Positions 1 through 64,000 of a stretch of DNA of 64,000 bases are shown in pieces. The notes beneath the pieces were generated by a model. The model was not told the origin of the DNA and ran no database searches. It worked only from the letters and a program-made list of their open reading frames with translations. The stretch's first letter is position 1; every line of letters begins with the position of its first letter. The DNA comes from Candidatus Magasanikiibacteriota bacterium (GTDB lineage: Bacteria > Patescibacteriota > Patescibacteriia > Magasanikbacterales > 2-02-FULL-50-9b). The position numbers were made by a program, and so were the translations under genes. The DNA lies in NCBI GenBank assembly GCA_023246755.1, contig JAHFHU010000003.1, forward strand, positions 3,854-67,853. The letters run 5' to 3'.

Positions 1-1578
1 GCCCAACTCACGACACACGCAATAAATTTGATGAATCTTAGTTCAGGGACAACATATTTTTATTGTATTCATGCGACGGATATGGCTGGAAATGAGACGG
101 CATCCTGCGAGCATTCATTCGTGACCGCTCCACCAGTTGTTACCACATCGACACCGTTCTTAGACACTACCGATGAAATGATTGTTGCTGAAGATGAGGT
201 TGCTGCAGAACCAAAAGACAATCTAGAATCGCCAGCGGAACTAATAAATCTCACAACCGCACATACAATTGAGGATAAAACTGATTTAGACACAAACATA
301 TCAGTACAAACATGGGCGCGTTTTTCTGACGCCGTGGGGAATCCAAAAAATTTGTTTGCTCCACAGAAAGAAAATGTGTACATACGCATCTTTAATCCAG
401 CGGTAAATAGCCATGATGATGAGCGAGATCGAGTTGTGGTTACGTTGACGACAGTGGGCAATGTGCGTGATGTTGAGCGAATAACTTTGGTTGAAACAAC
501 TGATAATTCAGGTCTTTTTGTCGGTGCGATTGGGTTTCATCTGGCGGCTGTTGCAACACACGGCAACAAATCTATTGAATTTAATGGACAAGGGAAAATG
601 CGTTTTAGTTATTTTGGATTACCCCATGTCGCCGCTATTTCGGGTCCATCACTCCACCGTTCTCGACCGACGATTCCATCAGATCGTTTTTTACAAATTG
701 ATGGAGGCGCGACAACAACGACATCTCGTGTCGTTACATTAAATATGAAGGCTGCGAACGCGGTCTGGATGGCTATCTCAAATAATAAAAATTTTCTTGG
801 AAGTATTTGGCAAAAAATGCAGCCATCGATTCGATGGAAACTTAGTGAAAAATTTGGAGAGAAAACGGTGTACATAAAATTTGAAAGTTCGAGTGGGGGA
901 CAATCGAAACCAATCTCACAAATGATCGCTTTCGTTAAGCAGGAAACAGCCATAGATCAATCATTATCAAAACAAACGACACCGCCGGTAGAATTGTTAC
1001 CAATTCGAGATGTGGGTAAGCTTGTTCGCTCCTTGGCCCAGCCGGACGTGTATTTTGTGCAGAACGGGGTGCGACATTCATTTTTGACACGCGGTGTATT
1101 TCGGTCATGGTTTGGTGAAACACCGACAGTTGAAATAATTTCAAATGCTGAGCTCGCTGCATTTCCACTTGGAGCGTCGCTCGGTGTGCGTCCAGGCACA
1201 CGACTTGTGAAATTTAATACGCATGGTACGGTCTATGCGGTTGAGCCGGGTGCGGTTTTGCGTGAGATACCATCAGCAAAAATTGGCGCGGCAATTTATG
1301 GCGCTTCATGGGAAAAACGAATTTTATTGTTACCGGATACGTCGATGGCATATTACACAAAGGGTACCCCCATTAGAAATGAGATTGACATACCGATGGG
1401 GACGCTTATCTCATATGGCTCTGAAAAGCGTATTGGTCTGGTGATCGCGTCGCAAACCGTTGCTCCGCTTTCCATAAGCGGTTTTGCGAAAAATAGATTT
1501 CAAGAGCAGTACGTTATCCCCGTGGGCGAATTGAGCTCGCTGCAATTTGTAAAAAGTATAGATGAGTTGGTAGAGTGA
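1..1578 (+). CDS. hypothetical surface/secreted protein, 5'-partial (ORF open to window edge); C-terminal ~110 aa domain shared with the giant protein at 59632
   Basis: No stop between nt 1 and the first ATG in frame. C-terminal segment (VRHSF..GTRLVKF..VYAVEPGAVLR..YGASW) aligns with residues ~55-165 of the 59632..63393 product. Confidence 0.5.
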   Translation, partial: AQLTTHAINLMNLSSGTTYFYCIHATDMAGNETASCEHSFVTAPPVVTTSTPFLDTTDEMIVAEDEVAAEPKDNLESPAELINLTTAHTIEDKTDLDTNISVQTWARFSDAVGNPKNLFAPQKENVYIRIFNPAVNSHDDERDRVVVTLTTVGNVRDVERITLVETTDNSGLFVGAIGFHLAAVATHGNKSIEFNGQGKMRFSYFGLPHVAAISGPSLHRSRPTIPSDRFLQIDGGATTTTSRVVTLNMKAANAVWMAISNNKNFLGSIWQKMQPSIRWKLSEKFGEKTVYIKFESSSGGQSKPISQMIAFVKQETAIDQSLSKQTTPPVELLPIRDVGKLVRSLAQPDVYFVQNGVRHSFLTRGVFRSWFGETPTVEIISNAELAAFPLGASLGVRPGTRLVKFNTHGTVYAVEPGAVLREIPSAKIGAAIYGASWEKRILLLPDTSMAYYTKGTPIRNEIDIPMGTLISYGSEKRIGLVIASQTVAPLSISGFAKNRFQEQYVIPVGELSSLQFVKSIDELVE

Positions 1579-1786
1579 GTGGATATGTTTTGTGATGGGG
1601 CAGCGTTGTTAAAAATGAAGCAACCGTAGGTGTTATTTGTTCATTTGCTCGATTGGTTGATGGTGTGTTATAGTTTTATTTAACATAAATTATATGGCAA
1701 AAGGAAATCATGCACAGCAGAAAAACGTGAAGAAACCGAAGCAAAATAAGGACAAGAAAAAATAGGGCAGTTCGGCGTTAATTATT

Positions 1787-2185
1787 ATGCGTAAACAAAA
1801 AATTGTTTCAATTGTTCTTGGTATTTTTGTTGTTGCGAGTGCGGCTGCGCTTGCGGTATACGCAAAACCAAAGCCAAAACTAAATTCAATGCGGCCGCGA
1901 TCGATTGATGCGTCGCCGAAAGTTGAAATAACAGCGACAACGTCAACGCCAGCGACATACACACTCATGCAAGTTGCGGCGCACAAAGATGCGTCAAGTT
2001 GTTGGACCACGATCAATGGCGCGGTTTATGATGTGACGCCGTGGATAAGCGCACACCCAGGCGGCGCGAGCGCAATTTTGAGTTTGTGCGGAACAGATGG
2101 TTCTGTGGCGTTTAATGAACAGCATGGCGGCAAATCGCGTCCGGCCAATGAGCTTGCTGCGTATAAAATCGGCGCGTTAAAATAA
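1787..2185 (+). CDS. cytochrome b5-like heme-binding domain protein with N-terminal TM anchor
   Basis: HPGG heme-binding motif (WISAHPGGASAIL) and a cyt-b5 fold signature following an N-terminal hydrophobic helix. Confidence 0.7.
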   Translation: MRKQKIVSIVLGIFVVASAAALAVYAKPKPKLNSMRPRSIDASPKVEITATTSTPATYTLMQVAAHKDASSCWTTINGAVYDVTPWISAHPGGASAILSLCGTDGSVAFNEQHGGKSRPANELAAYKIGALK

Positions 2186-2188
2186 AAT

Positions 2189-2581
2189 ATGATGAATCAT
2201 AAAAAATACGCCCCCGTGGTTTTGAGACTCGGGATGTGCGCGGTTGTTGCGTGGTTTGGGGCATCGCAGCTCAGCAATCCGAATATGTGGTTTGGGGTCG
2301 TGCCGGCGTGGGCGCTCGAATTTTCGCACCTGTCCGCGCAGACGATCATTCGTTTGAACGGCTGGTTTGAAATTATCGCCGCACTCGCGCTCGGCGTCGG
2401 TGTTTTTACCCGTTGGGTCGCGCTTGCTTTGTCCGCACATCTTTTCGTCATTGCGCTTGGCTTTGGTTTAAGCGCAGTCGGCGTTCGCGATTTTGGTTTG
2501 ACATTCGGGTTGCTCGCTGTCGCGATGTTTGGCGCGGATTGCCTCTGTTTTGAGGACGTAGCGCCGCCCCTTGCGGTTTAG
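2189..2581 (+). CDS. DoxX-like small integral membrane protein
   Basis: 130 aa with 4 predicted TM helices and a DoxX-like pattern. Starts 4 nt after the cyt-b5 gene. Confidence 0.4.
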   Translation: MMNHKKYAPVVLRLGMCAVVAWFGASQLSNPNMWFGVVPAWALEFSHLSAQTIIRLNGWFEIIAALALGVGVFTRWVALALSAHLFVIALGFGLSAVGVRDFGLTFGLLAVAMFGADCLCFEDVAPPLAV

Positions 2582-2623
2582 TCGAATATGCGGTAGACTG
2601 ACGAATCATTCTCTGATAAAAAT

Positions 2624-3079
2624 ATGAATAATTTTAAGCGTGGCGGCGGTGGTTTTAAGCCAACGGGCGGGGGAGGCAGTCGGTTTGGCGGAGGCAGTGG
2701 TTTTGGTGGCGGAGCTGGACGAGGACGCGGCGATGATCGCGACGGTGGTCGCCCTGCTATGCACAAAGCAATTTGTGCACGATGTGAAAATTCATGCGAA
2801 GTTCCATTTAAGCCAAATGGGGTAAAGCCGATTTTTTGCAATGACTGTTTTGGCAAGGACGCATACGGGAATCAGAATGCACCGGATCGTGCGGAACGTC
2901 GTCCATCATTTCAGCGTGAAAGTTTTGGTGGTGATCGCGCACCTGCAGCTGCTCCCGCATCGAATAATAACGCTGCATTACTTGTTGAATTGAAAGCGAT
3001 GAACTCAAAGCTTGACGCACTCGTGAAAATTTTGACACCTGAAGAAAAACCAGCGCGCGCAAAAAAAGCGGCGAAATAA
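2624..3079 (+). CDS. glycine-rich CxxC-x17-CxxC zinc-ribbon protein
   Basis: N-terminal GGGGF/GGGSG repeats followed by CARCENSCEVPFKPNGVKPIFCNDCF (CxxC...CxxC). Confidence 0.6.
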   Translation: MNNFKRGGGGFKPTGGGGSRFGGGSGFGGGAGRGRGDDRDGGRPAMHKAICARCENSCEVPFKPNGVKPIFCNDCFGKDAYGNQNAPDRAERRPSFQRESFGGDRAPAAAPASNNNAALLVELKAMNSKLDALVKILTPEEKPARAKKAAK

Positions 3080-3085
3080 ATTCAG

Positions 3086-3892
3086 ATGAAACCGCGGCTG
3101 CTGTTATTGACCAATACGGACAACAGCAGCCCGGAGGAGGATAAATATCTCGCGGATTTTCTGCGAGATATTTTTGATGTGACGCGCGTGCATCCGCGCG
3201 ATGCGGGCGAATTTGAGGATGTGGCTGATTTGATTTTGGTGCGGAATATTTGGCCGACAGAAACGCAGTTGCCGGAATTGCACGCGATGTATGCGCGGTT
3301 CGCGCGGAAAAATTTGTGTGTGTACAATCCATTTATTGGGCACGGGGATATGCAGGGTAAAAAATATTTGCCTGAATTGTGGCGGTTGGGGTATCCGGTG
3401 ATTCCGTCGGTTGAGCGGGTGAGTGAGTTGGGCGCGTTGCCGTTGACCGAAAATTTTATGGTGAAGCCGCTATTTGGGGGGAGTAGTTTTGGCGTGAAAA
3501 AAATTGCGCGATCGAAACTTGAGGCGATGCCATTGACCGATCACATCATTCAGCCATTTTTGCAAATCGAAAAAGAAATTTCATTTTATTTTATCGACAA
3601 CGAGTTACAGCATGTTCTTGCGACGCGCGGCGACCGATGGAATCTCCAGTTTTACGACGCAACAGACGAACAAAAAATGATCGCGCAGAATTTTGTCCAG
3701 TGGAACTCGCTTCCGCGTGGAATTCAGCGCATCGATTTTGCGTTGACCTTTGATGGCGAATTTTTGCTCATGGAGATTGAGGATTGGTGCCCTTTTTTAT
3801 CGTTGCGGGGGCTTGATGCAGCGCGGTCAGCCTTGTTTTTTGAGGCCATTAGGGGCGCTCTTTTGCGCGCGATTTTTTTTGCAAATGATTAA
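3086..3892 (+). CDS. ATP-grasp domain protein (RimK-like ligase fold)
   Basis: MVKPLFGGSSFGVKKI matches the ATP-grasp vvKP..gs.G.gv motif. Rest of the protein has weak similarity. Confidence 0.45.
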   Translation: MKPRLLLLTNTDNSSPEEDKYLADFLRDIFDVTRVHPRDAGEFEDVADLILVRNIWPTETQLPELHAMYARFARKNLCVYNPFIGHGDMQGKKYLPELWRLGYPVIPSVERVSELGALPLTENFMVKPLFGGSSFGVKKIARSKLEAMPLTDHIIQPFLQIEKEISFYFIDNELQHVLATRGDRWNLQFYDATDEQKMIAQNFVQWNSLPRGIQRIDFALTFDGEFLLMEIEDWCPFLSLRGLDAARSALFFEAIRGALLRAIFFAND

Positions 3893-4493
3893 TATGTTTT
3901 GTGATCCAGATGATGATGAGAAGAAAAAAAAGATAAATTATGATGCCATAAAATGTTCGATGGTTTGTTTGTGCGGGTGGCGCGTGTATGCGAGCGGCTT
4001 GCGTTGGGATTGTTGATTTTTGGTTAGTAATTTCTTTGTGTAGTTGGGTTGTTGATAAACGCCATGTTTTATCCTTGAGTGCCAAAACAGACCCCGGTTT
4101 TGTTTGGAGTCCGATACGGACACCGTGTGTTGTGAGTGTGATAGCCGGGTCGTCCGTCGTGGGAATATAAACACGCATGAGCAAATTTGGTGTAGACCCC
4201 TTTTTTGGCTGTGCGTGGGGTATCATTCCAAGGAATGATACATATTTTGTTTGATTAGTTTTTGTGCCAAGTATGGTGAGTGGCGCGTGCGGCCACACGC
4301 GCGCGATTGAGTGCGCAACATCAATATATTTTGGTGAAATTAGCGTATCAAAAATTATAGAGCCTTCAAATGCATTGACCTGGGTTGATGGTGAAAGAAA
4401 AATATCGATATAAAATTCATCAGTTCGACCAGCATCGCTACCAAGTTTAAAATCTATTTGTGGTGTTATAAATTGTGATGCCATATATATCAC
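3849..4493 (-). CDS. hypothetical protein
   Basis: Long ORF that starts 4 nt inside the upstream minus-strand ORF; no recognisable motifs. Confidence 0.35.
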   Translation of the reverse strand: MIYMASQFITPQIDFKLGSDAGRTDEFYIDIFLSPSTQVNAFEGSIIFDTLISPKYIDVAHSIARVWPHAPLTILGTKTNQTKYVSFLGMIPHAQPKKGSTPNLLMRVYIPTTDDPAITLTTHGVRIGLQTKPGSVLALKDKTWRLSTTQLHKEITNQKSTIPTQAARIHAPPAQTNHRTFYGIIIYLFFLLIIIWITKHINHLQKKSRAKERP

Positions 4494-5089
4494 TCACCCC
4501 AATAATACGAAAGAATTGAAAAATCAACGAGATCGACCATCTTATCTTTGTTGAGGTCTGTCGGGTGTGTCGGCTGCGTGGTTTCATATGCGGCTACCAT
4601 TGCTTGGTATAAATCAAACATTGCGGCGTTGTATCCGGCGCTATCACCTGTCGGGCTGATGAGCGTCGTGACAAATGGACGGAATGAAAAAGATCCCTCG
4701 ATAAATCCGGGCGTGCCAGCTGGGGGCTCGTTTATTTGGGGCGTCTGTGAAGCTGATGGCGTTGGTTTTGGTGGTGCAATGATTGCGGGCGATTGATCGC
4801 TGGGAAGCGTAATGAGTGGCTGCCCCGATGGGTTCGTTGGAATAATTGTTGGAGTCGTAGCAGGTGGTTCAACATACGATGTATAACATCCGCTACACGC
4901 AATTGGATCTCGAGTGACCGCCACAGGTGCGGGAGCGGTTGGTGTTTCATCGTCAGTACTCGCGGTAACTTGAACACCAATTGTTAAAATGTTTGTGTCT
5001 GCTTGTACTGGCACGAGGTTAAAAAAAAATAGCACACCGGCACCTAATATCGAAATAAAAATTGTTTTATTTCCCGATTGATTTTTCAT
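4490..5089 (-). CDS. secreted Pro/Thr-rich protein with dockerin-like C-terminus
   Basis: N-terminal signal peptide (..FFFNLVPVQA), PT-rich linker, and a C-terminal DLNKDKMVDLVDFSIL calcium-binding-like repeat. Confidence 0.45.
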   Translation of the reverse strand: MKNQSGNKTIFISILGAGVLFFFNLVPVQADTNILTIGVQVTASTDDETPTAPAPVAVTRDPIACSGCYTSYVEPPATTPTIIPTNPSGQPLITLPSDQSPAIIAPPKPTPSASQTPQINEPPAGTPGFIEGSFSFRPFVTTLISPTGDSAGYNAAMFDLYQAMVAAYETTQPTHPTDLNKDKMVDLVDFSILSYYWGE

Positions 5090-5094
5090 GCAAA

Positions 5095-5454
5095 TTATTT
5101 TTGTAATAAAATTGCCGCGGTTGTTACCGCGATAACAAGCAAGATTCCCAGTAAAAATAGGATACGAATGCGGACATAAACTTTATGAAATTGTACCACA
5201 GAAATTTCACAGACAATTTTTTTCTTTGAAAAATGTTCATTTGCACGATGAAAGCACTCGGGAAAGCTGTAGCGCATCACAAAAGGAATTGCACGCGGAT
5301 TTTTGCTTAACATAAAGCCGAGTATCAGCATCGAAACGAGAATACCGATTATGAATCCAATAAAAAGTGGGTCATTAAACAAATAAACAAATGTTAAAAA
5401 TGCAGCATGTACGTTTGCAGTTGCCGCGGAAGCGCTGTTGATAAAAAAATTCAT
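5095..5454 (-). CDS. hypothetical membrane protein
   Basis: Two to three hydrophobic helices; divergent from lepB. Confidence 0.35.
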   Translation of the reverse strand: MNFFINSASAATANVHAAFLTFVYLFNDPLFIGFIIGILVSMLILGFMLSKNPRAIPFVMRYSFPECFHRANEHFSKKKIVCEISVVQFHKVYVRIRILFLLGILLVIAVTTAAILLQK

Positions 5455-5477
5455 AAAGATCTGGTATAATAGGTGAA

Positions 5478-6017
5478 ATGAAACAAAGTATTCACATCTT
5501 CATTTCTTTTTTAGAAGACGGGTTAAAAACCTTCTTGATTATAGCACTTTGCTTGATTGGCGTAAAAGAGGTGATTGTTTCGGTTGATCAGGTAGTTGGA
5601 AACTCAATGGTTCCTAATTTTAAGAGTAGCCAACATTTTGTTGTTAATAAGATTGTGTATTATTTTCGTTCGCCAGCGCGCGGTGATGTTGTTCAAGCAA
5701 TTGAACCACAACATAAATCTTTTGTAATTAAGCGTGTTATTGGCATTCCGGGTGACGTCTTATTTACAAAGAACGGTGTTTTATACCGAGGATCAGCAAA
5801 CAACCCTCTGTCGTTTGCTGATGCACAGCGTGTTTTCGAGCCGTATTTGCCCGAGAGTTTTATAACAGATGTTAGAGGATCTACCGCTCAAACCATGTTT
5901 ATCGTGCCGCCGAACCATTATTTTTTGATTGGGGATAACCGATCGCATAGCACAGATTCTCGAGTATACGGACCGGTCTCGCGTATCTCAATTACGGGTT
6001 TTGTACAGGGTTTATAA
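5478..6017 (+). CDS. lepB: signal peptidase I
   Basis: S26 motifs: GNSMVPNF (catalytic Ser box), IKRVIGIPGD (Lys box) and GDNRSHSTDSRVYG. Confidence 0.8.
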   Translation: MKQSIHIFISFLEDGLKTFLIIALCLIGVKEVIVSVDQVVGNSMVPNFKSSQHFVVNKIVYYFRSPARGDVVQAIEPQHKSFVIKRVIGIPGDVLFTKNGVLYRGSANNPLSFADAQRVFEPYLPESFITDVRGSTAQTMFIVPPNHYFLIGDNRSHSTDSRVYGPVSRISITGFVQGL

Positions 6018-6969
6018 CACGCTCGTCCATTGCAGTGACAATAGTGTTTCCATTTGACTCAATCCGTGTATATTTTTGTAAAGCAAAATTAACAATCGTT
6101 GTTGCTCCGGTTGATGATTTGAATAGGGCTATTTCTGGATCGATCCATTGAATTTTTTCAGCACGTAACGGAAATATCAAGCGCATGGATTTTTTCGCAT
6201 CGGTTTCTGATTTGTATGTCCAAAAGCCGAGCAAATGTTTTTTGATTTCATATTTTTGTTTGATTTTTGGCTGTTTGTCGGTCATTTCGGTGTTAGATTT
6301 GATTGCGGTAGCCTCGTCTGCGGTGAGTCTTGTTGGAGCATCTTTCCATGGATCGAACGCGAAACGTGTAATTGCACCACTCGAGTTTTTTGAAAATTCA
6401 ACAAGTGCTGTGTGGTTTTCTTTAAGATCCCACTCAGCATTTTCTGTTTTTGTGCCTGCTGGACGCATGAGCTTGTTTTCGAAGGGGATGCATGGCGCAT
6501 CTGTTGGAATTTCAGGAATAAATTCTCGAATACAATAACCAATTTTAGTTTTGTCTTTATCAAATGTTTTTAAAATTAGGTAACGCGCGTCTGGGCTTAA
6601 AGATGCGTCTGCAATCGAAATACGTTGCTTGATGCGCTGCCTGATCCCACCATTTGAAGAGATCGCCATGTACGTTGTTGAAGTTGCTGTCGAACGATTA
6701 TCGAAAGCTAAGGCGATGTTTTGGCGTAGATAAAGTAATGTAATTGAGCCATTGAGACGTATCGCATCTTCTTTGGTGAGTGGTTGAACAACGTATTCAT
6801 TGTGAATTTTATCGAGTTCGACGATGAGTTGCGGAATGAAGCCTGCGCCTACGATGTCGCGTGAACCAGATCTAAAGACTGCGAGATATGGTGCAGCGAG
6901 CAAATATAAGCAAAATACGAATATGCAAATTCCAAGGAAAATGCCGACAATAAGTGGTTTATTTTTCAT
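5992..6969 (-). CDS. hypothetical membrane-anchored protein
   Basis: N-terminal TM helix followed by a large extracytoplasmic domain; no motif recognised. Confidence 0.45.
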   Translation of the reverse strand: MKNKPLIVGIFLGICIFVFCLYLLAAPYLAVFRSGSRDIVGAGFIPQLIVELDKIHNEYVVQPLTKEDAIRLNGSITLLYLRQNIALAFDNRSTATSTTYMAISSNGGIRQRIKQRISIADASLSPDARYLILKTFDKDKTKIGYCIREFIPEIPTDAPCIPFENKLMRPAGTKTENAEWDLKENHTALVEFSKNSSGAITRFAFDPWKDAPTRLTADEATAIKSNTEMTDKQPKIKQKYEIKKHLLGFWTYKSETDAKKSMRLIFPLRAEKIQWIDPEIALFKSSTGATTIVNFALQKYTRIESNGNTIVTAMDERVINPVQNP

Positions 6970-6985
6970 ACGCCACCATCATACT

Positions 6986-7021
6986 ACAAAAAACCACCGC
7001 CGGAAAGGCGGTGGTTTTTTA
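6986..7021 (-). terminator. rho-independent terminator (bidirectional hairpin)
   Basis: ACCACCGCC-ggaaa-GGCGGTGGT perfect 9-bp stem flanked by an A-run and a T-run, immediately downstream of the 7039..8163 minus-strand gene. Coordinates approximate. Confidence 0.6.
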
Positions 7022-7038
7022 AACGAGCAACCTATGAC

Positions 7039-8163
7039 TTAGCTGAGGCCCGTTGTACCGACGAAGATCATGTAACCTGAACACGAACCACTGATACCGA
7101 GATTCGGCTTGAGTTTGAGATACAAACTTGAGCTTGGAACCGAGTTTGCAGCAGTCGCTGTCGCTGATGCGATGTTACCAGCACCCGATGAACCTGATGG
7201 GGTTGTTGATGGAACTGAGCTAGCTGAGAAGTAGGTAAACCCTGACGATGCAGTTGAGTAGCGGAGACGATATGTTGGGATATTACCAACGCTACAGGCC
7301 ATCGCGTAGTTTGGTGTTCCACTTCCGGTTGATGAGGCTGAAATGCGATAGTCGGAAGTTGTGTTTCCTGTGTTGTAAACAACGACAGTCTTTGCATCCG
7401 ATTCACTTTCAAGTTGAACGGAACCACCACTTTTTTGAAACGTGATCGATGATGCATCGAGCACAACTGCATTAAGTGATGCTACTTGGTATGCGTTAGA
7501 ATCAGTGGTAAATACTGAACCGGTAGTTGCATACGAAGCGCTTCTTAATCGAATCGCAAGTTTCCATGTGCTAACCGGAGTAGCATTGTACTTCATGTGA
7601 ATTTTACATGAGAATGTTTCCGATGTCGCAATGGAAGATGACTGCGATGAGTCCGAGAAATTACAATCAAGTCCTGATGTATCCATCTGCATTGAGTAGC
7701 AACCTTTTGATGCTGTTCCTCCGTTTAAACCTGTTGTTGGAGTACATGATCCATCCGTAAGGCCCGCGGTTGTTGAGGCAAAGTAATACACGAAGCGATC
7801 TGCACCTTCACTGTACCATTCTGAAATGGTGCTTGATGCATAAAGCGTACCGGTGAAGTAAATGTCTGTGCCGCCGGTTGCGCCACCGCTCGCGTCAGTT
7901 TCCGTTAGTGTAATGGTACCACCGTCTGAAAGTGGTGTTCCACACGCACCTGCCGACGCGTGGTTTGAACTATTGTCAAGACAAACTTTTAAGTTTGCGA
8001 GTGAAGGGGCTGTTGAAGAAACAGAAAGATTGCTATTGAGTGTGTTGCTGTCGTCAGCCTTGCTTTTTAAGTTGACAAAAACGAGAAGGATAAGAAGTCC
8101 GGCAATGCCGAGAAGTACGGCAAATATCCAGTGCGTTTTTGAATCCGAATATTCTTGATTCAT
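7039..8163 (-). CDS. secreted Ser/Thr/Gly-rich hypothetical protein
   Basis: N-terminal TM/signal (WIFAVLLGIAGLLILLVFV) and a low-complexity S/T-rich body. Confidence 0.5.
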   Translation of the reverse strand: MNQEYSDSKTHWIFAVLLGIAGLLILLVFVNLKSKADDSNTLNSNLSVSSTAPSLANLKVCLDNSSNHASAGACGTPLSDGGTITLTETDASGGATGGTDIYFTGTLYASSTISEWYSEGADRFVYYFASTTAGLTDGSCTPTTGLNGGTASKGCYSMQMDTSGLDCNFSDSSQSSSIATSETFSCKIHMKYNATPVSTWKLAIRLRSASYATTGSVFTTDSNAYQVASLNAVVLDASSITFQKSGGSVQLESESDAKTVVVYNTGNTTSDYRISASSTGSGTPNYAMACSVGNIPTYRLRYSTASSGFTYFSASSVPSTTPSGSSGAGNIASATATAANSVPSSSLYLKLKPNLGISGSCSGYMIFVGTTGLS

Positions 8164-8174
8164 AATTTATTAAT

Positions 8175-8474
8175 TTATTTGGTTACCTGAACCTGTGTTT
8201 TGAGAATTTTTGCCGACTCGTCAGGTGACGAACCGTCAGGATTTTTGATGTTGACCTTTGTTTTTAGTACATCAATTGGGCTTTGTGTGCCTTCAATCGT
8301 TCTAAAAATTGTTTTCGGAATTTGTGAAACCGTTGCTGCTGTTTCGTGGTTCGTTTTTGATAATCTCATCCCATACAGGACAATTCCTGTGATCAGGGCG
8401 AAGACGACCCAAACAACGCCGAGTGCTTCCGCGAATCGGGCAGCGTTATTACTTTGTGTTTGTTGCTGATACAT
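8175..8474 (-). CDS. small membrane protein
   Basis: 99 aa with one TM helix; sits in an operon-like arrangement with flanking secreted proteins. Confidence 0.4.
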   Translation of the reverse strand: MYQQQTQSNNAARFAEALGVVWVVFALITGIVLYGMRLSKTNHETAATVSQIPKTIFRTIEGTQSPIDVLKTKVNIKNPDGSSPDESAKILKTQVQVTK

Positions 8475-8514
8475 AGTTGTTAACGATTAATAAGGTTAGT
8501 TTATTTTTCGACGT

Positions 8515-9753
8515 TTATTTTTTTGCGCGTTTTTTAAGGACAACAGACGCAATTACTACGAGCAAGATAGCACCAAGCGCCATCCAAATTATTCGGACGA
8601 CCCCTGATGAACCAACTTGCAAGTCAAGTAATCGCTCTTCCGTTCGGTTAGGGCCGTAGTCAACAAAACCGCGAACTTTAAACTTCCCACCCTTTTTTGT
8701 TGTGTAGGTGAGTTTCAGGATCGCTTCGCGCGATTTTGTGATGATGATTTTTTCTGTGTGTATGGCGTCCACGATGTCTGTGCCATCTAAAATTTCGACG
8801 AAAAGCGTTGCGTCTACGGTTGAATCTCCGGCGTTGATAACTTTTGCTTCAATACGGACGGGTGTCCCGATCGTTTTTATTTCGTTCGATGATAATTCAA
8901 AAGTTTTGAGGGTGAGTTTTTGTGTCAATGTTCCGGGTGCAACAACGGTGAGGCCCGCTTTTTCGGTTTGACCGATCTGTTTTTCGTTGATGTAAAAATC
9001 AATTTGTGTTTTGTAACTGCCAACGGGTAGGCTCATTTCAACGGGAACGTTACGCTCACTGTTTGTGTCAGGCGCTACAGCCTCGACATTTTTGAGTGCA
9101 ACCGTTTTATTACTTATTACCGATTCTCCACTTGAGTTTATTACGGTGATAACTATTTTATTTGGAGCAATATCTATGTTGCCTAAGTTGTTAAATTGAA
9201 ATGTGAGTGGGGCAAATTCGTGCTCTGCTTGCTCAAAATCCGAGAATTGGACATGGCTGATCTTTCCTTCAATAATTTGCTCATCGCTGACGGTGAAGCT
9301 TATAAGCGTTTCTGCTCCAATTTGAAAGGCAGAGCCTGCTGTTGAATTTTTAAGAGCTCCTTTCGGTGGTTCCGTGCTCGGAATAAATGTTAAGTACGCT
9401 TTGTAAGATCCATTTGCAGCCGTTTTTGGAGCAATATAAAATTCAAATGGCATCGTTGTTTTTCCTTTTGGAAGTGTGTACGTTTTCTCAAATTTGAGAT
9501 ACGGGGCTCCATCGCCCGATGCCGTGACATTAAACACCTGATCATTTTCTGCATTCTGTCTTTGGACATTCACTGTCTTTTTTAATTCTGATGTTTTTAA
9601 AACACGTTCAGCAGTTATAATTCCCGGCGAGATGCCGAGTGCAAAAACTGGCTGCACTTCTGCGAGAGAAAAGAGAATGACGAATGTGAGCAGCGATCCG
9701 TTAAGTATTTTTTTCATAAATAGAACTGAAATTATAATAGCACATTCTCGCAA
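8515..9753 (-). CDS. secreted hypothetical protein with C-terminal TM anchor
   Basis: Signal peptide, beta-rich body, and a C-terminal hydrophobic helix followed by KKRAKK. Confidence 0.5.
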   Translation of the reverse strand: MRECAIIISVLFMKKILNGSLLTFVILFSLAEVQPVFALGISPGIITAERVLKTSELKKTVNVQRQNAENDQVFNVTASGDGAPYLKFEKTYTLPKGKTTMPFEFYIAPKTAANGSYKAYLTFIPSTEPPKGALKNSTAGSAFQIGAETLISFTVSDEQIIEGKISHVQFSDFEQAEHEFAPLTFQFNNLGNIDIAPNKIVITVINSSGESVISNKTVALKNVEAVAPDTNSERNVPVEMSLPVGSYKTQIDFYINEKQIGQTEKAGLTVVAPGTLTQKLTLKTFELSSNEIKTIGTPVRIEAKVINAGDSTVDATLFVEILDGTDIVDAIHTEKIIITKSREAILKLTYTTKKGGKFKVRGFVDYGPNRTEERLLDLQVGSSGVVRIIWMALGAILLVVIASVVLKKRAKK

Positions 9754-10180
9754 ATTTTTCCTGTGGATATGTTTTTTGAGATCAAATTTTTTTATGCGAT
9801 TTAATTATTTTAAAATTTTGAATCGTCATATCTCGAAGCTCGAAGGTGTCCCCTATGCAGAGGAGCTTTCTGCGCGAGTTGCTCACATCGGTGAAGATTC
9901 ACGCGCCGCGACACGCGAGCGTGAGGAATTGGCGTTGACGAGTAAGTGTACCCGTCTATGGCACCGCCTGATTTTGAGCGCGATCTTCGACCGTTCGGTA
10001 GTCTAGAATCGCTAACCGCCTTTGATTTGAAGGCGAAGTTTTAGCAGAATCATCGGGAGCAAAGTGCGCGTCATGGATACGTGGCACTTTTGTGAAGGCG
10101 TGTGATGTTGCGGTGGCACTCAACTTTTTTGTCGGCATGAACTTGATGCGGACGGAAAGGATTGGGTGCTTTTTTATCGC

Positions 10181-10234
10181 TACAAAAATGTTTAACAATT
10201 ACGCTCAAAATGTTTAACATTTTTGTATCACACA
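10181..10234. promoter_or_regulatory. conserved 54-bp motif copy 1 (two ATGTTTAACA(T) palindromic sites 21 bp apart)
   Basis: tacaaaaatgtttaacaatt-6nt-aaaatgtttaacatttttgtatcacaca. 48 of 54 nt identical to 57225..57278. Confidence 0.4.
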
Positions 10235-10391
10235 AAAAGAATGTTGCTGCCATCAGATGGGACTCGCCGACTCGCAAAGTGCTCGTCGGCCGGAGCAGTC
10301 GGAATGCGCCCCGCGCGTTTCTTGGTGCTCTTCTTGTCCCTTCCAGTCCGCCGGAAAAGAAAAAAGGCACCCAGCAGGGTGTCTTTTTTCA

Positions 10392-10468
10392 TGGCGGACT
10401 GGAAGGGACTCGAACCCTCGACCTTCCGCGTGACAGGCGGACGTTCTAACCAGCTGAACTACCAGTCC
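10392..10468 (-). tRNA. tRNA-Asp (anticodon GTC)
   Basis: Reverse complement folds as a canonical 77-nt cloverleaf: acceptor GGACTGG/CCAGTCC, anticodon loop CTGTCAC, T-loop GGTTCGAGTCC, encoded CCA. Confidence 0.85.
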
Positions 10469-10598
10469 AAAGTGAGGGATACAACGAGCGTTCACGCTCG
10501 GTTGTCTCCCGAACGCGGACTGGTAGTTACGAGCAGCATGGCTGCGAAGTAACTAAGTCCAAGCGAGCTAGTTAGTAATTCCTCAGTTTATTTTAAAT

Positions 10599-10952
10599 TT
10601 ACGCCTTCGCCAACACCTTCTTAACCACTCCCTCAAACACTTTCGGATACTTTGACGCAAGTTCTGCGAGAACTTTACGATTCAAAACAATGCCGGACTT
10701 CTTCAAGGCGTCCGTGAATTTTGAATAAGACATTCCGTATTCGCGAACCGCCGCATTGATGACAATGTGCCAACCGCCGCGGGCGACCGCTTTTTTCTTG
10801 CGACGATCCTGCATCGAATTAACACCCGAATGCAAAATTGCTTCTTTTGCAACTTTGACACGGTTTTTGCGGCCCCACATGAAGCCTTTGGTATTTTTGA
10901 GCAATTTTGCGCGCTTCTGGGCGCGAACTGTTCCTCGTTTAACGCGTGGCAT
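10599..10952 (-). CDS. rplT: 50S ribosomal protein L20
   Basis: MPRVKRGTVRAQKRAKLLKNTKGF..INAAVREYGMSYSKF matches the L20 family. Confidence 0.9.
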   Translation of the reverse strand: MPRVKRGTVRAQKRAKLLKNTKGFMWGRKNRVKVAKEAILHSGVNSMQDRRKKKAVARGGWHIVINAAVREYGMSYSKFTDALKKSGIVLNRKVLAELASKYPKVFEGVVKKVLAKA

Positions 10953-10954
10953 AC

Positions 10955-11155
10955 TTATTTAATGTTAGACAACGAGCGCACAATCAGCTTTACGTGCGAT
11001 TTCGCCAGTGACTTGTCCGTGCGCTTGGCGCGCGTTGTGTTGCCGCTTTCACGCGCATTAAAGTGGTCCTGTCCGGCTGCGCGGTGGATTACCTTGTTCG
11101 TGCGTGTCACGCGGAAGCGCTTTGCGATCGATTTTTTTGTTTTGAGCTTCCCCAT
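10955..11155 (-). CDS. rpmI: 50S ribosomal protein L35
   Basis: MGKLKTKKSIAKRFRVT.. matches L35; sits between infC and rplT. Confidence 0.85.
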   Translation of the reverse strand: MGKLKTKKSIAKRFRVTRTNKVIHRAAGQDHFNARESGNTTRAKRTDKSLAKSHVKLIVRSLSNIK

Positions 11156-11202
11156 AGGTCAGAAATTAGTGTGCGGAGTATAGCAGCAACGGGCTACCCG
11201 CG

Positions 11203-11790
11203 TCAAGCCTTAGTCAGCAGAGCGATAATCTTGTTTTCCTGCTTGGTTGGGGCTTGTTCAACACGAAGCGGTGATTGCTTATTGAGATTCTCGATAAAAT
11301 CTTTGACAACTTTGAACGCATTTTCAACGAATTGTCGCTCGCGGCCGCGTAAAATAATTTCGACTTTGACTTTATTGCCATCCTCGAAAAAGCCTTTGGC
11401 TTGGTTGAGGCGCAGTGTTTTGTCGTGCTCGCCGATGCGGAGCGACAGCCGAACGCCCTTAACCTCGGTTTCTTTCTGTTTCTTTTTTTGAAGGCGTTCT
11501 TCTTTATCTTTTTGGTATTTAAATTGCCCGTATTCCAAAATTTTCACCACCGGCGGATTTGCTTCGGGATTAATCTCAATCAAATCAAGACCGCGTTCTT
11601 GCGCGAGTTTTTGGGCAGCTTCTGTTGACATCGTGCCGACGTGTTCGCCATTTTCATCGATCACGCGTACTTCGGGCACACGGATCATATCATTGAAGCG
11701 GACTTTGATTTTGATTGGTTCTGGCTTGAAACGCTTTCGGGCAATACGCATATATGGCAGGAGTATAGCGAATGTTTGCGTGTTATGCAA
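11203..11790 (-). CDS. infC: translation initiation factor IF-3
   Basis: VRVIDENGEHVGTMSTEAAQKLAQERGLDLIEINPEANPPVVKILEYGQFKYQ matches IF3. True start is probably a non-ATG or internal codon near MRIARK, so the N-terminal boundary is uncertain. Confidence 0.85.
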   Translation of the reverse strand: MHNTQTFAILLPYMRIARKRFKPEPIKIKVRFNDMIRVPEVRVIDENGEHVGTMSTEAAQKLAQERGLDLIEINPEANPPVVKILEYGQFKYQKDKEERLQKKKQKETEVKGVRLSLRIGEHDKTLRLNQAKGFFEDGNKVKVEIILRGRERQFVENAFKVVKDFIENLNKQSPLRVEQAPTKQENKIIALLTKA

Positions 11791-11807
11791 GGGGCTGGTT
11801 ATGAGAC

Positions 11808-12722
11808 TTACAAGCTAATGATCGCCGCCCCACCCAGCATCGCGATGATGGCGAAAATTTTTTGTGCGAGATGTGCGCGGCCGATTTTTTCAGTGCCGAG
11901 TTTCGGGAAAAACAACGTGAGACCAACGGCGATGAGCAAAACGAACACGGGTTGAAAACCATTGACAACTTGCGTGAGTGCGACGGGAACGGAAAGTAAT
12001 GCGAACGCCATTAACCGATTCCCCGCGCTATCGATGAGCGAGCTTGCAAAGTCGATAAGGAAAAATCGCGCGGTGTTTGCGCGGAAAATTTGGAAAAATT
12101 GTTCACGATATTTTGGCACGCACACAAATAGGAGGATGCTGAATCCGAGTGAGCCAAAAAATTGCCAGAGCGTTGCGGTCCAATAATCTGCGGTTGCGAC
12201 GGCGCCAATTTTGAAAAAAAGCCATGTGCACGCGATAAGAAACGACGCGACGAGCATGAGGCCGAGAACGGACATTTTTATTTTTTTTCGACGTGCGCCG
12301 AAATCAATCGACAGAAAAATTGCGGCTGCGACAATGATGATACTGCCGATGAGTTGTTGGCGCGACAATGTTTCGCCGAGCAGAAAAAATCCGATGAGAA
12401 ATGTAAACACCGGGATCGTTTGCCAGATCGGCACGACGTTTGAGGTTTCGTCACGCTCGAGTGCGTGGAGATAGAGCAGCACCGCGATGGTGTAAAGCGC
12501 GCCGCTTGCGAGAAGAACACCTGCGGCGTGTGCATCGAGCAACAGCGTGGCGGGTTTGAAAAAAATGATGAGTGGAATGAAGATGGCGAAGTCGAGCGCG
12601 GCGAACAGTACGTAACCGCCGGCGCCACCACCGACAAAATATTTCGATAACAAAAATTTTTCGATGTGATTCGTGATGCTCCAACAGAGTGATGCCAAAA
12701 GCGCGATGAAAATCCAGTGCAT
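11808..12722 (-). CDS. EamA-like (DMT superfamily) transporter
   Basis: Ten hydrophobic helices with a duplicated EamA-like pattern. Start reassigned to MHWIF (ATG 12722) because the 157-aa extension of the track ORF overlaps the DedA gene on the other strand. Confidence 0.6.
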   Translation of the reverse strand: MHWIFIALLASLCWSITNHIEKFLLSKYFVGGGAGGYVLFAALDFAIFIPLIIFFKPATLLLDAHAAGVLLASGALYTIAVLLYLHALERDETSNVVPIWQTIPVFTFLIGFFLLGETLSRQQLIGSIIIVAAAIFLSIDFGARRKKIKMSVLGLMLVASFLIACTWLFFKIGAVATADYWTATLWQFFGSLGFSILLFVCVPKYREQFFQIFRANTARFFLIDFASSLIDSAGNRLMAFALLSVPVALTQVVNGFQPVFVLLIAVGLTLFFPKLGTEKIGRAHLAQKIFAIIAMLGGAAIISL

Positions 12723-12800
12723 AGTTTTTAGTATAACAAAAAATCGATGATCGTGTGCGTGGAGTTGTGTAAGATTGAATAATTCGCTACACTTCTTTTT

Positions 12801-13433
12801 ATGCTCGACATCATCACACTCATCAAAGCGGGCGGCTATATCACCGTTGGCGGATTCGTATTCGCCGAATCGGGCATACTTGTCGGATTTTTTCTGCCGG
12901 GCGACAGCCTTTTGTTCACCGCAGGGTTTCTTGCCTCGCAAGGATACCTCAACATCGGAATTTTGGTTGCCGTTACGTTTGTGTGCGCACTTGTCGGTGA
13001 TAGCGTTGGATATGCATTTGGTAAACGGCTTGGCCCGCGTATTTTCACTCGCGAAGATTCGATTTTTTTCGACAAACAACACGTCCAACGGGCGGAAGCG
13101 TTTTATCAAAAACATGGCGGCAAAGCAATCACACTCGCGCGTTTCATTCCGGTTGTGCGGACATTCGCGCCCGTCGTCGCGGGTGTTGGTCATATGCCGT
13201 ATCGAACATTTTTGTTTTATAATTTTATCGGCGCGCTTGTGTGGGGCGTGGGACTGCCGATCATCGGATATTTTGCCGGTTCGTACATTCCAAATATTGA
13301 TGAATATTTATTGCCGGTGATTCTCGGCATCGTGTTCATATCAATTTCGCCCGCGATTTTTCATTTGGTCAGACACAAAAATGATCGCGCGCAGTTGATC
13401 GCGAAAGTCCGTGCGATTTTTTCGAAAAAATAA
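12801..13433 (+). CDS. DedA/SNARE-associated family membrane protein
   Basis: GFFLPGDSLLFTAGFLA..ARFIPVVRTFAPVVAGVGHMPYRTF is a DedA signature. Confidence 0.7.
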   Translation: MLDIITLIKAGGYITVGGFVFAESGILVGFFLPGDSLLFTAGFLASQGYLNIGILVAVTFVCALVGDSVGYAFGKRLGPRIFTREDSIFFDKQHVQRAEAFYQKHGGKAITLARFIPVVRTFAPVVAGVGHMPYRTFLFYNFIGALVWGVGLPIIGYFAGSYIPNIDEYLLPVILGIVFISISPAIFHLVRHKNDRAQLIAKVRAIFSKK

Positions 13434-13436
13434 AAT

Positions 13437-14213
13437 ATGCAGTCATCAAATAAATCAACGTCATGGGGTGGAGTTGCTGATTGGTATGACGGTGTTGTTG
13501 AGCATCAAGATTCATATCAAAAAACGGTGGTGCTCCCCAATTTATTGCGGATGATGAAAATTAAGTCGGGCGATCGGATTTTTGATATCGCGTGCGGTCA
13601 GGGATTTTTTGCCCGAGCGTTTGCATCGGCGGGTGCGCATGTTGTCGCGTCGGATATTTCGTCGGAACTCATTGCGATTGCGCAAAAAAGTTCGGCATCC
13701 GAGATTGATTTTCACGTAGCGTCGGCAAATGAGTGCGAATTTATTGCGGCCGAATCCATCGATACGATTACGATTATTTTGGCGTTGCAAAATATCGAAC
13801 GCGTTGCGCCGGTTATGAGTGCGGCGGTGCGCGCGCTGAGGCACGGTGGAAAAATGTTTTTGGTTTTGAATCATCCGGTGTTTCGCAATCCGGGAAAATC
13901 TGCGTGGGGGTGGGATGAAAAAACGCGCACGCAATTTCGTCGCGTTGATGAATATTTGACCGAGAAAAAACAGGCGATGCAGATGCACCCGGGCGCGGAT
14001 CCAACGAACGTGACTTTTTCGTTTCATCGACCGCTGCAATTATATGTTAAGCATCTTGCGCGTGTTGGCTGTGCGGTGACGGCGCTCGAAGAGTGGGTTT
14101 CGGATCGCGTATCAACCAAGGGCGCGCGTTCGGCGGCGGAAAATAAATCGCGCGCGGAGATCCCGCTTTTTATGTGTATCGAGGCGACGAAACTATTTGA
14201 AAAACAAAAATAA
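13437..14213 (+). CDS. class I SAM-dependent methyltransferase
   Basis: Motif I IFDIACGQGFFARAF plus acidic post-I residue (VVASDIS). Confidence 0.65.
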   Translation: MQSSNKSTSWGGVADWYDGVVEHQDSYQKTVVLPNLLRMMKIKSGDRIFDIACGQGFFARAFASAGAHVVASDISSELIAIAQKSSASEIDFHVASANECEFIAAESIDTITIILALQNIERVAPVMSAAVRALRHGGKMFLVLNHPVFRNPGKSAWGWDEKTRTQFRRVDEYLTEKKQAMQMHPGADPTNVTFSFHRPLQLYVKHLARVGCAVTALEEWVSDRVSTKGARSAAENKSRAEIPLFMCIEATKLFEKQK

Positions 14214-14275
14214 AAAACCCCAGAGCCGATCCGCGAGAAGTTGCGCGCGAGATCGGGTGGGGGATTTTGGTTTGA

Positions 14276-14953
14276 TTAGATCATGCGGGCAACGAATTGC
14301 CGACCGTGACCGAGTTCAATGTTGATGGGAACGCCTGCCGCGCACAGGGGGCAACTCGCCGCGTCGTATGCGGTGAGCGGCGTTGTGACGAGTGGACTGA
14401 AGCGGATGTCCTGTTTCGCGAAATCGTCGTGCGTCAATGGCCCGCGGTTGCAAATCGCATGCACGCTTACCACGGTGCCGCCGTTTTCCTTCACGAGATC
14501 GATGAGACGCAGCACGGTTTTTCCCGTGTTTACGATGTCTTCGACGATCACCACCCTTTTTCCGGCAACGAGCTTGTCAAAGCCGCGTTTGAGCATGATT
14601 TGCTCGACGCGGACGACACGATCGTTTTCCATGCGGAAACTTACGTCGTTGTCGGCAAACAGCGAAAGCGGCTTGTTTTTTTTGCGGGCATGCATCGAGA
14701 TTTCTTGCGCGACGATTGGAGACATCATCGCGCCAACGACCGCCGCTCCAAGAACGATGTCGGGGTCATCTTTTAATGCGTTGGATGCGATCCACCAACA
14801 CAATTGTGTGAAATCGTTCGGGTGCTGCGTGATTGCGGTTTTGTCAATGTACTCGGCGCCGTGTTTGCCGCTCGTATAAACAAAGTGGCTGTTCGTGACG
14901 ACGGCGCCGAGGCGGCTGAGCATCTCGAGCACCTGTATCTCGATATTCTTCAT
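14276..14953 (-). CDS. pyrE: phosphoribosyltransferase, probable orotate phosphoribosyltransferase
   Basis: PRPP-binding motif VVIVEDIVNTGKT, N-terminal FVYTSGKHGAEY, and adjacency to pyrF. Confidence 0.6.
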   Translation of the reverse strand: MKNIEIQVLEMLSRLGAVVTNSHFVYTSGKHGAEYIDKTAITQHPNDFTQLCWWIASNALKDDPDIVLGAAVVGAMMSPIVAQEISMHARKKNKPLSLFADNDVSFRMENDRVVRVEQIMLKRGFDKLVAGKRVVIVEDIVNTGKTVLRLIDLVKENGGTVVSVHAICNRGPLTHDDFAKQDIRFSPLVTTPLTAYDAASCPLCAAGVPINIELGHGRQFVARMI

Positions 14954-14965
14954 GAGAACCCCTTT

Positions 14966-15946
14966 TTACAGACCGCGGATGCGATCGATTTCTTTGTTGA
15001 ACTGCATGAGCCGTGACCGTGCCGCCGTGGCGTAGTCGTTCTCACGCGATGCGTGGATGATGCCGCTGGCGTTGACCGGCAACACGCCGGTGCGCCGCTC
15101 GGTCCAGCCTTCGTGAAGCGCTGGTTCTGCAACGGCACCCTGCGATCCAAAGCCGGGCATGAGGATCGGCATGTAAGCAGCTTGGCTGCGCGCAAGCCGA
15201 AGATTTTGTGCGGTGCAATTGCCACCGATCACCAGTCCACAGTTGCCGTTGTAATTCCATTTTCTGCGAACCGTTGATGCAACTGCTTGCCACCATGTCG
15301 GGAAATCGCCATCACTGAGGCATTGAAATTCTTCGCCGCCTGCGTTACTTGTGCGGCAGACAACGAAAATGCCTTTGTTCGCGCGTTTGAGAAATGGTTC
15401 CATCGCCTCGTGCCCGTGCCACGCGTGGACCGTGATCGCGTCTGCGCCGAGCTCGTCGAACAAGAAATCGGCGTATTGTGCGTTCGTGTTGCCGATGTCT
15501 GCAACCTTGCAGTCAACGATAATCGGTACATCGGGGGCAACTTCTTTGATGTAGGCGACGGTGTTTTTGAGGATATGGAGCCGCGACAGATAAAACGCCC
15601 AGTTGAGTTTGTACGAACCGACCTGATCGTGCGTTGCGGTGATTATTGCCTCAAGGAAATTCGTGTACGCGAAATTGAGGCTCGATTCGTTCACGTGATC
15701 ATCGTATCTGAGTGGCATTTTTGCCCGATCCGGATCGAGTCCAAGGCAGGTGATGAGGCCCGTTGCCTCGCGTGCGTGCCACAATTTCATGAAGTTTCGT
15801 TGCTGATTCGGCATGATTTTTCTCCAAAGAACCATTATGTGCAAACCACGATAGTTTGCAGCTGGGGCGGATTTTAACACGGATTTTTTCGTAGAGCAAA
15901 TTCGGATAATAAAAAGCGGCCACTGCATGTGCGTTTGATTGCACAC
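14966..15946 (-). CDS. pyrF: orotidine 5'-phosphate decarboxylase (long type 2 form)
   Basis: IIVDCKVADIGNT (DxKxxDIxxT catalytic motif); 326 aa length fits type 2. Confidence 0.7.
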   Translation of the reverse strand: MCNQTHMQWPLFIIRICSTKKSVLKSAPAANYRGLHIMVLWRKIMPNQQRNFMKLWHAREATGLITCLGLDPDRAKMPLRYDDHVNESSLNFAYTNFLEAIITATHDQVGSYKLNWAFYLSRLHILKNTVAYIKEVAPDVPIIVDCKVADIGNTNAQYADFLFDELGADAITVHAWHGHEAMEPFLKRANKGIFVVCRTSNAGGEEFQCLSDGDFPTWWQAVASTVRRKWNYNGNCGLVIGGNCTAQNLRLARSQAAYMPILMPGFGSQGAVAEPALHEGWTERRTGVLPVNASGIIHASRENDYATAARSRLMQFNKEIDRIRGL

Positions 15947-15978
15947 ACGGTGGCCGCGGGTTGAGCAGTTGGGCCTTT

Positions 15979-16290
15979 TTAGCCGCCGCGGATCACGTTT
16001 ACGCCGAGTCGTATCGTTGTGATTCCGTAGTGGAGCGGCGCGGCTGCGTTGACGATTGCGTCGCTGACGAGATCGCCGAGCGCGAGTGCGCTGTCTACGA
16101 TGTTTGTAGTACTCTCAGTTTCTTTATGAATCGCGTGGTTTTTTTCCCGCTTGAGCGCCGAGATGACGCTGAGCGGAATTGAGATGCCGAGCATCGGGGC
16201 CGTTGCGACGGTGATCGCCGCGCCGACACCGATGATCGTTCCGCCGATGTTGATGCGAATGATGGCGGATGGGATGGTAAAAAGTGACAC
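15979..16290 (-). CDS. small hypothetical protein (glycine-zipper, possibly membrane)
   Basis: ORF only; GxxxG-rich hydrophobic N-terminus. Confidence 0.3.
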   Translation of the reverse strand: MSLFTIPSAIIRINIGGTIIGVGAAITVATAPMLGISIPLSVISALKREKNHAIHKETESTTNIVDSALALGDLVSDAIVNAAAPLHYGITTIRLGVNVIRGG

Positions 16291-16343
16291 GAGCTGCCTC
16301 CGAAGTTATTGAGACTTTTTTATAGCACGCGGAATTTTTTCTG

Positions 16344-16592
16344 TCAATCGTGCATGCTGTTGGCGGGTTCGACGGTGATGTCAGCGCGACCTGCGTACCA
16401 GAATGGCCGATTCGCGCAATCGAAGCCACACCCGAGTTCGGTTCCGACACCCTCATGTTCTTGGTCTGGATCAGGTTCGCCGCACGCGGGGCAGAGATAC
16501 GTGCCGTACGCGTCGCGAAATGTCGGCTCGCTGTAGCCAATGCCCTCGGTGGACGCGTCGGCGTGGCGATTTGGGTTGTAATTGTGGGCCAT
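16344..16592 (-). CDS. small Cys-rich (zinc-ribbon-like) hypothetical protein
   Basis: Internal start at MAHNY with GGAG 9 nt upstream; CPACGE...CGFDC. The longer track ORF would run across the fic promoter region. Confidence 0.25.
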   Translation of the reverse strand: MAHNYNPNRHADASTEGIGYSEPTFRDAYGTYLCPACGEPDPDQEHEGVGTELGCGFDCANRPFWYAGRADITVEPANSMHD

Positions 16593-16787
16593 GGTGTTTG
16601 ACTCCGTGTTTGAGGTGACTGTCCTGCAGTATGCCCGTGTGTTTGGGGGAATGTCAATGGTGTAAACAAAAAAGCTTGAAGCAACATATAAATAAAAGCT
16701 AGCCAACACGGAAGAACTAAAAAATCTGTTCTCAAAAAGGCCTTTGGCGGGGAGCTGTGACTTTGTATAGATTGATTGACTGAATAG

Positions 16788-16810
16788 ATACAAACTGCTA
16801 TAGTTTGTAT
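16788..16810. promoter_or_regulatory. perfect 9-bp inverted repeat (ATACAAACT-n5-AGTTTGTAT), putative operator 15 bp upstream of fic
   Basis: Read directly from sequence. Its position between -10-like TATAGT/TATACA elements and the fic ATG suggests autoregulation. Confidence 0.4.
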
Positions 16811-16824
16811 ACATCGTAAAAAAT

Positions 16825-17997
16825 ATGGAAACAAACCGTATAAAATCACTTCAGATTGGCAGAAATATAGAGCAAAAAGAAGGTTTTAAGGCCTTTGTTC
16901 CTCATCATTTTCCCCCAAAGGAAGGTTTTGACTTTGATCCAAAAATTTTGAAAAAGAATAATGAAGCGACGCGCCTACTTGGTAAGCTCGACGGTATTAC
17001 CAAGCTTCTTCCGGACGCTGACTTTTTTTTGCTCATGTATTTAAGAAAAGATGCGACGTCCTCCAGTCAGATCGAAGGAACGATGGCAACGATGATTGAT
17101 GCAATTGAAGCCGAAGTGCAAGTCAGTGAGCATATTCCAGAAGATGTAGATGATATTTTGCATTACATTACGGCACTCAATTACGGCATCAAGCGAGTGA
17201 CGTCGGATAATTTTCCGATGGCACTCCGCTTTGTGCGGGAACTCCATCAAAAATTAATGCATACGGCGCGAGCTACGCATTTTTCTGATCCCGGAGAATT
17301 CAGAAAATCACAAAATTGGATCGGCGGCACGCGTCCGGGCAACGCGCGATTTGTTCCGCCGCCCGTTAGCGAGATGCATACATCTCTCAATGATCTTGAA
17401 TTATTCATGCATGCTGATGACACAACTCCAACGGTCATTAAGGCGGGGCTCATCCATGCTCAGTTTGAAACGATTCACCCATTTTTAGATGGAAACGGAA
17501 GAACAGGACGCATGTTGATCACGTTTTATTTGTGGAAAGAAGGTTTCTTGGAAAAACCTGTTTTATTTTTGTCGTCTTATTTTAAAAAACATCAAAAATT
17601 GTATTACGAAAAATTGTCTGGATATCACAGTGATGATGCCAAGATTGCTGAATGGGTTGAATTTTTTTTGGATGGTGTGATTGAAATTGCTAATGAAGCT
17701 ATTGCCATCGTTGATAAGATTAGTGTTTTGCGCGAAAAGGATATGGAAAAAGTTCAATCACTCGGCAAGCGAGCTTCGGAAAGTGCGATCATGGTTTTGC
17801 CGAAGCTGTACGGTCAGCCAATTGTTAATAATGCTTTAATCCAGAAATGGACAGGCTTCACTCGTGCGGGGGCGCAAACGGTGATTGATCGATTTATTGC
17901 GTTAGGAATCCTTTCTCCGAAAGATAAGGATAAAAAATATGGTCAATCATACATCTACAAAAAGTATGTTGCGATTTTTGTAGATACGGATCATTGA
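16825..17997 (+). CDS. fic: Fic family protein (AMPylator) with intramolecular inhibitory motif
   Basis: HPFLDGNGRTGRML core Fic motif. N-terminal SSQIEG matches the [ST]xxxE[GN] inhibitory helix of class II Fic. Confidence 0.85.
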   Translation: METNRIKSLQIGRNIEQKEGFKAFVPHHFPPKEGFDFDPKILKKNNEATRLLGKLDGITKLLPDADFFLLMYLRKDATSSSQIEGTMATMIDAIEAEVQVSEHIPEDVDDILHYITALNYGIKRVTSDNFPMALRFVRELHQKLMHTARATHFSDPGEFRKSQNWIGGTRPGNARFVPPPVSEMHTSLNDLELFMHADDTTPTVIKAGLIHAQFETIHPFLDGNGRTGRMLITFYLWKEGFLEKPVLFLSSYFKKHQKLYYEKLSGYHSDDAKIAEWVEFFLDGVIEIANEAIAIVDKISVLREKDMEKVQSLGKRASESAIMVLPKLYGQPIVNNALIQKWTGFTRAGAQTVIDRFIALGILSPKDKDKKYGQSYIYKKYVAIFVDTDH

Positions 17998-18149
17998 TCG
18001 AATTTACCGTAGCCCGAGGTTCGGGCCCGTACACGTCTCGCGCTATCTGGCGCGCGAAGGTAACCAGGGAAATCTGCTGGGAACCGTATGTCGTGGCGGA
18101 CTAACCAGAAGTGGTTGGGAGATTTCATTCACGGAGCGCGATCGGCTGA

Positions 18150-18656
18150 TTGCGCGCTCACGGTGGATTTAATCTCTCAGCCACTTTTATTTTGGAAACA
18201 TATGGAACAGAAAACAGAGGCGCACGTATTCACGCAGGCCGAGGAGCTCGTGCGTACGCGCCGTTTCATGTGCGCGATTTGCTCGTGGAGCATGGATATG
18301 GTCCCGAGGTGTGTCTTGCGGGGCTGCTGCACGACATTGTCGAGGATGGCGGTGTGTCGCTGGGTGAGCTGCGCGCGGCAGGATTTGGTGAGCGCGTCGT
18401 GGAGCTCGTTGATTTGTGCACGCATGACGCGTCGATTGAGGGGAATGATGCGCGATGGATTGTTATGATGGCGCGGCTGGTGCAGGCAGGCGACAGTGAC
18501 GCGTGGGCGATTAAGGTGGCGGATCTGGCGGATAATTTGCGGGATAGTGGGACGATGGAGGAGGGGCGGAGGAAGTGGATGTGGGAGGTTAAGAGGCCGA
18601 TGATGGGGAGGGTGGCGAAGGGGGCTAATGAGGAGCTGCTGAAGTTATTGGGTTGA
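18150..18656 (+). CDS. HD-domain phosphohydrolase (RelA/SpoT-like HD fold, small stand-alone)
   Basis: HAGRGARAYAPFHV...LAGLLHDIVED, i.e. H..HD..D metal ligands. True start may be a TTG/GTG near 18190. Locally GC-rich. Confidence 0.55.
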   Translation: MRAHGGFNLSATFILETYGTENRGARIHAGRGARAYAPFHVRDLLVEHGYGPEVCLAGLLHDIVEDGGVSLGELRAAGFGERVVELVDLCTHDASIEGNDARWIVMMARLVQAGDSDAWAIKVADLADNLRDSGTMEEGRRKWMWEVKRPMMGRVAKGANEELLKLLG

Positions 18657-18698
18657 TGTGACATTCTTTGTGAATTGTAGTAAGATCCCACTATATTT

Positions 18699-19532
18699 AT
18701 GAGTAGTCACGCCTTACAATTGCTTCTTCCGAGCGGTGACCCAAACGGGCTTAAGGTTATCAGTCTGAGCGGGTGGGCAGGGAAGTGTTTTATAGTTCCA
18801 CGTACTAATTTAAAACAGCTTAAGGATCGTATTGAAATTGATAAACCAGGGTTATATTTTTTATTTGGTCCTCGTGAGGAGGCTCCTCGGGTATATATTG
18901 GTGAGTCAGAGAGTTTTTATTCACGCATTATAAATCACGACATAAATAAAGATTTTTGGGAGACAGTGCTGATTTTTACCGGCGAGCTTAATCGTGCCGA
19001 TGTAAAATATCTTGAATTTAAAGCGACAACTTTTGCAAAAGAGTCTGCACGTTATTCTGTTGAAAATAAAGTACAGCCACAGGAAAATTCGCTTTCAGAA
19101 TTTGATAAAATTAAGGTTGAACATTTTTTTGAAAATGCGCGTCTTATTTTGCGCACATTTGGCTATGAAATTTTTGAGAAAGCTGCAGAGTCGTTTGCGG
19201 ATAGAGAGTTGTATTATTTAAAGGGTGAATTTTTTGATGCACGTGCGCGAATTTTGGAGGATGGTAGCTTGTTAGTTTTAAAAGGTTCCTTTGCACGCGC
19301 TCGTGAAACGTCATCATTTGATGGTTGGGCGAAGCTTGCACGAGAAGGGTTTTTGGTATCTGGTAAACTAGAGCCAGCTGTAAATCATTACGAATCTTAT
19401 GAATTTATGGAAGATGTAATTTTCAAAAGCCCTAGTGCTGCCGCAGCAACAATTGCGGGCCGCTCTATAAATGGTTGGACAGCATGGAAAAATGAGAAAG
19501 GTATAACGCTGGATGAAAATTTAAGAAAATAA
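18699..19532 (+). CDS. GIY-YIG nuclease family protein with DUF4357-like C-terminal domain
   Basis: GLYFLF..VYIGESESFYSRI GIY-YIG core. Sits immediately upstream of hsdM, as often seen for DUF4357 proteins. Confidence 0.6.
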   Translation: MSSHALQLLLPSGDPNGLKVISLSGWAGKCFIVPRTNLKQLKDRIEIDKPGLYFLFGPREEAPRVYIGESESFYSRIINHDINKDFWETVLIFTGELNRADVKYLEFKATTFAKESARYSVENKVQPQENSLSEFDKIKVEHFFENARLILRTFGYEIFEKAAESFADRELYYLKGEFFDARARILEDGSLLVLKGSFARARETSSFDGWAKLAREGFLVSGKLEPAVNHYESYEFMEDVIFKSPSAAAATIAGRSINGWTAWKNEKGITLDENLRK

Positions 19533-19551
19533 AAAGCAGTTTGATAATTAT

Positions 19552-21138
19552 ATGAGTAACAAGGATTCAAATTTGAATACGACCAAAGAGCAGGAGCGTT
19601 CAGAATTGCACCGGGCTATTTGGCAGATTGCAAATGATTTACGCGGGAGTGTTGATGGTTGGGATTTCAAGCAATATGTGTTAGGGGTGCTTTTTTATCG
19701 TTTTATCAGCGAAAATCTTACCAACTACATTAATTCCGATGAACGCCGCGCGGGTAAAAAGGATTTTGACTATGCGAACTTGTCAGACAAGGAGGCAGAA
19801 TTTGGGCGAGCTGATACCGTAAAAGAAAAAGGATTTTATATTTTACCAAGTGAACTTTTTGTAAATGTTCGCAAGAATGCCCGCAATGATGCCAACCTTA
19901 ATGAAACTCTCACAACTGTTTTTCGTAACATTGAGAATTCGGCAAAGGGTGCAAACAGCGAAGATGATATCAGAGGCTTGTTTGATGATCTTGATGTGAA
20001 TTCTAATAAATTGGGTGGCACGGTTGAAAAACGAAATCAGAAACTTGCAAAACTTTTTGAATCTATCGGTGACCTTCGTCTGGGTAATTACTCCGACAAC
20101 ACTATTGACGCCTTTGGTGACGCCTACGAATTTTTGATGACCATGTACGCCTCAAACGCCGGTAAGTCCGGGGGTGAGTTCTATACTCCCCAAGAAGTTA
20201 GCGAACTTTTGGCGGAAATCACTACGGTTGGGAAAACAGAGGTGAATAAGGTTTACGATCCAGCCTGCGGTTCTGGTTCCCTACTCCTCAAGTTCGCTAA
20301 AGTCCTTGGTAAAGAAAATGTTCGGCAAGGTTTCTATGGGCAAGAAATTAATCTTACAACCTACAATCTCTGCCGTATTAACATGTTCTTGCACGACATC
20401 AATTACAATAATTTTGATATTGCTCACGGTGATACGCTTATAGATCCGAAACACTGGGACGACGAGCCGTTTGACGCTATTGTCTCCAACCCACCGTATT
20501 CTATACATTGGGAAGGTGATGCAAACCCGCTTCTCATTAATGACCCCCGTTTTTCCCCGGCTGGAGTATTGGCACCAAAGAGTAAGGCCGATCTTGCGTT
20601 TACTATGCACATGCTTGCTTGGCTCTCGACAAGTGGCACTGCGGCGATCGTTGAGTTTCCCGGCGTTCTCTATCGTGGTGGCGCAGAGGGTAAAATAAGA
20701 AAGTATTTGGTAGACAACAATTATGTTGATGCGGTAATTCAACTTCCTCCTGACCTCTTTTTTGGCACAACTATCGCTACCTGTATCATCGTGCTCAAAA
20801 AGAGCAAAAAAGATAACAAAGCGCTTTTCATAGATGCTTCTGCCGAGTTTGTCCGTGGTGGTAACAAAAACAAATTGAGCGAAGTAAATCGGAAAAAGAT
20901 TTTAGACGCTTTTACTACCCGCCAAGACGCGAAGTATTTTGCCAAGCTCGTTGATAATAAAACCATTGCTGAGAACGACTACAATATTGCCGTTTCAAGT
21001 TATGTCGTGGCAGAAGATATGCGCGAGGTGGTAGACATAACCACGCTCAACACAAAAATCGCTAAGATTGTCACAAGGCAAAACGAACTCCGCACAGCGA
21101 TTGATGAGATTGTGGCAGATATTGAAGGTAATAAATAA
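19552..21138 (+). CDS. hsdM: Type I restriction-modification system methyltransferase subunit
   Basis: HsdM N-terminal domain, motif I (DPACGSGSLL) and motif IV NPPY (VSNPPYSIHW). Confidence 0.9.
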   Translation: MSNKDSNLNTTKEQERSELHRAIWQIANDLRGSVDGWDFKQYVLGVLFYRFISENLTNYINSDERRAGKKDFDYANLSDKEAEFGRADTVKEKGFYILPSELFVNVRKNARNDANLNETLTTVFRNIENSAKGANSEDDIRGLFDDLDVNSNKLGGTVEKRNQKLAKLFESIGDLRLGNYSDNTIDAFGDAYEFLMTMYASNAGKSGGEFYTPQEVSELLAEITTVGKTEVNKVYDPACGSGSLLLKFAKVLGKENVRQGFYGQEINLTTYNLCRINMFLHDINYNNFDIAHGDTLIDPKHWDDEPFDAIVSNPPYSIHWEGDANPLLINDPRFSPAGVLAPKSKADLAFTMHMLAWLSTSGTAAIVEFPGVLYRGGAEGKIRKYLVDNNYVDAVIQLPPDLFFGTTIATCIIVLKKSKKDNKALFIDASAEFVRGGNKNKLSEVNRKKILDAFTTRQDAKYFAKLVDNKTIAENDYNIAVSSYVVAEDMREVVDITTLNTKIAKIVTRQNELRTAIDEIVADIEGNK

Positions 21139-21143
21139 AATTT

Positions 21144-23348
21144 ATGAATAAGTTGAGGATCGAATTACAGCATTGTTATGGAATAAAAAAACTTAATCAT
21201 GAGTTTGATTTTTCAAATTGCAAAACCTTTGTAATTTATGCCCCAAATGGAGTAATGAAAACTTCGTTTGCAAAAACTCTTAAAAATATTGCAAAGGGCG
21301 AAAAACCATGTGATCAGACAGATGACACATTGGTTCCGGTTTATAATTTTTTTATTGATGACTCCAATAATCAAATCCAACGGGAAGATATATGTGTCAT
21401 AGAGCCCTATAATAAAAAAGCATTTGATTCTGAAGATAAAGTCCTTACCCTTTTAGCAGACGATGAAACAAGAAAGGAATATTTGACAATATTTAACGAA
21501 ATTGAATCTCTTAAAAAATCTTCTCTTTCTGGATTAAAAAAAATATCAGGTAGTAGCAACTACGAATCTGAAATTATAGAAGCATTTTCTAATCTTGATA
21601 AGAAAAATATTTTTGAAATTTTCGAGGCTATTTTAAACGACATTGAAACCTCAAAAGATTCATTTGAATTTAAATATAATGATGTTTTTGACAAAGCCAA
21701 TAAGGTTAAAAAATTTCTTGCAGACAATTTTACATTGTTGAAAGAATACATTGAAAAATACAATGATCTGATTAGCAAATCTACCTTTTTTGCAAAAAAT
21801 GCTGACCATGTTTTTGGCACAACAGAAGCAAAAATTCTTGGCAAGTCCCTTGAGGGAGATGAATATTTTATTGCTGGGCATAAGCTAGTATTAAAATCTC
21901 ACGGAGACATATCTGCTAAAAATAAATTAGCAGATATAATAGATGAGGAGATTGCAAAAGTTTTTAATGATAAGGGCCTGAAAGATGTCTTTGAGAAAAT
22001 TGATAATTTACTCGACGCTAATAAAGAATTGCAATCCTTTAAAAAGGTTATAGAAAGAGACAATTCGATTTTATTGAGATTAAATGATTACGATGTATTT
22101 AGAAAAGAGGTATGGTTTAGTTTCTTAAAACAAATTGAAACTGGTATAAAATCATTAGTTGAATTATATAATCAAAAAAAGTTTGATTTAGAAAAAATTA
22201 TACAAAAAGCAAAGGACAGTCAATCGCAATGGGAAAGCACTATTAAGGAATTCGAGAACAGATTTGTTAATAACCCATTTACTCTCGAAATTCAAAATAA
22301 GGCGGATGCGATATTAAATGAAAAAACACCAGCAATTGATTTTAAATTTCAAGGAAAAGATATTGAAAGGAATAATTTAATAGAAAATGTATTGAGCCAA
22401 GGAGAAAGACGGGCTTTATATATTTTAAACGTTATTTTTGAGATTAAATCTCGGCAATTACAAAATAAAAAAACGTTGTTTATCATTGATGACATAGCAG
22501 ACTCTTTTGATTATAAAAATAAATATGCCATTGTTGAGTATTTAAATGATTTGTCCAAAGAAGATAATTTTTGCTCAATAATTTTAACTCACAATTTTGA
22601 TTTTTTTAGAACTCTTCAATCAAGGATTTTACAAGATAAAAAATGGGAATATTCGTTTGTTGCCGAGAGACTAAAAGATGAGATTAAGTTAATTAATGCT
22701 GGCAGTAGAAATGTTACCGACCCATTTACCAACTGGAAAGCGGGAGTTAATAATAACGAAAAACATTTAATTGCATGCGTTCCTTTCGTACGTAATTTAA
22801 TTGAATTTAAAGATGGACAAAGCAATGCCCATTATAAGCTTTTGACGCATGCTCTTCATAGAAAGCTTTTGGACGGAATTATTAAGGAAACCGCAGATAT
22901 TAGAATTGCTGATTTACGAGACCCATTTTCATCTGTTTTATCGGGTATTACATTTACATTCACAGACACAAATAAAAAAATTGTAGATATTATCGAGGAA
23001 CAGATCACGGCAATAAAGGGAGCTGAAAATTATGATTCAATTGTTTTGGAAGATAAAATTATTCTTGCCATCGGAATCAGATTGAAAGCGGAAGAATATA
23101 TGTGGTCTCAGGTCACAAACCAAAATCCAATACACGGCTCGCAAACAGGGGTATTATTTGGGAGATATAAACAGGATTTTAAAGACAACGATACTCATAA
23201 AGAGACACTGAAAATTCTTGAGAGCGTCATCATAATGACCCCTGAAAACATACATTTGAATTCTTTTATGTACGAGCCGATTTTAGATATGGGCATAGAT
23301 GAATTAAAGAGTTTGCATGATAAAGTTTGCAATTTAACAAGTACATAA
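21144..23348 (+). CDS. ABC/SMC-type ATPase embedded in the hsd operon (PrrC/RloC-like anticodon-nuclease candidate)
   Basis: Degenerate N-terminal Walker A (IYAPNGVMKTSF), ~370 aa K/E/L-rich predicted coiled-coil insert, ABC signature LSQGERRALYIL, Walker B LFIIDDIADSFD, THN H-loop. C-terminal ~280 aa has no recognised family but carries an R-x3-E...H arrangement (VRNLIEF..NAHYKLLTHALH). Lies between hsdM and hsdS. Confidence 0.55.
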   Translation: MNKLRIELQHCYGIKKLNHEFDFSNCKTFVIYAPNGVMKTSFAKTLKNIAKGEKPCDQTDDTLVPVYNFFIDDSNNQIQREDICVIEPYNKKAFDSEDKVLTLLADDETRKEYLTIFNEIESLKKSSLSGLKKISGSSNYESEIIEAFSNLDKKNIFEIFEAILNDIETSKDSFEFKYNDVFDKANKVKKFLADNFTLLKEYIEKYNDLISKSTFFAKNADHVFGTTEAKILGKSLEGDEYFIAGHKLVLKSHGDISAKNKLADIIDEEIAKVFNDKGLKDVFEKIDNLLDANKELQSFKKVIERDNSILLRLNDYDVFRKEVWFSFLKQIETGIKSLVELYNQKKFDLEKIIQKAKDSQSQWESTIKEFENRFVNNPFTLEIQNKADAILNEKTPAIDFKFQGKDIERNNLIENVLSQGERRALYILNVIFEIKSRQLQNKKTLFIIDDIADSFDYKNKYAIVEYLNDLSKEDNFCSIILTHNFDFFRTLQSRILQDKKWEYSFVAERLKDEIKLINAGSRNVTDPFTNWKAGVNNNEKHLIACVPFVRNLIEFKDGQSNAHYKLLTHALHRKLLDGIIKETADIRIADLRDPFSSVLSGITFTFTDTNKKIVDIIEEQITAIKGAENYDSIVLEDKIILAIGIRLKAEEYMWSQVTNQNPIHGSQTGVLFGRYKQDFKDNDTHKETLKILESVIIMTPENIHLNSFMYEPILDMGIDELKSLHDKVCNLTST

Positions 23349-23349
23349 C

Positions 23350-24534
23350 ATGACAAACAATCAATCAAAAATTGAAAAATTGATCAGCAAACTCTGCCCG
23401 AATGGAGTGGAGTTTAAGGAGTTAGGTGAACTTTTGGATTACGAACAGCCGGGCAATTTCATCGTTAGATCAACTGAATATAATGATAATCTAGCAACGC
23501 CAGTATTGACGGCTGGGAAAAGTTTTATTCTTGGTTATACAGATGAAGTAGACGGTATATATAAAGCGAGCCAAGAATATCCGGTAATTATTTTTGACGA
23601 TTTTACGACTTCGTTCCACTGGGTAGATTTTCAATTTAAAGTTAAATCTTCCGCGATGAAAATGTTACGGAATAAAAAGGATGTTGATGTAAGCTTTAAA
23701 TTTATCTATTTTGCGATGAGATGTATACATTATGTTCCTTCAGATCATGCACGTCATTGGATTTCTCAATATTCAAAATTTAAAATCCCTCTTCCACCCC
23801 TTGAAATCCAAGAAGAGATTGTCAAAATTCTTAATAGTTTTACAGAGCTGGAGGCAGAGCTGGAGGCAGAGCTGGAGGCAAGAGAATCGCAATATAAGCA
23901 TTATCGAAAAAAGCTTTTAAGTATTAATGGTGATAGCGTGCAGTGGAAAACATTGGGAGAAGTTGCGGAGTACCGTCGAGGTTCTTTCCCGCAACCCTAT
24001 GGTGAAACTAAATGGTATGGAGGTGAAGGCGCTATGCCATTTGTTCAAGTGGCTGACGTTGGAGAAAATATGCGACTTGTTGAAAATACTAAACAGAAAC
24101 TTTCTAAGTTAGCCCAGTCTAAGAGTGTATTTGTACCTTCCGGAACAGTTATTGTAACCTTACAAGGCAGTATTGGACGAGTTGCCGTTACTCAATATGA
24201 TAGTTATGTTGATCGTACACTTGCAATTTTTGAAAGTTTTAAAAACAAAATTAATAAAAAATATTTTGCATATCAATTAGAAAGTAAATTTAGTGTCGAA
24301 AAAGAAAATGCGCGTGGAAGTACGATAAAAACAATTACAAAAGAAGAATTCACAAAATTTAAAATTCCAGTTCCATCACTTGAAATGCAGGATTATATAG
24401 TTACCAAACTAGATGCATTTAATTTACTTTTGAATGACATTTCAATTGGTTTGCCGGCAGAACTCTCGGCTCGCAGGCAACAATACGAATATTACCAAGG
24501 GAAGCTTTTAACTTTCAAAGAATATGCCAAATAA
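23350..24534 (+). CDS. hsdS: Type I restriction-modification system specificity subunit
   Basis: Two target-recognition domains separated by a conserved central helix containing (ELEA)x3. C-terminal conserved region (QQYEYYQGKLL). Overlaps hsdR start. Confidence 0.85.
   Translation: MTNNQSKIEKLISKLCPNGVEFKELGELLDYEQPGNFIVRSTEYNDNLATPVLTAGKSFILGYTDEVDGIYKASQEYPVIIFDDFTTSFHWVDFQFKVKSSAMKMLRNKKDVDVSFKFIYFAMRCIHYVPSDHARHWISQYSKFKIPLPPLEIQEEIVKILNSFTELEAELEAELEARESQYKHYRKKLLSINGDSVQWKTLGEVAEYRRGSFPQPYGETKWYGGEGAMPFVQVADVGENMRLVENTKQKLSKLAQSKSVFVPSGTVIVTLQGSIGRVAVTQYDSYVDRTLAIFESFKNKINKKYFAYQLESKFSVEKENARGSTIKTITKEEFTKFKIPVPSLEMQDYIVTKLDAFNLLLNDISIGLPAELSARRQQYEYYQGKLLTFKEYAK
23845..23880 (+). repeat. 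3 x 12-bp perfect tandem repeat (GAGCTGGAGGCA) encoding (ELEA)3 in the HsdS central conserved region
   Basis: Read directly from sequence. Confidence 0.8.
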
Positions 24535-27500
24535 TAAATACAATCTGGTTGCGGAGAATCCACAGAGCACTGTCGTGGGTGAGTATGTAGCGGAAGGTGT
24601 GCGCGTTGCTCATTATCAAAGTGAGGCAGATTTGGAGCGAGCTTTTATCAAACAACTTGAAACACAAGCGTACGAATATCTACCCATCACCTCTGAAGCT
24701 GATTTAATACTCAACCTGCGTAAGCAACTGGGGAAACTCAATGATTTTACTTTTACCGATAGCGAATGGGAACATTTTTTTGTCAGTGAGCTTGCCAACC
24801 CAAATCAAAGCATTGCCGAAAAGACCTCCACCATTCAAGAAGACCACATCAAAAACCTGACGCGCGAAGATGGCACGACCAAGAATGTGTACCTCATAAA
24901 AAAGGATAACATTCACGACAATAGTTTGCAGGTGATCAATCAATACGCGACCGAAGACGGTCAGCGTGCCAATCGCTATGATGTGACGGTGCTTGTGAAC
25001 GGCTTGCCTTTGGTGCATATTGAGCTCAAACGACGTGGAGTGGCTATTGCCGAGGCGTTCAATCAGATCAATCGTTACAGCCGAGAAAGTTTTTGGGCTG
25101 CGTCGGGACTTTTTGAATATGTGCAGTTATTTATTATTTCCAACGGTACACATACTAAGTACTATAGTAACACTGTCCGTTCAGAGCACATTAAGGAAGC
25201 CGGTGAAGGTGCGGTGAAAAAAGGCAAACGTTCGAGTAATAGTTTTGAATTTACCAGCTGGTGGGCAGATGCTACCAATCGACCGATTACGGATCTGATG
25301 GATTTTGGGAAAACATTTTTTGCCAAGCACGCACTCCTCAATATCTTGACCAAGTATTGTGTATTCACAACCGATAGACAGCTTTTAGTAATGCGACCAT
25401 ATCAGATTGTCGCAACCGAGAGAATACTTAGTCGTATTGAAGTAAGTACTAATTACAAGAAACTCGGCACGGTCGAGGCTGGCGGTTACATTTGGCATAC
25501 GACCGGATCAGGAAAAACTTTGACCAGTTTCAAAACCGCACAACTTGTAAGTAAATTATCTTACGTAGATAAGGTTATTTTTGTGGTTGACCGCAAGGAT
25601 TTGGATTATCAAACAATGCGAGAATACGATAAGTTTGAAAAAGGTGCAGCAAATAGTAATACAAGTACAGCAGTTTTGACGCGTCAGCTAGGAGATTCGA
25701 ATTCACACATCATTATTACCACTATTCAGAAGCTCGATCGTTTTATCGGACGCAATGCCGGACACGCTATTTTTGATGGTCATGTAGTGCTTATCTTTGA
25801 TGAATGTCATCGTTCTCAGTTTGGGGATATGCACGCTGCTATTACCAAAACATTCAAGAATTACAATTTGTTTGGTTTTACTGGTACTCCGATTTTTGCC
25901 AAGAATGCGTCTGCTGGTGGACGACCAGAATTGAAAACGACCGAGCAGGCTTTTGGTGAAAAGTTGCATACCTACACGATTGTTAATGCTATCGCTGATA
26001 AAAATGTTTTGCCGTTTAAAGTGGATTATGTCTCTACGGTTAGAGAAGCAGAGAATATTGAAGATGCACAGGTAAGAGATATTGATCGTGAAGCAGTGCT
26101 GGCTTCGCCGGAACGCCTGGCAAATATCGTTGGTTACATTCGCGAGCATTTTGACCAAAAGACCAAGCGGAATAGTTTTTATAAATTGAACGATCGCCGG
26201 TTAGCCGGGTTCAATTCTATTTTTGCCGTTTCGTCTATTGATGTGGCAAAAAAGTATTACGCTGAATTCAAAAAACAACTTGATGGTGTGCCAAGCGATA
26301 AGCAGCTCAAAGTGGCAACGATATATAGCTTTGGAGTTAACGATGAGGATGCGGATGGAATGATCGACGAAAATTCAGAGGATACGAACGGACTTGATGT
26401 GAGCTCAAGAGATTTTCTTGATAGCGCAATTACTGATTACAATGCGATGTTTGGAACATCCTACGATACCTCGTCTGAGAAGTTTCAGAATTATTACAAA
26501 GACGTGAGCTTAAAAATGAAAAATCGTGAGATTGATGTGCTGATCGTGGTCAATATGTTTTTGACCGGCTTTGATGCTACAACGCTGAACACGCTTTGGG
26601 TGGACAAAAACTTGAGACTACATGGACTCTTGCAGGCATTTTCCCGCACCAATCGAATATTAAATAGTGTAAAGGCTTTTGGTAACATTGTCTGTTTCCG
26701 TAATTTAGAGAAGGCAACAAACGAATCTATTGCTCTTTTTGGAAATAAAGAAGCGGGTGGCGTGGTACTTCTTAAGTCATACGATGAGTATTACAACGGC
26801 TTCAAAGATGGCGATAAGGAAGTGCGTGGATACGCAAGTTTGGTGGCAGAGCTCACGGAAAAATTTCCGATTGGTGAGCAAATTTTGGGCGAGCAAAACC
26901 AAAAAGATTTTATCAAGCTCTATGGTGGAATTTTGCGAGTGCGCAACATTCTGACTACCTTCGACGAATTTATTGGCAACGAGATTTTAAGTGAGCGCGA
27001 TGTGCAGGATTATCACAGTATGTACATCGATCTTTACAATGAATTCCGTAAAGGTGCTGAGATTGAACAGGAAAATATTAATGATGATCTTGTTTTTGAG
27101 ATGGAGCTTATCAAGCAAGTAGAAATAAATATTGATTTTGTATTAGCTCTTATTAAGAGATACCACGAAGATCATAATCAGGATCGTGAGATTTTGGCTG
27201 ATATCAATAAAGCGATTGATTCAAGTGTAGAGCTACGAAATAAAAAGGATCTTATCAATCAATTCATTACATCACTTGATATCCATTCAGTCGTTGAGGA
27301 GGATTGGCAGAAATTCGTGGACAAAAAAAAGATTGAGGAGCTGGAAAAAATTATTGATAATGAAGGTTTGGATCACGATGCAACATTTGCGTTTGTACGA
27401 AATTCTTTTCGTGATGGAAGTGTGGCAACGACTGGTACAGCAATAACCAAAGTTTTACCGCCAGTAACTCGTTTTTCTCCGACCGGCGAACGAACTCAAA

Positions 27501-27580
27501 AGCGTGAAAGTGTAATTAGTAAGCTCACAAGTTTCTTTGAAAGGTTCTTCGATATTTCTGGTGGAAAGTTTTCAGATTAA
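24524..27580 (+). CDS. hsdR: Type I restriction enzyme R subunit (SF2 helicase + nuclease)
   Basis: Walker A HTTGSGKTLTSF, DEAH-box FDECHRSQ, 1018 aa, directly follows hsdS. Confidence 0.9.
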   Translation: MPNNKYNLVAENPQSTVVGEYVAEGVRVAHYQSEADLERAFIKQLETQAYEYLPITSEADLILNLRKQLGKLNDFTFTDSEWEHFFVSELANPNQSIAEKTSTIQEDHIKNLTREDGTTKNVYLIKKDNIHDNSLQVINQYATEDGQRANRYDVTVLVNGLPLVHIELKRRGVAIAEAFNQINRYSRESFWAASGLFEYVQLFIISNGTHTKYYSNTVRSEHIKEAGEGAVKKGKRSSNSFEFTSWWADATNRPITDLMDFGKTFFAKHALLNILTKYCVFTTDRQLLVMRPYQIVATERILSRIEVSTNYKKLGTVEAGGYIWHTTGSGKTLTSFKTAQLVSKLSYVDKVIFVVDRKDLDYQTMREYDKFEKGAANSNTSTAVLTRQLGDSNSHIIITTIQKLDRFIGRNAGHAIFDGHVVLIFDECHRSQFGDMHAAITKTFKNYNLFGFTGTPIFAKNASAGGRPELKTTEQAFGEKLHTYTIVNAIADKNVLPFKVDYVSTVREAENIEDAQVRDIDREAVLASPERLANIVGYIREHFDQKTKRNSFYKLNDRRLAGFNSIFAVSSIDVAKKYYAEFKKQLDGVPSDKQLKVATIYSFGVNDEDADGMIDENSEDTNGLDVSSRDFLDSAITDYNAMFGTSYDTSSEKFQNYYKDVSLKMKNREIDVLIVVNMFLTGFDATTLNTLWVDKNLRLHGLLQAFSRTNRILNSVKAFGNIVCFRNLEKATNESIALFGNKEAGGVVLLKSYDEYYNGFKDGDKEVRGYASLVAELTEKFPIGEQILGEQNQKDFIKLYGGILRVRNILTTFDEFIGNEILSERDVQDYHSMYIDLYNEFRKGAEIEQENINDDLVFEMELIKQVEINIDFVLALIKRYHEDHNQDREILADINKAIDSSVELRNKKDLINQFITSLDIHSVVEEDWQKFVDKKKIEELEKIIDNEGLDHDATFAFVRNSFRDGSVATTGTAITKVLPPVTRFSPTGERTQKRESVISKLTSFFERFFDISGGKFSD

Positions 27581-27587
27581 ATCTGTA

Positions 27588-29051
27588 ATGAAACACATGT
27601 CTGCTTCCTTCACCCCCTCCCTCTTCTACAAATTCTCCACCTGCCCGCACTGGATCTGGCACGATTTTTTCGGTAACCCCGCAAATAAAATCGAAGTCCC
27701 AGCACTCGCGCAAAAGTTGATCGATCAGGGTGTATTGCATGAAGAAGAATATATCAAAGGATTGAATTTTGTTTCAGTGACATTAAAAAATTCAACCGAT
27801 GCGTTCGCGGCAACGCTCGCGCTTATGCAAAGCGGCACGGATCTGATTTATCAGGGTGAAATTCAGTACGAAGAAAACAACATTTTGTACCATGGCCGCC
27901 CTGACCTGCTCGAAAAGCGACCAGGCACGTCGAAATTCGGCGCCTACTATTACGCGCCCATTGATATTAAATCGTCGAGCAAGCTCGATAAGAAACATAA
28001 GCTACAACTGACGCTCTACGCAACTATTCTTGAACAGATGCAGGGCGTGTTTCCCGAGGAGACGGCGATCATCAATCGCGCGCACGAACGCATTCCATTC
28101 ACCATCGCGCCAAAAGATCGCGCGGAAACGCAGAAACAAATGAGCAGCATTCTTGCAGTGATGTCAGGCGAAAAGCCGCCGCTCAAACTCGCAGGCAGTT
28201 GCAAACAAAGTCCGTGGTACCCTGAGTGCGTGCACGATGCAGAGGAAGCGCAGGATATCGCGCTGCTGTATAAGCTCGACAATCGCGCGTGTGCGGCGCT
28301 GCGTGCAGAGGGGATTGTATCGATTCATGATGCGGCGCAGATGGACATCGTACGTCTGCCAAAAATTCCATTCGCGAGTCAGAAAATTCTTGCGCGCGTG
28401 AAAGTGCAGGCGCAGTCGCTTCTCGATGGAGAATTGAAATGGCTTGCGCGCCCATCGCTGCCACACGCGCCGCTCCAACTCTATTTTGATATTGAAGGCG
28501 ATCCACTGCTCGGCGTCGATTACTTGTTCGGGTTGTGGGTGTGCGGCGACGCAGCGCACGCCTACGCACACACGGGTCACGTTCGGTTCGACGCGGAGTC
28601 GAGCGATTATTTTATTTATTTTGTTGCAGAGACGCCGGAGGATGAAGGGGCGATGTGGGCCGCGTTTTTGCAGTGGATCGAGGCGCTGCCGACGGGGAAG
28701 TATGACACGTTTCACTACGCAGATTACGAACGTTCACACACCGGCGCGCTTGCTGCGAAATACGGCACGTCCGCGGCGTTCGAGGAATTTGTGACGACGT
28801 ATGTTGACCTGATGAAGGTGATGAGCGCGTCTGTTGTGTTGCCATTATATTTTTATTCGATCAAAGATATCGCAAAATCTCGTTTCTTGAATTTCAAATG
28901 GCGTCACGAAAAAGCAGGTGGCGCGCAAAGTATTTTTTGGTACGAAGAATGGCTCGAGAAACGCGACTCGGGGATTTTAAAAGATATTGTAGACTATAAC
29001 GAGGACGATGTGCGGGCGACGAAGGCGTTGTATGGGTGGCTAATAACTTAA
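27588..29051 (+). CDS. RecB-family nuclease, TM0106-type (N-terminal PD-(D/E)xK/Cas4-like domain plus C-terminal DnaQ-like fold)
   Basis: N-terminal FSTCPHWIW, GRPDLL, IDIKSS motifs; C-terminal LYFDIEGDP (DxE exonuclease-like). Start set at the MKHMS ATG just after the hsdR stop. Confidence 0.5.
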   Translation: MKHMSASFTPSLFYKFSTCPHWIWHDFFGNPANKIEVPALAQKLIDQGVLHEEEYIKGLNFVSVTLKNSTDAFAATLALMQSGTDLIYQGEIQYEENNILYHGRPDLLEKRPGTSKFGAYYYAPIDIKSSSKLDKKHKLQLTLYATILEQMQGVFPEETAIINRAHERIPFTIAPKDRAETQKQMSSILAVMSGEKPPLKLAGSCKQSPWYPECVHDAEEAQDIALLYKLDNRACAALRAEGIVSIHDAAQMDIVRLPKIPFASQKILARVKVQAQSLLDGELKWLARPSLPHAPLQLYFDIEGDPLLGVDYLFGLWVCGDAAHAYAHTGHVRFDAESSDYFIYFVAETPEDEGAMWAAFLQWIEALPTGKYDTFHYADYERSHTGALAAKYGTSAAFEEFVTTYVDLMKVMSASVVLPLYFYSIKDIAKSRFLNFKWRHEKAGGAQSIFWYEEWLEKRDSGILKDIVDYNEDDVRATKALYGWLIT

Positions 29052-29074
29052 GTTATATAAATGACGGGAGGTCT

Positions 29075-29100
29075 AATTATCCACAATTCAGTGGATAATT
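29075..29100. promoter_or_regulatory. perfect inverted pair of DnaA-box-like 9-mers (AATTATCCAC-aattca-GTGGATAATT) abutting a TTGACA-n17-TATAGT promoter
   Basis: TTATCCACA equals the consensus DnaA box. Promoter at ~29110..29139 precedes the NYN gene. Confidence 0.35.
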
Positions 29101-29202
29101 CATGCCTTGACACCAAAACTTTCTCGATCTATAGTTACTTCATCGTCGCCTGCTCCGCCGTCACTGGCCTGGGCAGGTTTTCCATATTATATTCTAAACA
29201 CT

Positions 29203-29838
29203 ATGAGGAGGGCATGTGTTTTTGTTGATGGGAGCAATTTCTATCATCGCGTTTTAAAAAATTTAGGTATTCAGGAGTCAAATTTTGATTTCAATGCATT
29301 TGCGCAATTTTTGGTTTCAAGCTATGCACCTTCTGAAAATCAGTTTCGACATTATTCTGGCGTCATCGCAGGAGTTTCATTTCATGAGATGTCAGACTCC
29401 GCAAAAGATCATCAGAAAACTATTCGGTCACTCATGAGTCTCGATTGTTGGTCAGTCATTACGGCAAAATTGAGAACTCGCAAGGAACATATAGTCATCG
29501 ATGATCGGGTGGATAATCATGTTCGATTGAAAGAGTTAGGTGTGGCCAAAATTTGTTTTTCAAGAGAGCGTGAAAAAACAATTGATATGAAAATCGGTCT
29601 TGATATGATGTTGGGCGCACTCGATAACCTCTACGATGTTGCAATTTTAATAAGTTCAGATTCAGATTTGGTACCCGTTTGTGAATTGGTAAAAAGCAGA
29701 TTTTGGAAACGTGTAGAATACGTTGGATTTCATATTATTGCACCAGACACCACTGTGCCGACAAAAGCTTTGATGTATGCAACTGATAGCCAAAGAATTT
29801 TTGGTCCTGATGATATTAAACGATTTGTCAGGCGATAA
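29203..29838 (+). CDS. NYN-domain (LabA-like PIN-fold) protein
   Basis: Start at MRRACVFVDGSNFYHRV (NYN DGxN motif). The upstream 32 codons of the track ORF overlap a promoter-like sequence. Confidence 0.55.
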   Translation: MRRACVFVDGSNFYHRVLKNLGIQESNFDFNAFAQFLVSSYAPSENQFRHYSGVIAGVSFHEMSDSAKDHQKTIRSLMSLDCWSVITAKLRTRKEHIVIDDRVDNHVRLKELGVAKICFSREREKTIDMKIGLDMMLGALDNLYDVAILISSDSDLVPVCELVKSRFWKRVEYVGFHIIAPDTTVPTKALMYATDSQRIFGPDDIKRFVRR

Positions 29839-29865
29839 GGTGTCTGATGTTATAATGTTTTTCAT

Positions 29866-30261
29866 ATGCCCCCCTTCCCCAAACTCTCCGCCCTCCTCAA
29901 AAAACACGCCAAAAATCCGCTCCTGACCCTCGTCACTACGGTGCCGGGTTCAAAGCAAACGGACAAACCGCAGCTGCATATTTATAGCAAAGCCGCGGTG
30001 GTGATCGAGAAGCGGCCGGCGCGACAAACGTTTGTCGTTGGAATTATTCAGCAAAAAAATCAGCTGGGGTTCTATAGTCTGGCGATGTACACGCATCCGG
30101 GTCAGATGGGCGATTTGAGCCCGCAGCTCAAAAAAGCGCTCAAAGGGAAATCATGTTTTTACATCACCGACGCAAACCTCACACCCGCCATGCTCGCCGA
30201 AATCGATGCGCACATTGCTAAGGCGATTGCGCTGTATAAAAAAGCGGGGTGGCTTGGATAA
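29866..30261 (+). CDS. hypothetical protein
   Basis: ORF with plausible codon usage; no motif recognised. Confidence 0.4.
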   Translation: MPPFPKLSALLKKHAKNPLLTLVTTVPGSKQTDKPQLHIYSKAAVVIEKRPARQTFVVGIIQQKNQLGFYSLAMYTHPGQMGDLSPQLKKALKGKSCFYITDANLTPAMLAEIDAHIAKAIALYKKAGWLG

Positions 30262-30344
30262 GTAGCTGTTGTGTGTACGCCAATGGATATTAAGCTATTT
30301 GTTGTATAATTGGGTTTAGAACAATAATACAACAACTTACACCT

Positions 30345-30797
30345 ATGCCCTGCATTTTTTGCTCCATCGTTTCCGGCGAAGCGCCGTCACACAAAATTTG
30401 GGAGGATGAAAATCATCTCGCGTTTTTGTCGATTTTTCCGAACACGCGCGGCACGACCGTGGTGATTCCGAAACAGCATGCGGCGAGTTATGTTTTTGCC
30501 GTCGCGCCAAAAATCATGCACGACCTGATGGATGCGGCGGCGAGAGTCGCGGCGCTGATCGACACGCGCCTCCCGAATGTCGGTCGCACCGGCCTCATCT
30601 TCGAAGGTTTCGGGGTCAACCATTTACACGCAAAATTATTTCCGCTCCACGACACCGCGGCACCCGATTGGCAACCGGTTAATTCGTCTGTGACCAAAAT
30701 GTTTGAAACCTACGAAGGCTATCTTTCGTCGCACGATGGCCCGCGCGCGGATGACAACGAGCTCGCGGAAATCGCGCGGGTGTTGCGTGGCACTTGA
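30345..30797 (+). CDS. HIT-family (histidine triad) hydrolase
   Basis: N-terminal CIFCSI..HKIWEDE and a histidine triad variant VNHLHAKLFP. Confidence 0.8.
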   Translation: MPCIFCSIVSGEAPSHKIWEDENHLAFLSIFPNTRGTTVVIPKQHAASYVFAVAPKIMHDLMDAAARVAALIDTRLPNVGRTGLIFEGFGVNHLHAKLFPLHDTAAPDWQPVNSSVTKMFETYEGYLSSHDGPRADDNELAEIARVLRGT

Positions 30798-30881
30798 CAA
30801 AAATAACAACACGTTATATATTTTATTCACGCATCGCCGCTAGGCGTCCTCTCCTCCTCACAAGGGAGGAGAGTTTATTTT
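30793..30881 (+). promoter_or_regulatory. promoter (TTGACA-n17-TATATT) plus structured leader (HP1 CGCC-gcta-GGCG; HP2 CTCTCCTCC-n6-GGAGGAGAG followed by a U-tract) preceding the PemK-like gene
   Basis: Read from sequence. Architecture and hairpins are conserved with compensatory changes at 31583..31680. Confidence 0.4.
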
Positions 30882-30891
30882 TAAGGGGGGT

Positions 30892-31290
30892 ATGTATCAA
30901 AAAGATTTTGACCAATGGAGTAAAGTCAAAAAACAAATAAACGTTAAAAAAGTTCGAATCACTATTCGGTCAGGCGATGTTCGGTGGATTATTTTTGGCG
31001 TAAATGTTGCAAGTGAAATCGACGGTAAGGGGGATTTATTTTTACGACCGGCTTTGATACTTCATGTGATTGGTGCGGATCTCGCGCTTGTCGTTCCTCT
31101 AACTTCGAAGCAAAAAAATATTCCCGGATATATACCATTTGCATTGAAGAAAAAATTTTGTTCACTATGTCTCCACCAAATAAAAGTAGTTTCACAAAAT
31201 CGCATGTTGTATCGACTTGAGCATGTTGCAGATAGCAGAGTGTATGAAGTGCAAAGACACGTCATGGATTTTTACGGGTTTCATAGATAA
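30892..31290 (+). CDS. PemK/MazF-fold endoribonuclease toxin-like protein (orphan, copy 1)
   Basis: SGDVRWIIFGVNVASEIDGKGDLFLRPALIL...LVVPLTSKQK...HQIKVVSQNRMLYRLEHV matches Kid/PemK/MazF motifs (GD[IV]W, RPxLIL, PLTS). Confidence 0.65.
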   Translation: MYQKDFDQWSKVKKQINVKKVRITIRSGDVRWIIFGVNVASEIDGKGDLFLRPALILHVIGADLALVVPLTSKQKNIPGYIPFALKKKFCSLCLHQIKVVSQNRMLYRLEHVADSRVYEVQRHVMDFYGFHR

Positions 31291-31316
31291 AGTTAAAGTG
31301 GCGTATACTATGCCTC

Positions 31317-31574
31317 ATGTACCACCTCTACCTTCTCCGCTGCGCCGATGACACGCTGTATGCCGGCATCACGACCGACCTTGTGCGGCGCGTCGAAGAA
31401 CATAGCACATCGGCGCGCGGTGCAAAGTACACGCACGCGCGGCGGCCGGTCGAACTCGTGTACAGCAAAAAATTTCGCACGCGCTCGACTGCATCACGCG
31501 CGGAATATAAACTCAAACAACTTTCGCGCGACGAAAAATTAGCGCTCATCAGTTTTCCACAAAAAAGTGGATAA
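31317..31574 (+). CDS. GIY-YIG nuclease superfamily protein (UPF0213/YhbQ-like)
   Basis: YHLYLLRCADDTLYAGITTDLVRRVEEH..GAKYT..RRPVELVY is a classic GIY-YIG small protein. Confidence 0.75.
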   Translation: MYHLYLLRCADDTLYAGITTDLVRRVEEHSTSARGAKYTHARRPVELVYSKKFRTRSTASRAEYKLKQLSRDEKLALISFPQKSG

Positions 31575-31582
31575 CCACGGCT

Positions 31583-31680
31583 TGACAAAATTTTTGTTCC
31601 GTGGAATAGTGTAAATACATTTCGCCGTTAGGCGCCCGAGCCTCCTCCATCACGGGGGAGGTGCATACTTTTAAGGAGGG
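31583..31680 (+). promoter_or_regulatory. promoter (TTGACA-n17-AATAGT) plus structured leader (HP1 CGCC-gtta-GGCG; HP2 CCTCCTCC-n5-GGGGGAGG followed by a U-tract) preceding PemK-like copy 2
   Basis: Paralogous to 30793..30881. Stems are conserved by covariation rather than by sequence identity. Confidence 0.4.
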
Positions 31681-31682
31681 GT

Positions 31683-32558
31683 ATGTATCAAAAAAATTTT
31701 GAGCAGTGGAATTTAATTAAGCAGCAGATAAATTATGAAAACCGTTCAGTACGAATTCGTGCGGGCGATGTTTGTTGGATTTTTGTTGGTGTAAATGTTG
31801 GGAGTGAAATTGATGGTAAGGGCGAATCTTTTCTTCGCCCAGCTTTGATTTTGAATGTTATGGGTGATGATTTGGTTCTAATCATTCCTCTCACGTCAAA
31901 ACAAAAACAATTACCGCGCTACATTCCACTCGAAATTCAAGATCGTACGAGCTTTTTATGTCTTCATCAATTAAAGGTAGTTTCTCAAAATCGTATTTTA
32001 CGTCGTATCGAGCATATTTCTGACTCGCGTCTCGCCTCCGTTCGTCATAACGTGCTATTATTCCACAACTTCACACCGACGCCTAAACCAAAACCTATGG
32101 CTCACATTCACGAACTCATCGATTTCACCGTGTCTTGCATGATTCTTCATCCAACCGAACCAAAAATTTTGTTAATTAATCACAAAATACTCAACACATG
32201 GCTGCCAATTGGTGGGCACATCGAACTCAATGAAGATCCGGACGAAGCGATCGCACGCGAAGTCGCTGAAGAGTGTGGTCTTCCGATCGAAATGATTTCG
32301 CGACGTCACTCCGGCGAATATCCGGAAACTAAAATGTTGCTCATCCCTGAAACTGTTGACATCCACACGATCAACACCGCGCACCGCCACATCAATTTCG
32401 GCTACCACGCACGTGCGCTCAGCGCAAACCCAAAACTTGCGCCCGAGGAGCATCACGATATTCAATGGTTCGGTGCAGACGAACTTGCCGACCCGAATTT
32501 TAACATCAAGCCCGCGGTCCGCGTCTACGCACTTGAATTTTTGCAAAAAAATGCGTAA
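31683..32558 (+). CDS. PemK/MazF-fold toxin-like domain fused to a C-terminal NUDIX hydrolase domain
   Basis: Residues 1-125 are paralogous to 30892..31290 (about 60 % identity). After a PTPKPKP linker comes the Nudix box GGHIELNEDPDEAIAREVAEECGL (GX5EX7REUXEEXGU). Confidence 0.6.
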   Translation: MYQKNFEQWNLIKQQINYENRSVRIRAGDVCWIFVGVNVGSEIDGKGESFLRPALILNVMGDDLVLIIPLTSKQKQLPRYIPLEIQDRTSFLCLHQLKVVSQNRILRRIEHISDSRLASVRHNVLLFHNFTPTPKPKPMAHIHELIDFTVSCMILHPTEPKILLINHKILNTWLPIGGHIELNEDPDEAIAREVAEECGLPIEMISRRHSGEYPETKMLLIPETVDIHTINTAHRHINFGYHARALSANPKLAPEEHHDIQWFGADELADPNFNIKPAVRVYALEFLQKNA

Positions 32559-32612
32559 CCGTCTATAATCGCGCGGGGAGTCTCGCAAGAGGCACCCCCG
32601 TTTATTTTTTCT

Positions 32613-33635
32613 ATGACCCTCGTCAACAACGCGGCTGCAGTTATCGCCGAAAATATCACGAAATCATACGGCTCTGTTCACGCGCTTTCGGGCGTAAGTC
32701 TTACGATTCCGTACGGCACGGTGCTTGGCCTACTTGGCCCGAACGGCGCGGGTAAAACCACGTTCGTGCGCGCACTCACAACGCTTCTTAAACCAGATAG
32801 CGGCCGCGCAATCATCGCGGGTTACGACATCGCAACTGATGGCGACATGGTTCGGAGCGTCATTGGCCTCACTGGTCAATTTGCTGCAATCGACGAATAT
32901 TTAACGGGCCGTGAGAATATCGAATTGGTCGGTAAGCTGTATCATTGGCCACGCGCGGCAATTAAAACGCGTGCAATCGAGTTGCTTGAAAAATTCGATC
33001 TCACCGACGCCGCAGATCGCTCATCAAAAACATATTCCGGCGGCATGCGTCGTCGTCTCGACCTTGCGATGAGCCTATTTAACAATCCAAAAGTTTTATT
33101 TCTTGACGAACCAACGACCGGACTTGACCCACAAAGTCGCATCGCACTCTGGCAAATTATCAAAGAACTTGTTGCGCAGGGGACAACCGTTTTGCTCACG
33201 ACGCAATATCTCGAAGAGGCGGATCATCTCGCGGACAATATCGTCGTGATCAATCACGGGCGCATCATCGCGGCCGGCACACCCGAAGAACTCAAAAAAG
33301 AAATTGGTGGCGACGTGCTCGAGGTCCATGTGCAACAGATCAGCGACACCGCGCGTGTCGCCGCGCTTCTCGCGCCGCTCGCACACGAAGCGCCACACGT
33401 GCAGCACGAGCTCGGGATGATCAGCATTCCGGCGGTGAGTGGCGCGGGAATTCTTGTTGAAGCGGTGCGTTTACTTGACGCTGCACACATCAGCATCGCA
33501 GATATAGCACTCCGTCGGCCAACGCTCGACGATGTGTTTCTCGCGTTGACCGCGCATGGGGGTGCTGACGCTGCGCCCGCGCCCACAACAGAATCCGTTG
33601 ATGTTGCTCCAAATTTTTTCAACCCAAATCTATGA
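32613..33635 (+). CDS. ABC transporter ATP-binding protein (ABC-2/DrrA-like)
   Basis: Walker A GPNGAGKTT, signature YSGGMRRRL, Walker B LFLDEPTTGLD. Confidence 0.85.
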   Translation: MTLVNNAAAVIAENITKSYGSVHALSGVSLTIPYGTVLGLLGPNGAGKTTFVRALTTLLKPDSGRAIIAGYDIATDGDMVRSVIGLTGQFAAIDEYLTGRENIELVGKLYHWPRAAIKTRAIELLEKFDLTDAADRSSKTYSGGMRRRLDLAMSLFNNPKVLFLDEPTTGLDPQSRIALWQIIKELVAQGTTVLLTTQYLEEADHLADNIVVINHGRIIAAGTPEELKKEIGGDVLEVHVQQISDTARVAALLAPLAHEAPHVQHELGMISIPAVSGAGILVEAVRLLDAAHISIADIALRRPTLDDVFLALTAHGGADAAPAPTTESVDVAPNFFNPNL

Positions 33636-34411
33636 GCGCACATAATTCTATCCTCAACATTGGCCGCGACGTCATCACGCTCACCGGTCGCAACCTCATC
33701 AAATACACGCGCCTCCCGCAACTCCTCGTATTTTCAACCATCCAACCAGTGATGTTCATGTTGCTCTTCACCTACGTATTCGGCGGCGCGCTCAAAACCG
33801 GCACGCGCGATTACATCTCATATTTGCTTCCGGGCATTCTCGTACAAACCGTTTTGTTCGGCTCGATGCAAACCGGCATATCGCTCGCCGAAGATTTGGC
33901 GCGCGGCATCATCGACCGTTTTCGTTCGCTTCCGATGGCGCAATCTGCGATTCTCGCCGCGCGCACCTTCACGGACGTCGTGCGCAATCTGTTTGTGATT
34001 TCGCTCATGACCGGCGTTGGTTTCATCATCGGATTCCGCATTCATCACGGCATTGCGCATTTTCTCGGCGGCCTTTGCCTCGTGTTGCTCTTCGGTTACG
34101 CATTTTCCTGGATTTCCGCAACGATCGGCCTCTTCGTCAAAGATGTTGAAACCGCGCAGGTCGCCGGATTTATCTGGGTGTTTCCGCTCGTGTTTGCCTC
34201 GTCGATTTTTGTTCCGGTGCAAACGATGCCGTCGTGGCTTCAGGCATTTGCCAAACACACACCGATCACCGCAACCGCAAATTCTATGCGCGCGTTGACG
34301 CTCGGTTTGCCGGCCGGCGATTATGTGCAACAAGCGTTACTCTGGGTCGCGGGACTGCTCGTCGTTTTCATCCCGCTCGCCGTGTACGCGTACAACAAAA
34401 AGAAGGGGTAG
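33632..34411 (+). CDS. ABC-2 type transporter permease
   Basis: Six TM helices; overlaps the ATPase stop, typical of a DrrB-like partner. Confidence 0.7.
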   Translation: MSAHNSILNIGRDVITLTGRNLIKYTRLPQLLVFSTIQPVMFMLLFTYVFGGALKTGTRDYISYLLPGILVQTVLFGSMQTGISLAEDLARGIIDRFRSLPMAQSAILAARTFTDVVRNLFVISLMTGVGFIIGFRIHHGIAHFLGGLCLVLLFGYAFSWISATIGLFVKDVETAQVAGFIWVFPLVFASSIFVPVQTMPSWLQAFAKHTPITATANSMRALTLGLPAGDYVQQALLWVAGLLVVFIPLAVYAYNKKKG

Positions 34412-34417
34412 TGTTTT

Positions 34418-35527
34418 ATGGAATTTTTTGCGCGGTTGCATGCAAAGTATTGGTGGTTTGAGCCGCTTCTTATTTTTATCATGTGGCGAGTGATCATCGA
34501 AATCGTCGCGCAATTTTTTTCTGCTCGACATCCGTTGGTTTCGTCATGGCCCGACAGTCCGTTTCCGCCGGTGTGGGCGCGCTGGGATAGTGGTTGGTAC
34601 TATTCAATTGTCAAAAATGGATATTCATATGGCGTGAACGTTCGGTCAAATGTAAATTTTTTCCCGTTGTATCCATTTTTATGGAAGGGCGTCGTCATGT
34701 CGCTTCGCATCCCGATTTTTTGGGCAGGTCTGCTCGTCTCGAACGCGTGTACGCTCGCGAGTTTTTTGATCATCTATCGCTGGGTGCAAAACATTTCAAC
34801 GACTAAACTCGCGCGGAACACAGTGATTGCGCTTGTGATGTTTCCGACATCGTTTTTTTTCATCAGCGCATATAGCGAATCGGTTTTATTATTTTGTACA
34901 GCGCTCACGTTGTTTTTTTCTTCAAAAAAATCATGGATTCTCGCCGCACTTTTTGCAGGCATGGGAAGTGCCGCACGGCCCGTTGGAATTTTTTTATTGC
35001 CGCTCGTCGTTCTGTTGTGGCTTCGTGAGACGTCGGTGCGCGATCGAAATTATCGCAAATTATTTTTTATAATTTTGTTGGGATCATCGGGGCTCGCTGC
35101 GTTTTCATTATTTTTGAAATATAAATTTGGAACGCCGATTGCGTGGATACACAGTCAGGAGGCGTGGGGACACAAGTTTGTGTGGCCGCACGAGCTCGTT
35201 TATTCGTATGCTCGAAACATGGTAACGCGCGGAGAAGATTGGATTTTACATGTGGTCGAAGTTTCGGCAGTCGGATTTATTGCCCTGCATCTCCGACGTA
35301 TGTGGCAGGCGAATCCCGCATATGCCATTTTTGCATTGCTCATGCCGCTGCTGTTATTGGTGAGTAACTCATTTTCATCATCACAGCGCTACATCCTTGT
35401 GGTCATCCCGCTATTTTTTGTGGTTGCGCATCAATCAAAAAAAATGTGGTTTTTTTACAGTGTTGTGTCTGTGCCACTTTCTGTCTTTGCAATTTACCGA
35501 TTTGTAACGGTGCAGTGGGTTGGCTAG
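34418..35527 (+). CDS. polytopic membrane protein, putative GT-C-type glycosyltransferase (mannosyltransferase-like)
   Basis: About 10 TM helices with loop motifs reminiscent of the PMT/ArnT-like fold; weak. Confidence 0.35.
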   Translation: MEFFARLHAKYWWFEPLLIFIMWRVIIEIVAQFFSARHPLVSSWPDSPFPPVWARWDSGWYYSIVKNGYSYGVNVRSNVNFFPLYPFLWKGVVMSLRIPIFWAGLLVSNACTLASFLIIYRWVQNISTTKLARNTVIALVMFPTSFFFISAYSESVLLFCTALTLFFSSKKSWILAALFAGMGSAARPVGIFLLPLVVLLWLRETSVRDRNYRKLFFIILLGSSGLAAFSLFLKYKFGTPIAWIHSQEAWGHKFVWPHELVYSYARNMVTRGEDWILHVVEVSAVGFIALHLRRMWQANPAYAIFALLMPLLLLVSNSFSSSQRYILVVIPLFFVVAHQSKKMWFFYSVVSVPLSVFAIYRFVTVQWVG

Positions 35528-35661
35528 CGAATGGATGGGGAGGCGTGGCTCCCATATCGTTGAGGATTTTTATGCACCGGTTTTCCACCATTGACAAAAT
35601 TTTTGATTCGTGGAACCCAGTAGTTTGTACGTCGCGCTGCGGCGGATAAATTTTAAGATCT

Positions 35662-36087
35662 ATGATGACGCATAGGAGGGTGCGATTGTTTGGGTATGTG
35701 GTTATTGAACGTGGAGTTGGAGAATTTGGGCCGATATATTCTGGCATTCGCGGGCAGGACGCAGTGAATTTTTTGTTGCAGGCAAAATCAGGTGAGGTAT
35801 TGGCTGCTTTTATGCATTCGGTTCTTGGGCCGATTGATTTGGTTTGGGGAGTAGAAACGGTTGGTGAGCGAAAGGGTTTTGGTCTTGCAAAAATTATCCA
35901 AAAACATCCCGAAGCGATTCATAGTCTGACAGAAGCGATAAAAAATAGCGAAATTGTTGAGGAACTTCCGGATAGACGTGTTCTTTTGTCACGTGATCAT
36001 GATCAGCAGTCCGTTATTGATTTGCAGTTTAACAATAAAAGTAAAAAGTGGTTGCTTACGTCGTATTTCCTTATAAAAATAACTTGA
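35662..36087 (+). CDS. hypothetical protein
   Basis: ORF only. Confidence 0.35.
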   Translation: MMTHRRVRLFGYVVIERGVGEFGPIYSGIRGQDAVNFLLQAKSGEVLAAFMHSVLGPIDLVWGVETVGERKGFGLAKIIQKHPEAIHSLTEAIKNSEIVEELPDRRVLLSRDHDQQSVIDLQFNNKSKKWLLTSYFLIKIT

Positions 36088-36260
36088 GCCCCCATTGCTG
36101 GGGGCTGACAACTTCTTTTCGAGCTTAAGCCAGATTACTCTCAAGTGAGCTTAAGTAAAAAATATCATACGCGATGCCGCACTGTCAAACCCTTGACACG
36201 CGCACAGGATTAGTGGTGTACTTTGTCATAACCCGAGTGGGTTATGAGGAGGTTGCATCC

Positions 36261-37364
36261 ATGATTGATACGTTTGTTGGCCGGACGGCTGACTCGCTCC
36301 CGCCTGAATTTGACATCATCAAAACTGGCCGCGGCTACACGATGGCTGGTTGGGATTTCAGCCGCGCCGAACTTGCGGCCGCGATCAATGCGCATCAGAT
36401 GCTCAATCCCGCGATGGAGCTTGGCACGAACGCGTGTCCGTGGAATTGCAGTTTTTGTTTCACGGAAAGTCCGGATAATCCGGATGGTGCAAAGCGGCGA
36501 CTCACGAATGAGATGTCGATCGCGCGGAGGCTCCAGCTTATCGATGAGGCCGCAGCGCTCGGTGCACGGTCAATCAATTTCGTCGGCGCGGGCGAGCCAA
36601 CGATCGATCCGAATTTTTGGCAGCTCATCGAGCGCATGCACCTGCGACACATCACGCCGATCGTGTACACCGAGGGTGCGTTACGTTTGACGGATCGCGC
36701 ATTTGTGCAGCGGCTGTATGATCTGGGCGCGACAGTCGTGTTCAAGGTGAACAGCTTGCATGACGAGGCGTACCAGAATGCGATTGTTGCGGGCGATGGT
36801 GTTCGCAAAAATCCGCGCAGCGAAAATTACACAGAGCGGCGCAACGCGGCGATCGATCTGTGCATGGACATCGGATTTCATCGGCATGACCCGACGCGTC
36901 TCGCGTTCGACACGATCGTGTGCGCGCAGAACGCGGGTGAGATTTTTGACCTGCATCGCTTCGCGCGGCGCAACAATATTTTCATCCTCATCGTGAATTA
37001 CTTGCCGAGTGGCCGCAGCACGGATCCGTTACATGGTGCGTTGTCGCGCGCTGAACAGTTTGATCTGTTTGCGCAACTTGCGCGGGTGGATCGCGAAGAG
37101 TTTGATCTTGAGCTCGCGAGCAGGTTTCCGTATGCGGGCGGCACACCGTGCACAATTCGTGGCATGGGTTTGTTCGTCAAAATTGGTGGGCGTGTGTTGG
37201 ATTGTCCGGGTGAATCAGAATCGCTCGGTGATCTACGCGAAAATTCGCTTGCCGAAATTTGGGGACGCGCGCGGCACATAACGCGTGCGCTCGACGGCGG
37301 GTGCGCCCCACGTGAAGTCGCGTGGGCAAAACAACGGAAGCAGTTATCGATCGAACGCACGTAA
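36261..37364 (+). CDS. radical SAM protein with C-terminal Cys-rich (SPASM/twitch-like) region
   Basis: CPWNCSFC (Cx3Cx2C), GAGEPT glycine-rich SAM motif, and C-terminal CTIRG...DCPGE..GGCAP cysteines. Start chosen at ATG with GAGGAGG 9 nt upstream. GC-rich. Confidence 0.7.
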   Translation: MIDTFVGRTADSLPPEFDIIKTGRGYTMAGWDFSRAELAAAINAHQMLNPAMELGTNACPWNCSFCFTESPDNPDGAKRRLTNEMSIARRLQLIDEAAALGARSINFVGAGEPTIDPNFWQLIERMHLRHITPIVYTEGALRLTDRAFVQRLYDLGATVVFKVNSLHDEAYQNAIVAGDGVRKNPRSENYTERRNAAIDLCMDIGFHRHDPTRLAFDTIVCAQNAGEIFDLHRFARRNNIFILIVNYLPSGRSTDPLHGALSRAEQFDLFAQLARVDREEFDLELASRFPYAGGTPCTIRGMGLFVKIGGRVLDCPGESESLGDLRENSLAEIWGRARHITRALDGGCAPREVAWAKQRKQLSIERT

Positions 37365-37655
37365 TTAAAAGCCCTCTGCAGTTTGGAAGTCGTGTAATTT
37401 CACGACTCATTGTAGGGGTTATTTTATATGGCCAATTTCATGTATTTGACACAAAATTTTAGATGCGTTATAACCGTAATTAAGTATGTACAATAAAATG
37501 GTTAACATCGAAGTGCATCTGATGAAAATGGCGGGCTATCCACCGCAAGTTTTGTATACCGACAAGCGAGGGCGTGTTGTTGATATCGTTGATAAAAAAT
37601 ATATTCCACGGTCAGTTAAGGAATTTTTTAGAAAATGTAAAGCCGTATAAAAACT

Positions 37656-38117
37656 ATGAGCAAGGAGGGGGTTGTTTTTGATTTTTCGTATAGAAAAAGC
37701 GGAGAAGTTACACCCGCAAAAGCGTTGGCATATCGAATCGATCCGGTTACGCGTCGGATTATTGAAGTGATCAAGCCTCGAACACATGAGTTTGAAAATA
37801 TTTTGCGTGCAACAGTCAAAGCGTTGCTCAAACAGAATAAAAAATTTCCAACAAATAAAGATGTCTTTGTTTTAATTGAGCATGGTTTGCACGCCACACA
37901 CGATTTTGAAGAGTGTGATGTGGACAATCGAGCAAAAACAATTTTGGACGCGCTTAAAAATGCTGTGTACCAAGATGACAAGCAAGTTTCAGTTTTGTGG
38001 ACGTGTAAAAAATTTTTGCGTTCCCAGCAAGAAAGTTATTTTACTATTTCAATCTGCATTTTGAATGTTGTAAAACGTCAGCAGATTATGCGAATGATGA
38101 AGTGTGTCGATGTTTAA
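37656..38117 (+). CDS. RusA-like Holliday junction resolvase (phage-type endodeoxyribonuclease)
   Basis: ECDVDNRAKTILDALKNAVYQDDKQV matches the RusA D-x-DN...K..DAL...DD-x-V catalytic motif. Confidence 0.5.
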   Translation: MSKEGVVFDFSYRKSGEVTPAKALAYRIDPVTRRIIEVIKPRTHEFENILRATVKALLKQNKKFPTNKDVFVLIEHGLHATHDFEECDVDNRAKTILDALKNAVYQDDKQVSVLWTCKKFLRSQQESYFTISICILNVVKRQQIMRMMKCVDV

Positions 38118-38323
38118 CATTTTTTTGTTTTTGTGTTCTGTGAGCGAGACTGCGCAGGCGTTGCGGACCGCCTTTTGATAATTTTGTTTTTTCTTTTGTG
38201 AAAGAGACTGCGCACAAGCATCATCGCGCAAATTTATTTTGCGCTTGGATGATGCGCGGAGGAACAAACGAAGATTTGCATGTGGCAATTCAAGAGGTCT
38301 CTTGAACAAAAGAAAAAACCAAA

Positions 38324-38727
38324 TGGTGGAGATGCCGGGAATTGAACCCGGGTCGAAGAAAAAGGTCGCCCTCGGCCTACGTGTGTAGTCCGGTTAATTT
38401 TTACCTATGCGCGTCCATCAATCGGACGAAAAATACGCACACAGGAACTGTGTTGGTTTCGGTAACGTGCGCGACAGATAGCGCGCGACGAGACCTACAT
38501 TACTGTTTTATAACACCGCGCATCGGACCGTAATCGTCCGACGTCGATGGCATTACGTTCTTAGGCGAATGCTGGAACAAAAGTTGGTGCGAATGCGTTA
38601 GCAACCGCGGCTTTTGCACGTGCAAAAATATTTGCATCTGGGTTTTGCCCCGCGTTTTAACGAGAAACGAGACATTCCCGACACGCCCGTTCGAGTCTTC
38701 TTTCTCTCCTCGAAGCCTGTCATCCCC
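38324..38727 (-). ncRNA. ssrA: tmRNA (transfer-messenger RNA)
   Basis: Minus-strand 5' GGGGAUGACAGGCUUCGAGGAG... pairs with 3' ...GGGUUCAAUUCCCGGCAUCUCCACCA (tRNA-like domain, encoded CCA). Internal tag reading frame ...GCU AAC GCA UUC GCA CCA ACU UUU GUU CCA GCA UUC GCC UAA. smpB lies adjacent. Ends approximate. Confidence 0.8.
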
Positions 38728-38789
38728 ATATAAAATTGTCAACGGACAAAAATCTGACCCTCCAACCATACCGCAGTTTTTACAAAAAG

Positions 38790-39317
38790 TCAATCCTTTG
38801 AATCCGGCGGATTTTCAAACGGTAAATCAAGTGGATTATCGTAGGGGCGTGTTTCGTTGAAGTCAGGATTTTTATTTCTAACTATAGGCAAAGATGGTAA
38901 AGGAGTGTTTGCGCGCGCAAGCTGAACAGCAATTTCGCGTTCCAAGTTCGTCGGTCCCGCAGAATCTTCACGAAGTGTGTCTCGTTGATTTGCGTCATCG
39001 ATAATATTTTTTGCTGCTGTACGCAATCCAAGCACATCGGGAACGAGGTCGTGATTTTTTTGTGAAACCGCTGCACGAAACATCGTCTTGAGTGTTTCCG
39101 TATCAACATGAACAACGCCGTTGACAAGTTTCGTCGGGGCGCCTTGCATTGTTGGGTCACCTTCTTTGAATGGAACAATGACGTTAAGCAGCGACATGAC
39201 CTCGTGCATTGTAGTTTTATGGCTCATGTCTCTACGAAAAGTGTCCGCTAAAATACGCGTTTGATTAAACTCATCTTTTTTCGCCATATTTTTATTGCTT
39301 AAGCTCGCGTCGTGCAT
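38790..39317 (-). CDS. hypothetical protein
   Basis: ORF between ssrA and smpB on the same strand. Confidence 0.35.
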   Translation of the reverse strand: MHDASLSNKNMAKKDEFNQTRILADTFRRDMSHKTTMHEVMSLLNVIVPFKEGDPTMQGAPTKLVNGVVHVDTETLKTMFRAAVSQKNHDLVPDVLGLRTAAKNIIDDANQRDTLREDSAGPTNLEREIAVQLARANTPLPSLPIVRNKNPDFNETRPYDNPLDLPFENPPDSKD

Positions 39318-39741
39318 CGCGCGCGATGTCGCGTTGTTTTAAAATTTCTTTTTTCTCGTGCGTTTTGCGGCCGCGCGCGATTGCAACTTTCAATTTAATC
39401 AATCGGCCGCGCGTGTAAATTTGAAGTGGCACCAGCGTGAAGCCACGCGTTTCGAACGCATCAAACATTTTCATCAACTCCTTTTTGTTGACGAGCAATC
39501 GGCGTGTGCGATAGGGGTCGTACACGGCGAGTGCGCCGCCCGCCGCTTTTTCATATTTTGGAATAAACGCGTTGATCAAAACGAGTTCACCGCCGACGAT
39601 TTTCACAAACGCACCGCGTAATTTCATCTGCCCCGCGCGTATTGGTTTGACTTCCACGCCGAGCAATTCCAAACCGGCCTCAAATTCATTGAGGACATCA
39701 AAATCACGTCGCGCGGTTTTGTTTTCGGCTAAGGCTGGCAT
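39292..39741 (-). CDS. smpB: SsrA-binding protein
   Basis: GVEVKPIRAGQMKLRGAFVKI..AGGALAVYDPYRTRRLLVNKKEL..GFTLVPLQIY..LKVAIARGRKTHEKKE matches SmpB. Confidence 0.85.
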   Translation of the reverse strand: MPALAENKTARRDFDVLNEFEAGLELLGVEVKPIRAGQMKLRGAFVKIVGGELVLINAFIPKYEKAAGGALAVYDPYRTRRLLVNKKELMKMFDAFETRGFTLVPLQIYTRGRLIKLKVAIARGRKTHEKKEILKQRDIARDARRELKQ

Positions 39742-39788
39742 AGATAAATCAAAAAGAGTATACTGTATTTACCGCATTTCTCACAACT

Positions 39789-40808
39789 ATGGTCAACCAA
39801 CGCATCACCATCTCAACCGATTCAATCGTGCGTGTTTTTTTAATCGCGCTTGCGCTGTGGCTTGCCTATGCGGTGCGCGGAACACTTTTGCTCGTGCTGA
39901 TTTCCTTTATATTGGCGACCATAATGCAACCGCTCGTTTTGCGCGCGGAACAATATCGCATCCCGCGTTCGGTCAGTGTTTTGACGGTTTACGCTCTCGG
40001 ATTTTTGGTTTTTGCCGCGGTCGGTTGGGCGCTGATGCCGATTTTGTCGCAAGAGGTCACCCAAATCTCTCAAAATTTTGGTGATTATTGGAATAAAGTC
40101 GTCGCAATTTTGCCGCAAGCGCTCGGAAACAACATCAAACAAACGATGCAAACGAATATCACCTCGATTGCCGACGCAGCGCGGAGCGGTCTCGCGTTAA
40201 CCGTCACCGGCCTCGCCTCGACGCTCCACGGATTGATCAGTGTCATCGGTTCGGTGGTGATTATTTTAGTTCTTGCGTTTTACTTTGTTGTTGAAGAGCG
40301 CGCCATTAAAAAGGCGCTTGTTCGAATTTTACCGATCACACACGTGCCGTTTGCTGAACGCATGATCGTCAATTCACAATTTTGGCTCGGCGGTTGGGCG
40401 CGCGGACAAATCATCCTGTCGTTTCTTGTTGGCACGCTCGTGTTCATTTCGCTCACGGTTATCGGCGTTCCTTACGCGTTTGCGCTCGCCGCACTTGCCG
40501 GGCTCGTTGAATTTATTCCGTATGTCGGTCCGATCAGCTCTGCAGTTTTTGGAATTTTTTTTGCGCTCACCATCTCGCCAACAGTCGGGTTGATAACCGC
40601 AATCGCATACTACGTCATTCAGATTCTCGAAAATAATATTTTTATTCCGAAAGTCATGCAAAAAACTGCGGGTGTCAATCCCGTGCTTTCGTTCACCATG
40701 ATTTTGCTCGCATACGAAGCGCTTGGTGTCGTCGGCGTTTTTCTCGGCGTTCCAATCGCGTCGCTCATCATGGCGATCATGGATTCCCTCGAACCGCGCG
40801 CGCATTAA
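39789..40808 (+). CDS. AI-2E family transporter (PerM/UPF0118)
   Basis: Eight TM helices and the characteristic C-terminal region; 339 aa. Confidence 0.55.
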   Translation: MVNQRITISTDSIVRVFLIALALWLAYAVRGTLLLVLISFILATIMQPLVLRAEQYRIPRSVSVLTVYALGFLVFAAVGWALMPILSQEVTQISQNFGDYWNKVVAILPQALGNNIKQTMQTNITSIADAARSGLALTVTGLASTLHGLISVIGSVVIILVLAFYFVVEERAIKKALVRILPITHVPFAERMIVNSQFWLGGWARGQIILSFLVGTLVFISLTVIGVPYAFALAALAGLVEFIPYVGPISSAVFGIFFALTISPTVGLITAIAYYVIQILENNIFIPKVMQKTAGVNPVLSFTMILLAYEALGVVGVFLGVPIASLIMAIMDSLEPRAH

Positions 40809-40809
40809 T

Positions 40810-41349
40810 ATGAATCTCGAAAAAGCCAGAAAACCATTAACAGTGCTCGCGGTGCTCGTCAGCGCAACCGGTCTCGCACTTCTGGTCGATGGCCGAAAAG
40901 TTTTAATCGAAATTTGCGTTGTCGCGCTGGCGCTCACCGTTTTTTTTGTGTGGGCATGGATCCGCGCGTATCAAAATTTTTGGAAAATTCAGCGCGTGAT
41001 GGCCGCATTTTTTTTGTGGAGCGCAACATCTGCCGTGTTTGCGTTCCGCATGCTACATCTTGAATCCTTATATCTCATCATTTTTCTCGGCGCACTCGTC
41101 GCAATTTTTGTGGGATTGCTGTGGAGCCCGGTTCGCTTTCTCGGCGCACTCATCACATTCGAATGGTTTGTAATTTTTTTATTCGCGCCGGCAAGTTACG
41201 CGGTGCTCGGCGCGCTCACGACGACCTTTTCGATCGCAACGATGTGTATGTTTGATGCGACGAATACGCGTCGTGATATCATCAAACAACTGATCGGCGC
41301 CGCGCTCGTCGGCGCGATTTTCATTCTTGCTTTTAAATGGATGCTTTGA
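40810..41349 (+). CDS. hypothetical membrane protein
   Basis: Start at MNLEKARKP (ATG 40810) just after the upstream stop; 4-5 TM helices. Confidence 0.4.
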   Translation: MNLEKARKPLTVLAVLVSATGLALLVDGRKVLIEICVVALALTVFFVWAWIRAYQNFWKIQRVMAAFFLWSATSAVFAFRMLHLESLYLIIFLGALVAIFVGLLWSPVRFLGALITFEWFVIFLFAPASYAVLGALTTTFSIATMCMFDATNTRRDIIKQLIGAALVGAIFILAFKWML

Positions 41350-41355
41350 TTTTTT

Positions 41356-42408
41356 ATGACCATCCCTCCACACATTCCTCTCGAAAATGATGCGGCGCGT
41401 GAAATGTTGCGCACGGATCGTTCGCGTTTGATTTTCACCACGATTACGATTGTCGTTGCGGCGCTCAGCGGTTTTATCGCGAGTCTCGTCTACACCGCGT
41501 ATGGCCCGTCAACAGCGCCGATCACCTCAATCCAAACGCGTGTTGAAAAAACAGCGGTCGAAGCAATTGACGAGTCGCGAATAAAAAATACGCAAGAGGC
41601 GATCGCGACGTTCACGGGTGAGAAAACGGATCAGACACTTGCGTATGGTGTTGCGTTGACGGGGGATGGATGGTTTTTGGCGTCTGCCGCCGCGACAAAA
41701 ACGAAACATGCGCTGCTGCATCCACAAACGACGGGCGCGATTGAAAACGTCGTCAATGATCCCGCGTCCGGACTCGTATTCGTCAAAACAAATATTCAGA
41801 ACGCGCGACTCCTCGCGAGCGGCACGCTTGAAAATACGCCGCGCGGCTCGACGTTGTTTATCATTTTGCCGCACACCGCAATTCCCGTTACGTTGCAAGA
41901 CACGCACGTGTGCATAACCGATCGATGCCCAGCTGAGTATGGCGACAAAATTTCGTATGCAGCCGGCATCGTCGAATCGTTGCCACAATTTATGATCGAC
42001 GGCGCGCCGGTTATTTCCGGACAAGGGGATTTAGTTGGGATCGCGACACGCGCGGCGAACAACAGTGCGATCATCATGCCGCTCACGGAAGTGCGTTCGG
42101 TTTTTGCGTCCGTTTTTTCAAAAGGTGTCGCGACGCGCGTCGTGGCTCCGCTTCGCGTGGTTAATTTGACGCGGTGGTCGGTGTTTGACGCGGACAACCA
42201 TTTGCCTGAGCAGGGGATGCTTGTTGAAAGTGCGCCGGCCGCGACGCTGCTCAAAGAGGGCGATGTGATTACCGCGATTGAACATCAGCGCATCGAAGCC
42301 GACACCATGTTGTTTGACCTCGTCAACCAGTTACAATCGCGCGGCGCGGTGTCGATGACTGTTTTGCGCACGGGCGTTTCGATGGACATCGCGGTTCCGT
42401 TAAGGTAA
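41356..42408 (+). CDS. membrane-anchored protein with trypsin-like/PDZ-like features
   Basis: N-terminal TM; C-terminal GDVITAIEHQRI PDZ-like segment. Catalytic triad not confidently identified. Confidence 0.35.
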   Translation: MTIPPHIPLENDAAREMLRTDRSRLIFTTITIVVAALSGFIASLVYTAYGPSTAPITSIQTRVEKTAVEAIDESRIKNTQEAIATFTGEKTDQTLAYGVALTGDGWFLASAAATKTKHALLHPQTTGAIENVVNDPASGLVFVKTNIQNARLLASGTLENTPRGSTLFIILPHTAIPVTLQDTHVCITDRCPAEYGDKISYAAGIVESLPQFMIDGAPVISGQGDLVGIATRAANNSAIIMPLTEVRSVFASVFSKGVATRVVAPLRVVNLTRWSVFDADNHLPEQGMLVESAPAATLLKEGDVITAIEHQRIEADTMLFDLVNQLQSRGAVSMTVLRTGVSMDIAVPLR

Positions 42409-42417
42409 AATATTTTT

Positions 42418-42999
42418 ATGGCACATCGTTCGTTCGGCACCTCAATTTTTTTTGGCATCGTCGTCGGTTTGCTCGCGATGATTCTTGCGCCAATTGTTTC
42501 GCCGCTCAAGTACGGTGCGCAGGCGCGTGTGCTCGTGACCCCACACGCGATCCCCGGCGTTGACCCGTACACGAGCAGCAAGGCCGCGGAACGCATCGCG
42601 CAAAATGTTGCGCAGATTGTTGGGACGAGCGAATTTTTTAATCGGGTGATTTCGGTTTCGGTTGGTGTTGATGGGAATTATTTTCCAAAAGATGAGCTCA
42701 CGCGTCGCAAACTCTGGAATCAGACAATCGAGGCGAGTGTGGTGTACAACACCGGCATCTTGCAAATCACGGCGTATCATCCGGACAAGCAGCAGGCCGA
42801 GGCGATCGCGACCGCGGTCAGCTATGTTTTGACGCAGGCCGGCAACGATTTTGCGGTCAACGCAGCGGATTTTCGGTTGATCGACCGTGCGATTGGGTCA
42901 AAATATCCGAGCAAACCAAATTTCCCTGCGCTCGGCGTCGGCGGCTTTTTGGCAGGCACCGCGCTTTCCTTGCTCTATTTACGACCAAAAAAGCGTTAA
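42418..42999 (+). CDS. small bitopic membrane protein (Wzz/chain-length-determinant-like topology)
   Basis: TM helices at both ends flanking a ~140 aa soluble domain. Confidence 0.3.
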   Translation: MAHRSFGTSIFFGIVVGLLAMILAPIVSPLKYGAQARVLVTPHAIPGVDPYTSSKAAERIAQNVAQIVGTSEFFNRVISVSVGVDGNYFPKDELTRRKLWNQTIEASVVYNTGILQITAYHPDKQQAEAIATAVSYVLTQAGNDFAVNAADFRLIDRAIGSKYPSKPNFPALGVGGFLAGTALSLLYLRPKKR

Positions 43000-43262
43000 T
43001 TTGGATATAAAACAGTGTTTTTGAGCGGTTTCCTCTGTTGAGTTCTCGTGTCTGATGGGGACTTGACATTTTTTTCGTTATCTGATATGGTGGAGAGTCT
43101 TGAAGTGGCAATTGCAACGCCTGCGCCACCCAAGAGTTCGCGAACCTTCTGGTTTTCGAGCGTTTCAGCAGGCGGTTTACAAACTAGGTAGTTAAAATTG
43201 CATCGACGCGGCCCATGGTGGGTTGTTGCGATGTATCACGCCGAAAGGCAAAGGAAAAGGTC

Positions 43263-44048
43263 ATGAAGAAGGCAAGTGTCAAAAAAACTGCGCAGGTCGC
43301 TATTGAGGGAAAGTGCGATGGCGACGGCAACGGCGCGCCGATTTCGAAGGCAGGGTCGGATGAGGTTGCGGCTCCGGCTGTGGAATGGGTTATGCCGGTC
43401 AAGGTGGCCGACGTTGCTCCAGTCGCGGTCAATCCGGATGCGCAGCCAGCGGTCTTCAACTTCGACGATGGCTTCGCCGATGGCCCCGAGGCAAGGGGAG
43501 CCGCCCAAGAAGCGGAAGTTGCTCGGCGGATCGACGCGGCGCTCAATGATGGTCGCGCGGCTGGTTTGGCCGAAGGTCGGCGTTTGGCGGCTGCCAGCGT
43601 GGAATCGCCGACACCACCCAAGAAAAAGGATGGCGGTGACGATTCTCTTCCTGCTCCGGTGGCGGCGGCTCGTGCCCCAGCGGCTTCGACGCCGAGCGAC
43701 GATGATGGTGGTATGTGGCGCGTTATTGGCGCACTTGCGCTCATTGTGGCGCTGGTGGGTTTGATCTACTACAATTGGCCGAAAGACGGCCATGTGGTTG
43801 GCGGACCGCCACCGGCGCCGACGGCAGTTGCAAAGCCAGCACCGGCAACGGTGCCTGCGACTCCGGCTCCTGTGCCGGCATCCGCACCCGCTCCTTCGCC
43901 GGCGAGCGTTGAGGAAGAATTGGTTCTCGAGCACCTTGAGGTCGACCCGGACACGGGTTCCATCAAGAAGGTCTTGGAGACCAAACGTGGCAGCACTATC
44001 GTGAGCACCGCGGAAACCATCGTCTTCGCACCGAGCTACGCGCCCTAG
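43263..44048 (+). CDS. Ala/Pro-rich membrane protein
   Basis: Start ATG with AAGGAAAAGG RBS, central TM helix, PAPAT low-complexity tail. GC-rich block. Confidence 0.4.
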   Translation: MKKASVKKTAQVAIEGKCDGDGNGAPISKAGSDEVAAPAVEWVMPVKVADVAPVAVNPDAQPAVFNFDDGFADGPEARGAAQEAEVARRIDAALNDGRAAGLAEGRRLAAASVESPTPPKKKDGGDDSLPAPVAAARAPAASTPSDDDGGMWRVIGALALIVALVGLIYYNWPKDGHVVGGPPPAPTAVAKPAPATVPATPAPVPASAPAPSPASVEEELVLEHLEVDPDTGSIKKVLETKRGSTIVSTAETIVFAPSYAP

Positions 44049-44308
44049 TGAAGGTTGGGCGAATCAGGAAGTAGTGGACGGCGGCTGTTGCAACACAGCA
44101 TGCCGCCGTCCACGAAGTTTTTCTAGAACAGTCTTGTGCGCGTTAGGCAACGCTTAATCCGCAAAAGACTGTTCTGGACTGTGTGCCATGTTGGCGCGCG
44201 TTTCAGACAGTGTCCTTTCAAATTAGTTTTCCGGTTCGCGAGGCAAGGCTGCCAAGCAACCATCACCGTCCGCATTCTCGCGGACAAGCTAGGCCCAAGG
44301 AGGGCATC

Positions 44309-45307
44309 ATGAAGAGTTTCTTTTTGGCGGCCATTGCCGCGTTGTTTCTGGTTTCGTTCTCGTTCTCGGCGTTCGCGCAAACGGCTTCGCTGCCAAGTTC
44401 TGCAACGGCTACCATCGGCACTGTCGAACGCATCGTCAACGCCCGCGTGGCGCAGACCGATGCGGCCCTCATTGCCGCCCGCGCCGATGTCGACCGCAAG
44501 GCGGCGGCCGGTCAGCTCCTCATCGTTGCCGATTTCGCTCGCGTTCGCGCGGCGGCGGCGGCGGAGGCAAATGCTCGAGCTGATCGTGATCGAGTGCTGG
44601 GTAGCGACATCGCCAAACTGGCTCGCACTGGCAAGGCGACGCGCGCGCAGCTGACCGCTCTCATCGCAGACGTTAAAAAGATTGACGGTCTCGCGAAGGG
44701 CGACCACGAGCAACTTGGCGTTCTCGCTGGTCAGCTGACCGCTGTGGTTGTGGAGCAGACACGCCACGTCGAGCGAATGAATGGTATCGAAGTGCGGCAG
44801 GGCGTGACGGACCGCAACGTCACGATCGTGAACAGCAAAGTCGACGCGCTCGCTGCCAGTCTGTGGCAGAGCTCGTTCGACATCGGTATCTACTCAGGCC
44901 GCGGCATCGGCACATCGGAGACCGGTTTCAGTCTCGACTACGGCTCGTTGAGCCCGTCGGGAAATGGTTGGATCGCAGGCCTCTCGGTCGGCGCCGGTGA
45001 TCTGTTCAGCAGCCCGCATCCGACTTCGTTCCTCGCGCACGCGGGCGCGCAAGTGACCATGGGCAGCGTGCGCTCGCCGATTTTGTTCAACGCCGGCCTC
45101 TTTGGCGGCGCAGCGAGCAAGTCGTCCTTGTCACGTATGGCTGACACTGGCTTCGCAGTCGGTGGCGAGATCGCGTTGGTTGTGAAGCCGGCGGCGCTCT
45201 CGGGTCTCGGTTTCAAGCTGATGACCCAGCAAGTGTTCGGTCGGTACGAAGGTTTTGGGTTCTACGGAGCCCTGACGTTCGATCCGTCGAAGCTACCCGC
45301 GTTCTAG
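44309..45307 (+). CDS. secreted hypothetical protein
   Basis: Signal peptide MKSFFLAAIAALFLVSFSFSAFA; GC-rich block. Confidence 0.45.
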   Translation: MKSFFLAAIAALFLVSFSFSAFAQTASLPSSATATIGTVERIVNARVAQTDAALIAARADVDRKAAAGQLLIVADFARVRAAAAAEANARADRDRVLGSDIAKLARTGKATRAQLTALIADVKKIDGLAKGDHEQLGVLAGQLTAVVVEQTRHVERMNGIEVRQGVTDRNVTIVNSKVDALAASLWQSSFDIGIYSGRGIGTSETGFSLDYGSLSPSGNGWIAGLSVGAGDLFSSPHPTSFLAHAGAQVTMGSVRSPILFNAGLFGGAASKSSLSRMADTGFAVGGEIALVVKPAALSGLGFKLMTQQVFGRYEGFGFYGALTFDPSKLPAF

Positions 45308-45676
45308 TAGGTCGCACGCAACTGGTGCGGCCGTCCCTTGGGGCAAGAGTTGAGGAAGTGTGCACGACGTGCATGCGACCAAAAATTCTTGCCCCGAGGT
45401 GAGATTTTTTCCACAGGCACGTTACTTGACAACTGATTCAAGAAGAATGATAATGAACATCCAATTAAGTTCACCTTCTTGAGGACTGAAGTCGTCCGGC
45501 GAAGATCTGTTATGCTCCCTCCTTCATAACAGGTTTCTTGCCGGACGGCTCCAGTCCTTTGGTTATTCCGGACATACCGGAAGAATCAAAGCGGCTGCGG
45601 TTCACACACGCGCGGGGTGGCTGCCTCGTTGCGTTTTCGCCCACAGGGCATACCCCTGCGGGGGAAGGAGACAGCC

Positions 45677-46810
45677 ATGCGTAAGTTCCTTTCAATCATT
45701 TCAGGTTTCTTTTTCACGGCGGCGTGTCAAGGTGGCGCGTTGACTCATGACAATGGCGGTGAGCAGCAAGCGGCTCCGGCGGCGCAAGCCAACCCGACGA
45801 CCACCGGCCAGCAAGCGGCTCCGACATGCAGCTGTGCCATCAAGAGTCCTGGCGTCTACTGCCAAGTGGAGGGTGGCGGTGCGAATTTGCACTGTGAAGC
45901 CTTCACCGGCGGATGCGATAGCGCCGGTGCCTGCAAGAGCGACCCGGGCGCGAGCAAGTCGAGCGTTTGCCCGACGGGCCAAGTCTGGCAAGGTGCAACG
46001 AGCTGGGCCCCTGCGGCCAACGTGTTTGCATGCGCGGAATCAAAAACCGCTGCAGCGTCGCCAACGACAACGGTCGAGACTGCGTGCAAAGCAACGAGTC
46101 AGTGCCAGAAGGGCCTGAAGTTTTGCAGGTGCGCAGGCGAGATCGGCGGTCAATCGCTGAGCTGCATTACGCAGACCGGCGAGTGCGCCAAAGATGTGAT
46201 CGGCGAGTTCTGTGTCGCAAGTGCGGAAAGCGCAGAGTCGTGCGGTTCCAACATGGCGTGCAAAACGCAAGGCTGGTTACCCCTCGATGAGGCGTGTGTT
46301 CCACAGTGGAAGCCCGCGGTAACAACTGGCTGCAAAGCCAATGGTTGCCCCGCGGGTCAGACCTGCGGCAGCGACGACAAATGTTTCGCGCTGGCGCCGC
46401 CTACCGTGGGCACCGGCATCTGCGAAATCAAGACGCTGAGCGGCCTAGGCTTCACGGCCTATGGCAGCGGTGTTTCGTCCGTCGATGGCGCCGAAGCAGG
46501 TTGGTCTGCAGGCGTTGTCGCTCCGGCAAACGGCAGCGCCAAGTTGAGCGTGGGCAGCGCAAGCTACCTCGCGTTCAACGCCCAACTCAGCACCGGCCTT
46601 TGGGCCTACGGCTGGGACGGCGTATCGGCCAGCAACGCCACGAAGGTCGTAGACAACTGGCAGGTGAGCTGTGGCGGCATCAGTTATGTAAAGTTATTCG
46701 AGGGTCCGCAGCAGCCAAACTGCGCGGCGAACCTTGCTATCGGCAACGCCTGTTACTGGGCTAAGCCAAACACGACCGGCACATATCGTGTCGTCGTGCG
46801 CGTGAAGTAG
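45677..46810 (+). CDS. Cys-rich secreted lipoprotein
   Basis: Lipobox-like FFTAAC followed by many paired cysteines. Confidence 0.5.
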   Translation: MRKFLSIISGFFFTAACQGGALTHDNGGEQQAAPAAQANPTTTGQQAAPTCSCAIKSPGVYCQVEGGGANLHCEAFTGGCDSAGACKSDPGASKSSVCPTGQVWQGATSWAPAANVFACAESKTAAASPTTTVETACKATSQCQKGLKFCRCAGEIGGQSLSCITQTGECAKDVIGEFCVASAESAESCGSNMACKTQGWLPLDEACVPQWKPAVTTGCKANGCPAGQTCGSDDKCFALAPPTVGTGICEIKTLSGLGFTAYGSGVSSVDGAEAGWSAGVVAPANGSAKLSVGSASYLAFNAQLSTGLWAYGWDGVSASNATKVVDNWQVSCGGISYVKLFEGPQQPNCAANLAIGNACYWAKPNTTGTYRVVVRVK

Positions 46811-47069
46811 CGAATCGGCGTCCAACCGGATGCCAAGCGGTCATTATCCGTCGGCTGTGACTTTCTCTTCGAGAAGGTTGCAGTCGGCGGTGTTTTATTT
46901 TTATCCACAATTTAGCCAAAAAATGTGTCATTTTGCCTCTTGACAAAATTAGGACTTTCGTGATATTGTGCGCAGTCCGCTCTGTGTTCCCAAGAGTGTG
47001 ACGTCAACGTTGGGGAAACTAAACAGGTTTTTAATGGGCCATTTCGGCCCGCAAAAAAGGAGACCTGCC

Positions 47070-48695
47070 ATGGACAAGATCTTTACGGCGGCCATGGCGG
47101 CCGTCCTCGTTTCTTTCTTCGGTTGTTCGAGCGACATGATCGCACCGGCGAGTAGCGATGCCACGACGGGCGCAGCAGACGCAAAGGCCACTGCGGCAAT
47201 TGAGCAGCCTCCGGGTTGTGATATTGTCAAAAATGGTAGCGACTGCGTGGATTGGATTATTTCCGTCGACGGCCAATGTCACCGGTCCGTTAAATGTCAG
47301 CGCAAGGCTGATGTCGACGGCTCTCCGATTGACAAATGTGTCGTTACCGATAACGGTCAGGTTGGCACGGCGTGCGACGACAGCAATAAATGCACAACGG
47401 GCGACCAATGTGCAAATGTCGGCGCGTGCGTCGGCAAGTCGGTGGACTGCGACGACAAGAACGCGTGCACGACGGACAGTTGCGACAAGGCCAAAGGCTG
47501 CCTGCACGGGACGGTTGACACCGCCTGCAGCGACGGCGATGCGTGCACGTCGGGCGATAAATGCTTGGGCGGCGCGTGCGCCGGTGCCAAGATCGATTGC
47601 GACGACAAGAACGCCTGCACCAGCGACTCATGCGACCCGGCCAAGGGCTGCGTCAACGCTCACAACGCCAACGCGTGCACCGACGACAACGTCTGCACCG
47701 AGGGTGATGTCTGCAAAGATGGCGCCTGTGCGGCCGGCGCGGCGAAAAACTGCGACGACGGCAAGCAATGCGTCGACGATGCGTGCGACCCGATCAAGGG
47801 CTGCGCACACGTCAACGCCAAAGTCGGCGCGGCGTGCGACGACGGGATCGTAAAAACCGTCGGCGACATCTGCGACGGCGGCGGCAAGTGCATCGGCAAA
47901 ACTGCAACGGCCTGTGCGGCCAACGCAGATTGCGCCGGGCTCGAGGTCAACAAGTGTGCCAGCTACGTGTGCGATATCGGTTTGGGGCTGTGCAAGCCGC
48001 AACCCGCCGCGCTGACGGACGACGGCAATCCATGCACTCTCGAGGTGTGCAACCCGGTGGACGGGAGCACATTGCACACGGCGCTCGATGTGTCGTGCGA
48101 CGACAAGAACGTCTGCACGGTGGGCGACCTTTGCAAGAAGGGCGTCTGCACGGCGGGCGGCGCTACGATGCCGTGCGACGACAACAACGCGTGCACCACG
48201 GACAGCTGCGACAACATTGTCGGCGGCTGCGTCCACGCGACCCTCGCGTGCGACGACAAAAATCCGTACACCGACGACAGCTGCGAGCCCAAGTGGGGTT
48301 GTCAGTTTGTCGCGAAGCAAGCGACGGTCGCTTGTGAAGTCCCCAAAGACTTCATGGTCGGATTTGTTTTCACGGATTGTTCCGTTGAGACAAAATTCGG
48401 CAAGGCGGACGCCGCAACCGGAGCAAAGACTTTCGCTAACCCGATGGTTGGCAAGGTTGTGAAGCTCAGCCTCGAGCAGCTCTGCGCTGCGCTCGCGGGC
48501 GGTGCGGTGCTGGTCGTGAAGGCCACGGCGTACATGTCCGACGGCACGCCGATTTCCGGCGGCGGCGAGTTGTCGAGCGTGAGCATGCCCGACGGTAGCA
48601 AGGTTGAGGGTTCGTTCCAAGCGTGGAGCGGTACCGAAGCCGAGCGGATCGTTGGAAAGGCCGACATCGGCACGTTCTGTCCGCCGCTCAAGTAG
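47070..48695 (+). CDS. lipoprotein with Myxococcus-type cysteine-rich repeats
   Basis: Lipobox SFFGCSS. At least nine repeats of C-x-D-x-N-x-C-T-x-D-x-C-D-x-x-x-G-C (e.g. CDDKNACTTDSCDKAKGC). Confidence 0.55.
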   Translation: MDKIFTAAMAAVLVSFFGCSSDMIAPASSDATTGAADAKATAAIEQPPGCDIVKNGSDCVDWIISVDGQCHRSVKCQRKADVDGSPIDKCVVTDNGQVGTACDDSNKCTTGDQCANVGACVGKSVDCDDKNACTTDSCDKAKGCLHGTVDTACSDGDACTSGDKCLGGACAGAKIDCDDKNACTSDSCDPAKGCVNAHNANACTDDNVCTEGDVCKDGACAAGAAKNCDDGKQCVDDACDPIKGCAHVNAKVGAACDDGIVKTVGDICDGGGKCIGKTATACAANADCAGLEVNKCASYVCDIGLGLCKPQPAALTDDGNPCTLEVCNPVDGSTLHTALDVSCDDKNVCTVGDLCKKGVCTAGGATMPCDDNNACTTDSCDNIVGGCVHATLACDDKNPYTDDSCEPKWGCQFVAKQATVACEVPKDFMVGFVFTDCSVETKFGKADAATGAKTFANPMVGKVVKLSLEQLCAALAGGAVLVVKATAYMSDGTPISGGGELSSVSMPDGSKVEGSFQAWSGTEAERIVGKADIGTFCPPLK

Positions 48696-48912
48696 AGAGG
48701 GTGGGCGAGCAGGTTCAACAAAACCGGGGTGAGTATGAGAAAGTAGTGCGAACGCACGAAATCAAAATACTCACCTCGGGGATATTTTCTCCTGACAATT
48801 TTCCAAATGGGTTGGTCTGTGCGACATGCCGCTCCGTTTGGTGAATGGTCATATCGGCTGTTCACTCCGGTTTACGCCCCCGGTTTCTGGGCTAATTCGT
48901 AAGGAGGTCCTC

Positions 48913-51117
48913 ATGTGGGGACAGCGTTTTCTCATCGTTATTTTGTTGGTCATTGCATCTGCGACGGCCTGTACCGACGTCAACCCCAATCCGGCTCCGG
49001 CCGAGAGCATCAACGGCGCCGCCGGGATGGGTCAAAAGAACGGTCCGCTGAGCGTCGTTGATCAGACCAATGGCAATGTTGTGGCCTGCGATCCGCAGAA
49101 GGACGTCAATCTTTTTGGCCCCAATGGCCAAGGAAAGATCTGCGATCGCGAGTCTAAGACGTGGATCCTCGTGATGTCCGTTGACGCAGACTGCAAATTT
49201 TCGGACAATGCATTCGACCCGTTGAGCTGTGTGTTCACGCCGTGCAAGACGGCTGACGACTGCGCCGACAACATCGCCAGCACCACCGACGCGTGCGAAT
49301 GGATCGAGGGGTCGTACGCCAAAGGTACCGGCATGTGCCGGAACTACTTCGCGGCGTGCAAAGCAAAGGAAGGCACGCCATGCGCGGCTATCGGCGCCGT
49401 GGTCAAAGACAAGGACAGCAACTACACATGCGACGCGGTCGCAAAAATGGCGTTGGCTGAGACCGAAACGTGCAACAACGTCGACGACGATTGCGATGGT
49501 ACAACCGACAACGGGAAAAACGTTGACGGAAGTGCATTCAACATCGGCAAGGCGTGCGACGGCGGCGACAGCGACAAGTGCGCCAATGGCACGTGGACGT
49601 GTTCGCCTACGGCGAGTGGTGCTGAGTGCATCAACGAAACCAAGAAGGACATCGCCGAAGTCTGCAATGGCATCGACGACAACTGCGACGGCGTGATTGA
49701 CGACCCGTGGCCGACGCTCGGCAAGGCGTGCGACGGCGACGACAGCGACAAGTGCAAGAACGGCGTGGACGTGTGCAACAACGCAAAAGACGGCGTGAGC
49801 TGTCTCGAGGTTGGCAAAAACGTCGACGAGATCTGCAATGGCAGTGACGACAATTGTAACGGCACGACCGACGAGGCGTGCGACATGGACAACGACGGCT
49901 ACTGCACCAGCAAGATGCTCGTCGCGAAAACCGCGAAGTGTCTCAAGTCAAAGTTACCAGCCGATGCGTCGACCCCCGCGGGCGACGACTGCAACGACCT
50001 TTCTGTCGACACCCACCCGGGCGCCACGGAAATGTGCAATGAGCTGGATGACAACTGCAACGCGCAGACGGACGAGGGTTTCAGCCTCGGCTTGAGCTGC
50101 GTAAGTGGGAATGCAGACGGTGTCTGCACGACCACAGGCAAGTTCTCGTCGTGTTCGGCTGATTCGTTGTCCGCGGTGTGTGACGCAAAGAAGGACGTGA
50201 ATAAAATCGCGACCGAGATTTGCGACAACCTCGACAACGACTGCAACGGCAAGACCGACGAGGGCTGCGACGACGACAGCGACGGCTATTGCGACGCCAA
50301 GATGAAGGTGTCGAAAGACGCCAAGTGCGCGAAGTCAAAATTGCCAAGCGATGCGTCGACCCCTGCGGGCGACGACTGTGACGACGCTGCCAAAGCGGTC
50401 AATCCGGGTGCAACGGAGATCTGCAATGGTCTCGACGACCAGTGCGATGCCAAGACCGACGAGGGCTGCGACGATGATGTCGACGGCTATTGCGACGCCA
50501 AGATGGCGTTTGCGGCGGGCGCTGCGTGCAAGCAAAGCGCGGCCGGAGTCGGCGACTGCGACGACGCCGTCAAGGCGATCAACCCCGACGCTGCGGAAGT
50601 CTGCGACAACGTGGACAACAACTGTGACGGCAAGATCGACCAAAACGCTGCGGGACAGTCGGTTTGCGCCTCGGTGTGCGGAAACGCTGTTTTCATCAAC
50701 TGCGGTGGCACCACCGTTTTGTCAATGAAGACGGACAATCCGTTCAAGGGCCTGTACACGCCGGCGGGTAGCTATACGTGCCCAAAGGTGGTTGGCGGTG
50801 CGACGCAAGTCTACACGTCGAACACCGCGGCAGCTGAACTTTACATCGTTGTGCAAGGCAACGGCATGAAGACGGCGAACCTCAAGATCAACGCGCCGGC
50901 CGGTGGCAATGGCATGGCAGCGGTGTTAACGGACTGCACGAGTAAGAATGCGGCGTTTAGCGCGCTGCAGTGCTCGCAACAGGGTGTCTTCGGCACCACG
51001 TCATCGGGAACTGTCGTCTCGACGAATCTGACCGGCGTCAAAGTCGGTGGACAAGTCGTTGCGATCGACTCATCGATCGAGATCGACAAGGTGTCCATCA
51101 CGGTCACCTGCCAGTAA
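48913..51117 (+). CDS. lipoprotein with MopE-like putative metal-binding repeats (CxxxDxDCDGxxDEG)
   Basis: Lipobox IASATAC. Repeats CNNVDDDCDGTTDNG, CNGIDDNCDGVIDD, CDNLDNDCNGKTDEGCDDDSDGYCD and others. Nucleotide-level tandem duplications near 50.2-50.5 kb. Confidence 0.55.
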   Translation: MWGQRFLIVILLVIASATACTDVNPNPAPAESINGAAGMGQKNGPLSVVDQTNGNVVACDPQKDVNLFGPNGQGKICDRESKTWILVMSVDADCKFSDNAFDPLSCVFTPCKTADDCADNIASTTDACEWIEGSYAKGTGMCRNYFAACKAKEGTPCAAIGAVVKDKDSNYTCDAVAKMALAETETCNNVDDDCDGTTDNGKNVDGSAFNIGKACDGGDSDKCANGTWTCSPTASGAECINETKKDIAEVCNGIDDNCDGVIDDPWPTLGKACDGDDSDKCKNGVDVCNNAKDGVSCLEVGKNVDEICNGSDDNCNGTTDEACDMDNDGYCTSKMLVAKTAKCLKSKLPADASTPAGDDCNDLSVDTHPGATEMCNELDDNCNAQTDEGFSLGLSCVSGNADGVCTTTGKFSSCSADSLSAVCDAKKDVNKIATEICDNLDNDCNGKTDEGCDDDSDGYCDAKMKVSKDAKCAKSKLPSDASTPAGDDCDDAAKAVNPGATEICNGLDDQCDAKTDEGCDDDVDGYCDAKMAFAAGAACKQSAAGVGDCDDAVKAINPDAAEVCDNVDNNCDGKIDQNAAGQSVCASVCGNAVFINCGGTTVLSMKTDNPFKGLYTPAGSYTCPKVVGGATQVYTSNTAAAELYIVVQGNGMKTANLKINAPAGGNGMAAVLTDCTSKNAAFSALQCSQQGVFGTTSSGTVVSTNLTGVKVGGQVVAIDSSIEIDKVSITVTCQ

Positions 51118-51247
51118 AGCGGTCGCGGCTTCCTTGCGAAAATGATCCCACAACCGGGATCTGCGCTCTGTGAATGAGCGTACAGTTGGTCGGCAGTTTC
51201 CTTCGGGAAGCTGTCGGCCATTTTTTGTTTTTGGTATACTGCTGCTC

Positions 51248-52600
51248 ATGCGCGCATCCGCACATTCAGAAACAGGAATCATGGTTTTAGTCGGATTAAT
51301 TTTGATCGGATTTCTGATCTTTTTATCCCAATTTTTGTCGCTCACCGCGATGGTTGTTTTGTGCGGGGGTGCGATGGCGATCGGCGTCGCAATCGCGCGA
51401 CCACAACTCGCCGCATACGCACTCGCGTTTTTTGCGCCGATGAGTGGGCTGGTCATCGACTTCACCCGTGACCAAAGCCTCGCGCGACTTCCGTACGTCG
51501 GCTCGATCAACGCGCCGGTCGTTGATATTTTTGCCGTCGCAACGCTGGTGCTCATCGCGCTGTTGTTTTTAATACATCCGGAAAAAATCGCACTCGCGCG
51601 CGCGACAAAATTTTGGCAAATTCTACTTGCGCTGTACGTCGTGCTTGCGATTTCTGTTGCGGGAGCAGATTCGTTATTTTTCGGCATAACGCTCAAAGCT
51701 TTTTTTCGTCCGTACATTTTTATGTACGTTGGATTCGCGGTGCCGATAATTTTGCTGCTCAAAACGCGCGTCGATTTGTTGCGCGCGTTGTTTGCGTATG
51801 AATGTGCGGCGCTTGTCGGCGCGCTCATGGGCGCGATTTCGTTTGTCACGCAAAATGTTGTTGGGTTCGCCCGCGCGATGCCGTTTTCCGTCGCGGGCTA
51901 CGCACCGTTCGGCGTCAATCACAACGTGCTCGCCGAATCATTAACCGCGATTATTCCGTTCGCGTGGTGGTTCGCGGCAAAACATCCGCGCGGCGGGCGA
52001 CGCGCGCTGCTTTTCGCGGCAGCTGGATTTATTTCCGTCATCGCGCTGCTCACTTTTTCGCGCGCGGCGTGGATTGTGATGACGCTGCAAGTATGTTTTT
52101 ATATGTGGTGGCGCACGAATCAAACTGAGCACCATCGTGGTCGCAGCATCGGGATCGTCGTCGCGCTTGCGGCGCTCGGAATTTTTTTCATGATCATTCA
52201 ATCGACGGTCATCGCCGACAGCAGCGACAACACGCGCAAGGATTTGCTCGGCATCGCGGTGACATATTGGCAGCGCGCGCCGTGGTTTGGGCACGGGCCG
52301 GGGATGTATTTGCCGCTCGTCAATGAAACAACGGCATTCCACATGGATTACGGCGACGCGATGGATGCGCATGGCGTCGTGCAAAAATTGATGCTCGAAA
52401 CGGGCGTTGTCGGCACGATGCTGTTCGGCGTGTATGTTTTGTGCGTGCTGCGGGCGCTGTGGATGCGGCGCGATTCGCACTTCCACCTGATGCTGTTTGT
52501 CACCGTGATTTCGCTCGGGACGTATCAGCTCTTTAACACCGGCTATTTTGATGGTAAAGTGTGGGTTCTGATGGGCGTGGCAATCGCCTCAATTCTATGA
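51248..52600 (+). CDS. O-antigen ligase-like (Wzy_C) polytopic membrane protein
   Basis: About 11 TM helices with a large periplasmic loop containing FSRAAW/ H-containing motif. Confidence 0.5.
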   Translation: MRASAHSETGIMVLVGLILIGFLIFLSQFLSLTAMVVLCGGAMAIGVAIARPQLAAYALAFFAPMSGLVIDFTRDQSLARLPYVGSINAPVVDIFAVATLVLIALLFLIHPEKIALARATKFWQILLALYVVLAISVAGADSLFFGITLKAFFRPYIFMYVGFAVPIILLLKTRVDLLRALFAYECAALVGALMGAISFVTQNVVGFARAMPFSVAGYAPFGVNHNVLAESLTAIIPFAWWFAAKHPRGGRRALLFAAAGFISVIALLTFSRAAWIVMTLQVCFYMWWRTNQTEHHRGRSIGIVVALAALGIFFMIIQSTVIADSSDNTRKDLLGIAVTYWQRAPWFGHGPGMYLPLVNETTAFHMDYGDAMDAHGVVQKLMLETGVVGTMLFGVYVLCVLRALWMRRDSHFHLMLFVTVISLGTYQLFNTGYFDGKVWVLMGVAIASIL

Positions 52601-53703
52601 AAAAACAAGGACTCGGCGGCGTGCGAAAAATTAAAGTTGTTCATATCATTCCGACGCTTGATTTGGGTGGTGCGGAACGTATCGCGGTTGACCTCGTGCG
52701 GTTCGGCAATCACGAGGTGTTTGATTTTTCCGTGGTAACGATTGTCGGTGGTGGTCCGCTCGAAGCGGATCTGCGCGCGGCGGGCGTTCCGTATTATTCG
52801 CTCACGAAATTCACGACGCTCGGGCTCGGGATGCTCGTTGAGTTGACGCAATTATTGAATCGCCTTGAACCGGATATCGTGCACACACATTTGTTTGGTG
52901 CGCATTTGTGGGGGCAAGTTGCGTCGATGCTTAATCGTGTGCCGTTTATGGTTGCGTCTGAGCAAAACACGGATGTCGATTTGGGCGAACTCCGCACGCG
53001 CGTCAAACAGCTGCTGTCGTATTCGGCGGACACCGTGATCGCCGCGAGCGACGCGATTCGAGAATTTTTGATCACACAAGGCCATATTTCCGAGGAAAAA
53101 ATTGTCGTGATCCGCAATGCGATTGACACGATGCAGTATCTTGCGTTGCCAGCGCCACAGTTTGGGCCGAAATTAAAATTATTGTCGATCGGTCGGTTGA
53201 CGCCGCAAAAAGGTCACGATATTTTGATTGAAGCGCTGACTGGTTTGCACGATGTTCCGTTTGAGCTCACGATCGCGGGTGTTGGCGAGTTGCTTGATGA
53301 TCTGTCGGATCGGGTGACCCTGCATCATTTGAATGATCGGGTGCAGTTTTTGGGGACGACGAATGATGTGCCGGCGCTTATCGGCGAATATGATGTTGTG
53401 GTGATGCCGTCGCGGTGGGAGGGAATTGGGCTCGTGGTGATGGAAGGGATGGCGGCGGCGCGGCCGGTGATCGCGTCGAATGTTGGCGGGATTCCGGAGA
53501 TCGTTGAGCATGGCAAAACGGGCGTGCTTGTCCAGAGCGAAAATCCGACGGCACTTGCTGAGGCAATTCGGTGGGTGTGGGAGCATCAATCGGCTGCGGG
53601 GGCGATCGGTCTGCGGGCGCGCGAGTATGCGCGGGTGCAGTGCGATGTGCGCGAGATGGTTAAACAATACGAACGGGTGTATGCGCATCTTACTCATCAA
53701 TAA
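52597..53703 (+). CDS. GT4 family glycosyltransferase
   Basis: EGIGLVVMEGMAAARPVIASNVGGIPEIV (E-x7-E motif). Confidence 0.75.
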   Translation: MKKQGLGGVRKIKVVHIIPTLDLGGAERIAVDLVRFGNHEVFDFSVVTIVGGGPLEADLRAAGVPYYSLTKFTTLGLGMLVELTQLLNRLEPDIVHTHLFGAHLWGQVASMLNRVPFMVASEQNTDVDLGELRTRVKQLLSYSADTVIAASDAIREFLITQGHISEEKIVVIRNAIDTMQYLALPAPQFGPKLKLLSIGRLTPQKGHDILIEALTGLHDVPFELTIAGVGELLDDLSDRVTLHHLNDRVQFLGTTNDVPALIGEYDVVVMPSRWEGIGLVVMEGMAAARPVIASNVGGIPEIVEHGKTGVLVQSENPTALAEAIRWVWEHQSAAGAIGLRAREYARVQCDVREMVKQYERVYAHLTHQ

Positions 53704-54886
53704 TTTTTTTCGTGATGTCGGCGGGGTCGAGCGCGTTTTTTTTGCCGAGCGCGAATTATTGATGCAACACGGTCACACGGTGATTGATTTTTCAACGACG
53801 CACGCGGCGAATTATCCGTCGAATTACGCGCGCTATTTTGTGAGCGCGGTGGATTTTCATGCGCGCGGGGACTGGTTTAAAAAAGCGGCGCGATTTTTTT
53901 ATTCGCGCGAAGTTGCGACGCAGCTCGATCGATTAATTTCGGAAATCGCGCCGGATGTTGCGCACGTGCATGGAATTTTTGATGTGCTCGGGCCAACGGT
54001 TTTGCGCGTGCTGAAAAAACGTGGCGTGCGGATTGTGTTTACGGCGCACGCGTATAAACTGGTGTGTCCGAGCGGCCGATTATTTTCGCGCGGCGCAATT
54101 GACGAGTCGTGTCGGCGTAATCTTTTGAATGACGCACTCCATCGCGGTGTGCAAAATTCGTTGGTGAAAAGTTTGTGGGCCGTGTTGGCGCTCGGGTGGC
54201 ACCGCTCGCGGCGAACGTTTGAGCTGTTTGACCGCATCATAGCGCCGAGTCAATTTTTGATTCACAAACATGTCGAGTTTGGTTTTGATGCGCGGCGTTT
54301 TGTGCACATTCCGAATCCGGTTGATGTGACAAAATTTTCGGTGTCTAAATGTGCCGGCGCGTACGTGCTGTTCGTCGGGCGATTGGTTCCGGAAAAAGGT
54401 GTTGCTGTGTTGATCGCAGCTGCGGCGCGACTTCCGGAGATCGAATTTAAAATTGTGGGCGACGGGCCGGAGCGCGCGCGGCTTGAAAATTTAGTGGTTG
54501 AAAAAAAATTGAAAAATATTTCGTTTGACGGGCACCGCGCGCCGCGTGATGTGCAAACATACGTTGCGAACGCAGCTGCAGTTGTCGTTCCGTCGGTTTG
54601 TTTTGAAAATGATCCGTATTCCGTGCTCGAAGCGCAGGCGCAGGGGAGCGTCGTCATCGCGTCATATACCGGCGGCATCCCTGAGCAGATTCGGCATGGC
54701 GAAACCGGGTTTTTATTTGAGCAAGGGAACGCAGCGGCGCTCGCGGAGGCGCTTGCGCGGGTGTGGGCGATGACGCCGCATGAGCGCGCCGCGATTGGCA
54801 CGCAGGCACGGGCGTTTGTGGATATCGTTCGCGCGCCGGAGCTCTATTATGAGGCGATTATGGACGTTTTTGGATCAACAAAGTAG
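53681..54886 (+). CDS. GT4 family glycosyltransferase
   Basis: Start at MRILLINNFF; C-terminal DPYSVLEAQAQGSVVIASYTGGIPE. Confidence 0.7.
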   Translation: MRILLINNFFRDVGGVERVFFAERELLMQHGHTVIDFSTTHAANYPSNYARYFVSAVDFHARGDWFKKAARFFYSREVATQLDRLISEIAPDVAHVHGIFDVLGPTVLRVLKKRGVRIVFTAHAYKLVCPSGRLFSRGAIDESCRRNLLNDALHRGVQNSLVKSLWAVLALGWHRSRRTFELFDRIIAPSQFLIHKHVEFGFDARRFVHIPNPVDVTKFSVSKCAGAYVLFVGRLVPEKGVAVLIAAAARLPEIEFKIVGDGPERARLENLVVEKKLKNISFDGHRAPRDVQTYVANAAAVVVPSVCFENDPYSVLEAQAQGSVVIASYTGGIPEQIRHGETGFLFEQGNAAALAEALARVWAMTPHERAAIGTQARAFVDIVRAPELYYEAIMDVFGSTK

Positions 54887-54943
54887 TCCACAGGCGAGGG
54901 TTGACATTTTCGGGAAAATCCGGTAGAATTGGTTGTTATCGCT

Positions 54944-56140
54944 ATGGTCAAAAAACCCTTACATATCGCATATATCGGCCAAAAAGGCGCTCCAGCACTC
55001 TGGGGCGGCGTTGAGCGTGCAACCGAAGAATTGGCGGTGCGGATGGCTGCGGCGGGGTATTTTGTCACCGTGTATTGTCGCACCTGGTACGCAAAACATC
55101 AGCCACTTTTTTATCGCAATGTGCGGCTCAAATACGTGCCGAGCGTTCATACGAAGTATTTGGACGCGATTACCCACACTTTTTTTTCGGTGGTCAACGC
55201 GATGTGGAATGGTGTCGATGTCATTCATTTTCAAGGTATCGGACCGGCGCTTCTCGCGTGGATTCCGCGCATGTTTGCGCCGCATACCCGTGTGCTCGTG
55301 ACGTTTCATTGTTTGGATCGTAAATTGCAGAAATGGAACTGGTTTGCCCGTCTCATGTTTTATGTGGGCGAGTACGTTGCGATTTCGTGCAGCCATGAAA
55401 TGTTTGTGACGTCGCGCGCGCTTGAACAGTATGTTTTGCACACGTGGAATCATCGCGCGACCTATTTGCCCAACGGCGCGTTTGAACGTACTATCGCGTT
55501 TGATTCAACGGAAGATATTCGCGCGTTTGGTTTGACGCCGCATCGCTACGTGGTGTGCGTCGGGCGTTTGATGCGCGATAAAGCGCAACACGAAGTGATC
55601 GCGGCGTTTGTGCGCGCGAAAGAACGTTTGGATGATGCGTCGTGTGCAGATTTAAAATTAGTTATTGTTGGCGATAGTGCGGATGCGCACGATTCGTATC
55701 GCGCATATTTGAATGAGCAAATTGCGGGCCGCGACGACGTGGTATTTTTGGGTGTGCAAACGGGTTCGATTTTGAAATCGCTCATCAAGCATGCGCGGGT
55801 GGGTGTGTCGTTGTCGTATTCGGAAGGCATGCCGCTTGCGGTTTTGGAAATGGCGTCGTATGGCGTTCCGCTCGTTGTTTCTGATATTACGGCGCATCGC
55901 GAAATTTTTGGTGACGATCATGCATTTATTGAGGTTGGAAATGTTGAGCGTGCGGCCGTGCAGCTTGCGCGGCTCGTGAAAAATTTTGATGAGATTCGGG
56001 TGATCGCTGCGATCATCGCGGAACGAATTGCTGCGCGATATTGTTGGGACATTATTGTCGCGCGGTATTGTGTGTCCATTGTTTCCGTTCAAACTGAGTT
56101 TGAGCGCGAACACGTTGTTTTACAAGCGCGGTTGGTCTAA
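54944..56140 (+). CDS. GT4 family glycosyltransferase
   Basis: EGMPLAVLEMASYGVPLVVSDITAHREIF. Confidence 0.7.
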   Translation: MVKKPLHIAYIGQKGAPALWGGVERATEELAVRMAAAGYFVTVYCRTWYAKHQPLFYRNVRLKYVPSVHTKYLDAITHTFFSVVNAMWNGVDVIHFQGIGPALLAWIPRMFAPHTRVLVTFHCLDRKLQKWNWFARLMFYVGEYVAISCSHEMFVTSRALEQYVLHTWNHRATYLPNGAFERTIAFDSTEDIRAFGLTPHRYVVCVGRLMRDKAQHEVIAAFVRAKERLDDASCADLKLVIVGDSADAHDSYRAYLNEQIAGRDDVVFLGVQTGSILKSLIKHARVGVSLSYSEGMPLAVLEMASYGVPLVVSDITAHREIFGDDHAFIEVGNVERAAVQLARLVKNFDEIRVIAAIIAERIAARYCWDIIVARYCVSIVSVQTEFEREHVVLQARLV

Positions 56141-57166
56141 ACTTTTTGTGTCCACCGTGATGGTCGCGCGAGAAAATTCTCGCTGCCACACGCCCGGGGA
56201 AATTTCGATTGGTGCGCCGCGTGGTGCGCCAATTTTTTGTTCGTATGCGGGATACCACCACAGCGAGGCGTGGTTGGTGTCGCCAAAATCATAGGCGAAA
56301 TATGCGTCGAAGAGGAGTGCACTATTGAGACCGAGTCGCATCGTTGTTTCGGATTGATTTTCTGTGTTATTGCGCGCGGTCGCGTTGAAAATAATGATCG
56401 GATTTTTGGTGTGCGTTGCATGGAATTCTCGCGCGCGTGCGACCGTCTCGGCCCATCCGTGATCTGGAAAATTTTCGAACACAACGCCATCGAGCGCGTC
56501 AAATTGTGTGCTACCGTTGCCGATGATAATTTTTTTGGGCCCCGCGGCGCGTAGATCGTTGATGAGCTGTTTTGTCGCGTCGCTCCATGCGGCGTTGGCG
56601 GCGTCGGGCACGTCAGTTTTTTGATCGTCGTCGAGATCAACATCGCCAACGTACCATGTCACGCCATCCCACACATTATCGAGCATGACACCATCCCAAA
56701 CCGGATTGGCGAAAATTTTTTTCTTGATAAATGTCGTGAGCAGCGCGCGCCACGGGCCGGTTAGATTCATGAGATGTGCGTTCGGCCAAAAATAAACCGC
56801 GTCGCCGTTTGCGCGATGAACATAGAATTGTTCGGGCGCGTGGGCAAGGAGCGCGTTTCGGAGCGGCGCTTCCTGCTCGAGCTCGTCGGTCGGTATGTGG
56901 AGTTCGGATGTTGAAACGTAAGCTAGAATTTTTATGCCGGGATGCAGCGCGCGCATTTTTTTGATGAGTTTTGGTTGACGCGCGCCAACTTCCGCATCGA
57001 GCACGACGAGATCCCAGCGCGCCAATTTTTGTGCGTCAGCCGCCGTAATTTTCCACGATAAAAATAAATTTGCCGTGCGCGGATGTTGTTGTGCCGTTGT
57101 TGTGGCCGCCGCAACGGGGGTGGGCGTGGTCACGAGCAATAAAAAAACAAAAAATAAAAATTTCAT
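56120..57166 (-). CDS. secreted putative glycoside hydrolase (GH114/TM1410-like)
   Basis: Signal peptide and a TIM-barrel-like pattern (DLVVLDAE, ILAYVSTSE); weak. Confidence 0.35.
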   Translation of the reverse strand: MKFLFFVFLLLVTTPTPVAAATTTAQQHPRTANLFLSWKITAADAQKLARWDLVVLDAEVGARQPKLIKKMRALHPGIKILAYVSTSELHIPTDELEQEAPLRNALLAHAPEQFYVHRANGDAVYFWPNAHLMNLTGPWRALLTTFIKKKIFANPVWDGVMLDNVWDGVTWYVGDVDLDDDQKTDVPDAANAAWSDATKQLINDLRAAGPKKIIIGNGSTQFDALDGVVFENFPDHGWAETVARAREFHATHTKNPIIIFNATARNNTENQSETTMRLGLNSALLFDAYFAYDFGDTNHASLWWYPAYEQKIGAPRGAPIEISPGVWQREFSRATITVDTKSLDQPRL

Positions 57167-57224
57167 GATACAAGTCTGTTTAGAATTTCAATGGGAAGAT
57201 TTGAGACAGGCTCTAAGTGGTGGG

Positions 57225-57278
57225 TACAAAAATGTTTAACAATTCAGGTCAAAATGTTTAACATTTTTGTATCACACA
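57225..57278. promoter_or_regulatory. conserved 54-bp motif copy 2 (two ATGTTTAACA(T) palindromic sites)
   Basis: Near-identical to 10181..10234. Lies ~60 bp upstream of the 56120..57166 start and 43 bp downstream of the HTH gene. Confidence 0.4.
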
Positions 57279-57320
57279 TTTTAGTACTCATCCGCGCGCC
57301 CAAATAGGCTCTGGGGTTTA

Positions 57321-57770
57321 TTATAGCGGAAGTGTTGAGTTTTGGCGCGTGTTCGATTTGGGTGCGCGCTTATTGGGAGGTTCTGGTGTGGTCGGTTTGA
57401 TTTCAATTCGATCTTCGGGTCGCACCATAAATAAATTCATATTTTGGCCTGCCACGGGTTCCGCTGGTTGAATAATATGAGGGTTTGGGGCGTAAATTTT
57501 GTTGCGAATTTTCCATTGGTCAACGAATTGTCCGATGCCGCGCGACTCCATTTTATTGTTAATGGTGGCATGACCCTGCGACCAGGTTAAGAGGCTTTCG
57601 AAGCTGATTTTGTAGCGTCCCTGCACGATTACATAGGACAACTCCTCGCGTTTAATGGCGCGGCGTATTGTTTGCGCATTGACGCCGAAAAGCTTTGCTG
57701 CTTCAGAAATCGAAACTCGGATAATTTCATCAAGTGCCATAGTGAAAAAAGTGTACAACAATCTATACAA
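57321..57770 (-). CDS. helix-turn-helix DNA-binding protein (excisionase/MerR-like HTH family)
   Basis: N-terminal IRVSISEAAKLFGVNAQTIRRAIKREEL HTH; divergent from the ECF sigma gene. Confidence 0.55.
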   Translation of the reverse strand: MYRLLYTFFTMALDEIIRVSISEAAKLFGVNAQTIRRAIKREELSYVIVQGRYKISFESLLTWSQGHATINNKMESRGIGQFVDQWKIRNKIYAPNPHIIQPAEPVAGQNMNLFMVRPEDRIEIKPTTPEPPNKRAPKSNTRQNSTLPL

Positions 57771-57928
57771 ATAGTCAAAAATAGGGGGTTATCTGGACGT
57801 GTGGTGCGGTTGACAAAAAAGCATGAATATCGTATAATTTCTCCTATATTTGGCCTCGTATGGCCACCCCCTAATTCTGCGGTGCAGACCCGAGTTGTAA
57901 CACTTTGGTTTCTGCAACGTCATATTAA

Positions 57929-58498
57929 ATGAGCAGCAAATTGCGCGACAAATACCTCTTATACCGAATACAGACAAAACGCGACGCGCAAGCGTATGGC
58001 GAGCTGTATGATACGTATGTGGCGGGTATTTACCGGTTCATCTCGTTTAAGGTGAGCTCAAAAGAAGAGGCGCAAGATTTGACCTCGGAGACGTTTCTGC
58101 GCGCTTGGCACTATCTGCTCGAAAGTCGAGATGTCGCAAGTTTTAGTGCGTTACTCTATCGTATCGCGCGAAACCTCGTCATCGATCATTACCGCAGTCG
58201 TCGCGCAACCGTTTCGCTCGACGAGCAACTCGAGATCGATATCGATGAAAATACGAGCCCCACGGATAAAGGCGAGCAGATTAAAATGCTCGACATCAAT
58301 CTTGAGGCGAGCGCAGTTGCCACAGCGATGAAACAGCTGAAAGAAGAGTATCGTGACATTTTGACCTTGCGATATATCGAAGAGCTTTCAACGGCAGAAA
58401 TCGCTGAGATCGTTGATAAGACATCGGTACACGTCCGCGTCTTGCTCCATCGGGCGACCAATGCACTCAAAGCATTACTTGAAAAAAATGAAATTTAA
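57929..58498 (+). CDS. ECF-type RNA polymerase sigma-70 factor
   Basis: Region 2 (YRFISFKV..DLTSETFLRAW) and region 4 (LRYIEELSTAEIAEIVDKTSVHVRVLLHRA). Confidence 0.8.
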   Translation: MSSKLRDKYLLYRIQTKRDAQAYGELYDTYVAGIYRFISFKVSSKEEAQDLTSETFLRAWHYLLESRDVASFSALLYRIARNLVIDHYRSRRATVSLDEQLEIDIDENTSPTDKGEQIKMLDINLEASAVATAMKQLKEEYRDILTLRYIEELSTAEIAEIVDKTSVHVRVLLHRATNALKALLEKNEI

Positions 58499-59456
58499 TG
58501 ATGTTACACAATCGATCCGCATGCTTAAGGGCACGGAGCACGCAGCAACCCCTGATACACAGTGGTTGTCTTCGAATCGCTCGCGCTTGCTTACGCATAT
58601 TGATCGAACAACGGAAGAGATGCCGACGCGCGTGTTCACCCTCGTGCACCTGTGGTCAGCGCTTTCATTGATCATGCCGCAGCGCACTGTTTACGCAGTT
58701 GTGCGACCTGCGTTTATTTTCGTACTTTGTTTTGGGCTCGGAACTGCGGGGTGGATCACGACGGTGAGTGCGTCGCTCGAAAGTTTGCCCGGCGACGCGT
58801 TATATGGTGTGAAGCTCGCGACCGAACACACGCAGGTTGCGGTTGTTGAAGCTGTCCAAGGAAAACGCGCGTCAACAGAATTACGACTCACGTTTGTTTC
58901 GCGCCGTGTTGACGAGGTTGGAAAATTAGTCGCGGCGGGGACAGCGGATAATTCTGCAAAACAGGAACGGGTGAATCAGGCTGTTGAGAATTTGAAATCA
59001 GAAGTACGAGGCGTGAGTGATAATTTAAACGAAGTGAAAGCGTCGAATCCGATGGATGCTGTGCACGTCGCGCAAGCGATTGATCGAAAAGTTGACGTGA
59101 TTCAGCTGTCATTGATTTCCACAAATGCAACGACATCAAGCACAGAGGCGAGTGCGGTTATCGCGCAGTTGAAACAAGAAAGCGGCGCTGCTGCAACATC
59201 GACGTCTTCGATGAATGGTGGCGCGCCAAGTTCGACTCCAGCAGCAGCATCAAGCCCAAACTCAACGGCAACTTCGACAACAGCGGCAACGACATCATCA
59301 ACGAAAATTATCGCGCCGTTAACGCGTGGAGTTTTAGAAACCCCACTTGAACAGCCGATTGTTCCAAAAAAAGAATTAATTCCAGAGCGCCCAACTGAGT
59401 TGGGTCCGGATGTCGTTGATGTATCAGCGCCGATTAGTATCCAAATGCGAGACTAA
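58491..59456 (+). CDS. single-pass membrane protein following sigma factor (DUF5667-like; candidate anti-sigma/accessory)
   Basis: Start overlaps the sigma-factor stop. TM helix followed by an extracytoplasmic helical domain and an S/T/A-rich tail. Confidence 0.45.
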   Translation, partial: KFNDVTQSIRMLKGTEHAATPDTQWLSSNRSRLLTHIDRTTEEMPTRVFTLVHLWSALSLIMPQRTVYAVVRPAFIFVLCFGLGTAGWITTVSASLESLPGDALYGVKLATEHTQVAVVEAVQGKRASTELRLTFVSRRVDEVGKLVAAGTADNSAKQERVNQAVENLKSEVRGVSDNLNEVKASNPMDAVHVAQAIDRKVDVIQLSLISTNATTSSTEASAVIAQLKQESGAAATSTSSMNGGAPSSTPAAASSPNSTATSTTAATTSSTKIIAPLTRGVLETPLEQPIVPKKELIPERPTELGPDVVDVSAPISIQMRD

Positions 59457-59631
59457 TCGATTGACTACAATTGTGGAGTACAGATGTGCGAGGGGATTTG
59501 TACTTCACGAGCTGCGATTTCGCAGTAACGAGTACAAATTACCTTAAGCGTGATAAGGCAAGCAAGGTCGACCGGTAACCCCCGGTGCAATCACGAATTT
59601 ACAAGGGATTCTTAGAACGTTAATTCTTATT

Positions 59632-62600
59632 ATGAATAGTATTGTAAAAACAGCAAAACAAGCACTGTCAACAGTGGTTGTCGGCGCAACAATTCTTTGG
59701 TCAATGGGTGCTTCACTCTTGGTCGGCTCGCTCACTGCGACTGCTGCTCAGGTTGATGGCTCACTCATCAAGGCAAAGGAATTTGATTCAGTCTACTACT
59801 ACAAAGCAGGACAGCGCTGGGTATTTCCTAACCTCAAGGCTTACAAGTCTTGGTACAAGGATTTCTCAACCGTTAAAGTAATTCCACGCACAGAATTGGA
59901 ATCATATTCAATTCATCTTCCGGGTTCAAACATTGTGTATCGCGCGGGCACACGCCTTGTGAAGATCACAACTGACCCGAAAGTGTACGCAATTGAACCA
60001 GGCGGTAAACTCCGCTGGGTCAAGGACGAAGCAACCGCAAAAGCTCTCTACGGCAACGATTGGGCAAAGCGCGTTGACGATGTATCAGATGCATTCATGA
60101 CCAGCTACAATGTTGGTGCAGATTTGTCAGGTACAATGCTTCCAGACGGTTCACTCGTGAAGTCAGGTTCAAACTGGTACTACATCGATGGCGGCAAGAA
60201 GCGCATGGTAAGCGAAGCAGCATTTGCAGGTAACAACTTCAATGCAGCATACGCACTCAGCGTTTCAGACGTTTCAGCATATGCTGACGGCGCAGCCCTC
60301 GGCATGTCAGACGTTGTTGACACCGCACAAGGCGGCTCAGTTTCGTCACCAACATCAGGCCCTGTCGTTTCAGGCGCACTCGCAATCTCACTCGCATCTG
60401 ACAGCCCATCAGGCACACAGTCTGTTGTGGTTCAGAATACCAATGGTGCAAGTGGCGTGAGCGGTCAGCGCATGTCAAAGATGGTCAAGATTAACTTCAC
60501 CGCTTCAGCATCAGGCGACGCAAAAGTTACCCAGGTAACTGCAAAGCGCCTCGGTGTTTCAAAAGATGGTGATGTTGATACTCTCTTTCTTGCAGATGCA
60601 AGCGGCAAAATTCTTGCAAAGAACACCTCATTCTCTGGTGGTGTAGCAACATTTGCTGGCGCACTCTTCACTGTTCCCGCAGGTCAGACTGTTTCAGTTT
60701 GGCTCACGGAAGATGTGAATGCAAACGCTTCAGCTGGTTCAACACAGGGTTGGTCAGTTGACGCAGCAGGTGTAAAGACTGACGGCAATGGTGCAGTAAC
60801 CGGTTCAGCAATGGGTGGCTTGTTCACCGTTGCAAACGTTACTGACTTGGGTCAGCTCGAATACGCAACGTCTTCACCAACATCAGCAGCTACTGTTGAT
60901 GCAGGTAAAGTTGGTTACACACTCGGTACATTCAAGTTCCGAGCGATGAATCAGGAACTTCGTGTCACGAAAGTCAAGTTCACTCAAATTGGTACAATCG
61001 CAACAACGGATCTTCAGAATTTGAAGCTTCAGGTTGCAGGCGTTCAATATGATGCAGTTAAGCAGTTGAACTCGGACAACACGATTTGGTTTGATTTCAC
61101 CAAAGATTCAACCGGCGCTGCTAACGTAGACGGTGGTTTGAAGATTTTGGCTGGTCAGACAAAGTTTGCGGATATCGTTGGCGATATCGTCGGTGGTACC
61201 AACCGCAACTTCAAGTTCAGCGTTCAAAATCAGGAAGATGTGTCAGCATGGGACAGCAACTACAAAGTTAACGTACCAGTCGCAGATTGGGGTACGGATG
61301 CTTTCGCAGTTGAAAGCCTCGCGCAGACAAGCATCAATACGGGTACTTTGACCGTAACGGTTGCAGCAGATGCACCAAACGGCAATATTGCTCAAAATGC
61401 TTCAAGCATCACTCTTGCACGTTTCAACTTGACTGCTGCAGGTGAAGACATGAAGGTAACTTCATTGTCAGTAACGAGCACATCAAGCGACTACACCAAC
61501 ATCTTCAAGAACGTTAAGCTTATGCTTAATGGTGCACAGGTTGGTACAACCGCAACGTCATTGACAGCGGGTGTTGCAAGCGCACAGACCTTCAGCAACA
61601 ATTTTGTTGTTAAGGTTGGTAAAGTAAGCGTTCTCGAAATTGTTGCAGATCTTACTGATACAACAGTGTCAGCATCAGGTGCAGCAAACGAGACATTCTC
61701 ATTCAGCTTGGTTGCAGGTGGTTCAAATGCACAAGGTTTGATCTCATTGGCAAATGTCAGCACGGCATCTGTTTCAGGCAATACTTTGACACTCAAGTCG
61801 GGTGCTCCAACCATTGCAAAAAATAATGCCATGGTTGACGCGTCAACTGTTAACCCAACTGGTGTTATCAAGGATACTGATCTTAAGATTGCTTCATTCG
61901 TTATTACAGCTGGTGCTGGTGAAGGTGCGAAGATCAGCTCTATTGGTCTTAAAGACAACGCAGCAGCTCTTAATGGCCTCTTCACACGTCTTCGTGTGCA
62001 GAATGCAGGTGTAAATCTTGCTCCTGAAGTCGGCTCATTAAGTGGTGCAAGCTCAACATACACCTTTAACTTCACCACTCCGGTGACGTTAGCAAAGGGT
62101 CAACAGTATGTTGTTGACGTTGTTGCAGACGTTCTCTCAACAACTTCAACGGCGCAATTGACAGATAATCCAAATCCAGTCATTCAGGTTTTGGACAGCA
62201 CAATCGCATTTCAGACTCTCGATACGGCTCAAAGTGGTAACATTGCTGTTTCGGGCACGACCGGTGTCGGACAGAATGTGTTTCTTGCTTCAAAGGGCTC
62301 ACTTGTAGCAGCTGTTTCAGCAGATACCGCAGTTGCACAACAGCTCGTCATGGGCGCGGTCAATCAGCCTGTGTTCAAATTTAAACTTACCGCCGGTAAG
62401 TCAGAAGATTTGAATGTGACTGAATTGACAACTGCAGCTACCATCATGGCTTCATCAACACCAACGGGTATCATTAAAAATATTCGTTTGTATGATGGTG
62501 ATACAATGATTGGTAATCCGGTTGCGGCTCTTATCACATCAGATGCTTCAGGTACAAATGCAACATCAACTGCATATGCGAAGTTTTCAGCTTTGAATCT

Positions 62601-63393
62601 TACGATTGCAAAGAACACTTCAAAGACATATTCAGTGGTTGTAGATGTAGCATCATCTCCAGACATCTACTCTGGTGTGAATCTCACAATGCATCTTATT
62701 AACAGCTATGATACGGGCGCAAGCTCAGCCATAGTTGCAAAGGGTGGAAAGAGTGGTCAGACAATTAGTGCGTCTGGACCAACAACAGGATTCCTTCAGA
62801 CAACAGATATTAAGGGTAATGTAATGACTGTTTATAAAACAAAGGTTACCGTTGCTCATGCTGCAAATGCACCATCCGGCGCTGCATCAAAGGGTACTGA
62901 CCAAGTTGTTGCTAAGTTTGTTGTTTCAAACTCAGCTAATGTAAACAATCAGGCTGCGACAATTAGTGCGATGGATGTATCGATTTCAACATCGATTTCG
63001 TCCGCAGGAAGTCAGACACGTGTCACGAGAATTTATAAGACAGAACAGTTAGTAGCAGCAAATCAATTGGTTTCAACATCTATTGATTCGACAGCTGCTA
63101 ACAGCGCATGTCTTTTTGGAAGCTCTCGAAATGAGTCGTCTTCTGGAACGACTGGTTGCCCTCTGTTCTTTAAGAGTGCAATTGTCGGGCAGTCTCCATT
63201 CTCACCAGCGGTCACAATTGAAGCTGGTGCTGCACAGACATTCTCGATTACACAGGACACGAACGACGCGTCGGCAAATAACACACTTACTGCTGGTATT
63301 TCAGCTGGTAAGATTGTGTGGAGTGACGGCTATACATCATTAATTACTGTTGTAGATAGCTTACCACTTACCGGCAAGACACTTACCTTCTAA
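59632..63393 (+). CDS. giant (1253 aa) cell-surface protein with Ig-like/low-complexity repeats
   Basis: N-terminal signal/TM. Conserved ~110 aa domain shared with the first ORF of the window. Long Ser/Thr/Ala/Gly/Val-rich beta-repeat body. Confidence 0.55.
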   Translation: MNSIVKTAKQALSTVVVGATILWSMGASLLVGSLTATAAQVDGSLIKAKEFDSVYYYKAGQRWVFPNLKAYKSWYKDFSTVKVIPRTELESYSIHLPGSNIVYRAGTRLVKITTDPKVYAIEPGGKLRWVKDEATAKALYGNDWAKRVDDVSDAFMTSYNVGADLSGTMLPDGSLVKSGSNWYYIDGGKKRMVSEAAFAGNNFNAAYALSVSDVSAYADGAALGMSDVVDTAQGGSVSSPTSGPVVSGALAISLASDSPSGTQSVVVQNTNGASGVSGQRMSKMVKINFTASASGDAKVTQVTAKRLGVSKDGDVDTLFLADASGKILAKNTSFSGGVATFAGALFTVPAGQTVSVWLTEDVNANASAGSTQGWSVDAAGVKTDGNGAVTGSAMGGLFTVANVTDLGQLEYATSSPTSAATVDAGKVGYTLGTFKFRAMNQELRVTKVKFTQIGTIATTDLQNLKLQVAGVQYDAVKQLNSDNTIWFDFTKDSTGAANVDGGLKILAGQTKFADIVGDIVGGTNRNFKFSVQNQEDVSAWDSNYKVNVPVADWGTDAFAVESLAQTSINTGTLTVTVAADAPNGNIAQNASSITLARFNLTAAGEDMKVTSLSVTSTSSDYTNIFKNVKLMLNGAQVGTTATSLTAGVASAQTFSNNFVVKVGKVSVLEIVADLTDTTVSASGAANETFSFSLVAGGSNAQGLISLANVSTASVSGNTLTLKSGAPTIAKNNAMVDASTVNPTGVIKDTDLKIASFVITAGAGEGAKISSIGLKDNAAALNGLFTRLRVQNAGVNLAPEVGSLSGASSTYTFNFTTPVTLAKGQQYVVDVVADVLSTTSTAQLTDNPNPVIQVLDSTIAFQTLDTAQSGNIAVSGTTGVGQNVFLASKGSLVAAVSADTAVAQQLVMGAVNQPVFKFKLTAGKSEDLNVTELTTAATIMASSTPTGIIKNIRLYDGDTMIGNPVAALITSDASGTNATSTAYAKFSALNLTIAKNTSKTYSVVVDVASSPDIYSGVNLTMHLINSYDTGASSAIVAKGGKSGQTISASGPTTGFLQTTDIKGNVMTVYKTKVTVAHAANAPSGAASKGTDQVVAKFVVSNSANVNNQAATISAMDVSISTSISSAGSQTRVTRIYKTEQLVAANQLVSTSIDSTAANSACLFGSSRNESSSGTTGCPLFFKSAIVGQSPFSPAVTIEAGAAQTFSITQDTNDASANNTLTAGISAGKIVWSDGYTSLITVVDSLPLTGKTLTF

Positions 63394-63430
63394 TTCTGTT
63401 AGTTGCGTAAAACTCTTGTTTAGGAAAATA

Positions 63431-63460
63431 ACGGCCGCCCTTCGGGGCGGCCTTATTTTT
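63431..63460 (+). terminator. rho-independent terminator
   Basis: GGCCGCCC-ttcg-GGGCGGCC followed by TTATTTTT, 40 nt after the surface-protein stop. Confidence 0.6.
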
Positions 63461-64000
63461 CTTGAATGACACTTTTTTGGGCTAAATATTGACAAAATCA
63501 GTTAAAACTGCTATAATTTTTTGCTATAGCTGAAAGGCTGTGGAAGTCCTGCATGCAGGTGTATGTGGGCATGAATTTTGACAACTAAGAGATAGGGAGG
63601 TGCAAGATGAAGGTCTTTTTTTGTGCGATCGCGGCTAGCATTTTGATGACTGGGTGCATGGCACCCATGCTCGAAGAGGGTCAAAGTGGTGATGCTGATC
63701 AATCGATCGGTTCGATTGATGGCGTCATCGGTGAGGACAGTTCTGTGCGTCGTGTGGCGGAAGTCGTTGACGTTCTGGTTTTGCAAGACTCATTGGAAGT
63801 CGCAGGACCAAAGGACGATGTCGCTGCGGACACTGAACTCGATATCCAGCCAGATGTGTTGCAGGAGAACGACAAGAAAACGATCGTTGAAACCGAGACG
63901 AATGATATCGATTTTGAAATTGATGACACCATCGAGATCGTCGAGGTTGAAACTCAAGTCGATGTTCAAACGGATATCGCTGCTGATGAAATCGGAACCG

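Follow-up and report, generated by a model that had tools for sequence, protein, structure and literature searches.

MazF proteins are textbook type II toxins, defined by their protein antidote. In the 64,000-nt stretch of Candidatus Magasanikiibacteriota DNA considered here (the window), two genes of the PemK/MazF type follow one another with no antidote gene beside them. This part of the window consists of two copies of a self-contained cassette, each made of a promoter, a structured 5′ leader, and a MazF/PemK-type endoribonuclease gene; the second copy is genuinely fused in translation to a NUDIX hydrolase, and selection has maintained this fusion (Table 1).

Table 1. Features of the two pemK cassettes and of the genes next to them, in window coordinates.
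Feature	Position	Strand	Evidence or remark
HIT gene upstream of cassette 1	30345-30797		Pfam
Promoter-like site of cassette 1, TTGACA-17-TATATT	30794-30822	+	11 of 12 matches
Leader RNA motif, copy 1	30824-30880	+	Covariance-model match, 40.9 bits
P1 of leader copy 1, CGCC GCUA GGCG	30835-30846		Linker UC
P2 of leader copy 1, 10 bp, arms CUCUCCUCCU/GGGAGGAGAG	30849-30873		
U-rich tract UUUAUUUUU, then SD-like AAGGGGGG, copy 1	30874-30891	+	Clade-specific addition
pemK/mazF-like endoribonuclease gene 1, stand-alone, 132 aa	30892-31290	+	Pfam PemK_toxin, 31.7 bits, E 1.9e-7
GIY-YIG gene between the cassettes	31317-31574	+	Pfam, 60.8 bits
Promoter-like site of cassette 2, TTGACA-17-AATAGT with upstream TG	31582-31610	+	
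Leader RNA motif, copy 2	31612-31670	+	Covariance-model match, 45.7 bits
P1 of leader copy 2, CGCC GUUA GGCG	31623-31634		Linker CCCGA
P2 of leader copy 2, 9 bp	31640-31662		
Whole fusion ORF PemK-NUDIX, 291 aa	31683-32558		
PemK/MazF part of the fusion (aa 1-130)	31683-32072	+	Pfam PemK_toxin, 39.9 bits
Linker TPTPKPKP, 8 codons	32073-32096	+	
NUDIX hydrolase domain, intact Nudix box GGHIELNEDPDEAIAREVAEECGL	32097-32558	+	Pfam NUDIX, 50.9 bits

Toxin genes, neighboring genes, and the NUDIX fusion

The first-pass annotation of this DNA described two paralogs of the PemK/MazF fold. Both ORFs exceeded the curated cut-off of the Pfam PemK_toxin profile (PF02452; 23.1 bits), which was the only Pfam family above cut-off in the PemK region, and NUDIX was found in the second ORF. 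The two PemK proteins are 58% identical over 130 amino acids. When the AlphaFold model of the gene 1 product (pLDDT 78.3) was compared with known structures using Foldseek, the MazF proteins of S. aureus, B. subtilis, and E. coli were matched with a probability of 1.0; the best 50 PDB matches listed were all of MazF type (MazF, EndoA/YdcE, and MoxT; TM 0.59 to 0.77), and no ToxN or AbiQ structure was among them. Profile alignment placed the invariant R52 of the family (RP motif) opposite the Arg of the RP motif in S. aureus MazF and in B. subtilis EndoA; in the profile alignment only, the PL(T/S)(S/T)K segment of the family stands opposite AITG/AITA of the same two proteins. In solved MazF enzymes, an Arg and a Thr/Ser on the following strand are catalytic, and the aligned residues would correspond to these. 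Judged by its modeled fold and the aligned RP Arg, the window protein looks like an active MazF, and the profile matches together with the model confirm both ORFs as MazF-fold PemK proteins. PADLOC gave no defence-system match for either of them.

That neither toxin has a protein antitoxin, also claimed from the first, was borne out by a search covering ORFs of at least 45 to 50 amino acids. The space separating each toxin gene from the gene before it contains no ORF, and the 10 small or medium ORFs examined in the rest of the window were free of antitoxin-type domains. All-against-all clustering of ORFs up- and downstream revealed no neighboring ORF of at least 50 amino acids common to more than 4 of 69 homologous loci. 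At the level of ORFs of at least 50 amino acids in 69 loci, this PemK subfamily is thus without a conserved adjacent protein antitoxin gene. The clustering also dissolves the proposed nucleotide-centered module made of the toxins, the GIY-YIG gene, and the HIT gene: GIY-YIG was found again in just one close relative (L247), no neighbor is conserved across the 69 loci, and the arrangement amounts to local synteny.

In the second copy, PemK is joined in frame to the NUDIX part, the gene for which has kept its own ATG at 32097 and whose translation satisfies the Nudix box consensus GX5EX7REUXEEXGU. In-frame orthologues of the fusion, conserved in other contigs at 75% and 66% identity, indicate that it is real, as first described, and not a sequencing error. 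In the three fusion orthologues, linkers of different length and sequence are seen, and the NUDIX part always begins with M(A/P)HIH; the linker is apparently a former intergenic spacer that came to be read through after stop-codon loss. The fusion probably originated when a cassette lost its stop codon in front of a resident NUDIX gene. The GC content is 53% in the NUDIX part versus 39 to 40% in the PemK part. No NCBIfam model reached its cut-off for the NUDIX domain, and the nearest solved structure is an uncharacterized NUDIX protein (3f6a). Such a fusion also arose independently elsewhere, with NUDIX at least twice. A PemK-NUDIX fusion that is conserved and recurs independently suggests a so far unexplored link between RNA cleavage and pyrophosphohydrolase chemistry; if this is true, recurrent C-terminal enzyme fusions may couple RNA cleavage to nucleotide or 5′-end chemistry.

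The leader RNA family

Each paralog had been assigned its own TTGACA-n17 promoter, and promoter-like sites of this kind are present in front of both genes. The predicted transcription start is at ~30829 (the A of ACGCAU) in cassette 1 and at ~31617 in cassette 2. The same geometry, a −35 box, 17 nt, an extended −10 box, 6 nt, and then “AC,” recurs across the homologues. Since the leader motif is located immediately after this arrangement, beginning ~5 nt downstream of the predicted start, it represents the 5′ end of the mRNA. The GC content of the cassette is below that of the flanks in 46 of 63 loci and is 10 to 12 points lower in the window.

The two-hairpin leader that had been proposed for each paralog was recovered in both window copies: P1 and P2 fold in each, with fold z-scores of −3.0 to −5.0 relative to shuffled sequences. 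A covariance model built with the window’s clade left out detected copy 1 with 27.3 bits (E 6e-7) and copy 2 with 37.9 bits (E 5e-11), and these two leaders were its only matches in the 64-kb window. The motif is ~55 nt long and is represented by ~100 examples, mainly in CPR/Patescibacteria loci. It starts with P1, an almost invariant 4-bp CGCC/GGCG stem capped by a tetraloop. A short linker, in most leaders UCA or UCC, leads to P2, a helix of ~9 bp (7 to 12) whose sequence is free and whose pairing is kept. A conserved single-stranded 3′ tail, AAAU or AUAU, follows. P2 and the AUG are separated by 2 to 27 nt (median, 15 nt).

Pairing in the family was assessed in several ways. RNAalifold, applied to 45 leaders, predicted 13 pairs, 10 of them with compensatory changes. 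In 91 distinct leaders, 95.7% of the cells were paired, versus 82% in shuffles and 32 to 43% when the partner was slid; double changes occupied 194 cells versus 60 expected, and none of 500 shuffles equaled any of the observed pairing measures. The first-pass annotation had based its argument for compensatory substitutions on the two window copies. Between these copies the signal is thin, with about two double changes in P2, whereas across the 91 homologous leaders the claim holds. The data support the view that the leader is a functional structured RNA kept by compensatory changes. In the context of the full leader, the predicted probability of formation is 0.96 for P1 and 0.99 for P2. Structure in the translation-initiation region is only moderate, with a median of 0.49 for the unpaired probability, so the motif alone does not occlude the AUG, and sequestration of the AUG by the motif as a general rule was rejected on the same figure. 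A helix closing the 5′ end on the 3′ tail, an attC-like recombination site, and mimicry of rRNA or tRNA were also considered and found no support when the alignments were inspected by eye.

The association of the leader with pemK is tight. Conservation in homologues was checked directly. Of the 48 genome homologues nearest in sequence (identity of 35% or more), 46 carried the motif on the gene’s strand, and the remaining two have no usable upstream sequence. More distant homologues carried it in 2 of 26 cases only. A DNA-only search of metagenomes for the motif core returned 65 loci, 53 of which have a PemK ORF within 700 nt; the others are contig ends, two chance matches in GC-rich coding sequence, and loci with a deleted or decayed pemK. 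Decay of pemK next to a leader that is still intact was frequent at these metagenome loci. All 100 covariance-model matches are single, one per cassette, and those at genome loci all lie on the gene’s strand. The leader is the sole conserved partner of this PemK subfamily.

A phage origin of the motif was rejected: the core pattern was matched by 105 viral stretches, which is close to chance by our estimate. The covariance model, run on 80 of these stretches, gave three weak matches of 18 to 20 bits, compared to 35 to 72 bits within the family.

What the leader may do

Given that there is no antidote gene, that the leader recurs at ~100 loci, and that it has no match in an RNA family database, it probably restrains the toxin. 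The loops of both hairpins are variable (GUAA, GUUA, UUCG, AAUA, and others) and the P1 stem, the linker, and the tail are conserved, which gives the motif the look of a protein-recognition site; the invariance of P1 could also have another cause, such as a tertiary contact or a pocket for a small molecule. The PemK RNase most likely has in this leader its cognate cis RNA partner, which serves its autoregulation or neutralization. In the mechanism that we propose, the invariant P1, the junction, and the tail would be what a PemK dimer recognizes in the leader of its own mRNA; once bound, the dimer would limit its own translation and the life of the mRNA, and a cut by PemK in the single-stranded tail, exactly where the ribosome lands, may contribute. 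RNA-based feedback of this kind would stand in place of a MazE-type protein antidote and the transcriptional autoregulation that comes with it. In the window’s clade, a P2 rich in CCUCC/GGAGG and a U tract, which together look like a terminator, as well as a strong SD next to the AUG are added layers. Each toxin mRNA carries one leader, to which it is covalently joined, an arrangement that suits feedback but is stoichiometrically poor for neutralizing many protein molecules.

The conserved single-stranded words of the leader (UAAAU, AAAU, UCAAC, and ACCAU) are not depleted in pemK coding sequences, and there is thus no support for these words as the cleavage site of the enzyme. Depletion was seen for ACAU and UACAU (z of −4.5 and −3.8) in a set of related sequences where out-of-frame stop words dominate the list, and we draw nothing from it.

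As a whole, a conserved leader cassette through which PemK would be subject to RNA-based feedback is the best explanation that we can offer, and we put its chances slightly below even. The broader proposition that a MazF-fold endoribonuclease with a single, non-repeated, 5′-terminal two-hairpin RNA as its only antidote or regulator, widespread in CPR/Patescibacteria and with recurrent C-terminal fusions, constitutes a new class of control is possible and, on balance, doubtful. RNA control would explain how “orphan” MazF genes are tolerated in the tiny genomes of CPR bacteria.

Alternatively, the leader could be a true RNA antitoxin of the type III kind, which stays on the MazF dimer and blocks its active site; we consider this unlikely, if far from negligible. 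The RNA would be freed by toxin cleavage in the tail or, in the window’s clade, by termination after P2, and loss of transcription would free the toxin. The order of promoter, structured RNA, and Kid/MazF-fold RNase agrees with the layout of type III systems (PMC5086642). In window copy 1 and its clade, a P2 that resembles a terminator stands, with the U tract, between the RNA and the gene; at another locus (L003), the spacer is 220 nt long and contains a terminator-like hairpin of its own; no protein antitoxin is conserved in the 69 loci; and pemK is often decayed where the leader is intact. However, most members of the family have no terminator between RNA and ORF, so that RNA and mRNA are made 1:1, and the toxin is MazF-like and not ToxN, CptN, or TenpN. 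The analogy to ToxIN drawn from the sequence at the outset fails on two counts: a tandem repeat array is absent (TRF and a repeat search found no tandem repeats in 29800-32700), and the Pfam HMM and the best 50 PDB matches listed are all of MazF type.

The leader might also act in cis independently of any protein, as a riboswitch or as a 5′ stabilizer or standby site that sets the expression of an mRNA lacking an SD. Hairpins at the 5′ terminus can stabilize mRNAs. The motif is compact, has two helices and conserved nucleotides in the junction and the tail, and is placed at the extreme 5′ end, and most members of the family have no SD, which would be in keeping with such a role. Yet the motif is confined to one gene family, while riboswitches and stabilizers usually serve several gene classes; a stabilizer would not require an invariant P1 sequence; and no pseudoknot or alternative pairing is evident, both loops being freely variable. 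We assign this possibility a rather low probability.

Less probable again is a transcription attenuator or a switch that sequesters the ribosome-binding site through anti-SD/SD pairing. The first-pass annotation named both among its readings of the anti-SD/SD hairpin, the U tract, and the SD of the window leaders, and these features do exist in the window’s clade, where the P2 arms are rich in CCUCC and GGAGG and where a U tract and a G-rich SD follow. In front of each window ATG there is a U-rich tract together with AAGGGGGG in copy 1 or AAGGAGGGG in copy 2; P2 and the U tract are terminator-like in copy 1 and less so in copy 2. In the minimum-free-energy fold of copy 2, the SD and the AUG lie within a third local hairpin (31663-31686), and the predicted unpaired probability of the initiation region is 0.31. 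Against this, SD-like sequences occur in 8 of 63 leaders, seven of these in the window’s clade, and a U-rich tail in 6 of 63 (window copy 1, L028, L046, L247, L248, and L009); the features are missing in about 55 of the 63 family members. Outside the clade, P2 is mostly arbitrary in sequence and is followed by neither a U tract nor an SD. With SD/anti-SD pairing and the U tract nearly confined to one small clade, attenuation or SD sequestration is not the conserved mechanism. No conserved alternative (antiterminator) pairing was found either, and P2 (9 to 10 bp) would, judging from the fold, outcompete the 5-bp CCUCC:GGGGG alternative. The switch is at best a lineage-specific add-on.

Finally, the possibility that there is no RNA element at all and that the motif is a DNA operator, marks one end of a mobile element, or terminates the upstream gene, suggested by P1 being a DNA palindrome just downstream of the promoter and by the low GC of the cassette, is extremely improbable, since P2 pairing is kept despite free sequence change with G-U pairs on the sense strand only, the motif is single in each cassette and follows the gene’s strand, its position downstream of the −10 box prevents it from terminating the upstream gene, and viral matches are few and weak.

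Comparison with known systems

The closest candidate among described RNAs is the pemK RNA motif, RF02913, a conserved structured RNA in the pemK 5′ UTR with a proposed cis-regulatory role. Both it and the window leader belong to the pemK 5′ UTR; they are set apart by Rfam score. RF02913 is apparently a motif of Firmicutes, and the present motif occurs in Patescibacteria and in a few metagenome-assembled genomes labeled Bacteroidota, Gammaproteobacteria, or Lentisphaeria. With Rfam 15 at E values up to 10, no family, RF02913 included, matched either window leader, and nothing was found on the leaders of 12 motif-bearing homologous loci. At the gathering threshold, Rfam returned nothing on the leaders in the whole window or in 20 distant-homologue loci, and at E values up to 10 there was no match in the plasmid pemK loci of Campylobacter pVir, Helicobacter suis, and Ligilactobacillus salivarius. 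The pemK motif is reportedly one of 224 candidate RNA motifs described by Weinberg et al. in 2017. The main text of that paper does not mention pemK (PMC5737381). Our literature search yielded no described MazF/PemK leader in CPR and no type III-like MazF. With ~100 examples, strong covariation, and no Rfam 15 match, the leader is a ready candidate RNA family and, together with the toxin, a candidate RNA-protein pair of ~55 nt and 130 amino acids.

As a mechanistic analogue only, the leader may be compared to the autoregulatory leaders of genes for RNA-binding proteins such as ribosomal proteins, which are likewise small 5′ UTR elements conserved with their gene and situated at the ribosome landing site; PemK differs in being a nuclease, and its binding to the leader is what the feedback model would predict. 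Another parallel concerns the fusion. In the E. coli mazEFG operon, the NTP pyrophosphohydrolase MazG is encoded just downstream of mazF, so that there, too, a toxin of MazF type and a nucleotide pyrophosphohydrolase go together. In the window, however, the hydrolase is a NUDIX protein and is translationally fused, while MazG is made separately and differs in fold.

With the type II systems MazEF and PemIK (Kis-Kid), the window cassettes share the toxin domain, the fold, and the aligned Arg of the RP motif. They differ in that no MazE/PemI gene is located upstream or nearby in 69 loci and in that pemK has a promoter to itself and a transcript with a structured leader. The proteins of the window family also carry an N-terminal helix of 24 aa (MYxKDFDxWNxVKK), and the loop preceding the predicted catalytic Arg is lengthened by an insertion of 5 residues (GSEIDGKG). 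With the type III systems ToxIN, CptIN, TenpIN, and AbiQ, they have in common a Kid/MazF-like RNase encoded after a structured RNA on one transcript and the lack of a protein antitoxin. In window copy 1, the segment between the RNA and the gene is terminator-like. In contrast to those systems, the RNA is a single two-hairpin unit and not an array of tandem repeats processed by the toxin, the toxin is a PF02452 protein of MazF fold and not ToxN, CptN, or TenpN, and most members of the leader family have no terminator. A MazF subfamily with a constant structured leader instead of a protein antidote would blur the boundary between type II and type III.

The leader RNA and its position

Two cassettes in the window (copy 1 and copy 2) each comprise a promoter-like site, a leader, and a pemK/mazF-like gene. 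The genes, promoters, hairpins, and Shine-Dalgarno (SD) sequences described in a first-pass annotation were all found where it had placed them, as judged by sequence reading, ORF listing, Pfam searches, and folding. The PemK parts of the two ORFs are 58% identical in pairwise comparison. Both leaders fold into a short CGCC-N4-GGCG hairpin (P1) and a 9- to 10-bp hairpin (P2), with z scores of −3 to −5 against dinucleotide shuffles. In copy 1, UUUAUUUUU lies directly 3′ of the long hairpin, which is scored as terminator-like; AAGGGGGG or AAGGAGGGG immediately precedes each window ATG. The conserved first codons and the U tract together form an opposite-strand promoter-like site, from which an antisense RNA would be transcribed through leader 1. 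In L005, one main-clade leader inspected by eye, this site does not seem to be conserved.

Features of the window discussed in the text
Feature	Coordinates	Strand	Description or basis
Cas4-like/RNase_H_2 gene, then NYN-domain gene	27537-29838	+	504-aa Cas4-like + RNase_H_2 protein
Promoter of NYN-domain gene	29107		TTGACA-17-TATAGT, near-consensus
HIT gene	30345-30797	+	ORF listing of 29800-33400
Promoter, copy 1	30794-30822	+	Sigma-70-like, near-consensus, TTGACA-17-TATATT
Predicted transcription start, copy 1	~30829		
Antisense promoter-like site	30900-30872	-	TTGATA-17-TAAACT, 9/12 matches
Copy 1 toxin, 132-aa ORF	30892-31290	+	ORF listing; Pfam PemK_toxin above curated cut-off
GIY-YIG gene	31317-31574	+	ORF listing
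Promoter, copy 2	31582-31610	+	Sigma-70-like, near-consensus, TTGACA-17-AATAGT
Predicted transcription start, copy 2	~31617		
Copy 2 toxin, 291-aa ORF	31683-32558	+	Pfam PemK_toxin above curated cut-off; NUDIX in C-terminal half
ABC-transporter ATPase gene	after 291-aa ORF	+	Window ORF listing
PBECR1-domain ORF, 141 aa	35662-36087	+	Barnase/EndoU/colicin E5-D/RelE-like nuclease
RusA resolvase gene	37656-38117	+	
tmRNA gene region	38324-38727	-	

Scanning one genome per species with a protein profile yielded 74 loci that encode relatives, nearly all from Patescibacteria (CPR), with a few from MAGs labeled Bacteroidota, Gammaproteobacteria, or Lentisphaeria. The same element recurs repeatedly in the 110 nt upstream of these genes, with the consensus ACCAU-CGCC-GUAA-GGCG-UCA-[ACR...stem...YGU]-AAAU. 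For 45 leaders, RNAalifold predicted 13 base pairs, 10 of which show changes on both sides that preserve the pair. A covariance model built from these leaders and searched against all loci gave an alignment of 100 hits (91 distinct), in which 95.7% of cells are standard pairs, compared to 82.1% with the 3′ partners shuffled and 32 to 43% with the partners slid by 1 to 3 columns. Double-change cells numbered 194 against 60 expected, and none of 500 shuffles attained any observed measure of pairing or covariation. The earlier proposal that compensatory changes maintain the leader stems thus holds across the 91 distinct homologous leaders. Covariation falls almost entirely in P2, where each of the nine pairs has changed on both sides; P1 hardly varies (C-G, G-C, C-G, C-G), the exceptions being an informative CGAC/GUCG variant in two distant members and two G-U cases. 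Neither hairpin has a fixed loop sequence, and most of the loops are stable tetraloops (GUAA, GUUA, GUCA, UUCG, GCAA, and GAAA).

A second covariance model was built only from sequences outside the window's clade, that is, the two window copies and their relatives L002, L028, L046, L247, and L248. Across the whole 64-kb window, it returned exactly two hits, both of them the leaders (37.9 bits, E = 5e-11, and 27.3 bits, E = 6e-7). Since this model recovers both, their membership in the motif is not circular.

The order of elements is fixed across loci: TTGAC(A/T), 17 nt, an extended −10 (TGnTAnAcT), 6 nt, and AC. This geometry places the predicted RNA start ~5 nt 5′ of P1. Among 63 distinct leaders whose start codon could be identified, P2 ends a median of 15 nt (range, 2 to 27) before that codon, so the whole 5′ UTR would be ~57 nt long, with the motif abutting the ribosome landing site. 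When the full leader was folded with 40 nt of ORF, the predicted formation probabilities were 0.96 for P1 and 0.99 for P2, and the initiation region was only moderately structured. One locus, L003, is the only one with a highly structured 220-nt spacer between motif and pemK (2782-3000); it contains a long GC-rich hairpin followed by Us and is terminator-like.

Association with pemK and absence of a protein antitoxin

The leader is a covarying 5′-terminal RNA structure and the only element conserved alongside a MazF subfamily that lacks an antitoxin. A model hit lies immediately 5′ of the gene, and on its strand, in 46 of the 48 closest genome homologues (≥35% identity to the query). The exceptions are one contig end and one match truncated at its N terminus. 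Only 2 of 26 more distant homologues carry the motif. In the reverse direction, when metagenome contigs were searched at the DNA level alone for the 20-nt core of the motif, 65 loci were recovered, 53 of which have a PemK-profile match within 700 nt downstream; three of the others are contig ends and two are chance matches inside GC-rich coding sequence. About 1 in 7 motif loci of this search have a leader with a decayed or lost pemK. With promoter and leader intact, the gene is internally deleted or truncated in L182, L195, L214, L225/L234, L226, and L216, and it is absent from L183/L232, where the leader, by eye, now stands directly before a murC-like gene. In viral contigs, matches to the core pattern were about as numerous as estimated for chance, and the covariance model gave only three weak hits (18 to 20 bits).

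The intergenic space upstream of both window pemK genes is filled by promoter and leader. When every ORF of ≥50 aa lying up to 400 nt from pemK at 69 loci was clustered, no family recurred in more than four loci; ten ORFs of small or medium size from other parts of the window contained no MazE, AbrB, RHH, or PHD-type domain. These results bear out the suggestion that the toxins have no protein antitoxin gene. Homologues of the broader family on Campylobacter pVir and Helicobacter plasmids are likewise annotated as solitary toxins.

The GC content of the PemK cassette is below that of its flanks in 46 of 63 loci (median difference, −4.4 points) and lower by 10 to 12 points in the window (30800-32200), which is compatible with horizontal spread. 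A SAM riboswitch lies ~500 nt upstream of the cassette in L010 (2413-2510), and in L062 (3499-3808) a group I intron immediately follows a distant homologue of pemK. The Cas4-like/RNase_H_2, NYN, HIT, GIY-YIG, PemK, and NUDIX genes of the window form a run of nucleic-acid enzymes that is not conserved across the PemK family; the fusion orthologue in L247 likewise has an NYN gene nearby. Farther downstream, the PBECR1 and RusA genes immediately precede the tmRNA gene and may be what is left of an element that integrated at ssrA.

The PemK/MazF protein and its fusions

The subfamily profile matches the solved Staphylococcus aureus MazF and Bacillus subtilis EndoA weakly (E ~3e-3). In this alignment, the invariant Arg of the RP motif lines up with the RP Arg of both enzymes, and a PL(T/S)(S/T)K segment lies opposite their AITG/AITA segment; we take this Arg and the Thr of AITG/AITA to be the catalytic residues of MazF/EndoA. 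With the AlphaFold model (pLDDT 78), the best 50 PDB matches listed were all MazF-type structures, with no ToxN or AbiQ structure among them. Unlike canonical MazF, the subfamily has a 24-residue N-terminal helix (MYxKDFDxWNxVKK) and a five-residue insertion in the loop before the Arg (GSEIDGKG). When 1.84 billion cluster representatives were searched exhaustively with the profile, 16 clusters matched at E ≤1e-30, which, judged by sequence, would roughly correspond to the motif-bearing subfamily, and 1,328 at E ≤1e-10, a wider family with the N-terminal extension. In pemK coding sequences from 61 loci, ACAU and UACAU are rarer than in synonymous-codon shuffles (z = −4.5 and −3.8, inflated by relatedness of the sequences). 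MazF of S. aureus and of B. subtilis cleaves at UACAU.

The PemK-NUDIX fusion noted earlier is real rather than the product of a sequencing error: two proteins, P0021 (75% identity), from a partly syntenic contig (NYN ... GIY-YIG, fusion), and P0022 (66%), from an unrelated context adjoining a type I restriction R subunit, resemble the 291-aa protein over its full length and contain both domains. Both loci carry the leader motif. The three proteins differ in linker length and sequence, but the NUDIX part begins with M(A/P)HIH in each, which argues for fusion by stop-codon loss before a resident NUDIX gene and retention since. In the fusion gene, GC content is 39 to 40% in the PemK part and 53% in the NUDIX part. 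A more distant PemK-NUDIX protein, P0158, represents an independent fusion event because its NUDIX is different. Other partners, seen at the protein level among representatives P0146, P0187, P0246, P0278, P0174, P0147, and P0160, are SnoaL, HNH, alpha/beta-hydrolase, DUF3850/ASCH, and an N-terminal GNAT; an unannotated C-terminal domain of ~110 aa is common to P0147 and P0160. In L028 (2033-3307), from a Magasanikbacteria MAG, a 424-aa read-through fusion joins PemK to a complete RmlD (dTDP-4-dehydrorhamnose reductase), and such read-through after loss of the stop codon seems to have happened repeatedly in this clade.

Possible roles of the leader and known systems

Three observations lead us to infer that the RNase recognizes its leader RNA: the invariant P1 sequence, linker, and tail contrast with free loops and a free P2 sequence; the motif is confined to one gene family; and it borders the ribosome-binding region. 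Feedback control in cis is the most likely reading, which we favor tentatively: PemK would bind its own leader, perhaps cutting in the AAAU tail, and so limit translation and mRNA life. This fits an RNA made 1:1 with the mRNA in most members. The main rival, a true type III-like RNA antitoxin, is unlikely overall; the strongest candidates for it are the window's clade and L003, in which RNA and ORF are separated by a terminator-like structure. A riboswitch or stabilizer acting independently of the protein is slightly less probable still.

The attenuator or anti-SD mechanism first proposed depends on features with a narrow distribution. The CCUCC/GGAGG composition of P2 occurs almost only in the window's clade, some of whose members are labeled Magasanikbacteria; the U tract is present in 6 of 63 leaders (window copy 1, L028, L046, L247, L248, and the unrelated L009) and a G-rich SD in 8. 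Outside this clade, the P2 sequence is arbitrary, the tail is AAAU(N)UAUA-like, and there is no SD. Because these features are nearly confined to one clade, the mechanism appears to be a lineage-specific elaboration and not the conserved core; as a general explanation, it is quite improbable. An explanation that does not involve RNA has very little probability.

Rfam contains an entry named "pemK RNA motif" (RF02913); in our searches of Rfam 15, no family matched these leaders at any threshold tried. We therefore regard the leader as a candidate new RNA family, belonging to a distinct MazF subfamily. There is an appreciable chance, though less than even, that the pair constitutes a new mode of toxin control. 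With type II systems (MazEF/PemIK), the cassettes share the toxin domain but lack the defining antitoxin gene. Type III systems are defined by tandem repeats, an intervening terminator, and ToxN/CptN/TenpN toxins (PMC5086642). Both the repeats and the toxin assignment were tested: the PemK cassettes have no tandem repeats and their toxin is not ToxN/CptN/TenpN, while the terminator feature holds only for the window's clade. What the cassettes do share with type III systems is their layout, an RNA followed by a Kid-fold RNase.

Follow-up and report, generated by a model that had tools for sequence, protein, structure and literature searches.

The tmRNA gene of a Candidatus Magasanikbacteria genome probably borders a separately acquired accessory patchwork rather than a single degraded island

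We propose, with a probability of roughly 60%, that the segment beside ssrA in the stretch of DNA analyzed here (64 kb of a Candidatus Magasanikbacteria [CPR] genome, hereafter the window) is the ssrA-proximal end of an accessory patchwork whose parts were acquired separately, and is not one degraded ssrA-integrated island, as a first-pass annotation had suggested. Three independent units lie side by side: a radical SAM gene; a 54-aa open reading frame (ORF) with a gene for a RusA-family, resolvase-like protein; and the tmRNA gene with a structured spacer. The arrangement described in the annotation, RusA-like and radical SAM genes past the 3′ end of tmRNA in AT-rich surroundings, was borne out by ARAGORN, Rfam, and Pfam. 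The first two of these are not parts of one unit, because the radical SAM gene and the RusA gene deviate in opposite directions in GC3 (0.64 versus 0.36) and homologues of the two lie apart in every other locus examined.

The ssrA gene is intact and lies on the minus strand (38324-38727), where it was identified with ARAGORN and with Rfam family RF00023. It aligned to RF00023 over the full model (1-374) at 117.5 bits, compared with a gathering score of 47, its CCA end is at 38324, and the tag peptide predicted by ARAGORN is AVANAFAPTFVPAFA; score, CCA end, and tag frame together place it in RF00023. Upstream of ssrA are a 175-aa lineage-specific ORF (38790-39317, minus strand), which has a homologue in L001, and smpB (39292-39741, minus strand; Pfam SmpB, E = 4.9e-43), and these two genes form the conserved syntenic side of the locus. 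Positions 39259-43110 of the window are syntenic with four relatives (L001, L002, L039, and L040), the synteny being confined to the smpB side, and the nearest SmpB relatives are in Magasanikbacteria MAGs. The tmRNA of L040, whose SmpB is 79% identical, shares 84% nucleotide identity with that of the window and scored 133.6 bits in Rfam.

On the other side of ssrA, gene content varies among relatives. An unrelated 137-aa gene follows ssrA in L040, and in the near-identical locus L056, RusA is separated from the ssrA-proximal spacer by an additional 282-aa gene; the identical gene content in all relatives that the annotation had named as evidence against an island was thus not what we observed. 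The flank comparison covers three relatives, each over less than 1 kb beyond the anchor, their contigs ending within 0.6 to 1.8 kb; L001, L002, L039, and L042 were left out because they end before or inside ssrA or have no ssrA nearby. Since L040 and L056 differ from the window precisely here, we regard the ssrA flank as a hotspot of gain and loss at the end of an accessory block. The 3′ side of ssrA may have gained and lost genes repeatedly, either by recombination or through small serine-recombinase elements, since lost, like those found in related genomes.

The accessory block extends over about 21 kb (approximately 16.8 to 38.3 kb) and contains restriction-modification, toxin, nuclease, and phage-derived genes, annotated as Fic, HD, type I restriction-modification, Cas4/RNase H-like, NYN, HIT, MazF, MazF-NUDIX, ABC transporter, and PBECR1. 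With its type I restriction-modification system, Fic protein, two MazF-like toxins, NYN protein, Cas4-like nuclease, and PBECR1, the block resembles known defence and accessory islands; unlike defence islands, it also encodes an ABC transporter and a membrane protein. A scan of the six ORFs nearest ssrA recognized no known defence system and returned only a weak match to pVip (36 bits, PADLOC), from the radical SAM protein. PBECR1 (phage Barnase/EndoU/colicin/RelE-like nuclease) is encoded by a small, stand-alone gene on the plus strand (35662-36087) upstream of the radical SAM gene; the ORF matched the Pfam model with E = 2.1e-10 and 41.5 bits (cutoff, 27.6). The gene is AT rich (GC, 0.42; GC3, 0.37); it has a promoter-like motif of its own (35591-35615) and ends at a hairpin that resembles a terminator (36087-36106). 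Searches with tblastn found matches to PBECR1 in 107 phage records at 36 to 40% identity, within large polyvalent or DarB-like proteins.

The RusA gene (37656-38117, plus strand; 153 aa) is AT rich (GC, 0.38; GC3, 0.36), is convergent with ssrA, and forms an operon-like pair with the 54-aa ORF (37486-37650, plus strand), ahead of which we read a promoter-like TTGACA-N17-TATAAC at about 37446. Its product matched Pfam PF05866 (37.3 bits; cutoff, 22.8) and phrog_140, whereas its profile matched no solved structure. The motif DxDNRxKTILDALK...Y.DD.QV is invariant among 13 homologues, as are residues D88, D90, N91, K94, D98, D107, and D108 in these 13 sequences, which supports membership in the RusA family; the invariant acidic residues presumably correspond to the catalytic Asp residues of Escherichia coli RusA. 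The protein thus shares an above-threshold Pfam match and an invariant acidic DxDN...DD pattern with the RusA of lambdoid prophages (PF05866, PHROG 140), but it differs in being always paired with a conserved upstream ORF of 54 to 57 aa, in lacking a detectable counterpart among deposited phages and IMG/VR contigs, and in belonging to a family found in CPR housekeeping and mobile contexts alike. Homologues of the small ORF lie immediately upstream of RusA homologues in L056, L057, and L058, and two loci have the module but no radical SAM gene: L057, where it is inside a recombinase element, and L058, where it sits amid housekeeping genes and is AT rich relative to its flanks. A literature search on RusA in Patescibacteria returned nothing specific.

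Several of these features would also fit a single island or prophage that was once inserted at the ssrA 3′ end and later shed its integrase and distal att site, leaving the PBECR1, radical SAM, 54-aa, and RusA ORFs as its remaining cargo. tmRNA genes are frequent targets of integration (Hudson, Lau and Williams 2015, PMC4383910), both RusA and PBECR1 come from families associated with phages, the ssrA flank varies among relatives, and the indel directly after RusA indicates ongoing decay or turnover. The segment shares with Islander islands an intact tmRNA gene followed past its 3′ end by accessory, partly phage-related genes whose content varies among relatives. The Islander definition, however, requires a displaced tDNA fragment and a tyrosine integrase (PMC4383910); here neither was found, and the contents are compositionally mixed. 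The direct repeat of the ssrA 3′ end that the annotation had proposed looking for did not materialize: no second copy of the terminal 28 nt was present in the 64-kb window at up to 3 mismatches. A scan with 12- to 20-mers from the last 45 nt of ssrA (0 to 3 mismatches), covering 38 kb on the ssrA 3′ side, gave no usable att repeat, the one match being a 13-nt stretch in inverted orientation inside hsdR at 26.2 kb.

The annotation had reported that no integrase is present, and our scan of ORFs from 8.5 to 46 kb agreed with it, detecting no Phage_integrase, Resolvase, Recombinase, or transposase domain; no pseudogene or other element gene was found either. Unassigned gaps between 35.5 and 38.3 kb are all approximately 210 nt or shorter, and there is therefore no room in this interval for a decayed integrase. 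A single island would also have to combine two cargo genes, radical SAM and RusA, that differ sharply in composition and are never together elsewhere. In IMG/VR, scans found no relative of the radical SAM protein, of RusA, or of PBECR1, and among deposited phages RusA had no match and the radical SAM protein had one remote, partial match at 25% identity. A literature search on tmRNA islands in Patescibacteria yielded nothing specific. What stands of the degraded island, then, is an accessory and variable flank; the att copy and integrase that would mark it were not found, and we consider it unlikely that one insertion explains the segment.

Serine-recombinase elements occur close to homologues of both genes. 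The radical SAM homologue in L033 and the RusA-module homologue in L057 each adjoin a gene for a large serine recombinase, which in turn lies directly against a tRNA gene (tRNA-Asp or tRNA-Gln), a setting that also speaks for the island. Serine-recombinase elements do not require a long att repeat, so the missing repeat is compatible with elements of this type. No tRNA-fragment repeats delimiting the L033 and L057 elements were found, and tblastn with their serine recombinases and cargo gave no match anywhere in the window.

The spacer between RusA and ssrA (38118-38323; no strand assigned) was recognized from its repeats and fold. It contains GAGACTGCGCA twice, at 38146 and 38204 (expected, 0.05 copies), each within one copy of a 33-nt direct repeat (38124-38156 and 38182-38214; 79% identical), together with the two arms of an inverted repeat of 28 nt (38181-38208 and 38297-38324), the distal one beginning directly after the tmRNA CCA. 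The annotation had correctly reported the duplicated word; the perfect 18-bp palindrome it described, TTCAAGAGGTCTCTTGAA at 38289-38306, proved to be two 8-bp arms flanking a nonpalindromic GT (8-2-8). With the rest of the window, the spacer shared only short AT-rich words and one 15-mer. Folded as RNA on the tmRNA strand, the spacer has a predicted energy of −63.4 kcal/mol (z = −5.5). In L040, a long hairpin likewise begins directly after CCA (−85 kcal/mol, z = −7.7), with arms of different sequence, and a 37-nt stretch of the spacer is retained at 92% identity. On the basis of the folding energy and this single comparison, the spacer most likely would act as paired terminators and/or as a 3′ trailer processed off pre-tmRNA. 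Less probably, recombination sites for the tRNA-adjacent large serine recombinase elements of related genomes could lie just after ssrA, in the 8-2-8 palindrome and in the repeated motif that contains GAGAC. According to the 2015 Islander paper, this class of target is not known for serine integrases (PMC4383910).

The radical SAM gene is compositionally distinct from its immediate flanks. Its GC content is 0.57, with 300-nt windows of 0.56 to 0.58, compared with 0.36 to 0.44 in flanking windows; the annotation was correct that the gene is locally GC rich, albeit at less than the approximately 60% it gave. ORFs in the window range from 0.30 to 0.62 in GC, and 14 of 70 have a GC3 of at least 0.63; given this range, composition does not delimit an island.

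Another explanation is that the segment contains no foreign DNA: radical SAM and RusA would be native housekeeping genes that happen to lie beside ssrA, and the poor synteny would be normal for genomes as small as these. The GC3 of the radical SAM gene resembles that of the core genes pyrE (0.69), pyrF (0.62), and smpB (0.55), and its homologues lie amid housekeeping genes in L036 (secY and a ribosomal operon), L059 (ndk and L32), and L035, as does the RusA module in L058; invariant catalytic motifs are retained in both proteins. However, for a radiation of this size the tight radical SAM family has few members, its 260 clusters at 90% identity reducing to about three at 50%, and the gene is placed differently in every locus compared. 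In several AT-rich genomes it forms a GC-rich single-gene patch, with a GC3 that is 0.2 to 0.4 above that of neighboring core genes, and the AT-rich module in L058 and the recombinase element in L057 argue against a native RusA. We therefore judge a purely native origin of both genes improbable and favor separate acquisition.

Ten radical SAM loci were compared. They have no common neighbor within 2 kb and no flanking direct or inverted repeats of at least 12 nt. Homologues in L033, L053, and L054 adjoin recombinase, helicase, restriction-modification, or reverse transcriptase genes. In three of the ten loci (the window, L033, and L059), a tRNA or tmRNA gene lies with its 3′ side toward the radical SAM gene at a distance of no more than approximately 2.5 kb, a proportion that fits tDNA-targeted mobility yet is near chance expectation. 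It is conceivable, albeit doubtful, that the gene is a self-contained mobile function that spreads as a GC-rich patch in CPR and a few other bacteria. Such an enzyme could, for example, be viperin-like or MoaA-like and alter a nucleotide for antiviral defence or resistance, and the gene would tend to favor variable regions, such as the 3′ sides of tRNA and tmRNA genes.

The enzyme itself belongs to the radical SAM superfamily without matching any named family. The listed ORF (36174-37364, plus strand) matched Pfam Radical_SAM (PF04055) with E = 1.6e-13 and 51.6 bits (gathering score, 29.5). The most likely true start is the ATG at 36261, which is preceded by GAGGAGG and gives a stand-alone gene of 367 codons (36261-37364); a database protein of 367 aa, 99% identical, matches this version end to end. 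The SAM cluster motif CX3CX2C (CPWNCSFC; C59, C63, and C66) is invariant, which places the protein in the superfamily. Only about 55 residues precede the radical SAM core, and this segment is conserved and has no separate Pfam domain match; in the protein as a whole, Pfam matched nothing besides Radical_SAM and SPASM. The C terminus carries one twitch-type motif, CX12GX4C (C297 and C315), and C348, all invariant, and C221 is nearly invariant. A full SPASM set comprises seven Cys residues (CX9-15GX4C ... CX2CX5CX3C ... C); the protein has no CX2CX5CX3C and scored 17.7 bits against the SPASM model (PF13186), below the cutoff of 21.5. The Cys cluster of peptide-modifying maturases that the annotation had recognized is therefore present in its twitch-type part and C348, and the full SPASM set is not. 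By mechanism, the SAM cluster would abstract a hydrogen atom and the second cluster would hold or oxidize the substrate.

Family searches gave superfamily-level matches only (PHROGs, NCBIfam, and PADLOC). In NCBIfam, no score came near a curated cutoff, the best being tungsten-cofactor maturase (38.8 bits; cutoff, 380), viperin (35.1; 180), and MoaA (31.9; 231), and the QueE model was not matched, so that assignment to a housekeeping family such as QueE, which the annotation had raised as a counterindication, was not obtained. More distant relatives likewise had no named-family match, and their domain fusions (a second radical SAM, B12-binding, or receiver domain only) were uninformative. A single-sequence search of the PDB found nothing, a profile search of structures returned no more than MoaA and GDGT-MAS, with E values near 1e-3, and the top two structural matches of the enzyme are peptide maturases. 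Sequence identity to SkfB, SuiB, BlsE, MoaA, anSME, and viperin is only 13 to 18%; unlike these enzymes, the protein has its own conserved 55-residue N-terminal segment and no partner genes. A literature search on the family returned nothing specific.

The twitch-type motif, which is of the SPASM/twitch class, raises the idea that the enzyme matures a ribosomally synthesized peptide (RiPP) encoded by a nearby small ORF, and the 54-aa ORF, which begins 121 nt downstream of the radical SAM gene, would be a candidate. This ORF, however, accompanies RusA even in loci without the radical SAM gene, and in the other nine radical SAM loci no homologue of it occurs within 2 kb of the enzyme gene. Across the ten loci, no small ORF is kept within 2 kb, in agreement with the annotation, which had seen no obvious precursor gene nearby. 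No recognition domain was detected in the N-terminal region of about 55 residues, and enzymes that coevolve with a private peptide would not usually keep an identity of 57 to 72% between distant hosts. We regard a role in peptide maturation as very improbable. Because a partner gene is absent and conservation is very strong, the enzyme most likely acts either on a small molecule that is universal, such as a nucleotide or a sugar nucleotide, or on a macromolecule that is conserved, and not on a local peptide.

We conclude that proximity to ssrA together with a phage-type gene does not amount to an island, and that high GC in one gene does not attest to foreign origin where the genes of a genome span 30 to 62% GC. 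The locus also brings to light a very strongly conserved, partnerless radical SAM family that matches no named family and is compositionally foreign in several AT-rich CPR genomes. In addition, there may be small elements in CPR genomes whose large serine recombinase genes lie directly against tRNA genes, which, if confirmed, would widen the known target range of these recombinases.

The host is a member of Candidatus Magasanikbacteria (candidate phyla radiation [CPR]), and the closest SmpB relatives come from MAGs of that group (79% and 71% identity). An intact tmRNA gene (ssrA) was found on the minus strand at 38324-38727 by ARAGORN and matched the full Rfam model at 117.5 bits, with its CCA end at 38324; the tag given by ARAGORN is AVANAFAPTFVPAFA, ending in AFA. 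A lineage-specific 175-aa ORF and smpB lie upstream on the same strand. Past the tmRNA 3' end, four plus-strand genes converge on ssrA: a small PBECR1 nuclease-domain gene (35662-36087; Pfam E = 2.1e-10), a radical SAM gene (ORF from 36174; Pfam E = 1.6e-13), a 54-aa ORF (37486-37650), and a RusA-family gene (37656-38117; Pfam 37.3 bits versus a cutoff of 22.8). The GAGGAGG ahead of the ATG at 36261 makes this the most likely start of the radical SAM protein, and a 367-aa database protein aligns with this shorter form at 99% identity and 100% coverage. The first-pass annotation had correctly placed the RusA-family and radical SAM genes beside the tmRNA, as Pfam, ARAGORN, and Rfam confirmed, and had proposed that they mark a degraded island integrated at ssrA.

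We instead favor reading the ssrA flank as a hotspot of gene turnover populated by independent modules, at a probability of about 0.6. The smpB side (39.26 to 43.1 kb) is common to five related contigs, of which L040 alone could be compared past ssrA. Its tmRNA (L040:5108-5508), which ARAGORN missed, is clearly homologous (84% nucleotide identity to that of the window; Rfam 133.6 bits) and is followed by a spacer of ~350 nt and a convergent 137-aa gene that has no homologue in the window. L056, a contig 91% identical to window positions 37438-38107, also carries the 54-aa ORF and the RusA gene, followed by an additional methyltransferase-like gene (282 aa), whose insertion point falls between positions 38107 and 38121 of the window. 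Even close strains thus differ in the ssrA flank, and the sequence available from relatives is too short to reveal an island boundary.

In the tmRNA orientation, the first 28 nt beyond the CCA fold back onto 38181-38208, giving an extended hairpin (-63.4 kcal/mol; z = -5.5). A long hairpin also begins right past the CCA in L040, with different arm sequences (36 nt, 81% complementary; -85 kcal/mol; z = -7.7), and L040 keeps a 37-nt stretch that is 92% identical to window 38183-38219. On the plus strand past RusA, the sequence shows an apparent terminator for that gene, a short GC hairpin with a T-run behind it. We infer that the spacer comprises convergent terminators, a pre-tmRNA 3' trailer, or both. 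Because copies of a T-rich motif ending in AAGAGAC bracket the extra gene in L056, it is possible that this spacer motif serves as a recombination site. An element of ~55 nt, with two AAAATGTTTAACA boxes and then TTTTTGTATCACACA, occurs twice in the window, just 3' of tRNA-Asp (10185-10235) and between genes at 57.2 kb (57229-57280). One 15-nt box of this kind stands alone at 38110-38124, where it overlaps the stop codon of RusA and coincides exactly with the indel junction seen against L056. The repeats quoted in the first-pass annotation are present, each as part of a longer repeat; its 18-bp palindrome has two 8-bp arms but is not perfect, the central GT being nonpalindromic.

Under the Islander definition (PMC4383910), a tDNA island must carry an integrase together with a displaced piece of its target gene, oriented like the original. 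Pfam scans of selected ORFs from the 8.5- to 46-kb interval detected neither recombinases (tyrosine or serine) nor transposases, and the window gave no tblastn match to the serine recombinases or cargo proteins of two related elements, in keeping with the earlier remark that no integrase is present. Nor is there room for a decayed one at 35.5 to 38.3 kb, since no noncoding gap there exceeds ~210 nt. The direct repeat of the ssrA 3' end that an att site would leave was also missing: the window holds no second copy of the last 28 nt at ≤3 mismatches, and a scan with every 12- to 20-mer of the last 45 nt (0 to 3 mismatches) returned a single 13-nt match, in the wrong orientation, inside hsdR at 26.2 kb. 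What survives of the island proposal is a variable accessory neighborhood at ssrA with some phage-family genes, but neither defining feature was found in the window; we regard a fully decayed island beside ssrA as unlikely.

To the right of infC, pyrE, and pyrF, the plus strand carries almost all genes between ~16.8 kb and the 38.3-kb spacer, and Pfam scans identified the majority as accessory. In order, they encode Fic, an HD protein, and a DUF4357 protein; hsdM, a 734-aa protein without an assigned family, hsdS, and hsdR; a Cas4/RNase H-like protein, an NYN protein, and an HIT protein; MazF and a MazF-NUDIX fusion; an ABC transporter pair and a 369-aa membrane protein; and PBECR1, radical SAM, the 54-aa ORF, and RusA. 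The type I restriction-modification cluster (18699-27580), preceded by the DUF4357/RAMA protein, has a low GC content (0.30 to 0.43), and its 734-aa ORF had no Pfam match. The MazF/PemK-like genes are tandem paralogues (30878-31137 and 31669-31928; 72 to 74% nucleotide identity, 791 nt apart), the second being fused to the NUDIX domain. Two copies of a 25-nt promoter-like motif, TTGACAAAATTTTTG.T.CGTGGAA, 92% identical, lie upstream of the MazF-NUDIX gene (31582-31606) and the PBECR1 gene (35591-35615), and an inverted copy lies within the MazF-NUDIX gene (32156-32176); judging from this motif, the two toxin-like genes may share regulation.

Composition is no help in testing for an island. The GC content of ORFs ranges from 0.30 to 0.62 across the window; the radical SAM gene (GC 0.57; GC at third codon positions [GC3] 0.63 to 0.64) resembles pyrE, pyrF, and smpB, and the AT-rich class includes RusA (GC3 0.36), PBECR1 (0.37), MazF (0.31), and the type I restriction-modification genes. 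A GC-rich gene run at 43215-51117 (GC 0.59 to 0.62; GC3 0.62 to 0.76) contrasts with the AT-rich accessory block; the three of its proteins that were scanned (277, 374, and 397 aa) had no Pfam match.

The radical SAM enzyme has 260 homologues at 90% clustering, mostly from CPR MAGs (57 to 99% identity among 120 listed). At 50% clustering, about three representatives remain of this tight family, followed by a wider family of 30 to 40% identity with 43 proteins at E ≤ 1e-30. No NCBIfam model came near its cutoff for the window protein or its distant relatives, and assignments to QueE, MoaA, and viperin failed the family cutoffs. The AF2 model is confident (pLDDT 88; pTM 0.90). Invariant residues include C59, C63, C66, a GAGEP SAM-binding motif, C297-X12-G-X4-C315, C348, and many Arg and Lys residues. 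By the established definitions of SPASM and twitch motifs, the C terminus has only the opening half of the SPASM signature, CX2CX5CX3C being absent, and is thus a twitch-type, single auxiliary-cluster motif. The Cys cluster once described as typical of peptide-modifying maturases is real and invariant but incomplete, and the maturase reading is very unlikely, with neither a precursor nor a recognition domain found. Neighbors differ in all ten radical SAM loci compared (PBECR1 and RusA in the window; elsewhere a serine recombinase with RmuC/NYN/PIN, Wzy with glycosyltransferases, secY, GT4, a VirD4-like protein, an SNF2 helicase, restriction-modification with a reverse transcriptase, CHAP, or ndk). 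Across these loci, no ORF within 2 kb is shared, which agrees with the earlier failure to see a precursor gene, and no repeats of 12 nt or more flank the gene. The protein is a stand-alone enzyme, and its substrate is probably a universal small molecule or a conserved macromolecule.

In several AT-rich hosts, the gene recurs as a GC-rich one-gene patch, its GC3 of 0.53 to 0.80 contrasting with 0.3 to 0.5 in neighboring core genes. By contig, its GC3 is 0.62 against 0.32 to 0.36 in neighbors (adjacent ATP synthase genes) in L033, 0.53 against 0.31 to 0.42 in L035, 0.63 against 0.42 to 0.53 in L052, 0.70 against 0.28 to 0.34 in L054, and 0.80 against 0.41 to 0.61 in L053; the ranges for L054 and L053 leave out one adjacent small ORF each (111 aa, GC3 0.69, and 135 aa, 0.83), which equals the radical SAM gene in GC-richness. 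Either frequent moves from GC-richer donors or an unusual constraint on codon composition could account for the patch. Three of the 10 loci (those of the window, L033, and L059) place the gene within 2.5 kb of a tRNA or tmRNA gene, on the latter's 3' side, which is suggestive but close to chance.

RusA and the small ORF form a conserved two-gene module, since a 54- to 57-aa homologue directly precedes RusA in all three retrieved loci. The RusA homologues share the invariant motif DxDNRxKTILDALK...Y.DD.QV, and no relatives were found in IMG/VR or deposited phages. In L058 the module sits amid housekeeping genes, yet is AT-rich against them (GC3 0.31 to 0.34 versus about 0.5). In L057 it ends a gene run, including Dam and an HTH_17 protein, that begins with a large serine recombinase abutting tRNA-Gln.

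On two related CPR contigs, a tRNA gene contains the end of a large serine recombinase ORF that runs on the opposite strand. In L033 (5678-7367), the ORF stop at 5697 falls within tRNA-Asp (5678-5754) and the cargo is a radical SAM gene; in L057 (1504-3110), the stop at 1515 falls within tRNA-Gln (1504-1577) and the cargo comprises Dam, HTH_17, and the RusA module. No tRNA fragment repeat was found for either element. Serine integrases were not known to target tRNA genes according to the 2015 Islander paper (PMC4383910). The overall finding at ssrA is largely ordinary; the two parts worth a further look are the radical SAM family, which has no name, and the serine recombinase elements that abut tRNA genes in related genomes.
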